From positions 1 through 49,133 of the forward strand of contig JALSQM010000036.1 of the NCBI GenBank assembly GCA_026985385.1: a stretch of DNA of 49,133 bases. The letters run 5' to 3'. Below are positions 1 to 49,133 of this stretch, piece by piece (the first letter of the stretch is position 1; every line of letters begins with the position of its first letter). The translations under genes and the position numbers were made by a program. Source of the stretch: Acidilobaceae archaeon. Lineage in GTDB: Archaea; Thermoproteota; Thermoprotei_A; Sulfolobales; Acidilobaceae. Under the pieces are notes generated by a model. It searched no databases, was not told where the DNA came from, and saw only the letters and a program-made list of their open reading frames with translations.

Positions 1-57
1 TATCTAACATACGAGCTAGTGCCCGTGGAGGAGTAAGCACAACAAAGCCGCGGGGGC

Positions 58-85
58 GAGGGGCAGCTAACCCCTCTTTTTCTCC
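58..85 (+). terminator. Hairpin plus oligo-T, a candidate terminator for a + strand gene entering from the left edge
   Basis: GAGGGG (58-63), a 7-nt loop, then CCCCTC (71-76), followed directly by TTTTTCT. It lies about 20 nt after an in-frame TAA at 34-36 of an open frame running from position 1 (...YLTYELVPVEE*). Confidence 0.3.
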
Positions 86-240
86 AAGGCCGGCATTTCA
101 TTCTCATTGTTCATAGCAGTTCTGCTGGCTTGTGGTAGGCGGCGGTGATCCCTCGACCTCTCCGGCGTGGTTTTTATTCTGGCAGGGGCTGGGGTGTATA
201 GTTGCCTAGGTTGGGCATCTATTACCCACCCTAGGGGCTG

Positions 241-1482
241 TTGCCTAGCGGTTGGGGTGTGGGATACGTGGTCTTCCCCTTCAAGAGCGTGGAGGACTTT
301 AAGATAGAGATAACTGAGGAGCACGAGCTATTCAGGAAGGCTGTGAGGGAGTTCGTGGAGAACACTGTAATGCCTAGGTGGCAGGAGATAGAGCAGACGA
401 ACCAGATACCAAAGGAGATATTCGACGCCATGAGGGAGCAGGGCCTCTTCGGAGTAGGCTTCCCGGAGGAGCTAGGCGGCCAGGGCGGGGGCCAGTTGAT
501 GACTGCTATACTGATGGAGGAGATTGCCAGGGCGGTGCCGAGCCTGGCGGTGGCATTTGGTGTTAACCACCTCTTCGGAATACCGATACTCCTATTCGGG
601 AGCGAGGATCTCAAGAAGAAGTATATTCCACCCGTTGCTAGGGGCGAGAAGTTCGGGGCCCACGCTAACACGGAGCCTGGGGCCGGCAGCGATGTAGCCA
701 ACATACAGAGCAGGGCCCGGAAGGTGAATGACCACTACATACTCAATGGTAGGAAGGTATTCATAAGCGGCGCTGAGAAGGCCGACTACCTGGTAGTCTC
801 GGCTAGGACTGTGCCCATAGAGCAGGCCATCAAGGAGAAGGGTAAGCGCTGGTGGGGCATAACGGTCTTCGTCGTCGAGAAGGACTGGCCCGGGGTGAAG
901 ATAGGCCAGCAGTTCAAGGTAATGGGTATGAGGGGCGAGCAGCCCTACGAGGTGATACTCGAGGACGTCAAGGTGCCGGCTGAGAATGTGGTGGGCCCGG
1001 AGAATGAAGGCTTCAAGGTCGTGGTAACCACCTACGACTACACTAGGATTGGTATAGCAGCACAGGCAGTGGGAATTGCACAGGGCGCGTTCGAGAAGGC
1101 TCTAAACTATGCCCTCCAGAGGGAGACATTCGGCCAGCCCCTAATAGCGCATGAGATGATAATAGACAAGATAGCGTACATGTACATGAAACTCGAGGCG
1201 GCGAGACTACTCACCTACTGGGCCGCAACGCTCGCAGACCAGCAGCGCCCAGAATTCATAATAGCCGCAAGCCTAGCGAAGGCATTCGCTACAGAGACAG
1301 CAGAGTGGATAGCCAGGCAGGCCATCCAGATACACGGAGGCTACGGAGTCGACACGGAGACAGGCGTTGAGAGATACCTGAGGGATGCGATAATAACGAC
1401 AATCTACGAGGGCACAAACGAGATACAGAGACTCACAATAGTGAGGCAGCTTGTAAGACAGGCGTTCGGCCTCAAGATATAA
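241..1482 (+). CDS. Acyl-CoA dehydrogenase (FAD-dependent)
   Basis: The 413-aa ORF carries classic ACAD signatures: EEHELFRKAVREFVE at the N-terminus, the GAHANTEPGAGSD loop, YDYTRIGIAAQAVGIAQGA, and the C-terminal QIHGGYGV..ERYLRDAIITTIYEGTNEIQR. The true start may be the in-frame GTG at 268 or 289. Confidence 0.9.
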   Translation: MPSGWGVGYVVFPFKSVEDFKIEITEEHELFRKAVREFVENTVMPRWQEIEQTNQIPKEIFDAMREQGLFGVGFPEELGGQGGGQLMTAILMEEIARAVPSLAVAFGVNHLFGIPILLFGSEDLKKKYIPPVARGEKFGAHANTEPGAGSDVANIQSRARKVNDHYILNGRKVFISGAEKADYLVVSARTVPIEQAIKEKGKRWWGITVFVVEKDWPGVKIGQQFKVMGMRGEQPYEVILEDVKVPAENVVGPENEGFKVVVTTYDYTRIGIAAQAVGIAQGAFEKALNYALQRETFGQPLIAHEMIIDKIAYMYMKLEAARLLTYWAATLADQQRPEFIIAASLAKAFATETAEWIARQAIQIHGGYGVDTETGVERYLRDAIITTIYEGTNEIQRLTIVRQLVRQAFGLKI

Positions 1483-1634
1483 CCCAAGGTGTAATCCCAG
1501 CTCCACCTCTCCCCGCTTCACTCATAAGGCGCCAGCTTCTTTACCGCTCCTAACCCCTCGGGTTGTTTCGCCGCGGAGACCCGGCTTGCGCCCCTCATGC
1601 CTTACAGTCTTGACACTCTTGGAGGTAGTGGTTG

Positions 1635-2090
1635 CTACCTTGACTGAGCCCATCCCCAGTAGACGTAGCCCTTCTCCGTGTATACCTTGAAGTAGACCTG
1701 GGTTCCGCTGGGTATGCTCTTGGATACCTTTAAGGCCACCCAGAACTCGCTGCCGACACTAGCGACGACCCTGCCATTTACTATTTCAGCGCTGCCTGTG
1801 GTGGTGTTAACTATGCGTATATCTACGATGCTTGCATCGTCTACCTTGAACCATAGCGTGGCGGTCGGGTCTATGTGTGTCTTGATGTGCAGGTATAGGG
1901 TAGACGATTTAGAGTCGAAGTAGGAGTCCCCGAAAATTTCGATGGCCTGCCCATGGATCGTAGAGTGTATATTCCAGAAGCCGACTAGCCACGATACAAA
2001 GGCTATAGAGACGGCGATGGTGGCAGCTATTAGTATTATGAGTGCCACCACGGGCTCGATAGAACGACGCTTGGAGTTCCCCCTCTTCAA
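1635..2090 (-). CDS. Archaeal type IV pilin-like protein (class III signal peptide), distal pilin of the operon
   Basis: Track ORF 1635..2168 is trimmed here to the in-frame TTG at 2090. This gives (M)KRGNSKRRS|IEPVVALIILIAATIAVSIAFVSWLVGFW, a short basic leader followed by a long hydrophobic helix, as in archaeal pilin/archaellin N-terminal domains. The rest looks beta-rich. A TATA-like box lies about 24 nt upstream of the TTG. Confidence 0.7.
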   Translation of the reverse strand: MKRGNSKRRSIEPVVALIILIAATIAVSIAFVSWLVGFWNIHSTIHGQAIEIFGDSYFDSKSSTLYLHIKTHIDPTATLWFKVDDASIVDIRIVNTTTGSAEIVNGRVVASVGSEFWVALKVSKSIPSGTQVYFKVYTEKGYVYWGWAQSR

Positions 2091-2109
2091 AGGGGCTCTA
2101 CACCCCCTC

Positions 2110-2117
2110 TTAATATA
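2110..2117 (-). promoter_or_regulatory. TATA-like box (TATATTAA on the minus strand) for the distal pilin gene
   Basis: The box is centred about 24 nt upstream of the TTG at 2090, in the 77-nt gap after the glycosyltransferase stop. That spacing fits a leaderless crenarchaeal transcript. Confidence 0.35.
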
Positions 2118-2167
2118 CTCCCAGAGGCTAATAATAGAGCCTCCTACTAGAAGGGCATTCACCCACA

Positions 2168-3460
2168 CTAAGAGCTAAGGGTGGCGAGGAGCTTTACGTT
2201 CCCCAGCGTGAAGGATAGCGCTAATGCTAGCACGTAATAGGCTAGGGCTAGTATTAGTAGATGGTAGCGCCCCCTCCGCCCTAAGACCACGGGGGCGGCT
2301 ATGGCGCTCATGTAATGGAGAGGCAGGTAGTACCACGCAATAGGCTCTAGCAGCCCCAGTAGCAGGAAGGCATAAACATTAACGAGGGCCAGCAGGCGGC
2401 CCAAACTCTCTGGCTCATCTAGAGTCTTAGAGCCGAGTATTCTCCATAGGAGAGGCGCTGCGAGGACTAGTACCACTGCTACGTAGGGCGAGTATTCGCC
2501 TAGGTTCATGAAGACCAGCCACCCAGCCCTCACAGGCGTGCTAGCTACTACCTCGGAACTATTGGGTACTACAGTGAAGTTCACCTTGTAGAGCCTCCAC
2601 ACCTCTACTCCCGCGAATATCTTGAGCGATGAGATGGCTGCCATAGCCGCCCTCGGCCCGTGGAGCCTCTCATGGTAGCGGAGCGAGGCCACTAACCCAT
2701 CCGCTATAGACTCCAGCTCCCCCACGCTGTGGGCCCTCAACAGGCAGGCAGAGTACACAATGGGAGCCAGGGCTATCGTGAATACTATAGAGGCTATGAG
2801 GTACGACGCCACACCCCAAGAGACTCTAGGGTCACCCCCGACTCGCCTACCGCGTAGGTGGGCGGCGATTACTACAACAAGTAGCGAGAGCACGTAGAAG
2901 GCCGCTATGTACTTAGCGTAGAAGGCTAGAGCAAGCACCAGGCCCGCCGCCAGCGTGTATGCTCTAGAGCCGCGCCTACCTCCGCTTCTCTCCCTGGGAT
3001 GCCTGCTCAGCCTGGTGAGGAGGCTGATGAAGAGGGCCTCCGACGCAAGTATTAGTAGCGTGGAAACATTATCTAGGAGGGCCGCGCCCCACACGTTAGC
3101 CACGAGGGGATCCACGGAAAGGAGCGCTGCAGCAAGGATCCCCCCTCGGCGGTCAGAGAGCCTAGAAGCTACATAATACGATAGAGCTATAGAGGATACG
3201 TAACCCACCAACAAGAAGGCGCGGAGGGCAGACATCGAAATCCACGCCAGGAGGCCATAGACGTACTTCCCCAGCGGTGGATGCTCAGGGTTACACGTGA
3301 GGGGGCAAGCACCCTCAACGTATTTCAAGCCACACGCTATATAAATCCTCTCATCCAAGTACGTGTTATGGAGCAGGTAATGAATAATCATATAGGAGAA
3401 GGGAGAGACGGACAACACCGATATAAGGGGCAAAAAGCTGAGGATGGGAAGACGTTTCAT
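2168..3460 (-). CDS. Polytopic GT-C glycosyltransferase, PMT/GT39 (protein O-mannosyltransferase)/ArnT-like
   Basis: The 430-aa protein has many predicted TM helices. Its first loop region carries YLDERIY (a DE motif) and CNPEHPPLGKYVYGL (HPPLxK), both hallmarks of polyprenyl-phosphate-sugar-dependent PMT-family enzymes. Confidence 0.65.
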   Translation of the reverse strand: MKRLPILSFLPLISVLSVSPFSYMIIHYLLHNTYLDERIYIACGLKYVEGACPLTCNPEHPPLGKYVYGLLAWISMSALRAFLLVGYVSSIALSYYVASRLSDRRGGILAAALLSVDPLVANVWGAALLDNVSTLLILASEALFISLLTRLSRHPRERSGGRRGSRAYTLAAGLVLALAFYAKYIAAFYVLSLLVVVIAAHLRGRRVGGDPRVSWGVASYLIASIVFTIALAPIVYSACLLRAHSVGELESIADGLVASLRYHERLHGPRAAMAAISSLKIFAGVEVWRLYKVNFTVVPNSSEVVASTPVRAGWLVFMNLGEYSPYVAVVLVLAAPLLWRILGSKTLDEPESLGRLLALVNVYAFLLLGLLEPIAWYYLPLHYMSAIAAPVVLGRRGRYHLLILALAYYVLALALSFTLGNVKLLATLSS

Positions 3461-3485
3461 CCCTCCAGGGGGCGCCTCACTAAGG

Positions 3486-3881
3486 CTAGCTACTCGCTAC
3501 AACGTAACCCTGGTAGACATTGCCAGAAGCGGTGTAGACTTTGATTAGGTATTGAGTGCCAGCAGTCGCGTTTGTGGTTAAGCCAACAAATATTGTCGTA
3601 TCTGCGCCTTGCGGCAGTGTTACGGATGTTACATTACCAACACCTAAGCCGACCACCTCTACTTTGGTTATTACCGCGGCTTTAGAACCGGTATTCTTTA
3701 TATGGAGCGTGAGAACGCTACCTGTCAGGCTGGTGTCGGGCATTACTGTTAGCTGCTCTGTTGTGCCGAAGGTGCCCCAGAGGCCCATGAGCCAGCCTGC
3801 TACTGCGATACTTATCGCTATGGCCACTGCCACTATGATTACCGTGGCTATCACAGGGCTTATCGAGCGCCTGCTCCTCAT
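3486..3881 (-). CDS. Archaeal type IV pilin (class III signal peptide), likely the major pilin
   Basis: The N-terminus MRSRRS|ISPVIATVIIVAVAIAISIAVAGWLMGLWG matches the archaeal prepilin consensus (basic leader, then xSPVIATV...). By hand count the mature ~95 aa are about 26% Ser/Thr, with two N-x-T sequons. GGTG sits about 7 nt upstream of the ATG. Confidence 0.8.
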   Translation of the reverse strand: MRSRRSISPVIATVIIVAVAIAISIAVAGWLMGLWGTFGTTEQLTVMPDTSLTGSVLTLHIKNTGSKAAVITKVEVVGLGVGNVTSVTLPQGADTTIFVGLTTNATAGTQYLIKVYTASGNVYQGYVVASS

Positions 3882-3926
3882 GGGCGAGCACCTACCCTGT
3901 CAGTTTAAGTGGGAGGATGGGAGCGG

Positions 3927-3934
3927 TTTTATAG
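3927..3934 (-). promoter_or_regulatory. TATA-like box (CTATAAAA on the minus strand) upstream of the pilin gene
   Basis: It lies in the 164-nt gap between the platform-gene stop and the pilin ATG, about 49 nt upstream of the ATG. This would give a short leader carrying a GGTG Shine-Dalgarno-like element. Confidence 0.25.
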
Positions 3935-4045
3935 ATAAGGAGTTTGCATGCATGTTTGCCCATGGATAGTTTGCCTATAGAGGAGGGAATTAGTGGAAAC
4001 CACGTATTTATTCTTGATAATAGGGTGTTTATTAAGTGATTGTAT

Positions 4046-5932
4046 CTAGTGCGGCACTAGTGGGATGTGGTGCAGTGTTGCGCCCGCAGTGAGTAGCGAG
4101 AGTATGGAGAGTATTATTGCGTGCGTGAACCCAGCTGCTAGGTAGGAGTCCTGGATCTTGCCTGCTACCAGTCCCATTAGCCAGGAGTTGAACACGCCAC
4201 CAACAGTGAGGAGGAGCGCGACCTTCGGTAGTTGCCTCTTTATCAGCTCCGCCCCTGCAAGGCCTGGCGCTGTGGCTGCGTGTGTCGAGAGTAGGGTGCT
4301 AGCCGTGAAGCCTAGTATGAGTAGGCTCGATACGACTACGAGTATTGCCCCCATGTAGGGCATGTACATGTAGGATCTCAGCCTCCGCTTCAGCTCCTCC
4401 TCGATCTCAACGAGGCTATGAGCGTACCTGGCGAGGGCGTCGAGGGTCTCACTGGTGCCCCCGCCAACTAGGATGCTATCCGCTAGGAACCTCATGTTAG
4501 CTAGGAGTAGCCAGTCCTTGAAGCCCCTCAGAGCTCTCCTCAGGGCCTCCTCGACGCTCACCCCTATGCTTAGAGCTGCAGCTACTCTTCTAATGATAGG
4601 TGTTAGGGGGCCATACTCGCGCTCCGCTAGCATCTCAATGCTCTTCTCGGGGCTTAGGCCTGTCTTCCTCACCTCGGCTAGATCCCTCAGGAAGTTGGCT
4701 GTAGCCCTCCCTAGACCCCTGGTCCTCCTCCTCTCCATGATGTAGACGTAGGCGCCGGGTGCTACAAGGGCTATCAGGGAGGCCGCCACGGCGGAGGAGA
4801 GGCCCAGTATCGAAGATGCCGTGATAGAGCCGCGTAGGGCCTGATAGCCTTGGGTGGCGTATAGCACCATCGGGAACGCTATAAGGGCTAGGGGCACTCC
4901 TATGTAGAGGGTGTACCTATAGGGCTTATTGAATGCTATGGGTGTCTTAGGCTGCGCCTCATGTATCATGTAGAGCAGCAGAATAGTCATGAGCGGGAGG
5001 AACACGAAGGAGAACAGGGCGAGCTGCGCTATGCCCCCGAAGTGAGCCCCAGCGGGGAAGATCGCTGAGATGGTGAAGAATATGTAGAAGGTGAGGGCCA
5101 GTACGACAGCTATGGTCACGTACACCTCTGTGAACATACTCATACGCTCGGCTATGGTCTTGAGCTCCTCTATTCTCGAGGAGAATATGTCCTGAGTCCT
5201 AATCTCTAGGTAGTGTAATACATCGCCTCCCGTGCGTACGGTGGTGATATAGCCGAGCATTAACTCCCTATACCGGGGGCTCGGGTGCTCTATGGCGTGA
5301 TCCTCTATTGCAGTGAGGGGATCCTTTCCGAAGATCTTGATATCCCTCAGAATCATTTTAGCCTCCTCTCTAACAGACTTGAAGACCCTCAGATTAGCGA
5401 CCCTCTCAAGTATCTTAGCTATGGGAACGCCTCCTCGGGCCATTGTGGTTAGGTAAGCGGCGAAGAAGGGTAGCTCAGTTTCAACGCCATTCTTCCTACT
5501 ACTCACCCTGCCCGAGGGGTATGAGAGCCCTATGCCGAAGACCATTAAGGGCACTAGGAGTAGCGACATTACGGAGAAGACCTTTATGATGCGGGATATG
5601 TGGAGGAGCGATATGAGGGCCGATAAATACAATGACACGGAGAGAGCTAGGGTCGTATATAGGAGTAGCCTAGCCGCATACATCTGAGGGCTAACGCGCA
5701 TGCCGGCCCTCTTGAGCGCCCTTTCAAGGTCGAAGGCCCGAACCAGCTTCTCGGCGGGACCCCTGAAGTAGCTCATAGCTATTATGTCTAGGAGATCCTG
5801 TAAACTCATGCGTCTGGGGGGCCTGTAAACTCTTCTAGTAGGCTCTACCTCTCCTGGGAGGCCTTCTTTTCTTCTCCTGAAGAGGCGGGCCAGCCTCCTC
5901 TTCAGACCCTCGAAGGCCATGAAGTACCTCAC
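4046..5932 (-). CDS. Type IV pilus/archaellum-type polytopic platform protein (FlaJ/TadC/PilC, T2SS-F family)
   Basis: The 628-aa protein has a duplicated architecture of a cytoplasmic helical domain followed by a TM cluster, as in FlaJ/TadBC. Its GTG start overlaps the TGA stop of the upstream ATPase (GTGA at 5929-5932). Confidence 0.85.
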   Translation of the reverse strand: MRYFMAFEGLKRRLARLFRRRKEGLPGEVEPTRRVYRPPRRMSLQDLLDIIAMSYFRGPAEKLVRAFDLERALKRAGMRVSPQMYAARLLLYTTLALSVSLYLSALISLLHISRIIKVFSVMSLLLVPLMVFGIGLSYPSGRVSSRKNGVETELPFFAAYLTTMARGGVPIAKILERVANLRVFKSVREEAKMILRDIKIFGKDPLTAIEDHAIEHPSPRYRELMLGYITTVRTGGDVLHYLEIRTQDIFSSRIEELKTIAERMSMFTEVYVTIAVVLALTFYIFFTISAIFPAGAHFGGIAQLALFSFVFLPLMTILLLYMIHEAQPKTPIAFNKPYRYTLYIGVPLALIAFPMVLYATQGYQALRGSITASSILGLSSAVAASLIALVAPGAYVYIMERRRTRGLGRATANFLRDLAEVRKTGLSPEKSIEMLAEREYGPLTPIIRRVAAALSIGVSVEEALRRALRGFKDWLLLANMRFLADSILVGGGTSETLDALARYAHSLVEIEEELKRRLRSYMYMPYMGAILVVVSSLLILGFTASTLLSTHAATAPGLAGAELIKRQLPKVALLLTVGGVFNSWLMGLVAGKIQDSYLAAGFTHAIILSILSLLTAGATLHHIPLVPH

Positions 5933-7590
5933 CCGAAGGCTTCAGCACTCCTTAGGGCATCCCTGGCTCTCTCATAGACTCTTGAGGGGGAGGCGTAATA
6001 CTCGCTCACGACCTTGTATACCTTCCTATAGTCTGTTATGCCCTCGACTGCGAGCCATTTTAGTATAGTTGACCTCTTCTCGATCTCCTCGGCGACCCAG
6101 GTGTAGTCTGCTCCCACCTGCTCGGCTATACTCCTCAATACAATGCTCTGCCCGAAGTTGACTTCATGCCTCCTCGTGGCCGGGTTCCACCTGGCTATTA
6201 CTGGGTAGTCGTTGTAGTCCCTTATCTCCCATACCTCCGTGACTCTCCTAGCTATCTTGTAGGTTCCGTCGGGGTTGTAGAGTCGAACCCTCTTGATGAC
6301 GGCGGCGAAGTTCATGAGTGGTATGTAGCTTTCCGGGATATTCATAGGGGGGCTCGTTAGCCTCTTGACCGCGGCATCTATGGTCTCAGCGTGGAGCGTT
6401 GTTAAGCCTCCGTGGCCCGTGGCTATGGCTTGGAAAAGCACGTAGGCCTCCTCGCCTCTAACCTCACCCACTATAATTACGTCGGGCCTATACCTAAGAC
6501 TTACTTTAACGAGGTCGAAGAGCGTTATCTCACCCACCTTCTCCGGCCCTATGCCATAGCTAGGCCTGGCAACCAGCTGAACCCAGTTATCGAGGGTTAG
6601 CTTAAGCTCGGGAGTATCCTCTATGGTAACCACCTTTGTGGTAGGCTTTAACATGCTGGCGAGCACGTTTAGCAGCGTTGTTTTACCGGCGCCAGTAACT
6701 CCCAGTATTAGGCCTGTGTTCTTGAATTCCATCGCCAACCAGAAATACGCCGCGAGCTCAGGGCTCAGGGTGCCTCCTCTAATTAGGTCTATCACACTAA
6801 GCGGCTTCTCCCTAAACTTCCTTATCGTGAACGTTGAACCCTTCATGCTTACCTCGCGCTTAAAGGTTGCAGCCAGCCTGTGGCCCCCGGGCAGTATAGC
6901 GTCCACGATGGGGAATGCGACACTGACGTGCTTTCCAGCCTTATGAGCGAGTTTTACAACCATGTTATCGAGTTCGTCCTCGGTCTCGAATACTATGTTG
7001 GTGGGTATACTCTCGTATTCCCTGTGCCATACATAGATCGGCTTCCCTACGCCATCACAGCTTATATCCTCTATATTCTCGTCCTTCATAATGGGGTCTA
7101 TCTTGCCGTACCCCACGGTATCGCGTATCACGTAGTACTGAATCTTCCTCCAGCTGATGAGCGGTGATATGGTCTCGCCGAAGCGTAACATATACCTTTG
7201 TATGACGCGCTTAGCCTCCTCCCTGAAGTGCTCGTAGGGGTCAACACCGCTCTTTGGGGGCTCCATCTCCCAGTAGAGTGCATCCATTATTTTATTGTAG
7301 ACCTCCCTCTCAGCCTCATTCAGGGGAATCTCATCCACCCAGTAGAGGGTCTCGCCAGTCTCGGGGTTCTGGAGTATTACGGCCCTACTCCAAGGCTCCT
7401 CAAGCGGGTAGACCTTAACAGGCTTGAAGCCCGCCCTTGTTAGGGAAGCGAAGCCGGCACTTGCGCGTATGGCCTCTAGGCGCTCCTGCTGTGGTAAGGC
7501 GGCCTCTTCCAGGCCCAGCTTGACGGGCCTTTTCTTCCCTCTCCTACCGACACCGCGGAACCTGCTGAATAGCCGGCCTAGATCTACCAC
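5929..7590 (-). CDS. Type II/IV secretion-family ATPase (FlaI/TadA/UpsE/AapE-like)
   Basis: The 553-aa protein has Walker A GVTGAGKTTLLN, Asp box/Walker B VVTIEDTPEL...RYRPDVIIVGEVRGEEA, and His box ATGHGGLTTLHA. Confidence 0.9.
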   Translation of the reverse strand: MVDLGRLFSRFRGVGRRGKKRPVKLGLEEAALPQQERLEAIRASAGFASLTRAGFKPVKVYPLEEPWSRAVILQNPETGETLYWVDEIPLNEAEREVYNKIMDALYWEMEPPKSGVDPYEHFREEAKRVIQRYMLRFGETISPLISWRKIQYYVIRDTVGYGKIDPIMKDENIEDISCDGVGKPIYVWHREYESIPTNIVFETEDELDNMVVKLAHKAGKHVSVAFPIVDAILPGGHRLAATFKREVSMKGSTFTIRKFREKPLSVIDLIRGGTLSPELAAYFWLAMEFKNTGLILGVTGAGKTTLLNVLASMLKPTTKVVTIEDTPELKLTLDNWVQLVARPSYGIGPEKVGEITLFDLVKVSLRYRPDVIIVGEVRGEEAYVLFQAIATGHGGLTTLHAETIDAAVKRLTSPPMNIPESYIPLMNFAAVIKRVRLYNPDGTYKIARRVTEVWEIRDYNDYPVIARWNPATRRHEVNFGQSIVLRSIAEQVGADYTWVAEEIEKRSTILKWLAVEGITDYRKVYKVVSEYYASPSRVYERARDALRSAEAFG

Positions 7591-7608
7591 GCCCCCACCG
7601 CCCCACCG

Positions 7609-7616
7609 TCTATAGT
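7609..7616 (-). promoter_or_regulatory. Weak TATA-like element (ACTATAGA on the minus strand) for the pilus ATPase operon
   Basis: It is centred about 23 nt upstream of the GTG start at 7590, which is leaderless-type spacing. It lies in the 90-nt divergent intergenic region. Confidence 0.3.
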
Positions 7617-7651
7617 AGCTATTCCCTAACTAGTCCAGAGGAGGGGGAGCC

Positions 7652-7658
7652 ATATAAA
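7652..7658 (+). promoter_or_regulatory. TATA box (ATATAAA) for the giant surface-protein gene
   Basis: It is centred about 26 nt upstream of the ATG at 7681, which is the typical geometry for a leaderless crenarchaeal mRNA. Confidence 0.4.
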
Positions 7659-7680
7659 CTACCGGCAAACATCACCCGAA

Positions 7681-10600
7681 ATGGTGCCCCCCTTGAAGCT
7701 AGCCCGGCAGTTCAACGAGTACCTCGCAGTCCTACTCTTAGTTGGCATTGCTATACTAGGCGTTGCCTCAGCGGTAGCTGCGGCAAGCACGAGTGGGGGC
7801 CCCTACCCCGTTAAGCTGGCTACGAGGGCTACGGGGGTTTACGGCGTCTATCTATACGAAATGCCACCGGGCCTCTCCGGCGGGATCTCAGCGGCTGCAT
7901 TCGACCTCAACGGATCCATTGCAGTCATAGGGGGGTCTGGGTATGTTGCGGCGGTGAATCTCAGTAATGCAACACTAATATGGGCGTCCAGCCTCCAGGG
8001 CACGGCTATCGCCGCCTCCTCTGATCCCGGGGCTGGGCTCGCAGCGGTGGCCTCTGATGAGGGTGAAGTAGTGGTTTACTCTATCAGGAAGGGTGAGCCT
8101 GTAGCGAGATACTATGTCGGTGAGGACGGTGTTATAGCCTCCGTACAACTCCTGAGAGGCGCCGACGGCGAGAGGCTAGCCGTTCTCACATCTAATGGAT
8201 ACCTAAGGGTCTACAGGGTCGGTAGCCCATACTGGGTGGAGATAGGCCCCCAACCCGGCGAGGGCCCTCTCTACTCGGTGCCTGGCCTGTTGGTTAAGCA
8301 GGCAATCCCGCTTGTGGAGGCGGGCCCGCGGGGGAACCTCATCCAGACCGATAAGCTAGTTTTCGCCTACACTATACTCGATAAAAAATTACTCTCAAAT
8401 ATTACAGTTACTATCTATTATTTAGAGGGAGAGGAGAAGCTACCCGCATATAGCTTTCGCGGCAGGCCCTTAGCTAGTAACCCAAATTTAACTGAAAACG
8501 CTCAGGCATATGTATGGATAACAGTGTATCCTTACACTGAACTCGAGGATCTATCGGGTAACAAGTACCCCGTCGAGGTTAACTACACACGCTCAATCCA
8601 AGGCTTCTACCCTGGCTCCTATGAAGTCCGAGTCCTATACAAGTATTGGGTAATCGACAAGCAGACGGGCTCCATTGTAAGCGAGAGGTGCTACACTGGC
8701 GTAAGCAAGCCCATATACTTGGGTATTTCGGATGCGATTAACATTAGTATAACCGCAAAGCCCGCGGAGAACTGCAGCGCAAATATCATGCAGGGCACAT
8801 TTCTGCCTCTCGGGGTCTTTGAAGCAAATAATGTACCTAGCTCCTTCGATGAGAGAAGGAATATTCACTTCTTATTACTCGAGGTACCATATAAGACTAA
8901 CTACCTCCTAGAGGAGGCGGTCTTGGCATCACGTCACCCGCCCATATCGTTTGTACGCGCTGGAGCTAGGGGTGTGTTAGCGCTACTCTACACGGGGGCT
9001 AAGACGATATACCTGTCCTACATAGATAATAATCTAGAACCGGTGGAAGTGTCGGGCTCCTATGGGGAGTTACTAACCTTCGAGTCGACGCCGTCTACTA
9101 TTGCGTGGTCGCAGAACCTTTCCTCCATTTACATCGGTACCAGCACAGGCGTTATCCATAGGCTCGTATGGCTTGAGGAGGAGGGCAGATACGTTGAGAC
9201 GAATACTATGGATGTGAGTGGCAACGATAAGGTAGACACTATAATACCGGAGGGTGGGGTAGTTATAACAGTAAGCGCTAAGGGATTCGCCCAGGCCATT
9301 AACCTGAGCTCTTGGAGACCTCTATGGAGGGGCCTACCGGGCTACCCCTACCTGAGCCTACCTCTCCAGAACGCCGAGGTTCTAAAGGCCTTCTCCTCCA
9401 CTGGGGCATCCCTGGTTGTCGTACCCAGGTTACCGGCGGGCGCTACGCCTTTCTTACTAGTGGCACCTTCGAGCTTGTGGAGCACGCCTCCACTACACAA
9501 GGTGGAGATAAGAGTCACTCTAATCCTAGACCGGATAACCGGGGCCTCGGAGACATTCACGCCTAGCGAGGGATCCTCTATCAAGGTGTTCCTCAATGGT
9601 AGCCTGGTGGCCGAGGCGACCCTTGAGAGGGGGGCCGCGACTCTATACTTGCCGCCTGGATCCTATAACGCGATCATAAACGCCACTGGCTGGGGGGCCG
9701 CGGACTATAACCTTAATGTTGGAGGCTCCGATGAGGCCCTTAACCTCTCGCTCAGGTTTAGGGAAGTAGAACTTTACGTCTACACTCCCCAGTCAAACGT
9801 GCCTGGTTATCAGCTCGTAGCGGGGCCTATCGCTGGTGCAAACGTTACACTGCGGCCGTTAGGTGTAGCCGAGAACCTCTCATACACGCCGTTCAGCAGC
9901 GTGCTGAAAGGCACTACTGGAAGGGACGGTAGAATACGCTTTATAGCTTGGGAGGGCGTCGAGTATGCCGTAACCGCAACTAAGCAGGGCTACAGACCAG
10001 GGTCTCGAGTACTTGGGCCATGGCGCCCTTCTATCGTGAATGTAACCCTCTTCCCTAACTTATACAAGGTGTCCCTAGAGGCGGTCGACTCCGAAGCACT
10101 AGGAGCTGGACTCAAGTATAATGTGGAGAACGCCACGTTTACCATAAAGTATTCTAATGGACGCTCGATCACAGTGACGGCTCCGAATGGCGTGGCGGAG
10201 GTAGAGCTTCCAAGCGGCAACTATACCATAATAGCAACCGCCGAAGGGTATAAGCGCGCAGAAGCAGGCGCCGAGATACCCAAGCAGTCATCAATCACAC
10301 TGGCGCTGCAACCTAAATACTACACTATTGCAATCAAGGTTCTTACTCTAGATAATGTGACGGGACTGGCCTCAGGCCCCCTAGCCTCAGCTAGGCTCAA
10401 CATCACTCTAGCGAAGCCTTCGATTCCCAACCGAACAATCATAGTATACACCGATAAGACGGGTCTAGTCGAGGTCAAGCTCAGGACGGGCACCTACAAG
10501 GTGGCCGTCTGGAGCCCCTATACCCAGCCTTACACCTACTACTTAAGGGTAGCACCGAATACCTCCAAAGCAACGCTTATCGTGTATCCGAGGTATGCTA

Positions 10601-13386
10601 ACGTTTCACTTATACTCTACGACTCGGAGCTCTATATGAGAGGAGTTCTAGTGTCTAACGCTACAATATCAATAGTCTACAAGGCACCCTCCTACACTAG
10701 CTCTACTCAGGTAAACGCGCCGAGCGGTATAGCCGTATTGAGGCTACCCTACGGGCTTTACGCAATCTCCGTGACAGCGCCAGCCTACGAGCCCTACGGC
10801 CCAGTAACGCTCGCTATAAGCAAGCCAAACAACACAATACGACTATACCTGTCACCGGTAAAGTATGAGGTGACAATAAAGGTAGTAGCCCGTGACCCCC
10901 TCTGGAACCTGGCCCAAGGACCTCTCGGAGGAGCCATGGTGGAAGCTATACCTAAGGACAACACCACCTATGCACCTATCACTGTGGGCTACACTGATAG
11001 CAGTGGGACGGTAGTCCTACTGTTAAGGATGGGCCTCTACGAGATAAAGGTTACACACCCATTCATAGCCCCCTGCACGCGCGAGATCGCCGTTGGTTCT
11101 AGGCTCTACTTATCACTTATTGTCACCCCGAACTATACGCCTGTTAATATTAAGGTGCTTGACGTCGATACTGGGAGGCCTGTTCCCAACGCTACCTTAG
11201 CCCTCCACTACATAGGCATAGGTGAGGGCACGGTTACCTTGAAGGCCGGGGATGGACTGGTTAAGACGCTCCTACCCCCCGGCTACTACGTCATTACAGC
11301 CTCGAAGCCCGGCTATTATTATCTGGCTAGTATGAACATCTCGCTGAGGGCAGGCGCCGGAGAAGTCTTGACAATACATTTGAAGCCAGTAATTATTAGG
11401 GTCACGCTAAGTGTTTCCACGGCCACGCTTAACTCCCCCATAGCACTGCCGTCACTCCCACTCTCTGGAGCGTCTATAATCATAAAACCAGATGACCGCG
11501 TTCTAAATGCCGTTGGTGTGAAGCCCATAGAGATTACTACAGGCGCTAATGGCTCCGTTTCGGTGAGCCTACGTGCAGGATCCTATGTTTACACTATACT
11601 CAAACAGGGGTTTAAGGAGGCCCACGGGAGAATTCACGTAACACCTAGAGGGCGCTACTCGTTCCACATAGTAGTGGAGCCATACATGGCTAACGTAACC
11701 ATCCTACTCTACGATAACGAAATTAGGGGGCCAGAGGCTTATAATATTAGTAATGCAACGATGATAATTAACACGTGGAATCTAAGATATGTCGGCAGAG
11801 CCGCTCACATCAAATCCAATGAGACACTCCTGCTACCCGTAGGCCTGTATAATCTAACAATTACAGCTCCAGGGTATGCTCCCAGGACGCTAGCGGTCAA
11901 CATCTCCGCTTCGACTATACTGAAGATAAGCCTGAGCGCTCTAAGGTATCCTGTTAGAATAACACTATACTCCAATCACGGCAGGTTCTCCGGCCCCGTC
12001 AAAGGGGTGCGCGTGATAGCCTCCTCTATGCCTCCCCTGAAGCCATTCAGTGTAAACGGCACGACCAGCGCAAATGGGGTAGTCATACTCGATCTACGTA
12101 AGGGTTCGTACACTATAATCGTAGAGGATCCCTTCGGGGGCGTAGTGGTAGCGGCGAGGAACCTAACGATAAGCGGGCCCGCACAACTTAGGCTAGCAGT
12201 GAGGCCTCCTATATCAAACGTGACCTTCTCGACCCTAGACGCCGAGGCACATATTCCCATCAAGCACTACAAGCTAAGCCTAATATACAAGGGCCCCTAT
12301 GGCACGGGTAATATGACGTTAACGTTAAATGAAACACGGATCCTCCAGCTCCCACTTGGATACTACATCGTCGAGGCAGTAGCACCCTCCTATGAGGCAA
12401 ATATGACCAAGCTCGAGGTGGGAGTTGCAACTAAGCATGTCATTATAGCCCTAAGACCGGTCTACGTGCCCTTCACCGTGAGAGTGATTAACCCCGACGG
12501 AGAGCCCATCGACGGGGCTTTAGTCGAGCTACACTACGAGATACCCTTCCTATCACCTTCACCCATAATCTCAGTTAACGGTACTGCAGCGGCACGCGGA
12601 GGAATCCGGGAGGGCAAATACACCCTGATAGTGCGGCCACCGCTTAAGTCGCCCTATCTGCCAGTTACACTCAACGTAACCGTAGGCCCCGCCGGCTCCA
12701 AGCTCACTGTAGTTCTCCCATACAAGGAATTCAACATTACTATACTACTCAAGGACTCATTGACGGGCAAGCTCATACCTTTCCCCTACCAGTTAGAGCT
12801 GCAGAGGAGAGGGAAAGCGAAGCCCCCGGCGGTTAAGTACCCGAAGAAAATAACTATTAAATCGGGTAACGCGACTGTAGAGCTGCCATATGGAGTATAT
12901 GAAGCGAAGCTGAAACCCGTGTCTAAGAACTACTACGAGCTACCAGAAAACATCGTGGTCACCGTTGACGGCAACAAGAATGTTACTATTAGATTAAAGC
13001 CTCGGATTTACACTGTAACCATAACCGTAGTCAACGATAGATCGGAGCCAGTCGCGGGTGCTCTCGTCGAGATAGTCGATACTAGGACGCATGCTACCGT
13101 GGCGAGTGAGTTCACCGGAACAGGGGGTACGGCATCGTTTAAAGTGATATATGGCGTGTACAAAGTAGTGGTCGGGCACCCGGCCTACAAGAGGGTGGAG
13201 ACTTACATTATGGTTCCCCAGCAGGCTAGCGCTACGATAACAGTGTATCCAACCCCTCTAACCGTGGTAAAGAGGCTGACACCCCTACTCGTCGGCGTAG
13301 GTGGGCTCCTAGCGTTGATAGCTGTTCTATGGAGGCTCAAGGAGGTGATAGCCAGCAGGCTCACCGAGCAAGAGGAGTACTTTTAG
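7681..13386 (+). CDS. Giant (1901 aa) membrane-anchored, probably heavily glycosylated cell-surface protein (adhesin or S-layer-like)
   Basis: It has an N-terminal signal/anchor (LAVLLLVGIAILGVASAVAAAS). Residues ~60-560 carry PQQ/WD-like beta-propeller motifs (ATLIWASS, GEVVVYS, GYLRVYRVG). Residues 606-1859 form 14 tandem Ig-like repeats. The C-terminus has a TM helix (LLVGVGGLLALIAVLWRL) and a short cytoplasmic tail. I counted about 45-50 N-x-S/T sequons by eye. Confidence 0.85.
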   Translation: MVPPLKLARQFNEYLAVLLLVGIAILGVASAVAAASTSGGPYPVKLATRATGVYGVYLYEMPPGLSGGISAAAFDLNGSIAVIGGSGYVAAVNLSNATLIWASSLQGTAIAASSDPGAGLAAVASDEGEVVVYSIRKGEPVARYYVGEDGVIASVQLLRGADGERLAVLTSNGYLRVYRVGSPYWVEIGPQPGEGPLYSVPGLLVKQAIPLVEAGPRGNLIQTDKLVFAYTILDKKLLSNITVTIYYLEGEEKLPAYSFRGRPLASNPNLTENAQAYVWITVYPYTELEDLSGNKYPVEVNYTRSIQGFYPGSYEVRVLYKYWVIDKQTGSIVSERCYTGVSKPIYLGISDAINISITAKPAENCSANIMQGTFLPLGVFEANNVPSSFDERRNIHFLLLEVPYKTNYLLEEAVLASRHPPISFVRAGARGVLALLYTGAKTIYLSYIDNNLEPVEVSGSYGELLTFESTPSTIAWSQNLSSIYIGTSTGVIHRLVWLEEEGRYVETNTMDVSGNDKVDTIIPEGGVVITVSAKGFAQAINLSSWRPLWRGLPGYPYLSLPLQNAEVLKAFSSTGASLVVVPRLPAGATPFLLVAPSSLWSTPPLHKVEIRVTLILDRITGASETFTPSEGSSIKVFLNGSLVAEATLERGAATLYLPPGSYNAIINATGWGAADYNLNVGGSDEALNLSLRFREVELYVYTPQSNVPGYQLVAGPIAGANVTLRPLGVAENLSYTPFSSVLKGTTGRDGRIRFIAWEGVEYAVTATKQGYRPGSRVLGPWRPSIVNVTLFPNLYKVSLEAVDSEALGAGLKYNVENATFTIKYSNGRSITVTAPNGVAEVELPSGNYTIIATAEGYKRAEAGAEIPKQSSITLALQPKYYTIAIKVLTLDNVTGLASGPLASARLNITLAKPSIPNRTIIVYTDKTGLVEVKLRTGTYKVAVWSPYTQPYTYYLRVAPNTSKATLIVYPRYANVSLILYDSELYMRGVLVSNATISIVYKAPSYTSSTQVNAPSGIAVLRLPYGLYAISVTAPAYEPYGPVTLAISKPNNTIRLYLSPVKYEVTIKVVARDPLWNLAQGPLGGAMVEAIPKDNTTYAPITVGYTDSSGTVVLLLRMGLYEIKVTHPFIAPCTREIAVGSRLYLSLIVTPNYTPVNIKVLDVDTGRPVPNATLALHYIGIGEGTVTLKAGDGLVKTLLPPGYYVITASKPGYYYLASMNISLRAGAGEVLTIHLKPVIIRVTLSVSTATLNSPIALPSLPLSGASIIIKPDDRVLNAVGVKPIEITTGANGSVSVSLRAGSYVYTILKQGFKEAHGRIHVTPRGRYSFHIVVEPYMANVTILLYDNEIRGPEAYNISNATMIINTWNLRYVGRAAHIKSNETLLLPVGLYNLTITAPGYAPRTLAVNISASTILKISLSALRYPVRITLYSNHGRFSGPVKGVRVIASSMPPLKPFSVNGTTSANGVVILDLRKGSYTIIVEDPFGGVVVAARNLTISGPAQLRLAVRPPISNVTFSTLDAEAHIPIKHYKLSLIYKGPYGTGNMTLTLNETRILQLPLGYYIVEAVAPSYEANMTKLEVGVATKHVIIALRPVYVPFTVRVINPDGEPIDGALVELHYEIPFLSPSPIISVNGTAAARGGIREGKYTLIVRPPLKSPYLPVTLNVTVGPAGSKLTVVLPYKEFNITILLKDSLTGKLIPFPYQLELQRRGKAKPPAVKYPKKITIKSGNATVELPYGVYEAKLKPVSKNYYELPENIVVTVDGNKNVTIRLKPRIYTVTITVVNDRSEPVAGALVEIVDTRTHATVASEFTGTGGTASFKVIYGVYKVVVGHPAYKRVETYIMVPQQASATITVYPTPLTVVKRLTPLLVGVGGLLALIAVLWRLKEVIASRLTEQEEYF
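9496..13257 (+). repeat. Protein-level tandem array of 14 divergent ~85-98-aa CarboxypepD_reg/PEGA-like (transthyretin/Ig-fold) domains
   Basis: A core motif G-x-Y-x-(I/V)-x-(V/A)-x-x-x-G-Y recurs once per unit: PGSYNAIINATGW, GVEYAVTATKQGY, SGNYTIIATAEGY, TGTYKVAVWSPY, YGLYAISVTAPAY, MGLYEIKVTHPF, PGYYVITASKPGY, AGSYVYTILKQGF, VGLYNLTITAPGY, KGSYTIIVEDPF, LGYYIVEAVAPSY, EGKYTLIVRPPL, YGVYEAKLKPVS, YGVYKVVVGHPAY. The DNA copies are too diverged to be recent duplications. Confidence 0.7.
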
Positions 13387-13403
13387 ACCCTTAGCCCCCC
13401 TCT

Positions 13404-13601
13404 TTGCTTGGTGCCTGTCCCGTGTCTGAGGAGGGGCTGCCTAAGCTTGAGGATTTAGAGGATAGGATAAGGAGGGAGATACTTCTAGCCTATGAAGAGA
13501 AGGTTAGGAAGCTCAAGGCTGAGTACGAGAGGTTTGTTAGCGAAATCGAGGAGAAGTACGATAATGCCGCAAGAGAATTCGCTAGGAGGGCGGCCCCCTA
13601 G
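13404..13601 (+). CDS. Small hypothetical coiled-coil protein
   Basis: The 65-aa ORF starts 18 nt after the giant gene's stop. Its charged, heptad-like sequence is EDLEDRIRREILLAYEEKVRKLKAEYERFVSEIEEKYDNAAREFARR. The start is uncertain (TTG at 13404 or the in-frame GTG a few codons in). Confidence 0.4.
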   Translation: MLGACPVSEEGLPKLEDLEDRIRREILLAYEEKVRKLKAEYERFVSEIEEKYDNAAREFARRAAP

Positions 13602-13613
13602 TGGGGGTCAGGC

Positions 13614-14144
13614 ATGCTTATAGGTGTTCTAAGCGATACCCATGACAACGTGGTTCTAGCTAAAAGGGCTGTACACCTCCTGTTAGATCTTGGCGCCACC
13701 CTCATTTTCCACCTAGGCGACATAGTCTCACCCTTCACGCTACTAGCCATGGCTTCCGAGGCATCCGGTAGAGCCGCTATACGGGCTGTTTTCGGGAATA
13801 ACTGTGGGGACAAGACTCAACTCAGGAGGGTGGCCGAGAGTCTCGGGGTTGAGATAGAGGAGCCTCCCAGGGAGGTGGTAGTTAACGGTAGGCGTATACT
13901 TCTACTCCACGGCTGGGGTTCCCCCTCGGATACTAGGCGGATAGTATACGCGCTAGCCCGCGGAGGTGAATGGGACGCAATCCTGTATGGGCACACCCAC
14001 GAGGTCGACTACCGCTATATCCAAGGGGTTCTAGTGTTAAATCCCGGTGAGGCCTCAGGCGTTCTTCACGGTAAGCCCACGGTAGCGCTGCTAGACACCG
14101 AGACACTCAAGGCTAGGATCCTAGAGGTGCAACTTCATGGCTAA
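13614..14144 (+). CDS. Metallophosphoesterase, YfcE/MJ0936-type phosphodiesterase
   Basis: The calcineurin-fold motifs appear in order: GVLSDTHDN, HLGDIVSP, GNNCGD, LLHG, GHTHE. Confidence 0.85.
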   Translation: MLIGVLSDTHDNVVLAKRAVHLLLDLGATLIFHLGDIVSPFTLLAMASEASGRAAIRAVFGNNCGDKTQLRRVAESLGVEIEEPPREVVVNGRRILLLHGWGSPSDTRRIVYALARGGEWDAILYGHTHEVDYRYIQGVLVLNPGEASGVLHGKPTVALLDTETLKARILEVQLHG

Positions 14145-14544
14145 TAAGTGCATGGTGCATCTAGGCCCCCTCTGCAGTGTCCTCAGCTATTTAGCGGATG
14201 TATACCCAATAGAGGTTGTAGGCTACCTCCTCGGGGGAGAGAGGCCTGGCGAGACCCTTGTAGGCGCCGTGTATTTTGCCGAGAACCTAGACAGGAGCCC
14301 CTGCTCCTTCACAGCGAACCCCCTGGACACCATCGCAGCTCATAGGGCTGCTTGGAACCTCGGTATAGACGTTGTAGGTGTATTCCACACACACCCCAGG
14401 AGCGGGTCTTCCCCTTCCCAGAGCGATTTAGAGGGTATGAGGAGGTGGCCCCTCACGTGGGTGATCAATGGGAGGGGAGGCACGTTATCAGCGTGGAGGC
14501 TGATGGGAGGCCACTTAGAGAGCTGCTATATAGAGTGCTCCTAG
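14137..14544 (+). CDS. JAB1/MPN/Mov34 (JAMM) metalloprotease, minimal stand-alone form
   Basis: The 135-aa protein has the catalytic Glu in EVVGYLLG and the JAMM motif HTHPRSGSSPSQSD (HxHx7Sx2D). Its ATG overlaps the phosphodiesterase stop by 8 nt (ATGGCTAA). Confidence 0.8.
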   Translation: MANKCMVHLGPLCSVLSYLADVYPIEVVGYLLGGERPGETLVGAVYFAENLDRSPCSFTANPLDTIAAHRAAWNLGIDVVGVFHTHPRSGSSPSQSDLEGMRRWPLTWVINGRGGTLSAWRLMGGHLESCYIECS

Positions 14545-14551
14545 AGAGCCT

Positions 14552-15214
14552 CTAGAGCAGGTCTAGGAGCCTCTTAGCTATAAGGGCGATCGACGCACCT
14601 ATCACGCCGCCTATAGCTGCATATACTGCTCCCAGTAGGAGGCCCGGCTTGTAGGCTAGGGAGCCCCGCATGACCTGGTAGCTATTTATCTCTAGGTCTC
14701 GGAGCTTGTAGTTGGTACCGTTAACTGTGGTGTAGGACTCGGCCTTCAATATGAGACCCGTGCTTTTATCGTAGTAGATCACCACCTTGCCGGGAACCAT
14801 GAGGGGTGCACAGGCTGAGGCCGGTATAGCCCCGCTCCTCTCGTAGATGTAAGCAGGTCTAACCCCCATGGAGGTAGAAGCGTAACCCACGCTATAGTTG
14901 CCGTAGACGGGCTTACCGTCGGCGAAGGGTAGTATAACGGCCTCCCGCCTTCCTGCAGTGCACGTCGTCTCCCTTGCGAGGTTCAGGTTCAGCGGTAACT
15001 CGATGGAGTTATAGCCGCAGAGGGCGTCGCTGTAGATGTATGTAGCGGTGAGCCGCCCAGGACCTATGTGGTAGGTGTACCCGCTCGGGCATGCGAATCC
15101 CCTATTCAGGCTTTCAATGCCGCCCAGGCTAGTAGAATAGATGAAAGCGGCTGCCACGGCTATGGCGGTTAGAATCACTATCTCCACTGCTGCAGCCCCT
15201 TTATCAGATATCAT
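14552..15214 (-). CDS. Pilin-like secreted/membrane protein with a class III-type signal and a C-terminal TM helix
   Basis: The N-terminus is MISDKG|AAAVEIVILTAIAVAAAFIYS, a short leader ending in KG followed by a hydrophobic helix with Glu at +5. The C-terminus LLLGAVYAAIGGVIGASIALIAKRLL is a second TM segment. The middle is Cys- and Tyr-rich. Confidence 0.55.
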   Translation of the reverse strand: MISDKGAAAVEIVILTAIAVAAAFIYSTSLGGIESLNRGFACPSGYTYHIGPGRLTATYIYSDALCGYNSIELPLNLNLARETTCTAGRREAVILPFADGKPVYGNYSVGYASTSMGVRPAYIYERSGAIPASACAPLMVPGKVVIYYDKSTGLILKAESYTTVNGTNYKLRDLEINSYQVMRGSLAYKPGLLLGAVYAAIGGVIGASIALIAKRLLDLL

Positions 15215-15288
15215 CGCGGAATCCCCATCCCACGCCTCGCTGTTGGGGGCCGCCCATTTTAACTATGGCTACCTTGCGGGCTTACAGA

Positions 15289-16446
15289 TTAACCTGGTAG
15301 TATCGGCCTAATTGTGAGCAGGGAGAGGAGTAGCAGCACTGTGGCTGATTGTAGTCCAAGGGATACAATCTTGCCCTGAGAGCCCTGTAGTCTCACAAGT
15401 AAGTCCTCAAGCATTTTGGCTCCATCAGTTATGAAGAGTGGCCCTGCGTTTATGAGTGCTAAGGCGAAGTTTAGTAGGAGCGAGCTATAGAGTAGTATGC
15501 CCGCTAGTGTGAAGTTATTGACTATGGTTATCCCGATCATGGTCTCGTTGACACCCTTGTATACGGTTACATTCAAGTGCTTCCCGTCTCTAACCAGTGT
15601 GAGGGTTAGGTTAACGGCCTTCCTAGGGTTCTTCACGCCGGCTTCCTCAAATACCCTGGCCAGGTCTTGGATGCAGCTAATCTTCTCGCCGTTAACCGCT
15701 ATGATTACATCGCCCCTCGTTATGTTAGCTGGGAGTCCACCTGGCATTACTGCGTGGGCAGCGGGGCTCTCTGGTGCAACGCCTATTATGGTTACTCCGT
15801 GGGAGAACGCGCTGCAGGGAGCCGCTGATGCTATGCCGAGGAGTAGCAGGTATAGTATGAGGTTTGCTGTGACCCCCGCGGAGTACACCTTGAGGCGGGA
15901 GGAGAGGGGGGCCTTAGCGAGTTCTTCCTCGTCGAGCTCTACGAAAGCAGCAGGCACCACTATGAAGAGTGCTACTCCAACGTTCTTAACACGGAGCCCC
16001 TCAGCCCTCGCAACCAGGGCATGTGCCAGCTCGTGCACCGCCGCAGCTATGCCGAGAGCTACCAGGAAGTGTGGGAGAACACTGAGCGGCACCGTGACCC
16101 CGGGTATTAGCGGTACCACGCCGAGCGAGGAGGATCCGGGTAGCCTAGCCACGTAGCGGGCCCAGAACGTGGCTAGTATCGTGTAGTAGAAGAACGCCAT
16201 CAAGGCATACGCTAGGGCTACGGAGGCGTAGGAGGCCCTGGATATCGCCCGTGCCCCACGCCCCCTTAAAGGCTCCATAGACCCGCCGAAACGATAGATT
16301 ACGGCTATGGGGTTAACCTCCCAGCGCCCCCTCCTGCCTCTCGCAGCAGTCGTCACAGCAACCCACAACGCCAAGTAGGAGAGCAGGCCTATGGCGAGTG
16401 CGCCCAACTCCTCCCCTAGGCCGCCGCGGCTCCACCCGGGGTTCAA
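15289..16446 (-). CDS. Site-2 protease (peptidase M50) with an internal PDZ domain
   Basis: HELAHALVARAEG (HExxH) lies within a TM region and ALINAGPLFITDG matches NxxPxxxxDG. A PDZ-like insert (GDVIIAVNGEKISCIQDLARVF) is also present. Confidence 0.85.
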   Translation of the reverse strand: MNPGWSRGGLGEELGALAIGLLSYLALWVAVTTAARGRRGRWEVNPIAVIYRFGGSMEPLRGRGARAISRASYASVALAYALMAFFYYTILATFWARYVARLPGSSSLGVVPLIPGVTVPLSVLPHFLVALGIAAAVHELAHALVARAEGLRVKNVGVALFIVVPAAFVELDEEELAKAPLSSRLKVYSAGVTANLILYLLLLGIASAAPCSAFSHGVTIIGVAPESPAAHAVMPGGLPANITRGDVIIAVNGEKISCIQDLARVFEEAGVKNPRKAVNLTLTLVRDGKHLNVTVYKGVNETMIGITIVNNFTLAGILLYSSLLLNFALALINAGPLFITDGAKMLEDLLVRLQGSQGKIVSLGLQSATVLLLLSLLTIRPILPG

Positions 16447-16454
16447 ATCCTAAA

Positions 16455-17327
16455 TTACAGTCCCCGCCTCTCTTCTTCGAGCGACTTCAGAAGATGGTAG
16501 ACCAGCTCTATGAGCCTACTCGACGCTGCTAAGGGGCCGAGGATGTAGTCGACCTCAGTCCTCCTACCCAACTCTATGTCCTGTAGCAGTGAGTTAATGT
16601 TCTCGCTAGTCGACTCAGCTACCCTTATAGTCTCCAGGGAGGCTTTGGCTGGCAGCCTTATACCCTTCTCGTGAGCTATTCTCTCCACCTCCTCAGCTAT
16701 TATTAGTGCCGCCCTCCTGGCATTGGGATTATGTGCCACCACGCCGTTCGGCGCCTCCAGTAGTGTTGCAATGCTATTCACCGCCGCATTAACAGCTAGT
16801 TTGAGCCACCTATACGGCTCTATGTCATCGACTATCTCAACTCTAAACAGGGGAGAGTCCAAGCAAGATCTTAGGCCGGCCAACTCGCTGCTGCAATCGC
16901 GCCCCCTACAGCCCACGATAAGCCTGCCAGTTCCCCGAAGCTCTACTAGAGCGCCCCTCCTGAAGGCGCCGAAATCAGCCACGCCACCCGCAACATTAAA
17001 GCCCATGGACTCGGCCTCCTCAAGCCCTCCGAGCCCGTTCTGGACGACGAGAAGTATAGGTGACGCCACCCTGAAGGTTCTAGCCATCTCTAGGGCCCTG
17101 CGGGTATCGTAGGCCTTAACCGCGAGCAACATGTAGTCACACTGAGTGGGCCTCCAAGGGGGCCCCTCAGCGTTGAGGGTTAGAGTGCCAGCGGGCGCCT
17201 TTACGTAGCGGAGACCCTCTGATCTAGAGTAGAGCCTAACACTGCAACCGCGGAGCTCGGCGACATAAGCCAATACTGAACCTACGGCTCCAGCGCCTAT
17301 TATGCAGAACAGCATTTCACCGTGCAC
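16455..17327 (-). CDS. panE: 2-dehydropantoate 2-reductase (ketopantoate reductase, ApbA/PanE family)
   Basis: It has the Rossmann motif IIGAGAVGSVLA, plus LLAVKAYD, VVQNGLG, WLKLAVNAAVNSIATL, and SLLQDIELGRRTEVDYILG. Confidence 0.75.
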   Translation of the reverse strand: MHGEMLFCIIGAGAVGSVLAYVAELRGCSVRLYSRSEGLRYVKAPAGTLTLNAEGPPWRPTQCDYMLLAVKAYDTRRALEMARTFRVASPILLVVQNGLGGLEEAESMGFNVAGGVADFGAFRRGALVELRGTGRLIVGCRGRDCSSELAGLRSCLDSPLFRVEIVDDIEPYRWLKLAVNAAVNSIATLLEAPNGVVAHNPNARRAALIIAEEVERIAHEKGIRLPAKASLETIRVAESTSENINSLLQDIELGRRTEVDYILGPLAASSRLIELVYHLLKSLEEERRGL

Positions 17328-17502
17328 CCGGGAGGCCTAGCCCCGCTTTACTTGGGGCTCCCTAGCTATTTCCAAGAGAGCCCTTCCAGGCCTCGGAGAA
17401 GTATATCTAAGGTCTAATCCTTACTGTAATGTGCGACGAGGCCCCATACGAATATATTCATATATGAAATTCTAGACTTGCCGGAGCAGTGGTGATGCCC
17501 AT

Positions 17503-18702
17503 ATGTCGAGGGTGGAAGTTGAGTGCAAGATGGAGGAGGGGCCCCTCGGTAAGTACATTATAGTCCCAAAGGGCCTCTACAACGTGGTCCCCGACACTAC
17601 TACTATTAGCGGTGTAGACCCCAAGGGCGAGCACACGATATATAGGGGCTATACGATAGCAGACATAGGTGAGCACGCAAGCTTCTACGAGGCAGCTCAC
17701 CTCTTCCTCTACGGCCAGCTCCCATGCGAGGACGAGTTGAGGGAGATAAAGAGGAAGATAGACACCTATAGGGGGCAGGTGCCCGAGAAGATATTTGACG
17801 CCCTAAAGCTCGTCCCGAAGACCCACCCGATGTACTATGGCAGCTACGGTGTGGCTCTCCTAGGCCAGTACTACGCCCCCGAGTGGAGGTTCGACGACGA
17901 CTTCCTATACGAGCACGCCCTTAGGTTGATAGCTTCCCTCCCAGTGATATTCACTGCTGGCTGGCATCTAGCACATGACGGCACAGTGATAAGACCCGAT
18001 CCCAACCTGGACCACGCGAAAGACGTACTGAGGATGATCATTGGCAGGATGCCCAGCGACCTAGAGGCGAGGGCGTTCGAGTCAAGCCTTGTCCTCTACA
18101 TGGATCACGGCTTCAACGCGAGCACATTCACTGTAAGAGTAATAGCCAGCACGCTAAGCGACATGTACAGCGCCGTCGCAGGCGGCATTGGAGCGCTTAA
18201 GGGCCCGCTCCACGGCGGAGCCAACGAGAAGGCAATGCAGATGCTGCTGGAGGCGAAGGAGCAGGCTGAGAAGGCCGGCAAGCCCCTCGAGGAGTACATA
18301 GAGGAGTACATACTTCAGAAGCTCGCGAGGAAGGAGAAGATAATGGGCTTCGGCCACAGGGTCTACAAGATCCACGACCCCAGAACAGACGTAGCCGCCA
18401 AGTTCATAAAGCAGCTGCCTGAAGGCGAGTACTGGCTCAAGGTGCTGAAGAAGGCGGAGGAGGTCATGTGGAGGGAGAAGAAGCTACCAGCTAACATAGA
18501 CTTCTACACAGCGGTTCTCTACTACCAGCTAGGGATACCGATACCAATGTATACACCTATCTTCGCCATGGGCAGGATAGTAGGGTGGACGTCCCACTAC
18601 ATAGAGCAGGTCAAGAACAACAAGATAATAAGGCCTACAGAGAAGTACGTAGGACCCACAGGCCTCAAATACGCCCCCATAGAGGAGCGCTGTAAGAAGT
18701 AG
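17503..18702 (+). CDS. gltA: Citrate synthase
   Basis: The citrate synthase signature GFGHRVYKIHDPR is present, along with HGFNASTF, LKGPLHGGANE, and NIDFYTAVLY. Confidence 0.92.
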   Translation: MSRVEVECKMEEGPLGKYIIVPKGLYNVVPDTTTISGVDPKGEHTIYRGYTIADIGEHASFYEAAHLFLYGQLPCEDELREIKRKIDTYRGQVPEKIFDALKLVPKTHPMYYGSYGVALLGQYYAPEWRFDDDFLYEHALRLIASLPVIFTAGWHLAHDGTVIRPDPNLDHAKDVLRMIIGRMPSDLEARAFESSLVLYMDHGFNASTFTVRVIASTLSDMYSAVAGGIGALKGPLHGGANEKAMQMLLEAKEQAEKAGKPLEEYIEEYILQKLARKEKIMGFGHRVYKIHDPRTDVAAKFIKQLPEGEYWLKVLKKAEEVMWREKKLPANIDFYTAVLYYQLGIPIPMYTPIFAMGRIVGWTSHYIEQVKNNKIIRPTEKYVGPTGLKYAPIEERCKK

Positions 18703-18866
18703 CGGAGGAGAGGTAGCGTAGATCTGGGGTCAGCAGGCCTCTTTCAGCTACTCTTTTTCCCTAAAAGCTCCTCTTTGAAGCCATTAGAGAGATTGACATT
18801 AGGGTGCTTTCGAGGAGGGGACTCCGAGATCTCGGGTGCGATGCTTATACAAGAGTTAAAGGGTTG

Positions 18867-19346
18867 CTAAGCCTCTTCCTCGCCGCCCTCCTCCCCCGCC
18901 GCGATAAGCACTACTTTGCCGCCAGCTTCTTCAACCTTGCGTACCGCCTGCTCGCTTGCTAGTGGTACTATGATTTTAGCAGGCGTCCTCAGGCTACCTC
19001 TTCCCAGCAGTTTGTGTATACCCATCGATGCGAGATCGACGACCACTAGACCGTTCTCCCTCTTTAGCGCCCCCTCCGCCTCTAGCTTATCTATGAGATC
19101 CTGTAGCTCTCCCAGGTTTATGGTAGTCGGCCTATAGCCTACCCTTATCCTGGGCGGGTTGAAACCATGCTTCCCGAACCACGTGGGGGCGTATTTTATA
19201 ACCCATGTCCACATGTGTTTGTGCATCCCAGCAGCTCCATGGCCGCCGCGGCTCCCACTCTTGCGGTGCTGCCCGATCCTCCCCCAACCCATTGTGCGTG
19301 TTCTACCGCGGAGCTTCCTCGACTTCCTACGTCTCCTGACAACCAC
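18867..19346 (-). CDS. rpl15: 50S ribosomal protein uL15
   Basis: N-terminal RKLRGRTRTMGWGRIGQHRKSGSRGGHG. The protein ends in an acidic tail, GEEGGEEEA. Confidence 0.93.
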   Translation of the reverse strand: MVVRRRRKSRKLRGRTRTMGWGRIGQHRKSGSRGGHGAAGMHKHMWTWVIKYAPTWFGKHGFNPPRIRVGYRPTTINLGELQDLIDKLEAEGALKRENGLVVVDLASMGIHKLLGRGSLRTPAKIIVPLASEQAVRKVEEAGGKVVLIAAGEEGGEEEA

Positions 19347-19359
19347 GACTTACACCCCT

Positions 19360-19845
19360 CTAGAGCATTCTCCTGATCAGGTCGTTTATCGCGGGTCCGC
19401 GATAGCCTAGCTCCCCCCCTACTTTATAGTGCTTCTTTATTGAGCCCTTGAAGCCTCCCCGGGGTGGGTGTAGCCTGAAGAAGGGTTTGACTCCGTAGTC
19501 CTCTAGTTTATGGTAGTGTATCTCGCCCTCCACGAGCTTCTTTGCGAGCTCCTCTATTCCTCCGAGTAGCTTGAGGTTCTCAGCTACCCAGAGGTCTGTA
19601 ATGGGCTTATCACCTATAAGCCTACCTCTAGCCCTTATGAGCGCTGCTAGTGTTTCAACATCTATTTCACCCCACGTCGCCCAGTTCTCCACCTTCCTCA
19701 ACATACCCTCGATGCCGGGTAGGCTGCTATGGTAGAGCGAAGCGGTGTATCTCCTGTGGAGCCTTAGCATCCGGAGCGTGGCCTCGACGTCTGGCCTCAC
19801 GTCGACTGTCCCCCTTATCCTGATGATGGCGTAGAGCGGCATCAC
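19360..19845 (-). CDS. rpl30: 50S ribosomal protein uL30
   Basis: YAIIRIRGTVDVRPDVEATLRMLRLHRRY, and its position between uS5 and uL15. Confidence 0.9.
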   Translation of the reverse strand: MMPLYAIIRIRGTVDVRPDVEATLRMLRLHRRYTASLYHSSLPGIEGMLRKVENWATWGEIDVETLAALIRARGRLIGDKPITDLWVAENLKLLGGIEELAKKLVEGEIHYHKLEDYGVKPFFRLHPPRGGFKGSIKKHYKVGGELGYRGPAINDLIRRML

Positions 19846-19856
19846 TTACACCCCAG

Positions 19857-20525
19857 TCACGTCCGCTGCCAGTCCAGTGGAGTGACGAACTTGTAGGTCG
19901 CCCTGAGGGCTAGGTACGTCGCCCTCGCGAAGTTGTAGCTCGTCCTCGTCTCCCCCTTAGTGAAGCTCCATACGTCCCTGATACCGGCCATTCTGAGTAC
20001 TGCCTTGGCTACGTCACCCGCTACCAGGCCCGTGCCCTTGGGTGCGGGTTTTAGTATGACCTCCACACTACCACTCTTACCCCTCACCGTGAAGGGCACG
20101 CTGTGGGGCTCGCCGCAGCTGCACTCCCAGCTGCCGCACCCCCTTCTAACGGGTGTTATGTTGAGCTTGGCGTTTCTAATCGCCTTCTCTATAGCGAACC
20201 TGAACTGCCGCGCCTTACCCTTCCCAAGGCCCACGTAGCCATCCTCGTTTCCAACTACGACTACCGCTCTGAAGCGGGTGATCCTCCCAGCATCAGTCAT
20301 TTTCTGGACTATGGTGACGTCTATTACCTCGTGCTTGAGGTTGGGTAGGAGTATGTCTACTATCTCGGGCTCCAGTATGGGCAGGTTCATCCTGAATATC
20401 TCATCTATGCTACTTATCTTACCCTCCTTTACCATCCTACCCACACGAGTCCTAGGCTCCCAGGCCTCAAGGACCTCGCGTGGGCTTACAGCTGGCATGG
20501 GACCCCTACTCGCCCTAGGACTCAC
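19857..20525 (-). CDS. rps5: 30S ribosomal protein uS5
   Basis: [34 protein letters not shown], and conserved operon order. Confidence 0.93.
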
Positions 20526-21160
20526 GCCTCACCACCCCCCACGCTCTCGGGTTTCTCGAGGAGGATATCTGAGAATTCACTTTTGATCCTAGATACTACC
20601 TCCTCGAAGTGCTTGGGTAGATCCTCGGGCTTAAGACCCCTAGCTAGATATTGGCTGAATAGCCTCTTATAGCGCTCGGGGTCCTCCTGGGAAAGCCTGG
20701 AGGCCCACTCGGCTATATGCACGCCCCTTATCCTATCGTCGCCGGGCAGTATCTCGGGTGAGTGAGGAACCCTCAGGCCAGCGTCGAGGGCCCCCTTCAA
20801 GGCGGCGAATACCCTGCTACCCGGCGTAGGGGTTGCAAGTCCTATGTCGAGCACGGCCTCCGAGACCCCCGCACGCCTCGCCCTAAGAGCTGCTAGTAGC
20901 CCCGTGAGGTAAGCAGCGCTAGTGTTGGCCGTACCGCCCAGCCACCCATACTTCTTGACGAGCTCCCTACTATGGGCTACAGCTATCATTCTGTCGCCCT
21001 CTATTTTAGCCTCTGCCACCTGGACTATGATATACTTGTTCGTGCGCCTCACAACCAAGCGGGGCTTACCGCTCTTGATGAGCTTTATCCTCTTGTAGTA
21101 GTTCGTCTTACCCTCCCTACGCCTCCTCCAAGGAACCCTGTAACGAGGCCCGTGCCCCAC
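20522..21160 (-). CDS. rpl18: 50S ribosomal protein uL18
   Basis: [37 protein letters not shown]. Confidence 0.92.
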
Positions 21161-21166
21161 TGCTCA

Positions 21167-21631
21167 TCACCCGCTCTTCGCCTCCTTTAGGAGGCCCTGC
21201 TCCTCTATGTAGCGGCGCAGTGCTGTGAGGCTCTTGAACATGCCTCCCTTCGAGAGCCTGTAGAGCCTCCTGTAGGTCCTCCTGTCTATGAGGCCGTGAT
21301 CCCTGAGCCAGCGTAGGTAGCGGCGCATCCTCCTTATCCTGTGCATCCACTCCTCCTTCGGATCGCTCCTAGCGGTTGCGGGTCCCTTCCTCTTACCGGG
21401 TCCCCTCCTCCTACCCTTAGCCCTCTGCCTCCTCCTCTCAAGCCACCTGTGGGCGTTACCCTTCTTCGGTATGACCCTTATTATGCCCCTCTTGATGAGC
21501 GCCTCGACATCCTTGCGCGTCAGCGCCTGCTCTATGTCCTCTGCGTACTCTGGATCCGGGTTGATCCAGATCCTACTCTCCCCCACGCCTAATATCTCGG
21601 CGGCAAGCCTCCTCTGCAGCCGGTAATCCAT
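21167..21631 (-). CDS. rpl19e: 50S ribosomal protein eL19
   Basis: LQRRLAAEILGVGESRIWINP, followed by a highly basic C-terminal half. Confidence 0.92.
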   Translation of the reverse strand: MDYRLQRRLAAEILGVGESRIWINPDPEYAEDIEQALTRKDVEALIKRGIIRVIPKKGNAHRWLERRRQRAKGRRRGPGKRKGPATARSDPKEEWMHRIRRMRRYLRWLRDHGLIDRRTYRRLYRLSKGGMFKSLTALRRYIEEQGLLKEAKSG

Positions 21632-21633
21632 GG

Positions 21634-22065
21634 CTACACAGCCCCCGCGTTAGCCACCCTGAAGCCACGCTCTCTGGCCGCTCTGATAAGCTCTAAGCGC
21701 TTCCTGAGCCCCACCGTAGAGGCTATATATACTATGTGCCTCCTGGGGTCAAGCGACTCGAGATCCTTGACATTACTCACGATGGCTGGCTCCAACCCAC
21801 TCGGGTGGAGCCCCCTTATCTCGGCGGGAGTCCTATAGCCGACCTTCACTATAGGCGGGTACCCCTTCAGCTGTAGCCTCATCTTGTTGTCGTTACCCTT
21901 AGGCTTCCTCCAATACTCCCTCCTCTCGAACTTCCAGAACCTCCAGGATAGGTACCTCAGGAACCGCGGCCTGCTCCTCCTCTCCTCATGCATCCTCCTC
22001 TGGAGGCGCCTGCGGGCTCTAAGCGAGGCTAGCACCTCCTCCCTCGACCTGGCCTCTACACTCAC
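21634..22065 (-). CDS. rpl32e: 50S ribosomal protein eL32
   Basis: WRKPKGNDNKMRLQLKGYPPIVKVGYRTPAEIRGLHPSG. Confidence 0.9.
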   Translation of the reverse strand: MSVEARSREEVLASLRARRRLQRRMHEERRSRPRFLRYLSWRFWKFERREYWRKPKGNDNKMRLQLKGYPPIVKVGYRTPAEIRGLHPSGLEPAIVSNVKDLESLDPRRHIVYIASTVGLRKRLELIRAARERGFRVANAGAV

Positions 22066-22622
22066 TGCTCAACCACCTCCCGGGCATAGATGTAGATGCC
22101 ATCCATGAACTTCCTCCTATCGAGGTCGCTAATCTTGGTCGCCCTCTCTATATTAGCTGCTGTCTGCGCGACCTTCTCTATGTCGACGCCCTCTAAGATT
22201 AAGTCCTGCCCCTTAACCTGAACCTTAACGCCAGGTAGGATCCTGGCTATGCGTGGCGCCTTCTCTCCGAGGAAGTTCGATATAACTACCCTGTCACCCT
22301 CAACCTTAACGTTTATCGGGAAGTGGCTATAGATTATCTTCATCTTGTAGCGGAACCCCTTCGTCACGCCTAGTATCATATTCCTCACGTGGGCTGCTAT
22401 CGTGCCGACGAGTGCCCTCTCCCTAGAGCGGGCGAAGAAGGCCTCTGCAATGAACTTTCCATCCTCAACTCTCATTATGACCCCCTTAGCATGGCCAAAG
22501 TCCCGGGAGAGCTCTCCCTTCGGCCCCTTAACGGTTACCCTGCTACCCTCGACTCTAACTTCGACGCCATCTGGTATCTCAACTGTCTTGATGACGTGCA
22601 CGTCTCTTGCCATAGATGGCAC
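22062..22622 (-). CDS. rpl6: 50S ribosomal protein uL6
   Basis: IPDGVEVRVEGSRVTVKGPKGELSRDF, plus the duplicated alpha/beta domain pattern. Confidence 0.92.
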   Translation of the reverse strand: MPSMARDVHVIKTVEIPDGVEVRVEGSRVTVKGPKGELSRDFGHAKGVIMRVEDGKFIAEAFFARSRERALVGTIAAHVRNMILGVTKGFRYKMKIIYSHFPINVKVEGDRVVISNFLGEKAPRIARILPGVKVQVKGQDLILEGVDIEKVAQTAANIERATKISDLDRRKFMDGIYIYAREVVEQ

Positions 22623-22694
22623 CCCCTCTCTGTCTCCCCTACACCCGGAGGAGGAGGGGGCCTTAGCCAGGGTTGAAAAGGCTTGGCTCCCCTG

Positions 22695-23096
22695 CTAGTA
22701 GACGTATGCTAGGAGTACCCCGCCTATCTTATTCTTTATCGCCTCTCGGTGAGACATGACGCCCTTGCTCGTGCTGATGATCAGTATGCCTATATCTCGG
22801 CTGGCAAGGTACTTCCTGAGCCACTCAGGCATACGGGCGAGCTCTCTATAGCTCACGGGGAACCTGGGCTTTATAACCCCGATTTTATTGATCCTGCCTA
22901 GCAGTTCTACTCGGAACTTACCCCATCTACCGTCATCTATGTATTCGAAGTTCCCGATATAGCCCTCACGCTGTAAGACCCTGAGTACTGCCGCTATGAG
23001 CTTGCTGGCAGGCATTATTATTGCCTCCCTCTTACCCCTCATCTCTGCATTATAGATTGTGGCCAACGCGTTAGCCAGGGTATCCATCATAACCAT
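22695..23096 (-). CDS. rps8: 30S ribosomal protein uS8
   Basis: [49 protein letters not shown]. Confidence 0.93.
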
Positions 23097-23119
23097 AGCC
23101 CATGCACCCCCGGAGCCCG

Positions 23120-23284
23120 TCAGCGGTACTTCCTAAAGCCTAGTAGCATCGCCACCTCCCTGAAGCACTGCCTGCAGAGGTAGAGGCCGTACTTCTGTAT
23201 GACGGCGTCTCTCGTACCACACCTCATGCACTTCTGGGCCCCCCGGCCCATTAGCTTAGGCTTTGGAGGCCTTATCTTACCCAT
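23120..23284 (-). CDS. rps14: 30S ribosomal protein uS14 (zinc-binding type Z), not present in the supplied ORF track
   Basis: Hand translation of the minus strand gives [54 protein letters not shown] (54 aa). It has a CxxC...CxxC zinc ribbon and sits in the canonical slot between uL5 and uS8. Confidence 0.9.
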
Positions 23285-23297
23285 TCCCTGCACCCCC

Positions 23298-23876
23298 CTA
23301 CTTCTGCACCCACTCGACTCCTAGCAGCTGGCTTAATAGAATCATTGTCTCCTCAGGCTTTACCCTGTGCCTGAGTGGAATGTGGCTCTTCCTCATCCTC
23401 TTCCTCCTCACAATTCTATGGCCAGGCCTCTCTATGGTTATAGCGACATCCATGCCCAGTATGCCTAGCTCGGGGTCGTAGCGTACCCCGGGTATTAGTA
23501 TGTGCTCCTCTATACCGAAGCTCACGTTGCCATGCTGGTCTATACTTGAGACCTTTAGCCTCCTACCAACGGCCTCGAGCGCCTTCTTGAGGAACTCTAT
23601 GGCCCTCTGACCCCGCAGCGTCACCATGACGGCTATGTTCTCCCCCTTCCTAACGCCAAAGGCCCTTATGGTTCTCTTAGCCTTCCTGAAGACGGGTTTT
23701 TGCCCGGTCAGCTCCTCGAGGAGTTTGGCTGCCTTAACTAGTCTCTCCCCACTATAGCCCAGGCTTATGTTGACAGTTACCTTAGCTATCCTAGGCTTCC
23801 TCATAGGGCTCCTCTTCCACTCCTCGAGAATCCTCTCAACAGTCTCCGGGGGTATGGGTAGCGAGGACATCACCAC
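23298..23876 (-). CDS. rpl5: 50S ribosomal protein uL5
   Basis: [54 protein letters not shown]. Confidence 0.93.
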
Positions 23877-24628
23877 GCACCCTCCGGCAGGCTAATGAGG
23901 GGCCTATCCCTCCCTATAACTAGGATGTAGTCAAGACTTGTCTGGAATAGGTTGCCCCTCCTATCCTCGAGTGTTACGATGCTCCTCCTGCGGCCCCAGC
24001 CCCTCCTTACCTCCTTGATTACGCCGACCCTCCCAGCGTTCCTACCCGCATAGACTATGGCGAGGTTGCCCTCCTCGAGTGGCACATAGTCTACTATCTC
24101 CTGCTCCGGCACCGTTATGAGCAGTGTGCCCAGCGTCTTATACTTGTCCTCAACGGGGTTCCGGGGATCCTTCACTCTTATCAGTATGTTTCGCCCCCCA
24201 CTCAGGTTCAACTGTATGTGACCTCCTTTAACGGTGGTCTTATCCTCTATCCTGACGGGCTTAACATTAGGCTCGTCCTCGGGTAGTGGGTGGAGCTTGA
24301 AGAACGTCACTGGATAGGGGACGAACCTATACCTTTCTCCCGTGTCTACTATCTCGATAATATCCATTAAGCCGACGGGGAACTTATAGTCCTTCCTAAC
24401 CCTCCCATCAACTTTGAAGTGGCCCTCGCTTATAAGCTTACGCGCCTCCCGAGCCGTCTTAGCGTAGCCGAGCACGTTACGCACTATGAGTAGGAGTGGT
24501 ATACTCAGCTCTGTAGGGTGAGGGCCGGGCCTTGGTTTAACCGTCCACTTATACTCCTTCCTGAGTATAGGCCAGAACTTGGGAGCAGCTAATGCCTTGA
24601 GCCTCCTCTGCCCTCCCATCCTAGCCAT
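23870..24628 (-). CDS. rps4e: 30S ribosomal protein eS4
   Basis: [34 protein letters not shown], followed by the KOW region. Confidence 0.93.
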
Positions 24629-24630
24629 GG

Positions 24631-25134
24631 CTACTCACCCACCCCTCCAGACGGGGCCTCGGGGCTAATACTAGGCTGGGCCGACTCCTCGGCTCCCTCA
24701 GCGGCCCTCTCGGCCTCAGCAGCCTCTCCACCTGCCTCCTCGGGCGGCGGCAGCTTCGCGCCTCTCCTCTCGAGGATTTTCCTCCTCCAGGGATCGCTCA
24801 GGTCTAGCTCCACTATCATGACGTTTGATGGGTGTATGGGCCTGAAGACCGGGGTTCCATCACTCCTCTTAATGGTGACTCCATCAATGTATATGCGGAG
24901 CTTCTTCAAGTCGACCTTGACTACCTTTCCGATGTGACCCTTGAAATCCCCCCTCATAACCTTTACCTTGTCGCCCTTCCTCACCGGCAGGCTCCTAACC
25001 CCATACTTCTCCCTCAGCTCGGGGCTCAAGGTGGCGCTGACGAGCTTCTGGCGGATGTGGAGTGGAGCCCTGTAGAGGGCACGCCTCTGCTTCCTCGGCT
25101 GCCTGCTCCTAGTTAACCTAGCCATCCAGAACAC
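24631..25134 (-). CDS. rpl24: 50S ribosomal protein uL24 with an acidic C-terminal extension
   Basis: The KOW motif [25 protein letters not shown] is present. The start may be the ATG at 25125 (MARLTRS). The last ~45 aa are Ala/Glu/Gly-rich ([22 protein letters not shown]...). Confidence 0.9.
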
Positions 25135-25138
25135 CCCA

Positions 25139-25561
25139 TCAAACTATGATCGTTGCCAGCTTAGCTATCCTAGGCCATCTCTCGGCTGCCTCCCTAGCTA
25201 TGGGTCCTCTAATCTCGGTTCCCCTGGGCGTTCCATCGGGGTTAACTAGGACTACAGCGTTGTCCTCGAACGCCACCCAGGTGCCGTCGGGCCTCCTGAA
25301 GGGCCTACGCTGGCGCACTACAACAGCGTAGACTACCTGCCTCCTCAACTGCACGCTACCCTTCTTCACGGTTGCAACTACCAGATCGCCGACGCCGGCG
25401 CTTGGTAGGCGGCGGAGCCTCGTCTTGTGGTGTGGCACGTTGATTATCATTACCTCCTTGGCTCCACTGTTGTCGGCTACCTCTACATAACTGCCGACCT
25501 GGAGCCCAGTGTTTACCCCGAACCTCGATATTACTGCCCCATACTTCTTCTTCTTAGGCAT
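25139..25561 (-). CDS. rpl14: 50S ribosomal protein uL14
   Basis: [15 protein letters not shown]...[11 protein letters not shown]...[27 protein letters not shown]. Confidence 0.93.
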
Positions 25562-25602
25562 TCCACGCTACCCCCCGCAGCAGCGGTTCCCAGGGCTTAA
25601 AG

Positions 25603-25962
25603 CTACTCGCCGCCAGCCGCGCTCTTCTTTACGCCGAGGACGACGAACTTTACTGTCTTCGCGATAGGCCTAGTCTCCCCTATGACTACCACGTCCCCCT
25701 CCTTAACGTCTATGCAGGGGGGCACGTGGGCTTTTATCTTGCTGCTCCTCCTCTCGTACCTCTTGTACTTCTTGACGTAGTATATGTAGTCCCTCCTGAT
25801 AACAGCCGTCCCCTTAGCCCTATACTTCTCGACTACTCCCTCTAGAATTACACCCCTAACCCTCAGGTGCCCATGCCAGGGGCAGTTTGGGTCGTTACAG
25901 CTCCTCTTAGGTGGCTCCACACCTGGGATCTTGAGGTTCTTCAAGGCCTTAGGTGCAGGCAA
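25603..25962 (-). CDS. rps17: 30S ribosomal protein uS17
   Basis: CNDPNCPWHGHLRVRGVILEGVVEK...HVPPCIDVKEGDVVVIGETRPIAKTVKFVVL. Confidence 0.92.
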   Translation of the reverse strand: MPAPKALKNLKIPGVEPPKRSCNDPNCPWHGHLRVRGVILEGVVEKYRAKGTAVIRRDYIYYVKKYKRYERRSSKIKAHVPPCIDVKEGDVVVIGETRPIAKTVKFVVLGVKKSAAGGE

Positions 25963-25982
25963 CCACTCCCACCTCCAAGCTA

Positions 25983-26258
25983 CTACCTCCTCAACCTCTT
26001 AACCCTCTGAGCGGGGCCCCCGAGTATATCGTCACCTGGGACGACCACTCTACCCCCGCCAGGGATGTGGAATGCGAATAGAGCACCGCTTTTAAGTATT
26101 AGGATTCTCCTCTCACCCCGAGAAACTAGGAGCGCCCTAGGAGTCTCCCACTCTACTACCCCTCTCACGCCCACGAGACCGGGATCGAGGTGCCTGAGCA
26201 CCTCAACCTCAAGACCTATAAGCTCGTGGAACCTCAGGTTCCATGGAGTAATCCTCAA
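25983..26258 (-). CDS. rnp1: RNase P protein component 1 (Rpp29/Pop4)
   Basis: HELIGLEVEVLRHLDPGLVGVRGVVEWETPRALLV, an Sm-like Rpp29 core, in the conserved archaeal slot between uL29 and uS17. Confidence 0.85.
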   Translation of the reverse strand: MRITPWNLRFHELIGLEVEVLRHLDPGLVGVRGVVEWETPRALLVSRGERRILILKSGALFAFHIPGGGRVVVPGDDILGGPAQRVKRLRR

Positions 26259-26280
26259 TGCAGCGCCGCACCCGTAGCTC

Positions 26281-26520
26281 TCAGGCCCGCTCTTCTTTCC
26301 CTTGAGACCTCAGCTCCTCCTCCCTCATTATGGTGAGTAGGCGGGCTATGTTCCTCCTATACTCTCTGAGCTTCCCAGGGTTCTCAAGGCTGCCGGCCGC
26401 GGCCTGGTAGCGTAGCTTGATCAGCTCGCTCCTCCACTCCTCTAGCAGTTTCATCCTCTCCTCGGGGCTCATCTTCCGCAGGTCCGAGGCCCTCACCTTA
26501 AACTTAGGCATTCTCACCAC
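26281..26520 (-). CDS. rpl29: 50S ribosomal protein uL29
   Basis: LRKMSPEERMKLLEEWRSELIKLRYQAAAGSLENPGKLREYRRNIARLLT. Confidence 0.9.
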   Translation of the reverse strand: MVRMPKFKVRASDLRKMSPEERMKLLEEWRSELIKLRYQAAAGSLENPGKLREYRRNIARLLTIMREEELRSQGKEERA

Positions 26521-27253
26521 CCTCCTCCGCCTCTCCGGGGCCTGCCTCCTCAGTCTTGCCAGCTTCTTCCAGGAGCTCCTCTACCTCGGGCCTCTCAGGC
26601 CCTGCCGCTCGCTCCTCCAGCTCCTCCCTAATCCTCTTTATCTCCTCCGCCACCTCCTCGGGGCTCTTAATCCTTATATAATCCCCGGGCTTGCCGGGCT
26701 TAGCTATGATTACCTCGACCCCTATGATTCCCTTCGGGAGCTTTGCTATGGCTACCGCTCTGTCGACTAGCTCGTCAACCTTATGCCCGGCCTTGTAGAC
26801 CTTGCCCGCCCTGAACTTCTCGAAGCGCGCTCTCTCAGTCCTCAGCTTGCCGCTTATCTTTATCTCGGCTCCGAGGGCGCCGTTACTCATTATCCTCCTA
26901 AGCGCCGTGAAGGCGACTCTCCTGAAGTGGTAGCCCATCTCTATGCTCCTCGCTATCCTGAAGGCTTGAACCCTAGCGTCTAGCTCGGGGTTCTCGGGCT
27001 GTGAGACCGTTATCTGGGGGTTCTCGATGCCGAATACCTTTTCGAATATCTGCTGAAGCCTCCTTATGGTGGCCCCCCTCTGCCCTATTATCAGCGCGGG
27101 TCTCTCAGCGTAGATGTGGATCCTGGTGCCTAGCCCCATGGGTATTATCTCTACCCTGCTATAGCCTGCCATGTAGAAGTTTGCTGCTAGGTACTCGTCT
27201 ATCTTAGCTCTTAGGAGCCCCTGATTGAGGAAGAACCTCTCGACTCTCCCCAC
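26504..27253 (-). CDS. rps3: 30S ribosomal protein uS3 with an acidic C-terminal tail
   Basis: The KH domain RIHIYAERPALIIGQRGATIRRLQ is present, along with GAEIKISGKLRTERARFEKF. The C-terminus is EELLEEAGKTEEAGPGEAEEGGENA. Confidence 0.93.
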   Translation of the reverse strand: MGRVERFFLNQGLLRAKIDEYLAANFYMAGYSRVEIIPMGLGTRIHIYAERPALIIGQRGATIRRLQQIFEKVFGIENPQITVSQPENPELDARVQAFRIARSIEMGYHFRRVAFTALRRIMSNGALGAEIKISGKLRTERARFEKFRAGKVYKAGHKVDELVDRAVAIAKLPKGIIGVEVIIAKPGKPGDYIRIKSPEEVAEEIKRIREELEERAAGPERPEVEELLEEAGKTEEAGPGEAEEGGENA

Positions 27254-27267
27254 AGGTCTTCACCCCG

Positions 27268-27747
27268 CTACTCCTCCCTAACTATCACTTCTATGTGGCT
27301 GTGCACCCTGTTCTTGGGCGACGCCCTCCCGTAGGCTCTTGGCATCCACCTCTTCAGAGTTATGCCCTTATGCGCGGCAACGTGTATGATCCTTAGGTTC
27401 TCGATTTCTAGCCCCTTGTCCTCTGCGTTGTTTTCAACGTTATTAAGTAGTTTTAGCATGTACTTCGCTGCTTTCACCGGGTACCTCCCCACAGGCCAGC
27501 CCCACCTATCGGCTAGGCCTCTCCGGTGCGCCTGTTTCCCGTGAGCCCTCCTGAAGGGGATGGCCTCCTTCTTCTCGATCACCCTCTCGAGGAACCTCTT
27601 AGCCTCGGCTAGCCGCATGCCCTTTATTGCCTCTGCAACCTCCCTCATTACTTTAGGGTGCACGGGTACGTCCCACATCATAGCCTTAGCAATCTTGGTC
27701 TCGTCCCTGAACTTAAGCGAGTAGCTCCAGCGCGGCATGGCGGTCAC
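27268..27747 (-). CDS. rpl22: 50S ribosomal protein uL22
   Basis: AIKGMRLAEAKRFLERVIEKKEAIPFRR...HIEVIVRE. Confidence 0.92.
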   Translation of the reverse strand: MTAMPRWSYSLKFRDETKIAKAMMWDVPVHPKVMREVAEAIKGMRLAEAKRFLERVIEKKEAIPFRRAHGKQAHRRGLADRWGWPVGRYPVKAAKYMLKLLNNVENNAEDKGLEIENLRIIHVAAHKGITLKRWMPRAYGRASPKNRVHSHIEVIVREE

Positions 27748-27751
27748 ACCT

Positions 27752-28183
27752 CTACTTACCTATGTGGAGGCTGCTCCTAGTGGCCTTCAGGCCGGGCTCT
27801 CCGTGCTGCACTATCTTCGTGGTCGGACTGAACTCTCCTAGATAGTGGCCTATCATCCAAGGCGTTATCCTGACGGGGACGAACTCCTTACCGTTATATA
27901 CAGCTATGGTGAGGCCCACCATCTCGGGTAGCACTATCATGTCGCGCACATGAGTTCTTATCACCGGCGGCCTCTTCAGCTTCCCCTCCTCGAGCTTCTT
28001 CCTAACCTTCCTAACCTTTGCTAGGAGCTTCCTTTGAGCGGGGGTGAATCCCCTGAGCAGGCTCCTCCTCTGCCTGGCAGGCATTAGCTTGGCCAGGTCT
28101 TCTATGGACATCTTCATCAGCTCTTCCAGCGTATAGCCTCTGTACCTGAATCTACGCCACTCCGGCGGTATCTCAAGCGTCAC
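27752..28183 (-). CDS. rps19: 30S ribosomal protein uS19
   Basis: [49 protein letters not shown]. Confidence 0.93.
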
Positions 28184-28209
28184 TCTACCGCACCCACCCG
28201 AAGCCGGGC

Positions 28210-28232
28210 AGCCCCTGAGGGGCTTTTATTGT
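28210..28232 (-). promoter_or_regulatory. AATAAAAG TATA-like box followed by a 6-bp hairpin (AGCCCC-TCA-GGGGCT), between the vWA gene and rps19
   Basis: The 54-nt gap contains an A/T box centred about 44 nt upstream of the rps19 ATG. Read on the + strand, the same element looks like a hairpin followed by TTTTATT. Its function as promoter or terminator/attenuator is unresolved. Confidence 0.25.
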
Positions 28233-28237
28233 TCCCT

Positions 28238-30220
28238 TCAGCGGAGGAGGCTCCTAAGAACCTCCCTGGCGGCCTCCCTAGGCGTGTAGGCGACCCTAAC
28301 TAGAGCGCCTACCTCCTCCATCCGAGTTCGGGTCGCGCTGTCGTGGCCTGGCGGTACTATGGCGAGCAGTTTATATCCCCTCCTAACCAGCTGGGAAGCC
28401 ACATCGACGGGGTCACCCGGTTCGATGGTCTGCTTGAGATCGGAGACTAGAACTATCCTCTTGGTCCCCCTACCCGCGGCAGCCCGTAGTGCTGAGGCTA
28501 TGTCTGTGTAGCCGGCAAACCTCACCGAGAGCAGGGTTCTCGCTAGCTCCGTGGCAGTGAAGGGGCCCTCGAGGATCCTCGGCTCGGAGGAGAATAGTGT
28601 GAGCCTCTCAATGTTGGAGGAGAAGAGGACCGCTATAGTGAGGGCCCACATGCTGTGATCCAGCATGCTACCGCTAACGTCGAGAGCCAGGCTTATCCTC
28701 CTACTCTTCAGCCTCCTCCTAAACACCAGGGGATCCGTGGCTAGCCTCCCAAGTCTGTATATGGTCCTCCTAACCTCGAGCCTGCCCGGCGGGGATAGGG
28801 AGGTCTCGTTGCGGGGTAGTAGCCTAAGGCCCTCGCGGGCGGCGAACCTATACAAAAGGGAGGCCGTGGCCCTCACTATCAGCTCTCGCTCCTCTCCGCC
28901 AACCCTGGCGTAGAGGCCTCGTAGCACCTGCAACGACCTAGTCGGGCCTAGCCTCCTCAGCGTTGAAGCTAGGTGCTCCGCATTACCTCCCCCAGTCTCC
29001 AACGCCTCGACAATAGCTAGCGCTGTTGAGGCGAGGCTCTCTATACTCGAGGAGGAGAGGGGGCCCAGCGAGTAGGCTGCATCAATCCTCCTGGCGTCCT
29101 CAATGGCTCTGAGTGCCAGGTCTTTAGCCATATCGGCTCTACCAGGCTCGCCCGTCTCGGCGAACTTCAGCGCCTCATAGAGGCCTCTCGCCGCCTTCGT
29201 TGCTGCATCGAGTAGAGCCCCCTCCACCCCCTTGAAGGGGTGTCTTCGAACCGCCCAGAGAAGGGAGGGATCCAATCCTTCAATCAGCCTCCTAGCCTCT
29301 CCGGCATCCATGATCCTCAGTGCCTTAGCTACAAGCTCTCCGCCCCTCTCCCAGCCTAGACCAGAGGCTATTTCGGCGATCTCGCGGCCACCCACTGGGA
29401 GATCCCTTACTAGAGCGGGGTCGCTGGCTATCAAGATCCTCTCGTGGGCTATACTCAGGCTTCCAGCTCTCCTAAGTATGGGGATAACCTCCTCACCATC
29501 GATGCGCTCCCCCCTAAGGATCCTCTTACCCAGCTCCTCGGCTACAGCCTTGAGGAGGCGGGAGTCCCCCTTCCTCATGGCGGCTTTACCCAGGCTCAGC
29601 AGCCTCCTCGATTCGAGGCTCCCGAGGTCGCCTTTGACGTCGAGCTTCGCCTCGGCTCTGAGCATTGAGTCGTCCTCGCTCCAAGTTGGGGCCTCCTCTA
29701 GGGCCTCGCCTATGCTCTCATAACCCATAGAGGCTATCCTCTTGGAGATTAGGGATATCTCGGCTTCACCCACAACCCTCTCCCGGCCACGTGGCCCCCT
29801 AATGACCCCCGCCTTCCTGAGTAACAGGTACGCCGCAACTCTCTCCCTCCTCCTTGGGCCGCTCAGCACCCTCTTCTTCACAACCCTATCCCCGGGCTTC
29901 AAACCGAGCTTCCTCAGGTTCTCGTCTATCTCATCCCTGATCCTCCTAGCGTTGGCGTCCAGCTTGGCGGAGACCATCAGGCCCTTGACCTCGTTTAGGA
30001 GGAGCTGTAGTTGCTGCGGCTTCAGCGCCAAGGTAGATGCAAGCACGAGTGATACCTCGTCCTCGTCAATATAGCTCCTATTCACTAGGACAGAGTAGGA
30101 GTGAAGGATCCTAGCCGCCGTCACCAGCTGGCCGGTCCCAACCTTGAGACCCCTCCTCCTAAGCGCCTCACCCAGGGATGGCAGTAGGTCTATGAGAGCC
30201 TCAACGTTGTAGCGGGGCAA
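28238..30220 (-). CDS. vWA-domain protein, CoxE-like, with a long helical N-terminal region
   Basis: The 660-aa protein has a C-terminal vWA domain with MIDAS residues (ISLALDVSGSM ... GYTDIASAL ... VLVSDL). This is preceded by the CoxE-type basic linker (RLEVRRTIYRLGR..RRRLKSRR). The first ~480 aa are Leu/Arg/Ala-rich helical sequence with no motif I recognise. Its start overlaps the MoxR gene end by 20 nt. Confidence 0.8.
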   Translation of the reverse strand: MPRYNVEALIDLLPSLGEALRRRGLKVGTGQLVTAARILHSYSVLVNRSYIDEDEVSLVLASTLALKPQQLQLLLNEVKGLMVSAKLDANARRIRDEIDENLRKLGLKPGDRVVKKRVLSGPRRRERVAAYLLLRKAGVIRGPRGRERVVGEAEISLISKRIASMGYESIGEALEEAPTWSEDDSMLRAEAKLDVKGDLGSLESRRLLSLGKAAMRKGDSRLLKAVAEELGKRILRGERIDGEEVIPILRRAGSLSIAHERILIASDPALVRDLPVGGREIAEIASGLGWERGGELVAKALRIMDAGEARRLIEGLDPSLLWAVRRHPFKGVEGALLDAATKAARGLYEALKFAETGEPGRADMAKDLALRAIEDARRIDAAYSLGPLSSSSIESLASTALAIVEALETGGGNAEHLASTLRRLGPTRSLQVLRGLYARVGGEERELIVRATASLLYRFAAREGLRLLPRNETSLSPPGRLEVRRTIYRLGRLATDPLVFRRRLKSRRISLALDVSGSMLDHSMWALTIAVLFSSNIERLTLFSSEPRILEGPFTATELARTLLSVRFAGYTDIASALRAAAGRGTKRIVLVSDLKQTIEPGDPVDVASQLVRRGYKLLAIVPPGHDSATRTRMEEVGALVRVAYTPREAAREVLRSLLR

Positions 30221-31154
30221 TGTGGAACACCTCTCCTACCACACTACTCACTATCTCCTCGTCCTCCACCCTCTTCGCTAAAACGCTTAGGGCGGCATCG
30301 TAGACATCTTGGAGGGCCACGCTGCTTCGGCCCCGGAGCCTGGCCAGCGCTTGAGCCATGCGCGCCCACGCTACAGCCTCGGCGGTGCCAGGCTTGTGTG
30401 CGAGGCCAGACTTTCTGAGCTTTGATATGGCCTCTAGTATCAGGTTCATAGCGTTGCTGTCGAGCCTGGGGTTCTCCTCGATCCTCAGCCTAATTATGCG
30501 GGCCTCCACCTCCCTGGGGGGATATGTGAAGGGTATCCTAACCACCCTCCTGAGGAAGGCATCGCTCAGATCGTTCTGCGCTATATCCTCGGGGTTACTC
30601 GTGAAGACCACTTGGAAGCCGGGGCCCCGCGCGTGGAAGACCCTCTTTAGCTCCGGCACTACTATACGCCGCTTATCCACGACGTCTAGAAGCATGTTCT
30701 GGAAGTCCTCGTTACTCCTACGTATCTCATCGACAAGAACGCCAGCGTCTAGTATTAGAGCTGCTAGAAGTGGGCGCGGTATGAATGACTCCTCGTTAAA
30801 CCCCTTCTGCATGGCTATAAGGGGGTGGAAGTCCCCTATAACCTTGTACTCGTCGTAGTTCTCGCTGCAGGGGAGGAGGAATGGCTTCCTACCAGCCCAA
30901 AGCTCTAGGAGGGCCTCGCCTATCTCCGTCTTACCCGTGCCAGGAGGCCCCTCGAAGAGGACAGGCCTGCCATTCATAAAGGCCGCGTAGGTCAGCGCAA
31001 CTATTCTCTCGTCTACTATTAGCTTGAATTCTCTCTCGAGAACCTCAACGGCTGCTCTAGGATCCCTTACCGGCCTCCTGGGCTTGGCAACGTCCGCGTA
31101 TATCTCGTGGACTTTAGCCTCGATGGGATCCCTCTCGCCCGGATTCTCCCTCAT
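30201..31154 (-). CDS. MoxR-family AAA+ ATPase (CoxD/NorQ/CbbQ-like)
   Basis: Walker A GPPGTGKT, Walker B GVLVDEIRR, sensor-1 FTSNP, and the AFLRR arginine region. At 317 aa it is a single AAA+ module. Confidence 0.85.
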   Translation of the reverse strand: MRENPGERDPIEAKVHEIYADVAKPRRPVRDPRAAVEVLEREFKLIVDERIVALTYAAFMNGRPVLFEGPPGTGKTEIGEALLELWAGRKPFLLPCSENYDEYKVIGDFHPLIAMQKGFNEESFIPRPLLAALILDAGVLVDEIRRSNEDFQNMLLDVVDKRRIVVPELKRVFHARGPGFQVVFTSNPEDIAQNDLSDAFLRRVVRIPFTYPPREVEARIIRLRIEENPRLDSNAMNLILEAISKLRKSGLAHKPGTAEAVAWARMAQALARLRGRSSVALQDVYDAALSVLAKRVEDEEIVSSVVGEVFHIAPLQR

Positions 31155-31818
31155 ACTTACCAGCTCCCATGCCTGTGAAGCGGGTGTTCAGGGAGCTTAA
31201 GCGCTCTCTTTCCACCCACTCCCCGGGCTCGTAGATCTCCCCCTCGTCGGGGGGAGAGAGGGCCTTGTCTAGTTCCTCACATACCTCCCTGAAGGGACAC
31301 CTAGAGCACCTCCCCTTACTCCTGCGGGGGTACCCTACTATGCCCCAATACTTAATTTTAACGACGTCGTCAACAGCCCTTAAGACGGCCGAGGAGATGC
31401 TCGAGTCCAGGATGTAGCGGTAACTCCTCTCGCGATACCGTATCTCCAGTATAACCTCGTTCACGTCACTATTCCGCGCCAGGATAACGCCATACGAACC
31501 GGCTTGTAGGACGTCGCTCGGCCAGGCCTCGCGGCGCGGCCCTCTACCGCTCTTCCTCTCAATGACAATGGCCTTATCACCCCTTAGAAGTACGGCGTCA
31601 GCCCTACCCCTCAAGACGACGTTGCCCAGCCGCGTCTCCATCCGATTCTCGGTAGAGTAACCCCTCAACCGGAGGGGGACAGCTAGGATGGCGTGGTAGA
31701 TCCTGCCTAGAAGTAGGCGGATGACCTCCCATGGCCCCCTTCTGCGGGGGAGGTTGTACTCGAAGAATAGAAGCCTAGGGCAGTAGCCCAGCTTGTGTAT
31801 CTCACTGGGCCATATCAC
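31114..31818 (-). CDS. Cas4-like (DUF83) PD-(D/E)xK nuclease with four cluster cysteines, not associated with CRISPR in this window
   Basis: The motifs appear in order: an N-terminal Cys ([12 protein letters not shown]), GRIYH, the RADAV aspartate, IERK (ExK), QAGSY (QxxxY), and C-terminal [10 protein letters not shown]. The start is trimmed to GTG 31818, which overlaps the ileS TGA (GTGA). The track ORF extends to 31881. Confidence 0.75.
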
Positions 31819-34800
31819 GTAGTGGGGCTCTTCCCCGCCTTCACTATTCCTATCCTGAGTCGTCTCCCGTCCACCTCCCATTCCCTACTATAAGCGTTGG
31901 AGGGGGGCTCCCCGCGGTGTATCCTAATAGCCCTAGTCTCGCTTTTAATGTAGTCCTCCTTTTCACCTATCGCGCGCCCCATCTCATCGTCGCAGTCAAC
32001 CCACACCTCTATGTAATCGGTTACGCTTAGACCCGCCTCCTTTCTCATGAACTGTATCCTCCTCACCACCTCCCTGGCCAGCCCCTCTAGGATCTCCTCC
32101 TCGGTCACCCTAGTATCCACGGCTACGATGAAGTCGTCGCCCTCCTCAACGCTAAGCCACTCGGGGTACTCGGCTACAACCTTCACGTGCCTAGGCTCTA
32201 GGACTACCCTGACGCCTTTGTATTCCGCCTCGAAGCGGCCCTTCTCCATTAAAGCCCTTGCAACCTCCTCGCCACGCTCCCTCAGTAGCTCATACACCTT
32301 GGGGGAGTCCCTCTTGTATAGGGGGCCTATCTCTCTATAGTTCGGCTCGACGCGGTACACCCTAACCCTCTCCAAGGCCTCGGGCCGCAGGACCTCGATA
32401 CTCTTAGCGTTAACCTCCTCCAGTATTAGCTCCCCTAGCTCTCTGGCCGCATCCCTGACTAGGGGGCTGCTGGTGGCCACTATGATTCTAGAGACTGGCC
32501 TCCTGATCTTAAGTCCAGCCTTCATCCTAGCGGCTCTCGCGGCCTCTACTATTTCTCTAGCCTTACCCATTAACTCCTCCAGTCTTTCATCGATCAGGGT
32601 AATATCGGCTTCCGGGATATCTAGGAGGTGCACGGACTCGGGGCCCTCCTCGGCTTCCCGGAAGAGCTTCTGGTACACGTACTCTGTTAGGAACGGTATG
32701 AAGGGGGCTGCAGCCGCCAGCCACCTCCTAATGGCGTAGTATAGCGTGGCGTAAGCCGCCATCTTGTCTGGCGTCTCCTCGTCGGTCCACACCCTCCTCC
32801 TCACGAGCCTCAGGTACCACCTACTTACATCGTTAATTATGAACTCCCTCAGGAGCCTGGCAGCCTCGTGTATGAGCAGGGATGCCATGGCCTTATGGTA
32901 TTTCCGGAGGAAGTTGTTGACGCGAGAGAGGAGCCATTTATCCTCCACCCTTAGGTGCTTGGCGTACCTCTCTAGCGTGTGACGGGTGGGGTCGTAGGCG
33001 TCTAGGCCCATATACATGCTCATGAACGTGAAGACGTTCCAGATCACTGTGAAGTCCCTCCACATCCTCTCCATCTCGCGCCATGAAAAGCGCAGATCCT
33101 CCCAGACCGTGTTGCTGGTCGTCCAGAGCCTTACCACGTCGCGGGGGATCCTCTTTATCAGGTCGTCGAAGTCTATATAGTTGCCGAGGCTCTTGTGCAT
33201 CTCCCTGCCCTGCTCGTCTAAGGCGAAGCCGTGGACGAGAACCCTCCTATAGGGGGCCTCGCCGAACCCTATGACGCCGCTCCTGAGGAGGCTGAAGAAC
33301 CAGCCTCTTATCTGGTCGTGCCCCTCTACAATGAAGTCGACGGGCTTCAGCCTCTCCCAGAGATCCCTCCTCTTAGGGTAGCCGAGGCTCGCATAGAACG
33401 CTATGCCGCTGTCAAACCATACATCGGCTACATCCGGTACCCTCCTCATTACCCCTCCACACTTTGGACACCTCAACGTCACCTCGTCTACCCAGGGCCT
33501 ATGTAGCTCCCTAGGCCTCCTCCCCCCAAGCTTCTCGAGCTCATCCAAGCTACCAATAACGACCCTGTAGCCGCACCTCTCGCATACCCATATGGGCAGT
33601 GGGATCCCCCAGAACCTCTGCCTACTTATAACCCAGTCTCTGACATTCCTTAGGAGATGCATGAACCTCTCCTTAGCCCACCTAGGTACCCACTCTATCG
33701 TCTCGGCATTCCTGATAAGCTCGTCCCTAATCTTCGAAACCCTAATGACCCACTGCTTGGTAGCCCTGAGGAGGAGGGGGGTCTTGCAGCGCCAGCATAC
33801 CGGGTATCTGTGGACAACCCTTCCCTCGTGGAATAGTGCCCCACGCTCCCGGAGATCCCTTATTATCGCCTCGTTTGCCTCTGTCCTGAAGTAGAGTCCC
33901 GCATAACGGCCGGCCTCAGGCAGCATTCGGCCGTCGTCTCCCACTAGCGAAATCACGGGGACGCCAAGCCTCTTGCCGATCTCGAAATCAACGTCTCCAT
34001 GACCAGGGGCTGAGTGGACCAGGCCAGTGCCCTCGTGGGGGGTAACCGCCTCCGGGGCCATGACGACCCTATGGTACCTAGCTAGGATCCTCTGGGCATC
34101 CACTAGATCCTCTAGGGGGTGGAGGTACTCTAGGCCTTCTAGCTCCCTGCCAGGCATCTCCTCTAATATCTCGTACTCCTTGACTCCTGCCTCCCTCATA
34201 ACCTCCTCTACCCTAGCCTTAGCGAGGATTAGAACCTCGCCACCGACCCTCACCCTGACATAAGTAAGGTCTGGGTGCGCCATGACGAAAGCGTTAGCTG
34301 GGAGTGTCCAGGGTGTTGTCGTCCAGATGAGGAGGCTCTCCCCTTTCCTACCCTTCACGGGGAACTTCACGTATATGGAGGGATCCTCTAAGTCCCTGTA
34401 CTCTGAGACCTCGTAGTCGGCTAGTGTCGTCTGACACCTAGGACACCAGTGCACGACGTATACATCCTCGTCTAGAAGACCCTTCTCCCACGCTTTCTTG
34501 AAGAGCCACCAACCCGACTCTATGTATTCGTCCTTGAAGGTTACATAGGGGTTATCCCAATCCATAAACACCCCCAGCTCCTTGAACCTCTTCGTCTGCT
34601 CCCTCAGGTTCCTCTCCGCGAAGCGCTTGCACTCCTCGACAAACCGGTCTATACCGACCCTATCAGTTATCTCCCCCTTCTCCTTGATGCCGAGGCTCTT
34701 CTCTATCATAACCTCTATGGGGAGCCCGTGTGTATCGAAGCCTGGGCGATCCCATACGTTGAAGCCCATCATCCTGTAGTAGCGGAGGATAACGTCTTTT

Positions 34801-35009
34801 ATGATCTTGTTCCACGCTGTGCCCACATGTATACTGGGGGCGCTCGTGTAGGGAGGGCCGTCGAGGAAGTAGAGCTTCTTGGCGCTTCTAGATGCCTTCT
34901 CTTTAACGAGACGGTAGACGTTCCTCTCCTCCCAGAACTCCTTAACCCACTCCTCAACCGAGAATTGATCGTAGCGCTCGTTGCTGAGGGCGTCTCTCAT
35001 TGAAGGCAT
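31815..35009 (-). CDS. ileS: Isoleucyl-tRNA synthetase
   Basis: The 1064-aa class I aaRS has a HIGH-type [17 protein letters not shown], the editing-domain [11 protein letters not shown], a KMSKS-type EMHKSLGN, and Zn-knuckles (CPRCQT, CWRCKT, CERCGY, CPKCGG). Confidence 0.93.
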
Positions 35010-35308
35010 TACACCGCACCCCGCCTCCTAGGCTGGCCGTGAGAGCCCCCGGCCTAAGACCAGGTTTTTATCGCTAGACAGCATGGAAGCGCTAAGCGGG
35101 CTCTCCGGTTGCCACGCAACTTCTGATAGTGGGGCCCAGCCGTCGAAGCAGGCGCGCCAGAGGCCGCCAGTAATAAGGCTCCCCGGGGATCCCCTAATAT
35201 GCCCGACCCGTGAGAGGCGGTATCCGCGGCGGGCTACACCCCCTTAAGGCCCGCTGGGTAGGCCGCTTCGAGGGATGAGGGCCCGACGCACTGGGGGAGG
35301 GCGTAGGG

Positions 35309-35605
35309 TTGCCTCCAAGGATTACCCTCGGGTGGGATAGATGCGACCTATGCGGGCGCCACGCGCCCACCTGGAAGTGCCGCGTTGGTGGCAAAACACT
35401 TAATATATGTCTGTTCTGCGCATACACACTATCAGCGAGCTGTGAGAGTCTAACGCTCGAGCTGCCAAGGAGGGCTCCCGGCCCCGAGAAGCCCGTGTTA
35501 GAGCCCGATGAGAGGGTTCTAGAGAAGTATAGTAAGACAGTCGTAGGCCGCGGGCGGCGGGGATCCTCAAGGCGGTATAGGGGGTCTAGGAGGTCTACTC
35601 GGTGA
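35309..35605 (+). CDS. Small zinc-ribbon protein with an Arg-rich tail (hypothetical)
   Basis: The 98-aa ORF starts with TTG. CDLCGRHAPTWKCRVGGKTLNICLFC gives CxxC-x18-CxxC. Codon choice (AGG/AAG/GAG) resembles that of neighbouring genes. Its 3' end overlaps the convergent PCNA gene by 11 nt. Confidence 0.4.
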   Translation: MPPRITLGWDRCDLCGRHAPTWKCRVGGKTLNICLFCAYTLSASCESLTLELPRRAPGPEKPVLEPDERVLEKYSKTVVGRGRRGSSRRYRGSRRSTR

Positions 35606-36353
35606 GCGGGGCTATGTAGATGTACATCCTCTCGCCATTAGGGAATGTGAACTCGAGCCTCATGGGGTAATCGGTTGCGTACTCCACCCTCACTATATCA
35701 GCCGCCCCCGTAGGCTTCGTGGCTGCCTCGAGGGGGGTTCTACCGTATGATGAGACGCTGGGCTCTACAACATCTACATCGAGGAGCGGGGCGTTAGGCC
35801 TCATCTCCCAGACATACTCTTTCTCCTCTCCAGAAGCCTTCACGGTTACCACCCCCTCCTCCTTGCTCTCGAACGTCGCGCTATCCCCGACCACCTTTAC
35901 GTCCTGCACTATTATCTTGAAAATACTAGCATCCAGCGAGAACCTGGTCGTGGCATCGAAGGATGGCTCCCTAATCTCGGGGGGCTCAATGTCCAGTATT
36001 GACACGGCAAAGCTCCTAACGAGCCCGGTCTTCCTATCGCGGAGCGTCACAGAGAGCGCTAGCTCGGAGGGATCCCTCTCGAATATTATCGAATCATTCC
36101 TAGTAGCCCTCCGGATGACTTTGTTGAGCTCGTCTGTTCTCACAATAAACTTGGCCTCCTCCTCGACGTTGAACTCGCCGAAACTCATACTAGGCGCCTT
36201 CAACACGGCTAGGGTCGTCTTATCGGGACTCATCTGCCATATTATCAACTGATCACCGCTAACATAGAAGGTTGCCTCATCGCTTATCTTAGCCAGCGTC
36301 TGTGTCACGTACTTGAACTTAGTAGCCGCGTCATAGACTAAGTGAAACGTCAT
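35595..36353 (-). CDS. pcn: DNA polymerase sliding clamp (PCNA)
   Basis: The ORF is trimmed to the ATG at 36353 (MTFHLVYDAATKFKYVTQTLAKISDEATF...), giving 252 aa. It has the two-domain PCNA pattern and the C-terminal YIYIAPLTE. The upstream 74 codons of the track ORF are Ser/Leu-rich and overlap the neighbouring + gene. Confidence 0.85.
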   Translation of the reverse strand: MTFHLVYDAATKFKYVTQTLAKISDEATFYVSGDQLIIWQMSPDKTTLAVLKAPSMSFGEFNVEEEAKFIVRTDELNKVIRRATRNDSIIFERDPSELALSVTLRDRKTGLVRSFAVSILDIEPPEIREPSFDATTRFSLDASIFKIIVQDVKVVGDSATFESKEEGVVTVKASGEEKEYVWEMRPNAPLLDVDVVEPSVSSYGRTPLEAATKPTGAADIVRVEYATDYPMRLEFTFPNGERMYIYIAPLTE

Positions 36354-36429
36354 ACGGCGCACCCCTGCCCGACTCTGCTTCTTCAGCCATTTAAACGGGT
36401 CGAGGGGAGCCTTATATTGGGGTGGCCAC

Positions 36430-36813
36430 GTGGCTGGTAAGGTTAAGGTCGAGATTGACCTTGGGAAGTACATAAGCGTCGAGCTACCCGTCGACGATGC
36501 TGAGAGGCTGATAAGGAGGCTGTCAGAGAGGCTTGGATATGAGAGCCAAGATGCCAGCGAGGCCCTCAGGTACATAAGGAACTTCGATGCATTCTACGAA
36601 ATAGCGCGGAAGAAGTTTAAGGACTACCTAGTCCCCCCTAAGAGTATGAACGACATGATAAGGGGGACAGTGCTTGTTGACAGGGTGAAACTGATAAGGA
36701 ATGAGCAGAAGAAGGTGGTTATAACGTTCGATAGGAGGGTTCCCTTAGACGAGATAGTTGAGGCGTTAAAGGATATAGGGTACGAGGCGGAGGTTGTGAA
36801 GAGAGAGTTCTAG
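36430..36813 (+). CDS. Hypothetical protein (127 aa), divergent from PCNA
   Basis: A clean ORF with genome-typical codon usage and mixed alpha/beta character (…LIRNEQKKVVITFDRRVPLDEIVEALKDIGYEAEVV). I recognise no family motif. Confidence 0.5.
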   Translation: MAGKVKVEIDLGKYISVELPVDDAERLIRRLSERLGYESQDASEALRYIRNFDAFYEIARKKFKDYLVPPKSMNDMIRGTVLVDRVKLIRNEQKKVVITFDRRVPLDEIVEALKDIGYEAEVVKREF

Positions 36814-37193
36814 CGCTTCGAACTCCTCCTAGATGAACGGGAGGACTTCTTCCTGCGCGTCTGCTTTCTCTTAGCCTCAGGCACTTCAACAGCTATTGCC
36901 TCCGCGGGGGCCTTCACCTTCTCGAGGTATATCGCCTTAGCCTCTGAGGGCCTGAGCTTGCCCTCGGCTAGTGCCTCAAGTATGTCGACAGCCTCCGCAA
37001 AAGCGTCCAGAAGCTCGGGGACAACAGGATGGTAGAGGCTTACCTCCTCTTCCGCAGCCTCCTCGCCAGCGCTTGTTTCAGCGGCTTCGCCCTCCCCGGC
37101 AGGAGCCTCGGGTTTAGCCAGCTCCACACCCCCAGGCTCCGCTATGACTTCTTCCTCCTCCGCGGCTTCTTCCCTCTCCTCCTCTACTAGCAT
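36810..37193 (-). CDS. Acidic-N/basic-C small protein, possibly an RNA polymerase subunit Rpo13-like
   Basis: The N-terminal ~55 aa are Glu/Ala-rich. A short helical core follows (PELLDAFAEAVDILEALAEGKLRPSEAKAIYLEK), then a C-terminal KRKQTRRKKSSRSSRRSSKR tail. This layout matches my recollection of Sulfolobus Rpo13. Assignment is by architecture only. Confidence 0.35.
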   Translation of the reverse strand: MLVEEEREEAAEEEEVIAEPGGVELAKPEAPAGEGEAAETSAGEEAAEEEVSLYHPVVPELLDAFAEAVDILEALAEGKLRPSEAKAIYLEKVKAPAEAIAVEVPEAKRKQTRRKKSSRSSRRSSKR

Positions 37194-37390
37194 GTGCTCC
37201 CACCATCCTCGGGGACTCTGCCCCGCGGAAATCCTAATAAACTAGTTGGGAGGCCCACCCCGCCCCCTGATACTCAACGCTATCTTGGAGAGTAGCTCAA
37301 GGGGCTCTCCTCTAAGCACTCATGCGCATCCATTCCCTAGAGCCGCGGGTCACGGCGGCCGTCAGGCCTAGTCCTGCGGAGGCCGGCATC

Positions 37391-38152
37391 CTAATGGGCT
37401 TTACTGAGGGCTTCGCGTATCATCTTCTTGAATCTGACGGCGTCTTCGAATGCGTAGACGTTATTGAACATTACATAGGCCCTCTGGAAGCGGGTAACCT
37501 TGGATAAAAGCATTCTTAGATCGCTGTCCGTGTATTTGTACCTGTAGTTCACCTCGCCTCTACCTCCGAGGCCGTGGAGGCGTATGTAGGCTACATCCTG
37601 CCATCCGGGGGGCTCGCGGCCGCGTAGCAAGTCGCCGGCAACGCGCAGGCCTAGAGAGCCAGCTACTTCCTCTAATAGCTTCCTACCGCTGCTCCACCAG
37701 TCCCCGCGGGGCTCCCAATATACCTCCCAGTCATCAAGGCCGGCATTCCTGAAGAATTCAGTGACGCGCCTTGCATTCTCCTGGGTTGCCTTGAAACTCG
37801 GCGGTGTTTGGAAGACGAGGATCCTCGTCTCAAGGGCTCTGGCGGCCTCTAATGTGACCTCGAGGGCCCAGAGGACCGGTCTACTCGTCTCGAAGGGTTT
37901 AAAGGACTCGGGTTCAAAGGGTAGCTTCCTCTTGAGCCTCCTCCAGAGCCTCTTATTGTACCCGTGCGTTACGAGCATCCACACTTTAACCGTGAATATG
38001 AACCCCTGGGGCGCCTCCCTCCTCCAGGAAGAGAGCTTCTCGGGGGGTGGAGGGTCGTAGAAGGTTTGCTGGACCTCAACTGCGTCAAGCTCCTCGAAGT
38101 GTCTTTTCCTAGCTTTCTGGAACCCACAGGTTCCAACGATTACCTCCTGCAA
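37391..38152 (-). CDS. DUF72 (UPF0759) family protein
   Basis: The N-terminal VGTCGFQ...LDAVEVQQTFYDPP, FIFTVKVWMLVTH, and YIRLHG...YRYKYTDSDL follow the DUF72 TIM-barrel family pattern. The start codon is TTG. Confidence 0.7.
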   Translation of the reverse strand: MQEVIVGTCGFQKARKRHFEELDAVEVQQTFYDPPPPEKLSSWRREAPQGFIFTVKVWMLVTHGYNKRLWRRLKRKLPFEPESFKPFETSRPVLWALEVTLEAARALETRILVFQTPPSFKATQENARRVTEFFRNAGLDDWEVYWEPRGDWWSSGRKLLEEVAGSLGLRVAGDLLRGREPPGWQDVAYIRLHGLGGRGEVNYRYKYTDSDLRMLLSKVTRFQRAYVMFNNVYAFEDAVRFKKMIREALSKAH

Positions 38153-38191
38153 TCCCTTCCTCGCCTGGTTGTTGAGGAGGCTAGGGGGCCT

Positions 38192-38686
38192 CTAAAGGGA
38201 GACGACAGGCCCCGTGAACTCCCTCACCTTAACGTATCTCACTACCGGCACGCTCTCAAGCTTCTCCTTCACCTCGTCAGCCTTTAGTCCCGACTTTGTG
38301 GTGTCAGCTATTATAGTGCATGTCCCCGCCTTACCTCTCGCTATGGAGGCGCACCTTGACACTATTATGTCTATGTTTAGCTCCGAGAGCTTGCCCGCGA
38401 CCTGGGCGAGGGCTCCCGGCTTGTCCTCCATCTCAACGTTTATCTCTACGATGTTCTTAGTCGTAGCGGCGACTGGGGATAGGACTATCTCTCTACGGTC
38501 TATATCAGCTATTAGAACCATGTACATGCCGGGGCTTATTCCGAGGGCGTCTCGGACCGTCTGGGGTATTGTTACCCTCCCCTTCGAGTCGACCTTTACG
38601 AGGGCGGGAAGCTGGAGAGGGCTTATCTTGCCCTCCTCCTTCCTCTCTTCACTCATCCCACTAATCCCCCACATGCCTAGCTTCAT
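38192..38686 (-). CDS. AbrB/SpoVT-type DNA-binding domain fused to an ACT domain (putative ligand-responsive regulator)
   Basis: VKVDSKGRVTIPQTVRDALGISPGMYMVL is the swapped-hairpin AbrB/MazE motif. The C-terminal VEMEDKPGALAQVAGKLSELNIDIIVS is ACT-like. The start is probably the internal ATG at 38656 (MSEERKEEG). Confidence 0.65.
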   Translation of the reverse strand: MKLGMWGISGMSEERKEEGKISPLQLPALVKVDSKGRVTIPQTVRDALGISPGMYMVLIADIDRREIVLSPVAATTKNIVEINVEMEDKPGALAQVAGKLSELNIDIIVSRCASIARGKAGTCTIIADTTKSGLKADEVKEKLESVPVVRYVKVREFTGPVVSL

Positions 38687-38760
38687 AGAACCTATTTAAA
38701 TTCTTTTCTACTTCTAGACTATATGCAAACCAGCGCTCTTAAAGGCTAAAATCCTCCCAC

Positions 38761-40113
38761 TCAGGAGGATCCTGGAGGAGTTTTTCTGAAGGCTACCACG
38801 GAGCCTTCACACGAGGGGTACACGAGGGAGTAACCGGCTTCTAGTAGGTGGTACGCGTGCTCTACCGCCTCAGGCGCTGGAAGAGGGAGTAGTCTCTCTA
38901 GGCTGTGGAGGGGTACCTGACCTGACACAACCACAGCGCTGTGCGCCCCGGGCACCGATAAGGTTATCGGGGGCCTAAGCGGGTCTGGGTGTATGAGGAT
39001 CACTAGCTCCGTCTTATCAAGCAAGGAATCGGCTATCGCCGATAACGCTCGAGGCCCCTCCACGAGGTCGGAGCGATCCACTATCACTGAGGGGTACCTG
39101 GATTCCACCTCTTCCAGCATGGTGATGAGGGTTAGCGAGTACTCCCAGGGTTTCTCGGCCTCAGCCACCAAGATCGTGCGGGGAGGCACCTGGGAGGGTA
39201 CTGTAGCCGCGGGCTTAACGGCTACACGCTGGTAGCCCCGTGAGAGCCAGTAGTCCTCATCACACGCTATGCACAGCACGAGGGGGTCGCCCTTGAGGGA
39301 GGCCAGGGCCTCCCCGGCCTCTCGGGCCCTGGGTCCGTAGGCCTCCACCACGGCCCCCCTCTCCCCTAGTGGTAGCAGGGTCCCGGTTCCCCGGGCGCAG
39401 GCGAACCCCAGGGCCGACCAGCGTCCTCTGGCTCCTTCCAGCATCTGAGATATTGGGGCTCGGGTGAGTATGCCTTCAACCTCTCCCCTTAGGCCGCCGC
39501 AGAGGGGTGGCCTCCTGGGCTTGAAGATCTCGACTACAATACCAGCCAGTAGCCCCAGCCAGCCTAGGCCCGCGAGTATCCCCGCTGCTAGGCCTGCTGG
39601 GCCTTCAATAGCGATGGCCGCGGCGCCCGAGAGGAGGGTGCCCACTGCCCAGAACCAGTTACATGAGGGGCATAGGTGCGAGGCTACATAGGCGCTGGTG
39701 GCCGCTAGGGAAGCCCTCAAGGGGCTTGCTCCAAGCTTGGGATGTACCGCCTCTAGGGGGCCGCCTAGGAGTAGGGCCAGAGCCGCCACCACCGCTAGGG
39801 GGATTGCGGCGGCGAGGGAGGCTCCCTGAGGGGTTACTGGCTGGCTGAACTGCAGCACTGCGAGAGCGAGTAGGGCGGCCGTGAGCGGCGAGCGAGCCGT
39901 GTAGCCGGCCACCGATGCTACGAGGCCCACGAGCGCTGCTCCCAGAAGCGAGGTTAGCTCCACAGGCGTGCCGACGCCTAGGAGCCTCTCATAGAGGGTA
40001 GTAAGCAATGTTACAGCATATCTTCCAAGAAGGTATGCGGCGACCCCCACTAGTGCTATGATAGCGGGCCTCACGGGAGAGCAGAGTCTTAACCGCGTGT
40101 AGCGTAGCCTCAC
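38761..40113 (-). CDS. Hypothetical membrane protein with a soluble C-terminal domain of unknown function
   Basis: The N-terminal ~200 aa of the 450-aa protein form about 6 Ala/Leu/Gly-rich TM helices. The C-terminal ~250 aa are soluble and contain Walker-B-like hydrophobic-acidic strands (PLVLCIACDED, SVIVDRSD), but I see no P-loop. Confidence 0.55.
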   Translation of the reverse strand: MRLRYTRLRLCSPVRPAIIALVGVAAYLLGRYAVTLLTTLYERLLGVGTPVELTSLLGAALVGLVASVAGYTARSPLTAALLALAVLQFSQPVTPQGASLAAAIPLAVVAALALLLGGPLEAVHPKLGASPLRASLAATSAYVASHLCPSCNWFWAVGTLLSGAAAIAIEGPAGLAAGILAGLGWLGLLAGIVVEIFKPRRPPLCGGLRGEVEGILTRAPISQMLEGARGRWSALGFACARGTGTLLPLGERGAVVEAYGPRAREAGEALASLKGDPLVLCIACDEDYWLSRGYQRVAVKPAATVPSQVPPRTILVAEAEKPWEYSLTLITMLEEVESRYPSVIVDRSDLVEGPRALSAIADSLLDKTELVILIHPDPLRPPITLSVPGAHSAVVVSGQVPLHSLERLLPLPAPEAVEHAYHLLEAGYSLVYPSCEGSVVAFRKTPPGSS

Positions 40114-40152
40114 GGGGTAGCCGCCTCCCAGGCGCCGCTATACACTGGAGAG

Positions 40153-43059
40153 GTGGAGGCTTTGAAGGGGGAGTCGGTGGTTCTAGACATGCTCCATCCG
40201 AGGGTGAGAGAAGCTTTCAGGGGCCTCGGCTACAAGGCCTTGCTCCCGATTCAAGAGAAGAGTATACCAGTCATCCTCAGGGGAGAGCACGCGCTACTAG
40301 TAGCTCCGACAGGCAGCGGCAAGACGGAGGCGGCCCTCCTACCCGTGCTCTCACTCATGGCCAAGCTCAAGGAGGAGGGGCGCCTGGGAGGCGGGGTCAA
40401 GGCGATCTACATAACGCCCCTCAGGGCGCTTAACCGTGACATAGAGAGGAGGATCAAGGGCCTCGTAGAGGGGTCGGGGTTCACCGTTCAAGTCAGGCAT
40501 GGCGACACAAGGCCGAGCCAGCGGAGGGCCTTCCTGAGTAAGCCCCCCGACCTGATGGTGACGACTCCGGAGAGCCTAACCCTCCTCTTGTCCGCGACCG
40601 CCAAGAGGGGTCTTTGGGACAACGTGCGGTGGGTCATAGTAGATGAGGTGCACGAGCTTATAGAGAGCGAGAGGGGGGCTGAACTAGCCATAACCCTAGA
40701 GAGGCTGGAGCGCCTCTCCAAGCGTAGAATACAGAGGATAGGGCTCTCAGCAACGCTTTCAAGAGAGAGCATACGTGACGCCGTCAAGCTGCTAGCTGGC
40801 CCTAGGAGGGTTGAGGTTGTTGTGGATCCCTCGGGTAAAACCTATGATATCAGCGTCGAGGTAGTAGAGGGCGAGGAAATAGAGTGGGATAGAATGGTGA
40901 AGAGGGTTGCCGACATAATTAAATCGACCCCGGGTAAGGTCCTCGTCTTCGTCAACACGAGGGCTACAGCCGAGAAGCTCGCTGCCGGCCTCTCGTCGAT
41001 ACTGGGCGACAGCAACGTTAGGGTACACCATGGTAGCCTAGCTCGGGACGTCAGAGAGGAGGCTGAGCGCCTCTTCAAGGAGGGCAGTCTAAAGGCCTTA
41101 GTTGCAACGTCCAGCATGGAGCTGGGCGTCGACATAGGCGACGTTAACCTCGTCGTGCAATTCATGTCTCCCCGCCAGGTTCTAGCTATGACTCAAAGAG
41201 CTGGTAGGGCAGGCCACAGGTTCGGCGAGCCCTCAAGGGCTGTAATAGTGGTGCCACAGAACCTCTTCGAGATCTTGGAGGCCGCCGTGATAGCATTTAG
41301 GGCCATGAGGGGGCACCTCGAGGATCTAAGGGCCCCCCGGGGTTTAGTATGCCCCGTGGCGCATCAGCTGGTTGCAATAACCGTTGAGAGGGGAGGCACC
41401 ACGCTTTCGGAGGCGTATGAGGTTTTCGCTAATGTACCCTTCTACTCCGCCATGAGTATGGGGGACCTAGAAGAGGTAGCCGTGCATCTGGACTCTCTGC
41501 GTATACTGCGGTACGACGAGTCAACAGGCACCCTTAAGGAGAGTGGGAGATCCAGGAGATACCTCTACGGCGTCTCCATGATACCGGATGAGGCCGCATA
41601 CACAGTCATAGATATGATAGAGGATAAGCGGATTGGTGAGGTGAGCGAGAGGTTTATTGAGGCATCTCTCCTGAACATCGATGAGGGTGAGAGGCTGCGC
41701 TTCATACTAGCCGGTAAACTCTGGGAGGTCGTTGAGATAGACTACGAGGATATGAGGATTACCGTGAAGCCCATAGCGGAAGCCGAGGGCCTAGTCCCCG
41801 CCTGGCAGGGAGAGCTCATACCCGTCGACTATAAGGTCGCGAGGGAGGTCTGCGCGCTTCTCTCCCTAGCCATGTACTCGCCAGATGAGGCTAGCAGGAT
41901 CATAGCCGCTAGGGGCCTCGATGAGAGGTGGGTTAACTGGGTAGTAGGGCAGGCCCGTGGAACCGCAAAGGCTTGGGGGGCCCCCTACCTGGAGCCCGGT
42001 AGACCTGTGGTCGAGGTATACCCAAACCTAGCCATAGTCTATGTCTGCCTCGGCAGCAAGGGTAACATGGCGCTAGCGCTTCTGTTAAGCGAGCTGCTGG
42101 CGGCCCGCGGTATACCTGTTAGGTTCAACCACATACCCTACGCTATAGTCCTGAGCAGGCCGGACTCGGCTCCCCTCAGCGGGGATCTCATAGTAGAGGT
42201 TCTCCGGGAGGCCGCGCGCATGGATAGAGTGGAGCGCGCAGGCCTCGTCTACCAAGCCCTTAAGAGGAGCCAGGCATTCCTATACAGGTTCCTCCACGTT
42301 GCTAGGAGGCTCGGCGTGCTCGATAGAGAGGCTAGGGCAAGCCCAGGCCTGCTCAAGAGGATCCTAGAGGCGTACAGGGGCAGCATCGTTGAGAGGGAGG
42401 TATTAAAGGAGCTCGTCTACGATAAGCTTGACATGAGAGCCCTTAACGAGTATCTCGACGCAATGAAGGATCCCGTGCCTGTGAGACTCGATAAAGCGAC
42501 GCCGCTAGCAATGGCCGTCCTAGGGAACCCCTACCTGCGCAGCGACATAGCGGTCAACCTGAAGGAGATAGCGCTTGACAAGCTTGTTGAGGGGATAAAG
42601 AGGAGGCTTCAGAGGAGGCACGTCCTGATGCTATGCACGCACTGCGGCCACGCCTGGGAGGTGGAGGTTCAGAGGATCCCCGCCGAGGCACCGCTCCGCT
42701 GCCCGCGCTGCCGCTACCCAACGCTAGCCCCCCTACCCCCCGGCGACTGGGGGCGCCAGGTAGTCGAGGCTTACAGGAAGAAGTTGAGGGGGGAGAGGCT
42801 GACGAGGGAGGAGAAGAAGCTGGTCAAGGAGGCCGAGGAGAGGGCTAGTCTCTACATGCACTACTCCTTCCAGGGCCTGGGCCGCCGGGTAGTGGAGGCT
42901 CTACTCGCTAGGGGTGTGGGGCCGAGGGCCGCTAAGCGCGCCGTGGAGGCCTACATGGCTGGTGGTGAGAGGGAGTTCTACAGGACTCTAATGGAGGCTG
43001 AGGAGACTTATGTCAGCACGCGTAAGTACTGGGAGAAGCGTAGGCCAGAAGCGGCGTAG
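40153..43059 (+). CDS. lhr: Lhr-type superfamily 2 DEAH/DEVH helicase with a C-terminal zinc ribbon
   Basis: Q-motif LLPIQEKS, motif I APTGSGKTEAALLP, motif II VIVDEVHEL, SAT (LSATL), HHGSLARDVREEAE, and motif VI QRAGRAGHR. There is a large Lhr-like C-terminal extension with CTHCGH...CPRCRY. The ATG at 40189 is an alternative start. Confidence 0.8.
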   Translation: MEALKGESVVLDMLHPRVREAFRGLGYKALLPIQEKSIPVILRGEHALLVAPTGSGKTEAALLPVLSLMAKLKEEGRLGGGVKAIYITPLRALNRDIERRIKGLVEGSGFTVQVRHGDTRPSQRRAFLSKPPDLMVTTPESLTLLLSATAKRGLWDNVRWVIVDEVHELIESERGAELAITLERLERLSKRRIQRIGLSATLSRESIRDAVKLLAGPRRVEVVVDPSGKTYDISVEVVEGEEIEWDRMVKRVADIIKSTPGKVLVFVNTRATAEKLAAGLSSILGDSNVRVHHGSLARDVREEAERLFKEGSLKALVATSSMELGVDIGDVNLVVQFMSPRQVLAMTQRAGRAGHRFGEPSRAVIVVPQNLFEILEAAVIAFRAMRGHLEDLRAPRGLVCPVAHQLVAITVERGGTTLSEAYEVFANVPFYSAMSMGDLEEVAVHLDSLRILRYDESTGTLKESGRSRRYLYGVSMIPDEAAYTVIDMIEDKRIGEVSERFIEASLLNIDEGERLRFILAGKLWEVVEIDYEDMRITVKPIAEAEGLVPAWQGELIPVDYKVAREVCALLSLAMYSPDEASRIIAARGLDERWVNWVVGQARGTAKAWGAPYLEPGRPVVEVYPNLAIVYVCLGSKGNMALALLLSELLAARGIPVRFNHIPYAIVLSRPDSAPLSGDLIVEVLREAARMDRVERAGLVYQALKRSQAFLYRFLHVARRLGVLDREARASPGLLKRILEAYRGSIVEREVLKELVYDKLDMRALNEYLDAMKDPVPVRLDKATPLAMAVLGNPYLRSDIAVNLKEIALDKLVEGIKRRLQRRHVLMLCTHCGHAWEVEVQRIPAEAPLRCPRCRYPTLAPLPPGDWGRQVVEAYRKKLRGERLTREEKKLVKEAEERASLYMHYSFQGLGRRVVEALLARGVGPRAAKRAVEAYMAGGEREFYRTLMEAEETYVSTRKYWEKRRPEAA

Positions 43060-43076
43060 GCTCCCGAGTCCTCAGC

Positions 43077-45173
43077 CTATGACTCCCCTTCCTCTAGGGA
43101 TAGGGCGGCGGGCTCCACGAGGGTGTCTATAGATACTATTCTGGCGCTGCTCTCGGAGATCTTGAAGCCCTTTAGCTTAAGGTACCTCTCAACGACGCTC
43201 TCATGAGTCCTCCTCCCGCTCCTCCTCCATGCTAGAGGGTCTCCTAGTGCTAGAGCTGAATAGACTTTCTCCGCTACAACATCGGCGAGAGGGCAGTTAT
43301 CGAGGCAGAGCTTGCAGTGTATGCATCTACTAGCATCGACTCTGGGTATGAAGCGGTCTCCGACCTCGACCACCCTAATAGCGCCGGTGGGGCAGCTTGT
43401 TTCACAGGCCCTGCAGCCAGCGCAGTTGCTCCAGCGGAATGCGAGCTTCAGAGAGTCTAGGAGCAGCTCCCTCCCGAGGATCCCGCGGGCCCCGGAGACT
43501 CTGATCTCCTTGTCGGAGACCTCGACGGAGACCTTGCCGCCTGCCGCCTCCAGCCTAACCCTTCCATTGCTGGCTCCACTGGGCTCGAAGGCCCCAAGCA
43601 CGCTGTACTGGTCTAGGGCCCACTCAACGCTGAAGCCGGGGTCGGATAATTTGACCCGGTAACCGTTCTCCTCACTCTTAAACTCTATGATTGTGGGCTC
43701 CAGCCACCTCCTATAGGTGTCGCTCCACTCTGGAAGGCTGAGGCCTAGCCTCCGCGCGAGCCTCTGCTTTTGGGCCGCTGGTGTGAGCCATCTCCAGAGG
43801 CCCTTAGATACCCAAGCCTCGGCGGCTCGGCTCTTGAGTCCTATTCTTGACGCCCAGAGTCTCAGGATCCTCTCCCACCGCTCCCACAGCTCGGGATGGG
43901 TTCTCTTGACGAACTCGTACTCGGCAGTATAAGCGGCTGGGCACATGAAGCACCCTATCCTGTCGAAGCCCTTCTCGTAGAGGGGGTTATAGGGCAGCTT
44001 GTTAGCCCATATGTAGAGCCATACGTGGAGCTGGCTCCACTCGTGTATGGGTGCTATGTTGAGTATGTGTGGTATCCACCTGTTCCGCCACACCCTAGGG
44101 CTCCTGGCCCTATCGAGGCTCTCATAGGCCCTCTGGCCCACGACGTTTAGGGCTCCCTCGGGAAACTTCTCGTTGAGGAGGCGGGCTAGAGGGGCCAGCT
44201 TCGTCACCTTGCAGCACCACCTAAAATCCTTCCCTGGGGGCCCGACCCTCTCTACGGCCCTCCAGAACGCGTCGCCGGCGTCCGCCACTAGTAGCTCGAG
44301 TCCATACTCGTCGGCTATCCTCTTGACCGACTCCCTGGTCTCGGGTAACTCGAGGCCTGTATCGTTGAAGATTAGGTAGGGCTTATAGCCCAACCTAAGG
44401 GTTAGGTGTAGTGCTACGAGGCTATCCTTCCCACCGCTATATGAGACCAGTATAGGCTTCCTCAGCTTCTCGGCCATAACGTGTATGAACTTCTCGGCCC
44501 TAGCGGTGTAATAGTATATGTAGTAATCATTTAACTTCACCGCATCATCTAATGTGGAGTTGGTGTTACCCGCCTCCTCCTCGGGGCCTCCCTTGAATAT
44601 CGAGTGCACCTTCAAGACCTCACCGTCATCGCTTACATACGCTATACCCACGGGGTTACCCTCATCGTCGACTAGGGCAACCTGACTGCGGGGGGTTAGA
44701 CCCTGCCCGTTACGGAACACCCTCGTCCTCCTCAGCGTTCGCAGGCCCCCCCTTACTGTAAACGTTGGGAGGGGCTCCCTATCCCACACCCTGAGCAGGC
44801 CCTCGAGTGTGAATCGAAGCCTCCACCGCGACTCAGCGGGATCCCAGTAGACCCTGGCAACAACTACTCCCCTACTGACAACCTCGTACATGAGATCCAT
44901 GAAGGGCACCTTATTGAGTAACAGGATCCCAGAGCCGAGCAGGCCTTGGACGCCCGCCCTATCACCGGTTTCATTGAAGTAAGCCTCCTTAATCACCTTA
45001 ATATCGTGGCTGAAGGCTGGCCTCGCATCGGCAGGAGGCGTCAGCCTTAGTAACTTAGCCTTACCTCCTCCAGGGCATTCAGGGCCTAGCATGGGGGTGT
45101 TCTTCTCGAGACACCAGTATAGCTTAGCTATTAGAGGCCATGCATCAGCGAGCCTCCTCCTACTCCTACCCAC
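43077..45173 (-). CDS. PUA-like + PP-loop APS/PAPS-reductase-like + 2x[4Fe-4S] ferredoxin fusion protein, function unknown
   Basis: The PP-loop is LVSYSGGKDSLV. GQRAYES and PIHEWSQLHVWLYI are PAPS_reduct core motifs. RWCCKV plus GCFMCP gives the CC...CxxC pattern of the APS-reductase-type Fe-S site. The N-terminal TFTVRGG...VALVDDEGNPVGIAYV is PUA-like. The C-terminus has CAGCRACETSCP and CIHCKLCLDNCP. Confidence 0.75.
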   Translation of the reverse strand: MGRSRRRLADAWPLIAKLYWCLEKNTPMLGPECPGGGKAKLLRLTPPADARPAFSHDIKVIKEAYFNETGDRAGVQGLLGSGILLLNKVPFMDLMYEVVSRGVVVARVYWDPAESRWRLRFTLEGLLRVWDREPLPTFTVRGGLRTLRRTRVFRNGQGLTPRSQVALVDDEGNPVGIAYVSDDGEVLKVHSIFKGGPEEEAGNTNSTLDDAVKLNDYYIYYYTARAEKFIHVMAEKLRKPILVSYSGGKDSLVALHLTLRLGYKPYLIFNDTGLELPETRESVKRIADEYGLELLVADAGDAFWRAVERVGPPGKDFRWCCKVTKLAPLARLLNEKFPEGALNVVGQRAYESLDRARSPRVWRNRWIPHILNIAPIHEWSQLHVWLYIWANKLPYNPLYEKGFDRIGCFMCPAAYTAEYEFVKRTHPELWERWERILRLWASRIGLKSRAAEAWVSKGLWRWLTPAAQKQRLARRLGLSLPEWSDTYRRWLEPTIIEFKSEENGYRVKLSDPGFSVEWALDQYSVLGAFEPSGASNGRVRLEAAGGKVSVEVSDKEIRVSGARGILGRELLLDSLKLAFRWSNCAGCRACETSCPTGAIRVVEVGDRFIPRVDASRCIHCKLCLDNCPLADVVAEKVYSALALGDPLAWRRSGRRTHESVVERYLKLKGFKISESSARIVSIDTLVEPAALSLEEGES

Positions 45174-45232
45174 TTCTAGAACCCTGAGGGGAGGCGGCCC
45201 CGGACCCTTAAGAGCTGCGGTAAGACCTTAAG

Positions 45233-45265
45233 TTTATTAATATTTTAATTAAATTATTATTTTAT
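45233..45265. promoter_or_regulatory. 33-nt pure A/T block (TTTATTAATATTTTAATTAAATTATTATTTTAT) in a divergent intergenic region
   Basis: It is the only long 100% A/T run I saw in this window. It contains the TTAATTAA palindrome and several overlapping TATA-like heptamers, and it ends at the ATG at 45264. It fits a leaderless promoter for the + gene, and possibly a promoter for the minus gene starting at 45173. Confidence 0.45.
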
Positions 45266-47324
45266 GAAAGCTAGAGAGCTTATGCCCCCGGCTCAAGGAG
45301 CCCTCCGCTCACCCCTCCCTCTGAGGCGTTGTCACCCTGAATACCCACTGGGGCTGGGAATGCGGCGCATACACAGGGAGGGCAGGAGGGGGTTAGGTGA
45401 GTTAATCGCAGCATTAGTTGTAGCCGTAGCGTTGACGTCAGCAGCTATCGCTATCTCAGCGCTCATTCACAGGGAAGCGGGGCTAGCCTCTACAGTAGCC
45501 CTCCGAGCCGCAGAGAGGGTTAGGGACTCAAATTTCGCCCCACTACTCAGCGTAGGCTTAGATAATGGGAGTACGCTCTACCTTGTCGTCTACCCGCAAT
45601 ACCCGATCAACGTCTCAGAGATAGTCTATGTCAAGAATGGGGTGGTTGAGGAGATAAAGGTGGGGAAAGTAATCGAGACTGTGTCCAAGCTCGTAGTTGA
45701 TCCGAAATACGACTGTAGTCCGGCGAGGATATACTTGGTCACGGGGAGCGGCGCCGTAATCCCATATATGCCTGCGCGCGACCCCAGGCTCCTATCCTTG
45801 GCGTACTCGGGGAATTCGAGCATCCTCGAGAAACCCTACATAGACTGCAGCCTCCTCCGAGCCGAAGCAAGCACGGGCAGGTCCTCCGCTCAAGCCAGCA
45901 CCGCCTCCCCCATAGGGGTGGCCGTTGATGGCGACTCCTTCTACGAATTAGAGAGTAGCGACCCCCCCAAGATAGATGTAGTTGATGGTGATCCCTACAC
46001 TATTTCTGTAATCAGAGTCGAGGCTACGGGTGCCCTTTCCTCTGGAGGGGCGAATTTAACGTATAACATTACCGTTCTGGGATCCAACGAAGAAGCCCTG
46101 GGAGTTAACGTCCAAGCAATTAGGTACAGCCACCCTTTAGACCTAAAGTATGCCGTCTCACTTAAGGGCGATCAAGGTCAGAGGGTGGACGTCTACGTGT
46201 TCGTGTATTGTGGGGGCTCAGCCTGTCTCACAGGGCTACTCTTCAGGAGCGGCTCGCCCACCATCTACACGGGCAAGGTATACTCCAACCTAACTATCCA
46301 GGCGAATCTCGATCAGACTGAGTGTCCTCTAGGCGAGAACAGCTACGTGGCTCCAAGCGTTATCGGAGGGCTTTCCAGCTACAAAACCGTGGTAACGGCT
46401 ACCTGTACCTCTACGCAGTGGTACACGGATTACACGCTGGAGGGGGAGATTATCGATGGGAGCTACGCTACAGTAGGCCCGCTGGTGCTGGCCTACTCCA
46501 CGTCGATCAGTGAAGGACTGAAGATGTGGGCTGATGTATGGCTCCAGTCAACTATGCCTATAGGGGGGTCGTCTTCGATCTACCAGCTACCCTGCAGGGG
46601 TCCACTCAAGTATAGGCTAGTGCCTTACACCGTTCAAGGCTCGGATCCCCTGGCACAGGCCATTACCGGCCTCTACAACTCTGTCATAGAGATGGATAGC
46701 CCTAAGATCATAGTTGATTTCGGGTCGTTCAACATAACCAGGAACATCACCGTCTCAGGGGGCATCATACCATTCAGCGGTGGAGAGGCCTACCTCGTAG
46801 AGACCCCGCCCTACACGGGGCTTCCGCTGGTGACAGCGTTGAACATCAGCTACAAGTCGAAGGTTGTCTCCAGTAGCGAGTACCATGAGACGATAAGGTA
46901 TGAGTGGAACATAACAGCTCTATACTCCCCTCAACCCCTCCTATGGCCCGCGCCATTCCTGGTTCAGGTGGACTGCCTTGAGACTGGTAGAAAGCTTGTG
47001 ATAGCCGCGCCCCCAGCAAGCACGCTTACACTCGCCGAGGGGGGATTAGAGTTCCAAGGGATAGCATCCACAATAGGCGAGGTCAACGTCACACTCCGAA
47101 TGCCGTCCAACTCCACGGAGTGGCGCTTCTACATCATACCCCTCACGGGGTCTATCGATGAGGGCTTCACCGCCTCCTTTACAATGGAGCCCAGGAGCGC
47201 TATTGGCGAGGGCGCCAGCGTTACCTTGAAGCTACCCGTGGGAACATATCTAGTCATAGCCGCGCCCAGAGATCCAAGTGTTTACCCGTCGAGTTACGCT
47301 GCCATCATAGTCTTCGCATACTAG
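45264..47324 (+). CDS. Large secreted protein with a pilin-like (class III-type) N-terminal hydrophobic helix
   Basis: The 686-aa ORF contains ...MRRIHREGRRGLG|ELIAALVVAVALTSAAIAISALI (the internal ATG at 45360 is an alternative start). A pilin-like beta domain follows (STLYLVVYPQYPINVSEIVYVKNG...), then ~500 aa of beta-rich sequence with many N-x-S/T sequons. There is no C-terminal anchor. Confidence 0.6.
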   Translation: MKARELMPPAQGALRSPLPLRRCHPEYPLGLGMRRIHREGRRGLGELIAALVVAVALTSAAIAISALIHREAGLASTVALRAAERVRDSNFAPLLSVGLDNGSTLYLVVYPQYPINVSEIVYVKNGVVEEIKVGKVIETVSKLVVDPKYDCSPARIYLVTGSGAVIPYMPARDPRLLSLAYSGNSSILEKPYIDCSLLRAEASTGRSSAQASTASPIGVAVDGDSFYELESSDPPKIDVVDGDPYTISVIRVEATGALSSGGANLTYNITVLGSNEEALGVNVQAIRYSHPLDLKYAVSLKGDQGQRVDVYVFVYCGGSACLTGLLFRSGSPTIYTGKVYSNLTIQANLDQTECPLGENSYVAPSVIGGLSSYKTVVTATCTSTQWYTDYTLEGEIIDGSYATVGPLVLAYSTSISEGLKMWADVWLQSTMPIGGSSSIYQLPCRGPLKYRLVPYTVQGSDPLAQAITGLYNSVIEMDSPKIIVDFGSFNITRNITVSGGIIPFSGGEAYLVETPPYTGLPLVTALNISYKSKVVSSSEYHETIRYEWNITALYSPQPLLWPAPFLVQVDCLETGRKLVIAAPPASTLTLAEGGLEFQGIASTIGEVNVTLRMPSNSTEWRFYIIPLTGSIDEGFTASFTMEPRSAIGEGASVTLKLPVGTYLVIAAPRDPSVYPSSYAAIIVFAY

Positions 47325-47346
47325 ACCCGGCGGGAAGAGGGGCATC

Positions 47347-48582
47347 CTATTTCCTCTTCAGCCACCTCCAAGGCTTGAAGAGGGCTAGGGTTAAGGCTAG
47401 GAGGCCTGCTGAGACCGCCAGAGCTATCTCCTCGATAAGTATTAGGTGACCCCCTACACCCCCGCTCGCCGCGCCGCCTCCGGGCGTGGTTGTTGGAACG
47501 GCCACGCTAGCGATAGCTATAGCCTCGATGAAGGGGGCTCCCCCGCTTGAGCCTCCCACATATACTAGCCCCCCGCCTCTGGAGGCCGCTAGCACGAGGA
47601 GGGACTGGTTCGTCTCGTTGCTGTAGGCGAACGCCTCTAGCTCCCCTGTGCTGTTGAGGAGTAGCACAGCGAGCCTGTATGGTTTTGGGGCCAGCACACC
47701 CGCCAGGGTGAAGGCCTCCCGGGACGCGCTGAGGGCTGAGGGTATGAATGCCCCTGTACTCTTACTCCAAGCGATCGAGCCCCTCTTCACCAGCTCTACC
47801 CTACCACTGGCGTTCCCCACACCCGCCACTAGGGCCTCGCCGGAGCCGAGGTCTAGGAGTGCGAGAGGGGTGAAGGTCAGGTTGGCGAGGTAGGTCGTGT
47901 CTCCAGTGTATTGCAGGCACACCAGAATAGGGGGGTAGCCAGCGGCGCATATGCTCTGGTCTGGGCCAATAGCTACGAGGTTTAGGTAGTCACTACCCTT
48001 GCCTCCCCAATACTTGGACCAGAGAAGGCCTCCACGCGATGCTAGCCCTATGAAGTACTGATAGTCAAAGCCGAGGTGATATCTGGCTCCTGCCACTACA
48101 ATATCCCCGGCCGGAGTCGGGTAGGCTGCGAGCACCCTGTAGAGCGGCTTGGTCAGGTTGAACGTGAACACCGGCGAGAAGCCCCCCTCGCCTCCCCGGT
48201 ATAAGGTGAGGTAGGTCTTGTTACCCTCAGAGTTTTCGGTAACCACCAGCATGGACTTGCCGAGTAATAGCATGGAGAGGGGGGTCTCCCTGACGGCTAT
48301 CCTGGAGGCCCAAAGTACCCTGCCCGTACTAGCGTTGAACGCGTAGACTAGGGGGCCCTCGGAGTCTATTAGCGCGTAGAGAATCCCTGAGGAGTATTCA
48401 AGATCCACTACATAGCCCTTCAGGCTAGGCTGCCAAACCCATTGCTTGAAGGCCACAAGCCTAGAGCTTTGAGGAGCCATGGTTGAGGTGGAGGCCCCCG
48501 TAGAGCCCAGAGCCAGGGAGGCGGCTATGACGGCCGCTAAGAGCGCGGAGGCTAAGACCAGACCCGTCAGCTTCCCGCGCAC
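47347..48582 (-). CDS. Surface-anchored PQQ/BamB-like beta-propeller protein
   Basis: It has a signal peptide (MRGKLTGLVLASALLAAVIAASLALG) and recurrent G-x-x-L/A-W-A/S motifs (GRVLWASR, GGLLWSKY, GSIAWSKS). A Thr/Gly-rich linker, a TM helix and a basic tail (LALFKPWRWLKRK) follow. Confidence 0.6.
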   Translation of the reverse strand: MRGKLTGLVLASALLAAVIAASLALGSTGASTSTMAPQSSRLVAFKQWVWQPSLKGYVVDLEYSSGILYALIDSEGPLVYAFNASTGRVLWASRIAVRETPLSMLLLGKSMLVVTENSEGNKTYLTLYRGGEGGFSPVFTFNLTKPLYRVLAAYPTPAGDIVVAGARYHLGFDYQYFIGLASRGGLLWSKYWGGKGSDYLNLVAIGPDQSICAAGYPPILVCLQYTGDTTYLANLTFTPLALLDLGSGEALVAGVGNASGRVELVKRGSIAWSKSTGAFIPSALSASREAFTLAGVLAPKPYRLAVLLLNSTGELEAFAYSNETNQSLLVLAASRGGGLVYVGGSSGGAPFIEAIAIASVAVPTTTPGGGAASGGVGGHLILIEEIALAVSAGLLALTLALFKPWRWLKRK

Positions 48583-48677
48583 GGGCTACACCAGGTATAC
48601 CCCGGGGGCTCCCAGTAGCCTATAACAATCCCGAGAGACCCCTATCACCCCGGTGCTCCCACTTGAGAAGGACATGC

Positions 48678-49133
48678 ATGGCCTACCCTCTCATAGTGGT
48701 ATCCATGATTGCCTTCTCGCTCCTGCCAACTGTCGCGGGGGCCTCTGGCAGCGGGATCCCCCAGTGGGTTACAGCCAAGATCGACCCCGGGATCCTCAGC
48801 ACAGATAATGATAGCATTGAAGTGCTGGTGGTTGCCCGCCCCATACAACCGGAAGCCCTCCAAGGCCTCCCTAAGCAGGATGCGGTAAAGCTCCTAAAAA
48901 CCTGGGCCGCCAGCATCCTTGAAGGCGTCACCGATGAGGTTAGGAGGCTCGGGGGCAGCGTTGTAAACGAGTTCTGGGTCATCCCAGCGCTCGTAGCAAG
49001 GATCCCTCCTAGCGCCGCATTGAAACTCGCCGCTGATCCCAGGGTGGTAGAGGTTATTCTCAACACTGAGAAATTCCACGTTGATGGTGCAATAGGGCAG
49101 TCCGCGACCCCCTCGTCGCTGAGGGACGGCGTC
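48678..49133 (+). CDS. Subtilisin-like serine protease precursor (signal peptide plus I9-type propeptide), 3'-truncated by the window edge and absent from the ORF track
   Basis: Hand translation gives MAYPLIVVSMIAFSLLPTVAGASGSGIPQWVTAKIDPGILSTDNDSIEVLVVARP...AVKLLKTWAASILEGVTDEVRRLGGSVVNEFWVIPALVARIPPSAALKLAADPRVVEVILNTEKFHVDG..., open through 49133 (152 codons). The pattern ...V.NEFWVIPALVARIP..AALKLAADPRVVEV... is typical of S8 propeptides. The catalytic domain lies outside the window. Confidence 0.55.
   Translation, partial: MAYPLIVVSMIAFSLLPTVAGASGSGIPQWVTAKIDPGILSTDNDSIEVLVVARPIQPEALQGLPKQDAVKLLKTWAASILEGVTDEVRRLGGSVVNEFWVIPALVARIPPSAALKLAADPRVVEVILNTEKFHVDGAIGQSATPSSLRDGV

What the first reader, a model, noticed from the sequence alone, without database searches (positions are those of the whole stretch)
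2168..3460. PMT/GT39-like GT-C glycosyltransferase embedded between two pilin genes: candidate dedicated pilin O-glycosyltransferase
Seen in sequence:
- A 430-aa polytopic protein with a DE motif (YLDERIY) and HPPLGK sits between two class III-signal pilin genes, inside an ATPase/platform operon.
- The upstream pilin's mature domain is about 26% Ser/Thr by hand count.

Established knowledge:
- PMT-family GT-C enzymes transfer sugar from polyprenyl-phosphate donors to Ser/Thr on the extracytoplasmic face.
- Archaeal pilins and archaellins are known N-glycoproteins, modified by AglB.
- Heavy Ser/Thr-associated glycosylation has been inferred for a crenarchaeal pilus.
- To my knowledge no archaeal protein O-glycosyltransferase has been assigned.

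Inference: this gene may be a pilus-specific O-glycosylation enzyme. That would be a new functional link.
Basis: partly seen in the sequence, partly recalled or inferred. Interest (0 to 1): 0.75.

Follow-up and report, generated by a model that had tools for sequence, protein, structure and literature searches.

The report
Pilin-linked PMT-like glycosyltransferase in archaea
A small membrane enzyme of the protein O-mannosyltransferase family sits directly after the main pilus-subunit gene here and in dozens of related heat-loving archaea, which makes it the best genomic candidate so far for the still-unidentified enzyme that puts sugars on serine/threonine of archaeal surface filaments.

Summary
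ORF 2168..3460 (-) encodes a 430-aa, 11-helix membrane protein lying between two type IV pilin genes, downstream of an ATPase/platform pair.

- **Family:** it passes Pfam PMT_2 and PMT gathering scores. A family profile hits only yeast/fungal Pmt1/2/4 among all PDB sequences. It aligns over 319 columns with bacterial Pmt (hhalign 99.7%). The AlphaFold model (pLDDT 91) is a GT-C_A fold.
- **Motifs:** the PMT motifs DE, HPPLxK, LLD and the EL3 lysine are invariant. The PMT loop-9 arginine is replaced by a WYY motif, and there is no MIR domain.
- **Linkage:** every evaluable close family member (about 28 loci in Desulfurococcales-type archaea, including cultured Stetteria hydrogenophila) has an Aap-like pilin gene immediately upstream. 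Distant versions in Nitrososphaeria and Pyrobaculum do too.
- **Acceptor:** 12 of 28 partner pilins have no N-glycosylation sequon, but all except a few are Ser/Thr-rich. This favours O-linkage.
- **Distribution:** the gene is accessory (about 31% of homologous pilin loci) and evolves faster than the pilus machinery.

Best reading (about 0.57): a pilin-dedicated, dolichol-phosphate-sugar-dependent protein O-glycosyltransferase. It is unproven biochemically. I found no description of it in the literature I could search.

The parts
2168..3460 (-). PMT-like GT-C glycosyltransferase, 430 aa, 11 predicted TM helices (N-in, C-out)
   Evidence: ORF. Pfam PMT_2 and PMT are both above their gathering scores. 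AlphaFold gives pLDDT 91.4 and pTM 0.91. Foldseek hits are all GT-C_A enzymes. The family profile hits only PMTs in PDB sequences.
3350..3355 (-). DE motif (D36-E37) in the first extracellular loop; D36 is invariant in the family
   Evidence: It aligns with Pmt1 D77-E78. It is the catalytic motif of PMTs (PMC8698208 and PMC12705809).
3266..3292 (-). NPEHPPLGK motif (N57, E59, H60, P62 and K65 are invariant)
   Evidence: It aligns with the HPPLAK of Pmt1/2/4. It corresponds to S. coelicolor Pmt H159/P161/K164 and CtPmt4 H105, a Dol-P phosphate ligand.
3071..3079 (-). LLD motif (L128-L129-D130) at the start of TM4
   Evidence: It aligns with the Pmt1 'ILLD' and with S. coelicolor Pmt L231/L232/D233.
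2912..2914 (-). Invariant K183 in extracellular loop 3
   Evidence: It aligns with Pmt1 K234, which corresponds to S. coelicolor K302 and CtPmt4 K244, a phosphate ligand.
2507..2605 (-). Small beta-strand module (residues 286-318) in the loop between TM7 and TM8; includes invariant W288, and invariant H267 lies just upstream
   Evidence: Secondary structure of the model and the alignment. Eukaryotic PMTs carry the MIR domain in this same loop (PMC12705809).
2327..2335 (-). WYY motif (W376, Y377 invariant) in the TM9-TM10 loop
   Evidence: hhalign places it opposite the PMT 'RxxFxFY' loop. The PMT arginine has no conserved counterpart here.
3486..3881 (-). Major-type type IV pilin (131 aa), Aap-like fold; proposed acceptor
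   Evidence: Class III signal and NCBIfam pilin N-terminal domain. AlphaFold and Foldseek match crenarchaeal T4P pilins. 26% Ser+Thr in the globular part and 2 N-X-S/T sequons.
3927..3934 (-). TATA-like box CTATAAAA about 49 nt upstream of the pilin ATG (putative pilin promoter)
   Evidence: Read from the sequence. This is inference only; no archaeal promoter model was run.
1635..2090 (-). Second, paralogous pilin (151 aa from TTG 2090); possible second acceptor
   Evidence: Class III-like signal KRRSIEPVVALIIL, and 24-38% identity to the pilin family over its full length. A 64%-identical homologue sits in the same position in L165.
4046..5932 (-). Pilus platform protein (TadC/UpsF-like, 628 aa)
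   Evidence: Pfam T2SSF at 2e-26; NCBIfam UpsF at 128 bits, below its cut-off.
5929..7590 (-). Pilus assembly ATPase (553 aa)
   Evidence: Pfam T2SSE at 1.5e-33; NCBIfam FlaI at 362 bits, below its cut-off.
7681..13386 (+). Divergently transcribed 1901-aa surface protein (conserved neighbour; not shown to be part of the system)
   Evidence: Eight CarboxypepD_reg repeats and a C-terminal TM anchor. 47 N-X-S/T sequons against about 13 expected. It occupies the same position in Stetteria and in L164.

Best explanation
The gene encodes a minimal (430-aa, 11-TM, no MIR domain) member of the protein O-mannosyltransferase branch of GT-C_A enzymes. I propose that it is dedicated to the pilus encoded around it.

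**Proposed mechanism**
1. A dolichol-phosphate-hexose made on the cytoplasmic face is flipped outward.
2. The enzyme's active site lies at the outer membrane surface. It is formed by D36/E37, H60, K65, D130, K183, H267, W288 and W376/Y377.
3. The enzyme binds the lipid-phosphate sugar. It transfers the sugar to Ser/Thr hydroxyls of the pilin, and probably of the second pilin.
4. Transfer happens while the pilin is still anchored in the membrane by its N-terminal helix, before the ATPase/platform machine polymerises it.

**Shown**
- Fold, family placement and conservation of the catalytic motifs.
- Near-perfect conserved adjacency to the pilin gene.
- Frequent absence of N-glycosylation sequons in partner pilins.
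- Accessory distribution and fast evolution.

**Inferred**
- Acceptor identity and O-linkage.
- Sugar and donor.
- Timing relative to assembly.
- Co-transcription with the pilin (25-nt gap, no obvious promoter or T-tract between them).
For: **Family placement**
- Pfam PMT_2 and PMT are above their gathering scores. 16 of 21 family members hit PMT and 12 of 21 hit PMT_2, and no other family is hit.
- The family profile against all PDB sequences hits only Pmt1 (6e-10), Pmt2, CtPmt4 and ScPmt4. DE, HPPLAK, LLD and Lys are in register.
- hhalign against bacterial Pmt (PMT + PMT_4TMC architecture) gives 99.7%, E 3e-26, over 319 of 411 columns, including the C-terminal four helices.
- The AlphaFold model has pLDDT 91.4. 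All significant Foldseek hits are GT-C_A enzymes, with the best TM-score to Pmt4.

**Conserved linkage**
- All genome loci whose GT-C scores at least 245 bits and that have upstream sequence carry a pilin-family gene directly upstream, with gaps of -77 to +207 nt.
- The same holds in Stetteria and in the closest relative, L164/L165.
- It also holds for distant versions in Nitrososphaeria (L031, L054) and Pyrobaculum (L042, L047).
- Downstream genes vary between loci.

**Acceptor**
- 12 of 28 partner pilins have no N-X-S/T sequon. Their globular Ser+Thr content is mostly 20-33%.
- GT-linked pilins are richer in Thr than unlinked homologues: 16.0% against 12.7%, Mann-Whitney p = 2e-4, not corrected for phylogeny.
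- The pilin fold matches the Sulfolobus/Saccharolobus adhesive pilins, which are reported to be heavily O-glycosylated.

**Literature**
- The archaeal O-glycosyltransferase is described as elusive.
Against: - There is no biochemical or glycoproteomic evidence at all.
- The loop-9 arginine is not conserved in this family. It is needed for activity in S. coelicolor Pmt (R510) and contacts the Dol-P phosphate in CtPmt4 (R666).
- Pfam PMT_4TMC is not detected.
- Foldseek's best E-values go to AglB/STT3, so an oligosaccharyl-type donor is not excluded.
- The window pilin's 26% Ser+Thr is only slightly above the roughly 20% typical of archaeal pilins, and far below the 37% of the heavily O-glycosylated Sulfolobus pilins.
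- Many homologous pilin operons lack the gene (38 of 55 evaluable loci), so it is not needed to build this pilus type.
- The Thr-enrichment test uses only 10 unlinked pilins and ignores relatedness.
Confidence: 0.57

Rival explanations
1. The enzyme works like Haloferax AglS. It uses Dol-P-hexose on the outer face to add a sugar to an already Asn-linked glycan on the pilin, giving the pilus its own variant of the N-glycan rather than O-glycosylating it.
For: - An archaeal precedent exists: AglS transfers mannose from Dol-P-Man to the N-linked tetrasaccharide outside the cell (PMC3871713).
- The window pilin has two sequons and the second pilin has one.
- The fold and the donor type would be the same as in the main explanation.
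Against: - 12 of 28 pilins directly upstream of a family member have no N-X-S/T sequon, yet the gene pair is kept.
- Sequon counts do not differ between GT-linked and unlinked pilins.
- Sequence profiles place the family with protein-acceptor PMTs.
- I did not compare it with AglS itself.
Confidence: 0.1
2. It is a general surface-protein O-glycosyltransferase, or one aimed at another substrate such as the neighbouring 1901-aa surface protein or the S-layer. It sits in the pilus operon only for co-expression.
For: - PMTs in fungi and actinobacteria act on many secreted proteins.
- A giant surface protein is a conserved divergent neighbour in the window, in Stetteria and in L164.
Against: - The adjacency is to the pilin specifically. 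The big protein was found within 8 kb in only about 6 of the loci.
- The big protein looks like an N-glycoprotein: 47 sequons against about 13 expected, and only 15% Ser+Thr.
- Other PMT_2-like paralogues unlinked to pilins exist in the same lineages and could serve general roles (L040, L065, L071, L078).
- The patchy, allele-like distribution fits a filament-specific accessory better than a housekeeping enzyme.
Confidence: 0.15
3. It transfers to a non-protein acceptor (a lipid or cell-envelope glycan, ArnT-like), or it transfers a preassembled oligosaccharide en bloc (OST-like), rather than single sugars to Ser/Thr.
For: - Foldseek's best E-values are to AglB/STT3, and ArnT aligns with the lowest rmsd (5.2 A, TMq 0.55).
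- PMT_2 is a broad Pfam family that also covers ArnT-like enzymes. Database names for relatives include 'ArnT family' and 'phospholipid carrier-dependent glycosyltransferase'.
- The PMT loop-9 Arg is missing.
Against: - The family profile finds no ArnT, PglB, AglB or STT3 sequence in the PDB even at E <= 10.
- There is no C-terminal soluble domain and no WWDYG-type motif as in OSTs; the protein ends 11 residues after TM11.
- The NCBIfam STT3 score is 17 bits against a cut-off of 450.
- A lipid or glycan acceptor gives no reason for strict pilin adjacency.
Confidence: 0.08
4. It has lost catalysis and serves as a membrane scaffold or chaperone for pilin before assembly.
For: The only support is its position in the operon and its fast sequence evolution.
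Against: Fifteen columns are invariant across 21 sequences that share only 19-42% identity. They include the catalytic DE aspartate, the HPPLxK histidine and lysine, the LLD leucine and the EL3 lysine. That pattern is what is expected of an active enzyme.
Confidence: 0.03

Closest known systems
Protein O-mannosyltransferases (PMT, CAZy GT39): yeast Pmt1/2/4, actinobacterial Pmt
   Same: - GT-C_A fold with 11 TM helices, N-in and C-out.
- DE motif in loop 1, plus HPPLxK, LLD at TM4, a Lys in EL3, and His/Trp in the TM7-TM8 loop.
- An aromatic-rich TM9-TM10 loop.
- Passes the Pfam PMT and PMT_2 thresholds.
- Only PMTs are hit among PDB sequences.
   Different: - Much smaller: 430 aa against about 500-820 aa.
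- No MIR domain; a roughly 33-residue beta module sits in that loop instead.
- The loop-9 Arg is replaced by a GPIxWYY motif.
- PMT_4TMC is not detected.
- It is archaeal.
- It is encoded next to one specific substrate candidate rather than acting as a stand-alone housekeeping gene.
TfpW of Pseudomonas aeruginosa group IV pilin loci (with TfpO/PilO as the other pilin-adjacent glycosylation enzyme)
   Same: - A GT-C-type membrane glycosyltransferase using a polyprenol-phosphate sugar.
- Encoded immediately after the major type IV pilin gene and modifying that pilin (bioRxiv 10.1101/2020.04.19.049825).
- An accessory, allele-specific gene. Pilin glycosylation there protects against pilus-specific phages (bioRxiv 10.1101/150227).
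   Different: - TfpW is described as an Emb-like D-arabinofuranosyl transferase with a large C-terminal periplasmic domain.
- It is bacterial.
- I did not test any sequence or fold relationship to TfpW here.
- TfpO/PilO belong, from my own knowledge, to a different fold family (O-antigen ligase-like).
AglB / STT3 oligosaccharyltransferases
   Same: Same fold class. AglB from A. fulgidus is the best Foldseek E-value (7.8e-7). AglB is archaeal and modifies pilins and archaellins.
   Different: - No C-terminal soluble domain.
- TM-scores are low (TMq 0.47-0.53, TMt about 0.28).
- The sequence profile does not find AglB, STT3 or PglB.
- NCBIfam STT3 is far below its cut-off.
- Partner pilins often lack sequons.
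AglS, the Dol-P-mannose mannosyltransferase of Haloferax volcanii
   Same: An archaeal enzyme that uses Dol-P-mannose on the outer face of the membrane to glycosylate a surface protein's glycan (PMC3871713).
   Different: It acts on an N-linked glycan of the S-layer protein and is not pilin-linked. No sequence comparison was made here.
[quoted passage not shown]
   Same: Uncharacterised archaeal PMT-family membrane proteins already noted by comparative genomics (PMC5898192).
   Different: Those were reported in neighbourhoods with flippase-like, AglD-like and Wzy-like genes in euryarchaea, not next to pilins. Whether the present family belongs to either arCOG was not tested.

Membership tests
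PMT / GT39 protein O-mannosyltransferase | Passes the curated profile thresholds (Pfam PF02366 PMT; PF13231 PMT_2) | tested here: met
   PMT 29.4 bits (cut-off 22.7) and PMT_2 36.1 bits (cut-off 26.1). 16 of 21 family members hit PMT and 12 of 21 hit PMT_2.
PMT / GT39 protein O-mannosyltransferase | GT-C_A fold with 11 transmembrane helices, N-terminus in and C-terminus out | tested here: met
   AlphaFold pLDDT 91.4 with helices as listed. Arg-rich loops 152-166, 203-212 and 393-398 fall on the cytoplasmic side (sequence). The best TM-score is to CtPmt4, 0.66. The topology itself is my reading of the model.
PMT / GT39 protein O-mannosyltransferase | Invariant DE motif in the loop between TM1 and TM2 | tested here: met
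   D36 is invariant and E37 is at least 90% conserved. They align with Pmt1 D77-E78. The motif's role is described in PMC8698208 and PMC12705809.
PMT / GT39 protein O-mannosyltransferase | HPPLxK, LLD and the EL3 lysine (S. coelicolor H159/P161/K164, L231/L232/D233, K302) | tested here: met
   H60, P62, K65, L129 and K183 are invariant, and L128 is at least 90% conserved. They are aligned in register with Pmt1.
PMT / GT39 protein O-mannosyltransferase | Conserved arginine in the TM9-TM10 loop that contacts the Dol-P phosphate (S. coelicolor R510, CtPmt4 R666) | tested here: not met
   There is no invariant basic residue in that loop. The family has GPIxWYY, and hhalign puts the PMT Arg opposite a gap or non-basic positions.
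PMT / GT39 protein O-mannosyltransferase | C-terminal four-helix region recognised as PMT_4TMC (PF16192) | tested here: inconclusive
   Pfam does not report PF16192 at E <= 1. However, four helices follow the TM7-TM8 loop, and hhalign aligns them with PMT_4TMC-containing bacterial Pmt.
PMT / GT39 protein O-mannosyltransferase | MIR (beta-trefoil) domain between TM7 and TM8 (eukaryotic PMTs) | tested here: not met
   Only a roughly 33-residue beta module occupies that loop, and there is no MIR hit. From my own knowledge, and not checked here, bacterial Pmts also lack MIR, so this would not exclude membership of the wider family.
PMT / GT39 protein O-mannosyltransferase | Transfers mannose from Dol-P-Man to Ser/Thr of proteins | not testable with these tools
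   This needs an enzyme assay or glycoproteomics.
AglB / STT3 oligosaccharyltransferase | C-terminal soluble domain with a WWDYG-type motif; passes the STT3 profile | tested here: not met
   The protein ends 11 residues after TM11. NCBIfam archaeo_STT3 scores 17 bits against a cut-off of 450. No OST sequence is hit in the PDB by the family profile.
ArnT / GT83 lipid A aminoarabinose transferase | Sequence-profile similarity to ArnT over the whole membrane domain | tested here: not met
   No ArnT sequence is hit in the PDB at E <= 10. The structural similarity is only that shared by all GT-C_A enzymes (TMq 0.55). hhalign to an actinobacterial 'ArnT family' group covers only the N-terminal 151 columns.
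Pilin-adjacent pilin glycosylation enzyme (functional class of TfpW / TfpO) | Encoded immediately next to the major pilin gene, conserved across lineages | tested here: met
Pilin-adjacent pilin glycosylation enzyme (functional class of TfpW / TfpO) | Pilin is glycosylated in an enzyme-dependent way | not testable with these tools
   This needs genetics and mass spectrometry.

The most novel reading that the evidence does not exclude
This is the first identifiable family of archaeal protein O-glycosyltransferases. It would be a stripped-down PMT that travels as a two-gene cassette with its own pilin substrate across Thermoprotei and into Nitrososphaeria. It is gained and lost between closely related pilus operons, and it evolves faster than the pilus machinery. 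That pattern would be expected if pilus glycosylation is under diversifying selection, for example from the many archaeal viruses that use type IV pili as receptors.
Probability: 0.5. Interest if true: 0.8.

Novelty: new variant of a known kind. Interest (0 to 1): 0.7.

Why it matters
**The open question.** O-glycosylation of archaeal surface structures has been seen repeatedly: on Sulfolobus/Saccharolobus pili, on the S. acidocaldarius thread, and on haloarchaeal S-layers. The pathway is still called elusive, and no enzyme is assigned (PMC8241124; PMC11607397).

**What this offers**
- A conserved pilin-plus-PMT-like gene pair gives a concrete, testable candidate.
- A cultured host carries it: Stetteria hydrogenophila JCM 10135, WP_460123046.1.
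- The enzyme is small, which suits structural work.

**If confirmed**
- It would extend the PMT family's protein O-glycosylation role to Archaea.
- It would show a substrate-dedicated PMT.
- It would provide an archaeal counterpart to the pilin-adjacent glycosylation genes of Pseudomonas, with possible consequences for virus-host recognition through pili.

Tried and rejected
**Searches that found little**
- The word-indexed homologue search with the single protein returned only itself.
- phmmer against PDB sequences returned nothing. Both searches needed the family profile to work.
- The profile run through the word-indexed search recovered only one true family member. Context therefore had to come from the genome and metagenome scans.

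**Technical failures**
- My first regular expression for class III signals downstream of the GT-C found nothing, so I listed the ORFs by eye instead.
I rebuilt the alignment from database hits.
- One paper search and one paper look-up were rejected for malformed terms, and one script failed on a file name.

**Not attempted**
- A GT-C-pilin complex prediction, because the tool returns no coordinates or inter-chain error, so an interface could not be judged.

**Ideas considered and dropped**
- That the protein is a prepilin peptidase: there was no Peptidase_A24 hit.
- That the 415-aa start is correct: it would leave a 14-residue first helix.
- That the second pilin starts at 2168: the gene caller's TTG at 2090 gives a normal class III signal.

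**Literature**
- No literature I could search describes a GT-C in archaeal pilus loci. I checked the 2016 census and the 2026 TFF preprint.
Full report
**1. What is in the window**

Positions 1635-7590 carry five genes on the minus strand:
- A type IV pilus ATPase (5929..7590; Pfam T2SSE 1.5e-33).
- A TadC/UpsF-like platform protein (4046..5932; T2SSF 2e-26), which overlaps the ATPase gene by 4 nt.
- After a 164-nt gap, a 131-aa pilin (3486..3881).
- After a 25-nt gap, the 430-aa ORF of the finding (2168..3460).
- After 77 nt, a second, paralogous pilin (1635..2090, 151 aa from a TTG start).

A CTATAAAA box lies about 49 nt upstream of the pilin ATG. I see no promoter-like box or T-tract between the pilin and the 430-aa ORF. 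I therefore infer that the two are co-transcribed; this was not tested.

The window is a metagenomic contig (ENA ERZ27262668, also SRR8439172).

The quoted motifs and the 26% Ser+Thr figure for the pilin's globular part are correct. For scale, the median Ser+Thr of long ORFs in the window is 10%. Published archaeal pilins and archaellins sit near 20%, and the heavily O-glycosylated Sulfolobus pilins at 37% (PMC7347861). The composition argument is real but weak.

**2. What the 430-aa protein is**

It passes the curated Pfam thresholds for PMT_2 (36.1 bits against 26.1) and PMT (29.4 bits against 22.7). Its best NCBIfam hit is an STT3 model at 17 bits against a cut-off of 450.

It is very divergent. 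An exhaustive HMMER scan of 1.84 billion representatives found only 108 hits, of which about 25 are full-length relatives of around 400 aa. An alignment of 21 of these shares 19-42% identity with the query. It has 15 invariant columns: M1, D36, Y40, N57, E59, H60, P62, K65, G69, L129, K183, H267, W288, W376 and Y377.

With that alignment AlphaFold2 gives a confident model (pLDDT 91.4, pTM 0.91). I read it as follows:
- Eleven transmembrane helices.
- Arg-rich loops on one side, taken to be the cytoplasm.
- All the invariant polar residues on the other side.
- A small beta module (residues 286-318) between TM7 and TM8.

Foldseek against the PDB returns only GT-C_A enzymes as significant hits:
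- AglB has the best E-value (7.8e-7, TMq 0.49).
- Chaetomium Pmt4 has the best TM-score (0.66/0.58).
- ArnT has the lowest rmsd (5.2 A, TMq 0.55).

Structure therefore fixes the fold class but not the subfamily. Sequence does:
- The family profile searched against all 177,635 distinct PDB sequences at E <= 10 finds only yeast Pmt1 (6e-10), Pmt2 (1.5e-6), CtPmt4 (3e-4) and ScPmt4 (0.025). The DE, HPPLAK, LLD and Lys(234 in Pmt1) positions are in register.
- Profile-profile comparison with bacterial Pmt proteins that carry PMT + PMT_4TMC gives 99.7% probability, E 3e-26, over 319 columns, including the last four helices.
- An actinobacterial group named 'ArnT family' aligns only over the N-terminal 151 columns. 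It does share the NPEHPPLGK and WYYLP strings.

The invariant residues correspond to residues that mutagenesis and cryo-EM place in the PMT active site:

| This protein | S. coelicolor Pmt | CtPmt4 |
|---|---|---|
| D36/E37 | D113/E114 | D84 (E not cited) |
| H60, P62, K65 | H159, P161, K164 | H105 |
| L128, L129, D130 | L231, L232, D233 | not cited |
| K183 | K302 | K244 |

These correspondences rest on PMC8698208 and PMC12705809.

There is one clear departure. The arginine of the TM9-TM10 loop (S. coelicolor R510, CtPmt4 R666) has no conserved counterpart. The family has GPIxWYY there. The protein also has no MIR domain and is about half the size of eukaryotic PMTs.

I therefore file it as a divergent, minimal member of the PMT branch, not as a canonical GT39 enzyme.

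**3. Is the link to pilins conserved?**

Yes, strikingly so.

*From the GT-C side.* A scan of one genome per species (185,579 species) with the family motif gave 126 confirmed loci, of which the best 80 were kept.
- When all ORFs were scored with the family HMM and a pilin HMM, the distribution was bimodal.
- Every locus whose GT-C scores at least 245 bits, plus two truncated ones, has a pilin-family gene directly upstream on the same strand. The exception is L037, where the contig starts 70 nt before the gene.
- Gaps range from -77 to +207 nt. In the one further exception by arrangement (L011) the clear pilin is convergent, just downstream; a weak pilin-like hit also lies at the contig edge upstream.
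- Most of these loci show the full order ATPase-platform-pilin-GT-C. They come from Desulfurococcales-type MAGs (Ignisphaera, Thermosphaera, Zestosphaera and others).

*Beyond the close family.*
- Lower-scoring versions in Nitrososphaeria (L031, L054) and Pyrobaculum (L042 P. oguniense TE7, L047) also follow one or two pilin-like genes.
- Bacterial hits and most Bathyarchaeia hits do not.
- Two Bathyarchaeia loci have a 407-aa relative about 3 kb from a T4P-like ATPase/platform cluster.

*Close relatives of the window.*
- The closest GT-C (43% identity by tblastn; 47% by phmmer) is from the cultured Stetteria hydrogenophila JCM 10135. NCBI names it 'glycosyltransferase family 39 protein'.
- Its locus repeats the window's layout, down to the divergent roughly 1,900-aa surface protein.
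- The nearest relative of the window (L164/L165; ATPase 80-85%, platform 72-77%, pilin 75% identical) keeps the order pilin, GT-C, second pilin.

*What lies downstream.* Genes downstream of the GT-C are otherwise variable. Often they are further pilin-like genes, or a second, convergent ATPase-platform-pilin set (L033, L103, L106, L132).

*From the pilin side.* A metagenome scan with a pilin profile gave 55 evaluable loci. Seventeen have the GT-C adjacent and 38 do not. Some complete ATPase-platform-pilin operons lack it, for example L128, where two sequon-rich pilins follow each other directly.

The GT-C is therefore an accessory gene of this pilus type. It is also the fastest-evolving operon member apart from the giant surface protein:

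| Comparison with the window | ATPase | Platform | Pilin | GT-C | Giant protein |
|---|---|---|---|---|---|
| Stetteria | 70% | 55% | 61% | 43% | 30% |
| L164/L165 | 80-85% | 72-77% | 75% | 36-45% | 43% |

**4. What does it act on?**

The pilin is a genuine type IV pilin. Its model (pLDDT 88.6) best matches the P. calidifontis, S. acidocaldarius Aap, S. islandicus, S. solfataricus and P. arsenaticum pilins. [quoted passage not shown]

Two further observations bear on the acceptor:
- Of 28 pilins that sit directly upstream of a family member, 12 have no N-X-S/T sequon at all. Their globular Ser+Thr content is mostly 20-33%. This argues against an enzyme that needs an N-glycan on the pilin (the AglS-like rival) or a sequon (an OST).
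- GT-linked pilins are somewhat richer in threonine than unlinked homologues (16.0% against 12.7%, p = 2e-4). That test has only 10 unlinked sequences and no phylogenetic correction.

The neighbouring 1901-aa protein looks like an N-glycoprotein (47 sequons against about 13 expected; 15% Ser+Thr). It accompanies the GT-C in only a minority of loci.

Other PMT_2-like paralogues not linked to pilins exist in the same lineages. The pilin-linked clade therefore looks specialised.

**5. Most likely mechanism**

I propose a dolichol-phosphate-sugar-dependent, inverting GT-C transferase. It would modify Ser/Thr of the membrane-anchored pilin(s) on the outer face before polymerisation. In bacteria the corresponding arrangement is TfpW, a GT-C encoded after pilA in Pseudomonas.

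The steps that are shown are fold, family, motif conservation, synteny, and the lack of sequons in many partners. The steps that are inferred are acceptor, linkage type, sugar, donor and timing. I put this at about 0.57.

The rivals and my probabilities for them are:
- A broader or different protein substrate (0.15).
- Decoration of N-glycans (0.10).
- A lipid or glycan acceptor, or en-bloc transfer (0.08).
- A non-catalytic role (0.03).

**6. Novelty**

- Reviews and primary papers up to 2024 state that the archaeal O-glycosylation pathway and its transferase are unknown (PMC8241124; PMC11607397).
- The 2016 census of archaeal type IV pilus loci does not mention a glycosyltransferase, PMT or ArnT-like gene in its main text.
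- A 2026 preprint on archaeal TFF systems has no PMT mention. Its only glycosyltransferase mention is one in the conserved gene neighbourhood of the Sulfolobales ups pilus.
- Archaeal 'PMT family' arCOGs have been noted, but in other gene contexts (PMC5898192).

Within the literature I could search, the conserved pilin-PMT-like cassette is undescribed. It is a new variant of a known enzyme kind, not a new kind.

**7. Verdict**

Its chemistry remains untested. Interest 0.7.

Noticed in passing
window 7681..13386 (+): A 1901-aa protein with a signal/anchor-like N-terminus, a weak beta-propeller-like region, at least 8 CarboxypepD_reg/PEGA-type repeats and a C-terminal TM anchor. It has 47 N-X-S/T sequons against about 13 expected. 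It is conserved divergently next to the pilus operon in Stetteria (L083) and L164, but is only 30-43% identical. It is a candidate S-layer protein or adhesin.
   Followed up: partly
L164 3498..5957: In the closest relative, the pilus ATPase is 819 aa and carries an intein (Pfam Intein_splicing). The intein splits the regions that are 80% and 85% identical to the window's 553-aa ATPase.
   Followed up: no
L033, L103, L106, L132 (also L005, L023): Homologues of the window's second pilin lie convergent to the GT-C. In the first four loci they belong to a second ATPase-platform-pilin operon that abuts it. The GT-C therefore sits at the junction of two pilus gene sets.
   Followed up: partly
L042 7053..9016 (Pyrobaculum oguniense TE7, CP003316.1) and L047 4..1963: Two pilin-like genes directly precede a more distant GT-C relative (362 aa in L047). 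In P. oguniense the GT-C reads as two ORFs of 159 and 179 aa, which may be a frameshift or a pseudogene. A 900-940-aa secreted protein follows.
   Followed up: partly
L039 4887..6110 and L049 7851..9074 (Bathyarchaeia): A 407-aa relative with the NFEHPP motif sits next to a 495-aa membrane protein. It lies about 3 kb from a convergent cluster with a T4P-like ATPase and a split platform protein. No adjacent pilin was recognised.
   Followed up: partly
alignment A3 (proteins P0114-P0152, Actinomycetes): A tight group of roughly 540-aa actinobacterial proteins named 'ArnT family' or 'GT39' shares the exact NPEHPPLGK and WYYLP strings with the archaeal family. It also has an extra C-terminal soluble domain. 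Its function is unknown to me.
   Followed up: no
L128 5995..7033: A related ATPase-platform operon has two pilins in tandem with no GT-C between them. Both pilins are rich in N-X-S/T sequons.
   Followed up: partly
window 28238..31881 (-): A VWA (CoxE-like) protein and an AAA_5 MoxR-like ATPase pair lie next to a Cas4-like PD-(D/E)XK nuclease. Two large ORFs without any Pfam hit are at 45264..47324 (+) and 47347..48582 (-).
   Followed up: no

Follow-up and report, generated by a model that had tools for sequence, protein, structure and literature searches.

MoxR ATPases work in pairs with vWA proteins (RavA-ViaA, CoxD-CoxE, NorQ-NorD, and CbbQ-CbbO) in the maturation of metalloprotein complexes. 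Midasin (Rea1), a eukaryotic AAA_5 ring with a MIDAS domain, strips assembly factors from pre-60S ribosomes and carries its six tandem AAA_5 modules and C-terminal MIDAS domain on one polypeptide. The clients of the MoxR-vWA pairs already known are metalloenzymes (PMC3893208), and the ligands of MIDAS domains are acidic residues of the clients (PMC7159879). vWA-MoxR-centered conflict systems with variable effectors have also been proposed, and those published are mobile, patchy, and mostly bacterial (PMC7159879). Archaeal solo-Cas4 genes are near universal and are inherited vertically, in order-level clades (Hudaiberdiev et al. 2017, PMC5704561).

We analyzed a 49,133-nt stretch of archaeal DNA (the window) in which members of these families lie side by side. 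Genes for a Cas4-family nuclease (31114-31818), a MoxR/AAA_5 ATPase (30201-31154), and a CoxE-type vWA protein (28238-30220) follow one another on the minus strand, and a preliminary description had presented them as a single three-gene module with overlapping junctions. The gene identities given there were right: all three proteins have profile matches, and every one of the Cas4, Walker, and MIDAS motifs is intact. The genes are indeed co-directional, the tail of the Cas4 ORF overlapping the moxR start by 41 nt (31114-31154) and the moxR stop overlapping the vWA start by 20 nt (30201-30220). Both overlaps are present here, but only the one at the MoxR/vWA junction is conserved among relatives. 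The sequencing runs that contain the window are DNA metagenome runs only.

The reading that we prefer, to which we give a probability of roughly 60%, is that the locus combines two functionally separable units, neighbors on an ancient housekeeping backbone that runs ileS ... moxR-vWA ... uS19. The first unit would be an iron-sulfur nuclease of the PD-(D/E)XK type, the solo Cas4 of this lineage, and the second a translationally coupled chaperone pair made up of the MoxR AAA+ ATPase and its vWA adaptor.

The Cas4-like ORF opens at an ATG at 31881 (31114-31881, minus strand), but its likely start is a GTG at 31818 that comes immediately after the stop codon of ileS. This start is favored because homologues are 209 to 238 aa long; from the GTG, the protein has 234 aa. 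The two genes meet in a GTGA junction (31815-31818) in which the ileS stop codon overlaps the GTG, and cas4 is probably cotranscribed with ileS.

The nuclease scored 71.4 bits against TIGR00372 (curated cutoff, 65), 26.4 bits against PF01930 (cutoff, 22.7), and 37.5 bits against PF12705. The preliminary description had credited it with the full Cas4 motif set, including QxxxY and CxxCx5C, and an alignment of 18 homologues bears this out, with C13, G71-R72-x-D74, E87-x-K89, Q105xxxY109, and C171xxC174x5C180 all invariant. Four cysteines, one N-terminal and three C-terminal, are predicted to bind the cluster. The closest solved structure is Pcal_0546, the Cas4 of Pyrobaculum calidifontis (PDB 4r5q; E = 5.6e-4). 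The same alignment revealed a family-specific, acidic C-terminal motif, YEPGxW, with a conserved Glu. The last ~25 residues are a nonconserved read-through tail over the moxR start.

We also looked for a CRISPR context. There is no tandem array in the 49-kb window, no further Cas domain in window ORFs of at least 170 aa (among smaller ORFs outside the three-gene region, coverage was limited to the identifiable ribosomal-protein ORFs), and no cas neighbor at any annotated related locus. The protein is therefore a solo Cas4, as the preliminary description had called it. We rejected a CRISPR-associated Cas4 of an adaptation module, there being no array and no cas1/cas2 adjacency in the window or the annotated loci. 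By homology with characterized Cas4 proteins, the nuclease would process DNA ends in repair or recombination, not in CRISPR adaptation.

To see how firmly the nuclease is attached to its neighbors, we compared 109 related loci. In the MoxR tree, one clade (clade A) has Cas4 upstream of MoxR in 34 of its 38 rows and its sister clade in none of 47; there, a different small protein fills the slot. In all, Cas4 adjacency changes four times. When the Cas4 genes were dereplicated into 30 clusters, MoxR was directly downstream in 27 and IleRS directly upstream in 23. The trio is syntenic in clade A but not in the sister clade. The idea of one three-gene module is not supported: MoxR-vWA occurs without Cas4 throughout the sister clade and in four clade A rows that represent three separate losses (L010, L013/L028, and L042), and Cas4 persists beside ileS where MoxR-vWA is missing. 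Two loci (L089 and L107) have the order IleRS-Cas4-ArgRS-PNP, which is the Acidilobus saccharovorans order minus exactly MoxR-vWA; in L095 to L098, the gene after IleRS-Cas4 is an unannotated, convergent ORF of 349 aa, and MoxR is absent downstream. The adjacency would have been gained (or lost) once, at the split of the two clades, and then inherited vertically with repeated breaks.

The Cas4/MoxR overlap was seen only among the window's close relatives. Most clade A relatives instead have a spacer of 50 to 90 nt with a TATA-like box, which is why we regard the overlap as local compaction. The box lies in the same place as a TATA-like element of the window, TTAAGC, found within the Cas4 tail ~41 to 46 nt upstream of the moxR ATG. 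A separate promoter for moxR is plausible on this evidence.

Might the trio nevertheless cooperate in the Acidilobaceae-type clade, MoxR-vWA having in the solo Cas4 its dedicated client or effector? The pair could mature or load the Fe-S cluster, or it could deliver or activate the nuclease on DNA ends, with YEPGxW docking on the MIDAS. Adjacency is well kept within clade A, and a functional tie there is conceivable. The three genes are tightly spaced on the same strand, and in seven Cas4 clusters, representing two events, Cas4 has stayed with MoxR despite its separation from ileS. The conserved Glu of YEPGxW could in principle serve as a MIDAS ligand, such domains being known to bind acidic residues of clients (PMC7159879). 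The motif is retained, however, without an adjacent MoxR in L089 (VEPGQW) and L096 (FEPGNW), and in two lineages with the adjacency intact (L029 and L072) it has degenerated. The Cas4/MoxR junction has broken at least five times, a promoter-like spacer precedes moxR in most relatives, and the pair is order-wide and equally conserved in loci with no adjacent Cas4. MoxR is also much more conserved than Cas4 (median identity, 72% versus 45%), consistent with the pair serving a client that is older and better conserved than this nuclease. For loading or remodeling of an Fe-S nuclease by the pair, as the preliminary description had envisaged, the positive evidence is limited to adjacency in one clade. 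We consider a cooperating trio unlikely.

The second of our two units is much more uniform. The vWA gene was directly downstream of MoxR in 78 of the 78 loci with room for it, and across 71 orthologous loci the junction ranged from −38 to +22 nt, confirming the proposal that MoxR and vWA are a genuine, translationally coupled pair. The pair is conserved throughout the Desulfurococcales as a single copy in a fixed housekeeping position.

The ATPase (317 aa) has an AAA_5 core (65.9 bits) and an AAA lid (AAA_lid_2, 27.4 bits) in Pfam searches. Together with Walker A (GPPGTGKTE), Walker B (LVDEIRR), and the neighboring vWA gene, these features identify it as a MoxR AAA+ ATPase. Across 12 orthologues 75 columns are invariant, among them GPPGTGKTE and D142-E143, and identity across the order is 56 to 86%. 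Among 1.84 billion representatives, clustering at 50% identity puts the whole family into a single cluster, and the edge of the family is sharp, the next cluster scoring 157 bits against 523 for its own. Judged by these comparisons, it is confined to one archaeal order and is evolving very slowly. Its pace of change over 58 loci is only slightly faster than that of uS19 (median identity, 62% versus 73%).

Other subfamily assignments were tried and rejected. A place in the CGN subfamily (CbbQ/GvpN/NorQ) is at odds with the lack of a CbbQ_C match at E ≤ 0.1 and with a GvpN score of 56.6 bits against a cutoff of 266.8, and in the PDB, CbbQ, NorQ, and the MoxR protein 2r44 scored only about 27 to 33 bits with the MoxR family profile. 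The best NCBIfam match, MadB family AAA-type ATPase (NF047784), reached 102.2 bits against a cutoff of 475; we found no literature on that family.

The vWA protein is 660 aa long from a TTG start. VWA_CoxE matched all 32 family members and, in the window's protein, residues 470 to 641 only (43.5 bits; cutoff, 26.4). The CoxE-type domain occupies residues 470 to 660 and has an intact MIDAS (D514xS516xS518, T572, and D594), the residues of which are invariant in the 32 sequences. Residues 1 to 467 are all helical with no recognizable relative. AlphaFold models had pLDDT values of 88.7 and 89.9, and the N-terminal ~470 residues are confidently predicted to fold into helices. Foldseek gave convincing matches to the vWA domain only; the N-terminal region alone had no match below E = 0.04 among PDB structures and none in Pfam. 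The preliminary description, which had recognized no motif in these ~480 helical residues, was borne out.

We then weighed the idea, raised in the preliminary description, that the trio is an NTP-dependent vWA-MoxR conflict system, directed against viruses or plasmids, in which DNA is cut by Cas4 as the effector. Such systems have already been proposed (PMC7159879), Cas4 is a nuclease known from immunity systems, and the different small protein upstream of MoxR in the sister clade superficially recalls their variable third components. PADLOC, however, matched the nuclease to Cas4 models alone and gave no significant match for MoxR or vWA (best E = 5e-4, an unrelated candidate), and the bpMoxR Pfam model scored 16.6 bits against a cutoff of 27. 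There are no defense-island neighbors in the window or the annotated loci. The pair is vertically inherited, universal in the order, and as slow as core translation proteins, and its neighbors are translation genes. The conflict-system idea thus found no support, and we regard it as highly improbable.

Besides genes for ribosomal proteins, those translation genes are ileS, argS, gatAB, and ttuA. Of 76 loci, 61 have uS19 no more than 5 kb from the vWA gene, and in 47 of them the distance is at most 0.7 kb. In the Desulfurococcaceae the pair sits between uL2 and uS19, one locus (L067) having the order L3-L4-L23-L2-[small gene]-MoxR-vWA-S19-L22-S3, and it adjoins uS19 in most of the order. In the window, a spacer of 54 nt (28184-28237) separates the vWA stop from the uS19 start; it contains a TATA-like box (AATAAAAG) followed by a palindrome (AGCCCCTCAGGGGCT) and probably serves as promoter region for the ribosomal-protein operon. 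The preliminary description had allowed for a consistent linkage of the pair to some other client, for example an oxidoreductase. This proved partly true: the constant link is to the uS19 end of the ribosomal-protein cluster, and none of the annotated loci has an oxidoreductase, or any other metalloenzyme that might be the client, next to the pair.

The location of the pair among the genes offers a hint that its client is the translation apparatus. A stronger form of this idea makes the pair an archaeal ATP-driven remodeler of that apparatus, acting in ribosome assembly or quality control like a two-piece midasin. It fits because of the uL2/uS19 position, the near-ribosomal slowness of evolution, and the neighbors ileS, argS, gatAB, and ttuA. 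The tie to ribosomal genes is one of position alone, and we consider the remodeler idea unlikely. If it were true, the solo Cas4 of clade A would travel as a passenger and, if a client of the pair at all, be a secondary one.

Conversely, the adjacency and overlaps might be mere compaction and the uS19 position a frozen accident, with the pair serving, like CoxD-CoxE, a metalloenzyme encoded elsewhere. The vWA domain does match the CoxE family, service to metalloenzymes is what known pairs provide (PMC3893208), and the slow rearrangement of ribosomal operons could alone preserve the linkage. Proximity to uS19, however, has outlasted three different operon rearrangements, the ATPase is conserved in sequence to an unusual degree, and the lack of metalloenzyme neighbors in the annotated loci also counts against this explanation. 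We find it unlikely.

Under our preferred reading of two separable units, and by analogy with CoxD-CoxE, NorQ-NorD, CbbQ-CbbO, and RavA-ViaA, the MoxR ATPase would form a hexameric ring. The MIDAS metal site of the vWA adaptor would take hold of a client protein by an acidic side chain, and ATP hydrolysis would then drive the remodeling or maturation of the client complex.

Compared with the archaeal solo-Cas4 group (COG1468/PF01930/TIGR00372), the nuclease shares the RecB-type nuclease motifs, QxxxY, the four cluster cysteines, a position outside any CRISPR-cas locus, and vertical inheritance within an order-level lineage. It resembles solved Cas4 proteins only distantly and differs from them in its subfamily-specific C-terminal extension with YEPGxW. 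It further differs from the group as surveyed in its fixed slot, after ileS and before moxR; the survey leaves this slot unmentioned, and "AAA" and "vWA" are absent from its text (PMC5704561).

With the vWA-MoxR ternary conflict systems (Kaur, Burroughs, Iyer, and Aravind 2020; PMC7159879), the locus shares a MoxR-vWA core and a lineage-variable upstream slot, occupied by Cas4 in clade A and by the small protein in the sister clade. It differs in that the pair is neither mobile nor patchy and stands in a housekeeping context, and it has no VMAP, FtsH, or beta-propeller components. We rejected membership, given the bpMoxR score below cutoff, the absence of a PADLOC match, and the vertical, order-wide distribution.

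Midasin was the top PDB match by whole-sequence score (86.8 bits), but the apparent closeness is an artifact of summed AAA-domain scores: the best single domain of midasin-size proteins reached at most 47 bits (median, 33), against 90 to 117 bits for single-domain prokaryotic relatives. What the two have in common is the logic of an AAA_5 motor with a MIDAS adaptor, in our case tied genomically to ribosomal genes. The present motor differs in that it is a polypeptide of its own with one AAA module, and archaea are not known to have a Ytm1/Rsa4-type client. The likeness is at most a functional analogy.

A parallel also exists with CoxD-CoxE, NorQ-NorD, CbbQ-CbbO, and RavA-ViaA, where the gene for an AAA_5 ATPase is likewise coupled to the next one, whose product has a vWA/MIDAS domain at its C terminus behind a long N-terminal region. 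With the CoxD-CoxE type (APE2220 subfamily) the pair shares a CoxE-type vWA partner. Unlike these systems, it has no gene for a CO dehydrogenase, NO reductase, Rubisco, or respiratory complex nearby, and no CO dehydrogenase or other molybdo or copper enzyme client was found in the window or the annotated loci; nor is a CbbQ_C domain detected in its MoxR. The present pair further differs from these four in a MoxR family restricted to one archaeal order, an adaptor whose 470-residue helical region has no solved relative, and a location in or beside a ribosomal-protein operon.

Four genes lie on the minus strand of the window, all in one direction and with no real gaps between them: ileS (31815-35009), a Cas4-like ORF (31114-31881), a gene for a MoxR-type ATPase (30201-31154), and a gene for a 660-residue vWA protein (28238-30220). 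The Cas4 ORF probably starts with a GTG codon at 31818 that overlaps the stop codon of ileS in the sequence GTGA, and the 41-nt and 20-nt overlaps reported for the next two junctions in the preliminary description were exact. The ribosomal protein gene uS19 (27752-28183), the first of a ribosomal protein block, begins 54 nt past the vWA gene. In profile searches, Cas4 scored 71.4 bits against TIGR00372 (cutoff, 65 bits), the ATPase matched AAA_5 and an AAA lid, and the vWA protein matched VWA_CoxE over residues 470 to 641 only. Cas4 carries the full motif set ascribed to it earlier, with the nuclease motifs, QxxxY, and four cysteines invariant in 18 Cas4 homologues. Walker A and Walker B were likewise invariant among 12 MoxR orthologues, as were the MIDAS residues D514, S516, S518, T572, and D594 across 32 vWA partners.

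To follow these genes beyond the window, we assembled related loci from exact look-ups of homologues, from genomes taken one per species and scanned with a MoxR alignment (80 loci, each from Desulfurococcales in the broad sense), and from a metagenome scan with a Cas4 alignment (20 loci). Many of the loci came from MAGs and some were near-duplicates, the effect of which was limited by dereplication and tree-based counts. The closest named relative of the window was the MAG Candidatus Calypsonella navitae, with 86% MoxR identity, among MAGs of Acidilobaceae. When the proteins of the window were used as queries in a tblastn census, the vWA gene followed MoxR in 78 of the 78 loci that had enough room, and the MoxR/vWA junction measured -38 to +22 nt (71 loci). 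Cas4 lay directly upstream of MoxR in 41 loci and was absent from this position in 51 loci whose upstream sequence exceeded 1 kb. In a maximum-likelihood tree, 85 distinct MoxR sequences fell into two well-supported clades. Clade A, which includes the window, consists of Acidilobaceae-type MAGs, Acidilobus, Caldisphaera, and MAGs labelled Aeropyrum and Thermodiscus, and Cas4 adjoins MoxR in 34 of its 38 rows; in its sister, clade B (Pyrodictiaceae, Hyperthermus, and Desulfurococcaceae), the figure is 0 of 47. This distribution takes four changes on the MoxR tree, a single change at the split plus three secondary losses (locus L010; L013 with L028; and L042). The three genes had been read as a single module. 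The adjacency of MoxR and the vWA gene held in every locus with enough room, and the membership of Cas4 was not supported, given its absence from that position throughout clade B and the repeated breaks elsewhere.

Viewed from the Cas4 side, 54 loci collapsed into 30 clusters at 80% identity. Twenty of the 30 had the order IleRS-Cas4-MoxR, seven had Cas4-MoxR without IleRS (tracing to two events), and three had IleRS-Cas4 without MoxR (also two events). The clearest case of Cas4 without the pair is provided by L107 and L089, where the order TtuA, radical SAM protein, 90-aa gene, IleRS, Cas4, ArgRS, PNP is that of Acidilobus saccharovorans minus exactly MoxR-vWA. At L042 and L054, Cas4 is missing from between IleRS and MoxR, which abut. 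MoxR-vWA thus moves or vanishes as a two-gene unit. We rejected the simple alternative that Cas4 belongs to ileS and not to moxR, since the clusters keep MoxR slightly more often (27/30) than IleRS (23/30). Counted by independent events, however, Cas4 broke from its neighbors at least five times on the MoxR side versus twice on the IleRS side, and the two counts together place it in a slot between two old neighbors, owned by neither. The synteny and the tree therefore point to an old backbone, ileS ... moxR-vWA ... uS19, with Cas4 as the clade-specific occupant of one slot.

Two clade-A loci with no Cas4, L013 and L028, have two ORFs of about 480 aa upstream of MoxR, abutting it in L028 and separated from it by two other ORFs in L013. 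By eye, we assigned these ORFs to gatA-gatB (Glu-tRNA amidotransferase); if that is what they are, MoxR would here too have translation genes for neighbors. The Acidilobus lineage has a vWA partner shortened to 521 aa (L006:7632-9197), with no detectable match to the N-terminal region of the window's vWA protein. This short partner and the absence of the pair from L107 and L089, which represent a sister lineage whose locus is otherwise identical, suggest that in this genus the pair is decaying or has relocated.

In clade B, the slot held by Cas4 in the window's clade is filled by a different gene. Directly upstream of MoxR, and between IleRS and MoxR in Pyrodictiaceae, a protein of 120 to 190 aa is encoded divergently in both Pyrodictiaceae and Desulfurococcaceae (for example, L005:5457-5927 and L067:5225-5656, both minus strand, and about 30 further clade-B loci). 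It had no Pfam match, but the versions from the two families are homologous to each other (hhalign probability, 93%; E = 3.5e-7), and no homologue was present in the window or at any clade-A locus.

The junctions within clade A are themselves variable. Most clade-A loci have 50 to 90 nt between Cas4 and MoxR, so that the three-gene overlap is limited to the near relatives of the window. These spacers carry a TATA-like element (TTATA, TTTAA, or TAATTA) about 35 to 50 nt ahead of the MoxR ATG; in the same place the window has TTAAGC, within a nonconserved C-terminal read-through tail of the Cas4 ORF. Promoter assignments here are pattern matches, and it is from such spacers and TATA-like elements that we infer the transcription units around Cas4 and MoxR. 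All sequencing runs in which the window was found are DNA metagenomes. Between the vWA stop and the uS19 start, the 54-nt spacer (28184-28237, minus strand) has a TATA-like box, AATAAAAG, followed directly by a perfect palindrome, AGCCCCTCAGGGGCT. It could be the promoter of the ribosomal operon with a regulatory or terminator hairpin.

Could Cas4 nevertheless have become a client of the MoxR-vWA pair in clade A? Its adjacency to MoxR is well conserved there, and its subfamily has a conserved acidic tail, (L/V)YEPG(S/E)W, after the last cysteine (window 31200-31290, minus strand; residues about 195 to 205), that is lacking in the one solved Cas4 matched, 4r5q, which ends right after that cysteine. 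However, the tail persists at L089 and L096, where MoxR is not adjacent, and is degenerate in two lineages (L029 and L072) that keep the adjacency. The Cas4/MoxR junction also broke repeatedly, moxR is preceded by promoter-like spacers, and in half of the order the pair is independent of Cas4. We therefore regard a client role for Cas4 as unlikely, and we found no literature linking Cas4 to MoxR in the sense of this trio. Cas4 belongs to the solo class and, by homology, is probably an iron-sulfur nuclease acting on DNA ends. The solo class is reported from about 90% of archaea and is vertically inherited, with order-level clades (PMC5704561).

A conflict or defense role for the trio, the other possibility raised in the preliminary description, gained no support from PADLOC or Pfam profile searches; the defense models matched Cas4 and nothing further. 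As described earlier, the window has no tandem CRISPR array and no Cas domain in its other ORFs of at least 170 aa, which encode metabolic enzymes, a type IV pilus ATPase and platform protein, surface proteins, an Lhr-type helicase, and others. This large helicase (40153-43059, plus strand; DEAD, Helicase_C, DEAD_assoc, and a weak Lhr winged-helix match) is a DNA-repair helicase about 8 kb from the Cas4 gene and not adjacent to it, and its proximity to the trio was not conserved in the other loci examined. The result is deflationary: we see no new Cas4-centered defense or repair machine but an ordinary solo Cas4 beside a chaperone pair.

The interest of the locus lies instead in the pair, as an order-restricted, slowly evolving family with a helical adaptor domain and a place in a ribosomal operon. 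The uL2-uS19 operon is universally conserved and is the most conserved operon of archaeal genomes. Of 76 loci in the tblastn census, 47 had uS19 no more than 0.7 kb from the vWA gene and 61 had it no more than 5 kb away. In the window's clade the pair comes before uS19; it converges on L2-S19 in Pyrodictiaceae and is inserted between uL2 and uS19 in the Desulfurococcaceae locus L067, whose Pfam-confirmed order is L3-L4-L23-L2, a 143-aa gene on the other strand, MoxR, vWA, S19-L22-S3. In one close relative (L004), an 854-aa ORF (8213-10777) with no Pfam match sits between the vWA gene and uS19. Median identity to the window across 58 loci was highest for uS19 (73%), followed by MoxR (62%) and the vWA domain (39%). 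When a library of 1.84 billion 50%-identity representatives was searched, the entire MoxR family was a single cluster (523 bits), and the next protein scored 157 bits, a gap that confines the family to the order with a sharp boundary. The pair is thus a MoxR-vWA family restricted to one order and very slowly evolving.

Outside the order, the nearest relatives include single chains of 584 to 711 aa in which the AAA_5 module is fused to a C-terminal vWA domain (library proteins P0167, P0169, P0174, P0176, and P0178). The best NCBIfam model for the window's MoxR (30201-31154, minus strand) was "MadB family AAA-type ATPase," but its score of 102 bits fell well short of the cutoff (475), and the ATPase and three vWA partners gave weak matches to DUF5682; we found no literature on DUF5682 or MadB ATPases.

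MoxR partners such as NorD, CbbO, and ViaA usually have a long N-terminal region followed by a vWA domain at the C terminus. AlphaFold2 with family alignments gave confident models of the vWA protein (pLDDT 88.7 overall and 89.9 for residues 1 to 470), with about 25 helices and a few short strands preceding a canonical vWA fold. Against the PDB, Foldseek matched the vWA domain to TFIIH p44/p34, integrin I domains, and Rpn10. The top whole-chain match, Ro60 (TROVE; E = 1.4e-4), was rejected: its TM score was 0.21 to 0.26 with an rmsd of 18 Å, and it was lost when the N-terminal region was searched alone, which marks it as a generic helices-plus-vWA match. That search gave at best E = 0.04 and TM < 0.3, to 14-3-3 proteins, and Pfam found no recurrent domain in the region, only scattered HEAT, FliG, and MgtE_N matches in 1 to 4 of 32 members. 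Pfam and Foldseek thus agree with the earlier remark that this region has no recognizable motif, and as modeled it is a 470-residue helical domain of the adaptor without a solved relative.

The best PDB match of the MoxR family profile was midasin, at 86.8 bits against 27 to 33 bits for CbbQ, NorQ, and a bacterial MoxR, and the representative search was dominated by proteins of 4,000 to 5,700 residues with 3 to 8 matched stretches each. When we rescored per domain, the best single domain of the midasin-size proteins reached at most 47 bits (median, 33), whereas single-domain relatives and AAA_5-vWA fusions scored 90 to 117 bits (medians, 93 for proteins below 450 aa and 103 for fusions of 570 to 715 aa). 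We therefore rejected midasin as a special relative of MoxR. Its top rank is due to summed domain scores, and a top-ranking "midasin" match can be a multidomain scoring artifact.

By analogy with characterized MoxR-vWA pairs (PMC7159879; PMC3893208), MoxR would form a hexameric AAA+ ring with the vWA protein as its adaptor, an acidic side chain of the client would complete the MIDAS-bound metal ion, and ATP hydrolysis would then remodel the client. By position and conservation, the most interesting candidate client is a component of the translation apparatus, to which we assign a probability of a little under one in five. The client may possibly be a metalloenzyme encoded elsewhere, in which case the pair would be one more CoxD-CoxE-like maturase. 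Archaeal ribosomes are not known to have an ATP-driven assembly factor like midasin, and if the client is truly a translation component, the pair would fill that gap. Midasin and the pair are alike in logic, an AAA_5 motor with a MIDAS adaptor, but without special kinship.
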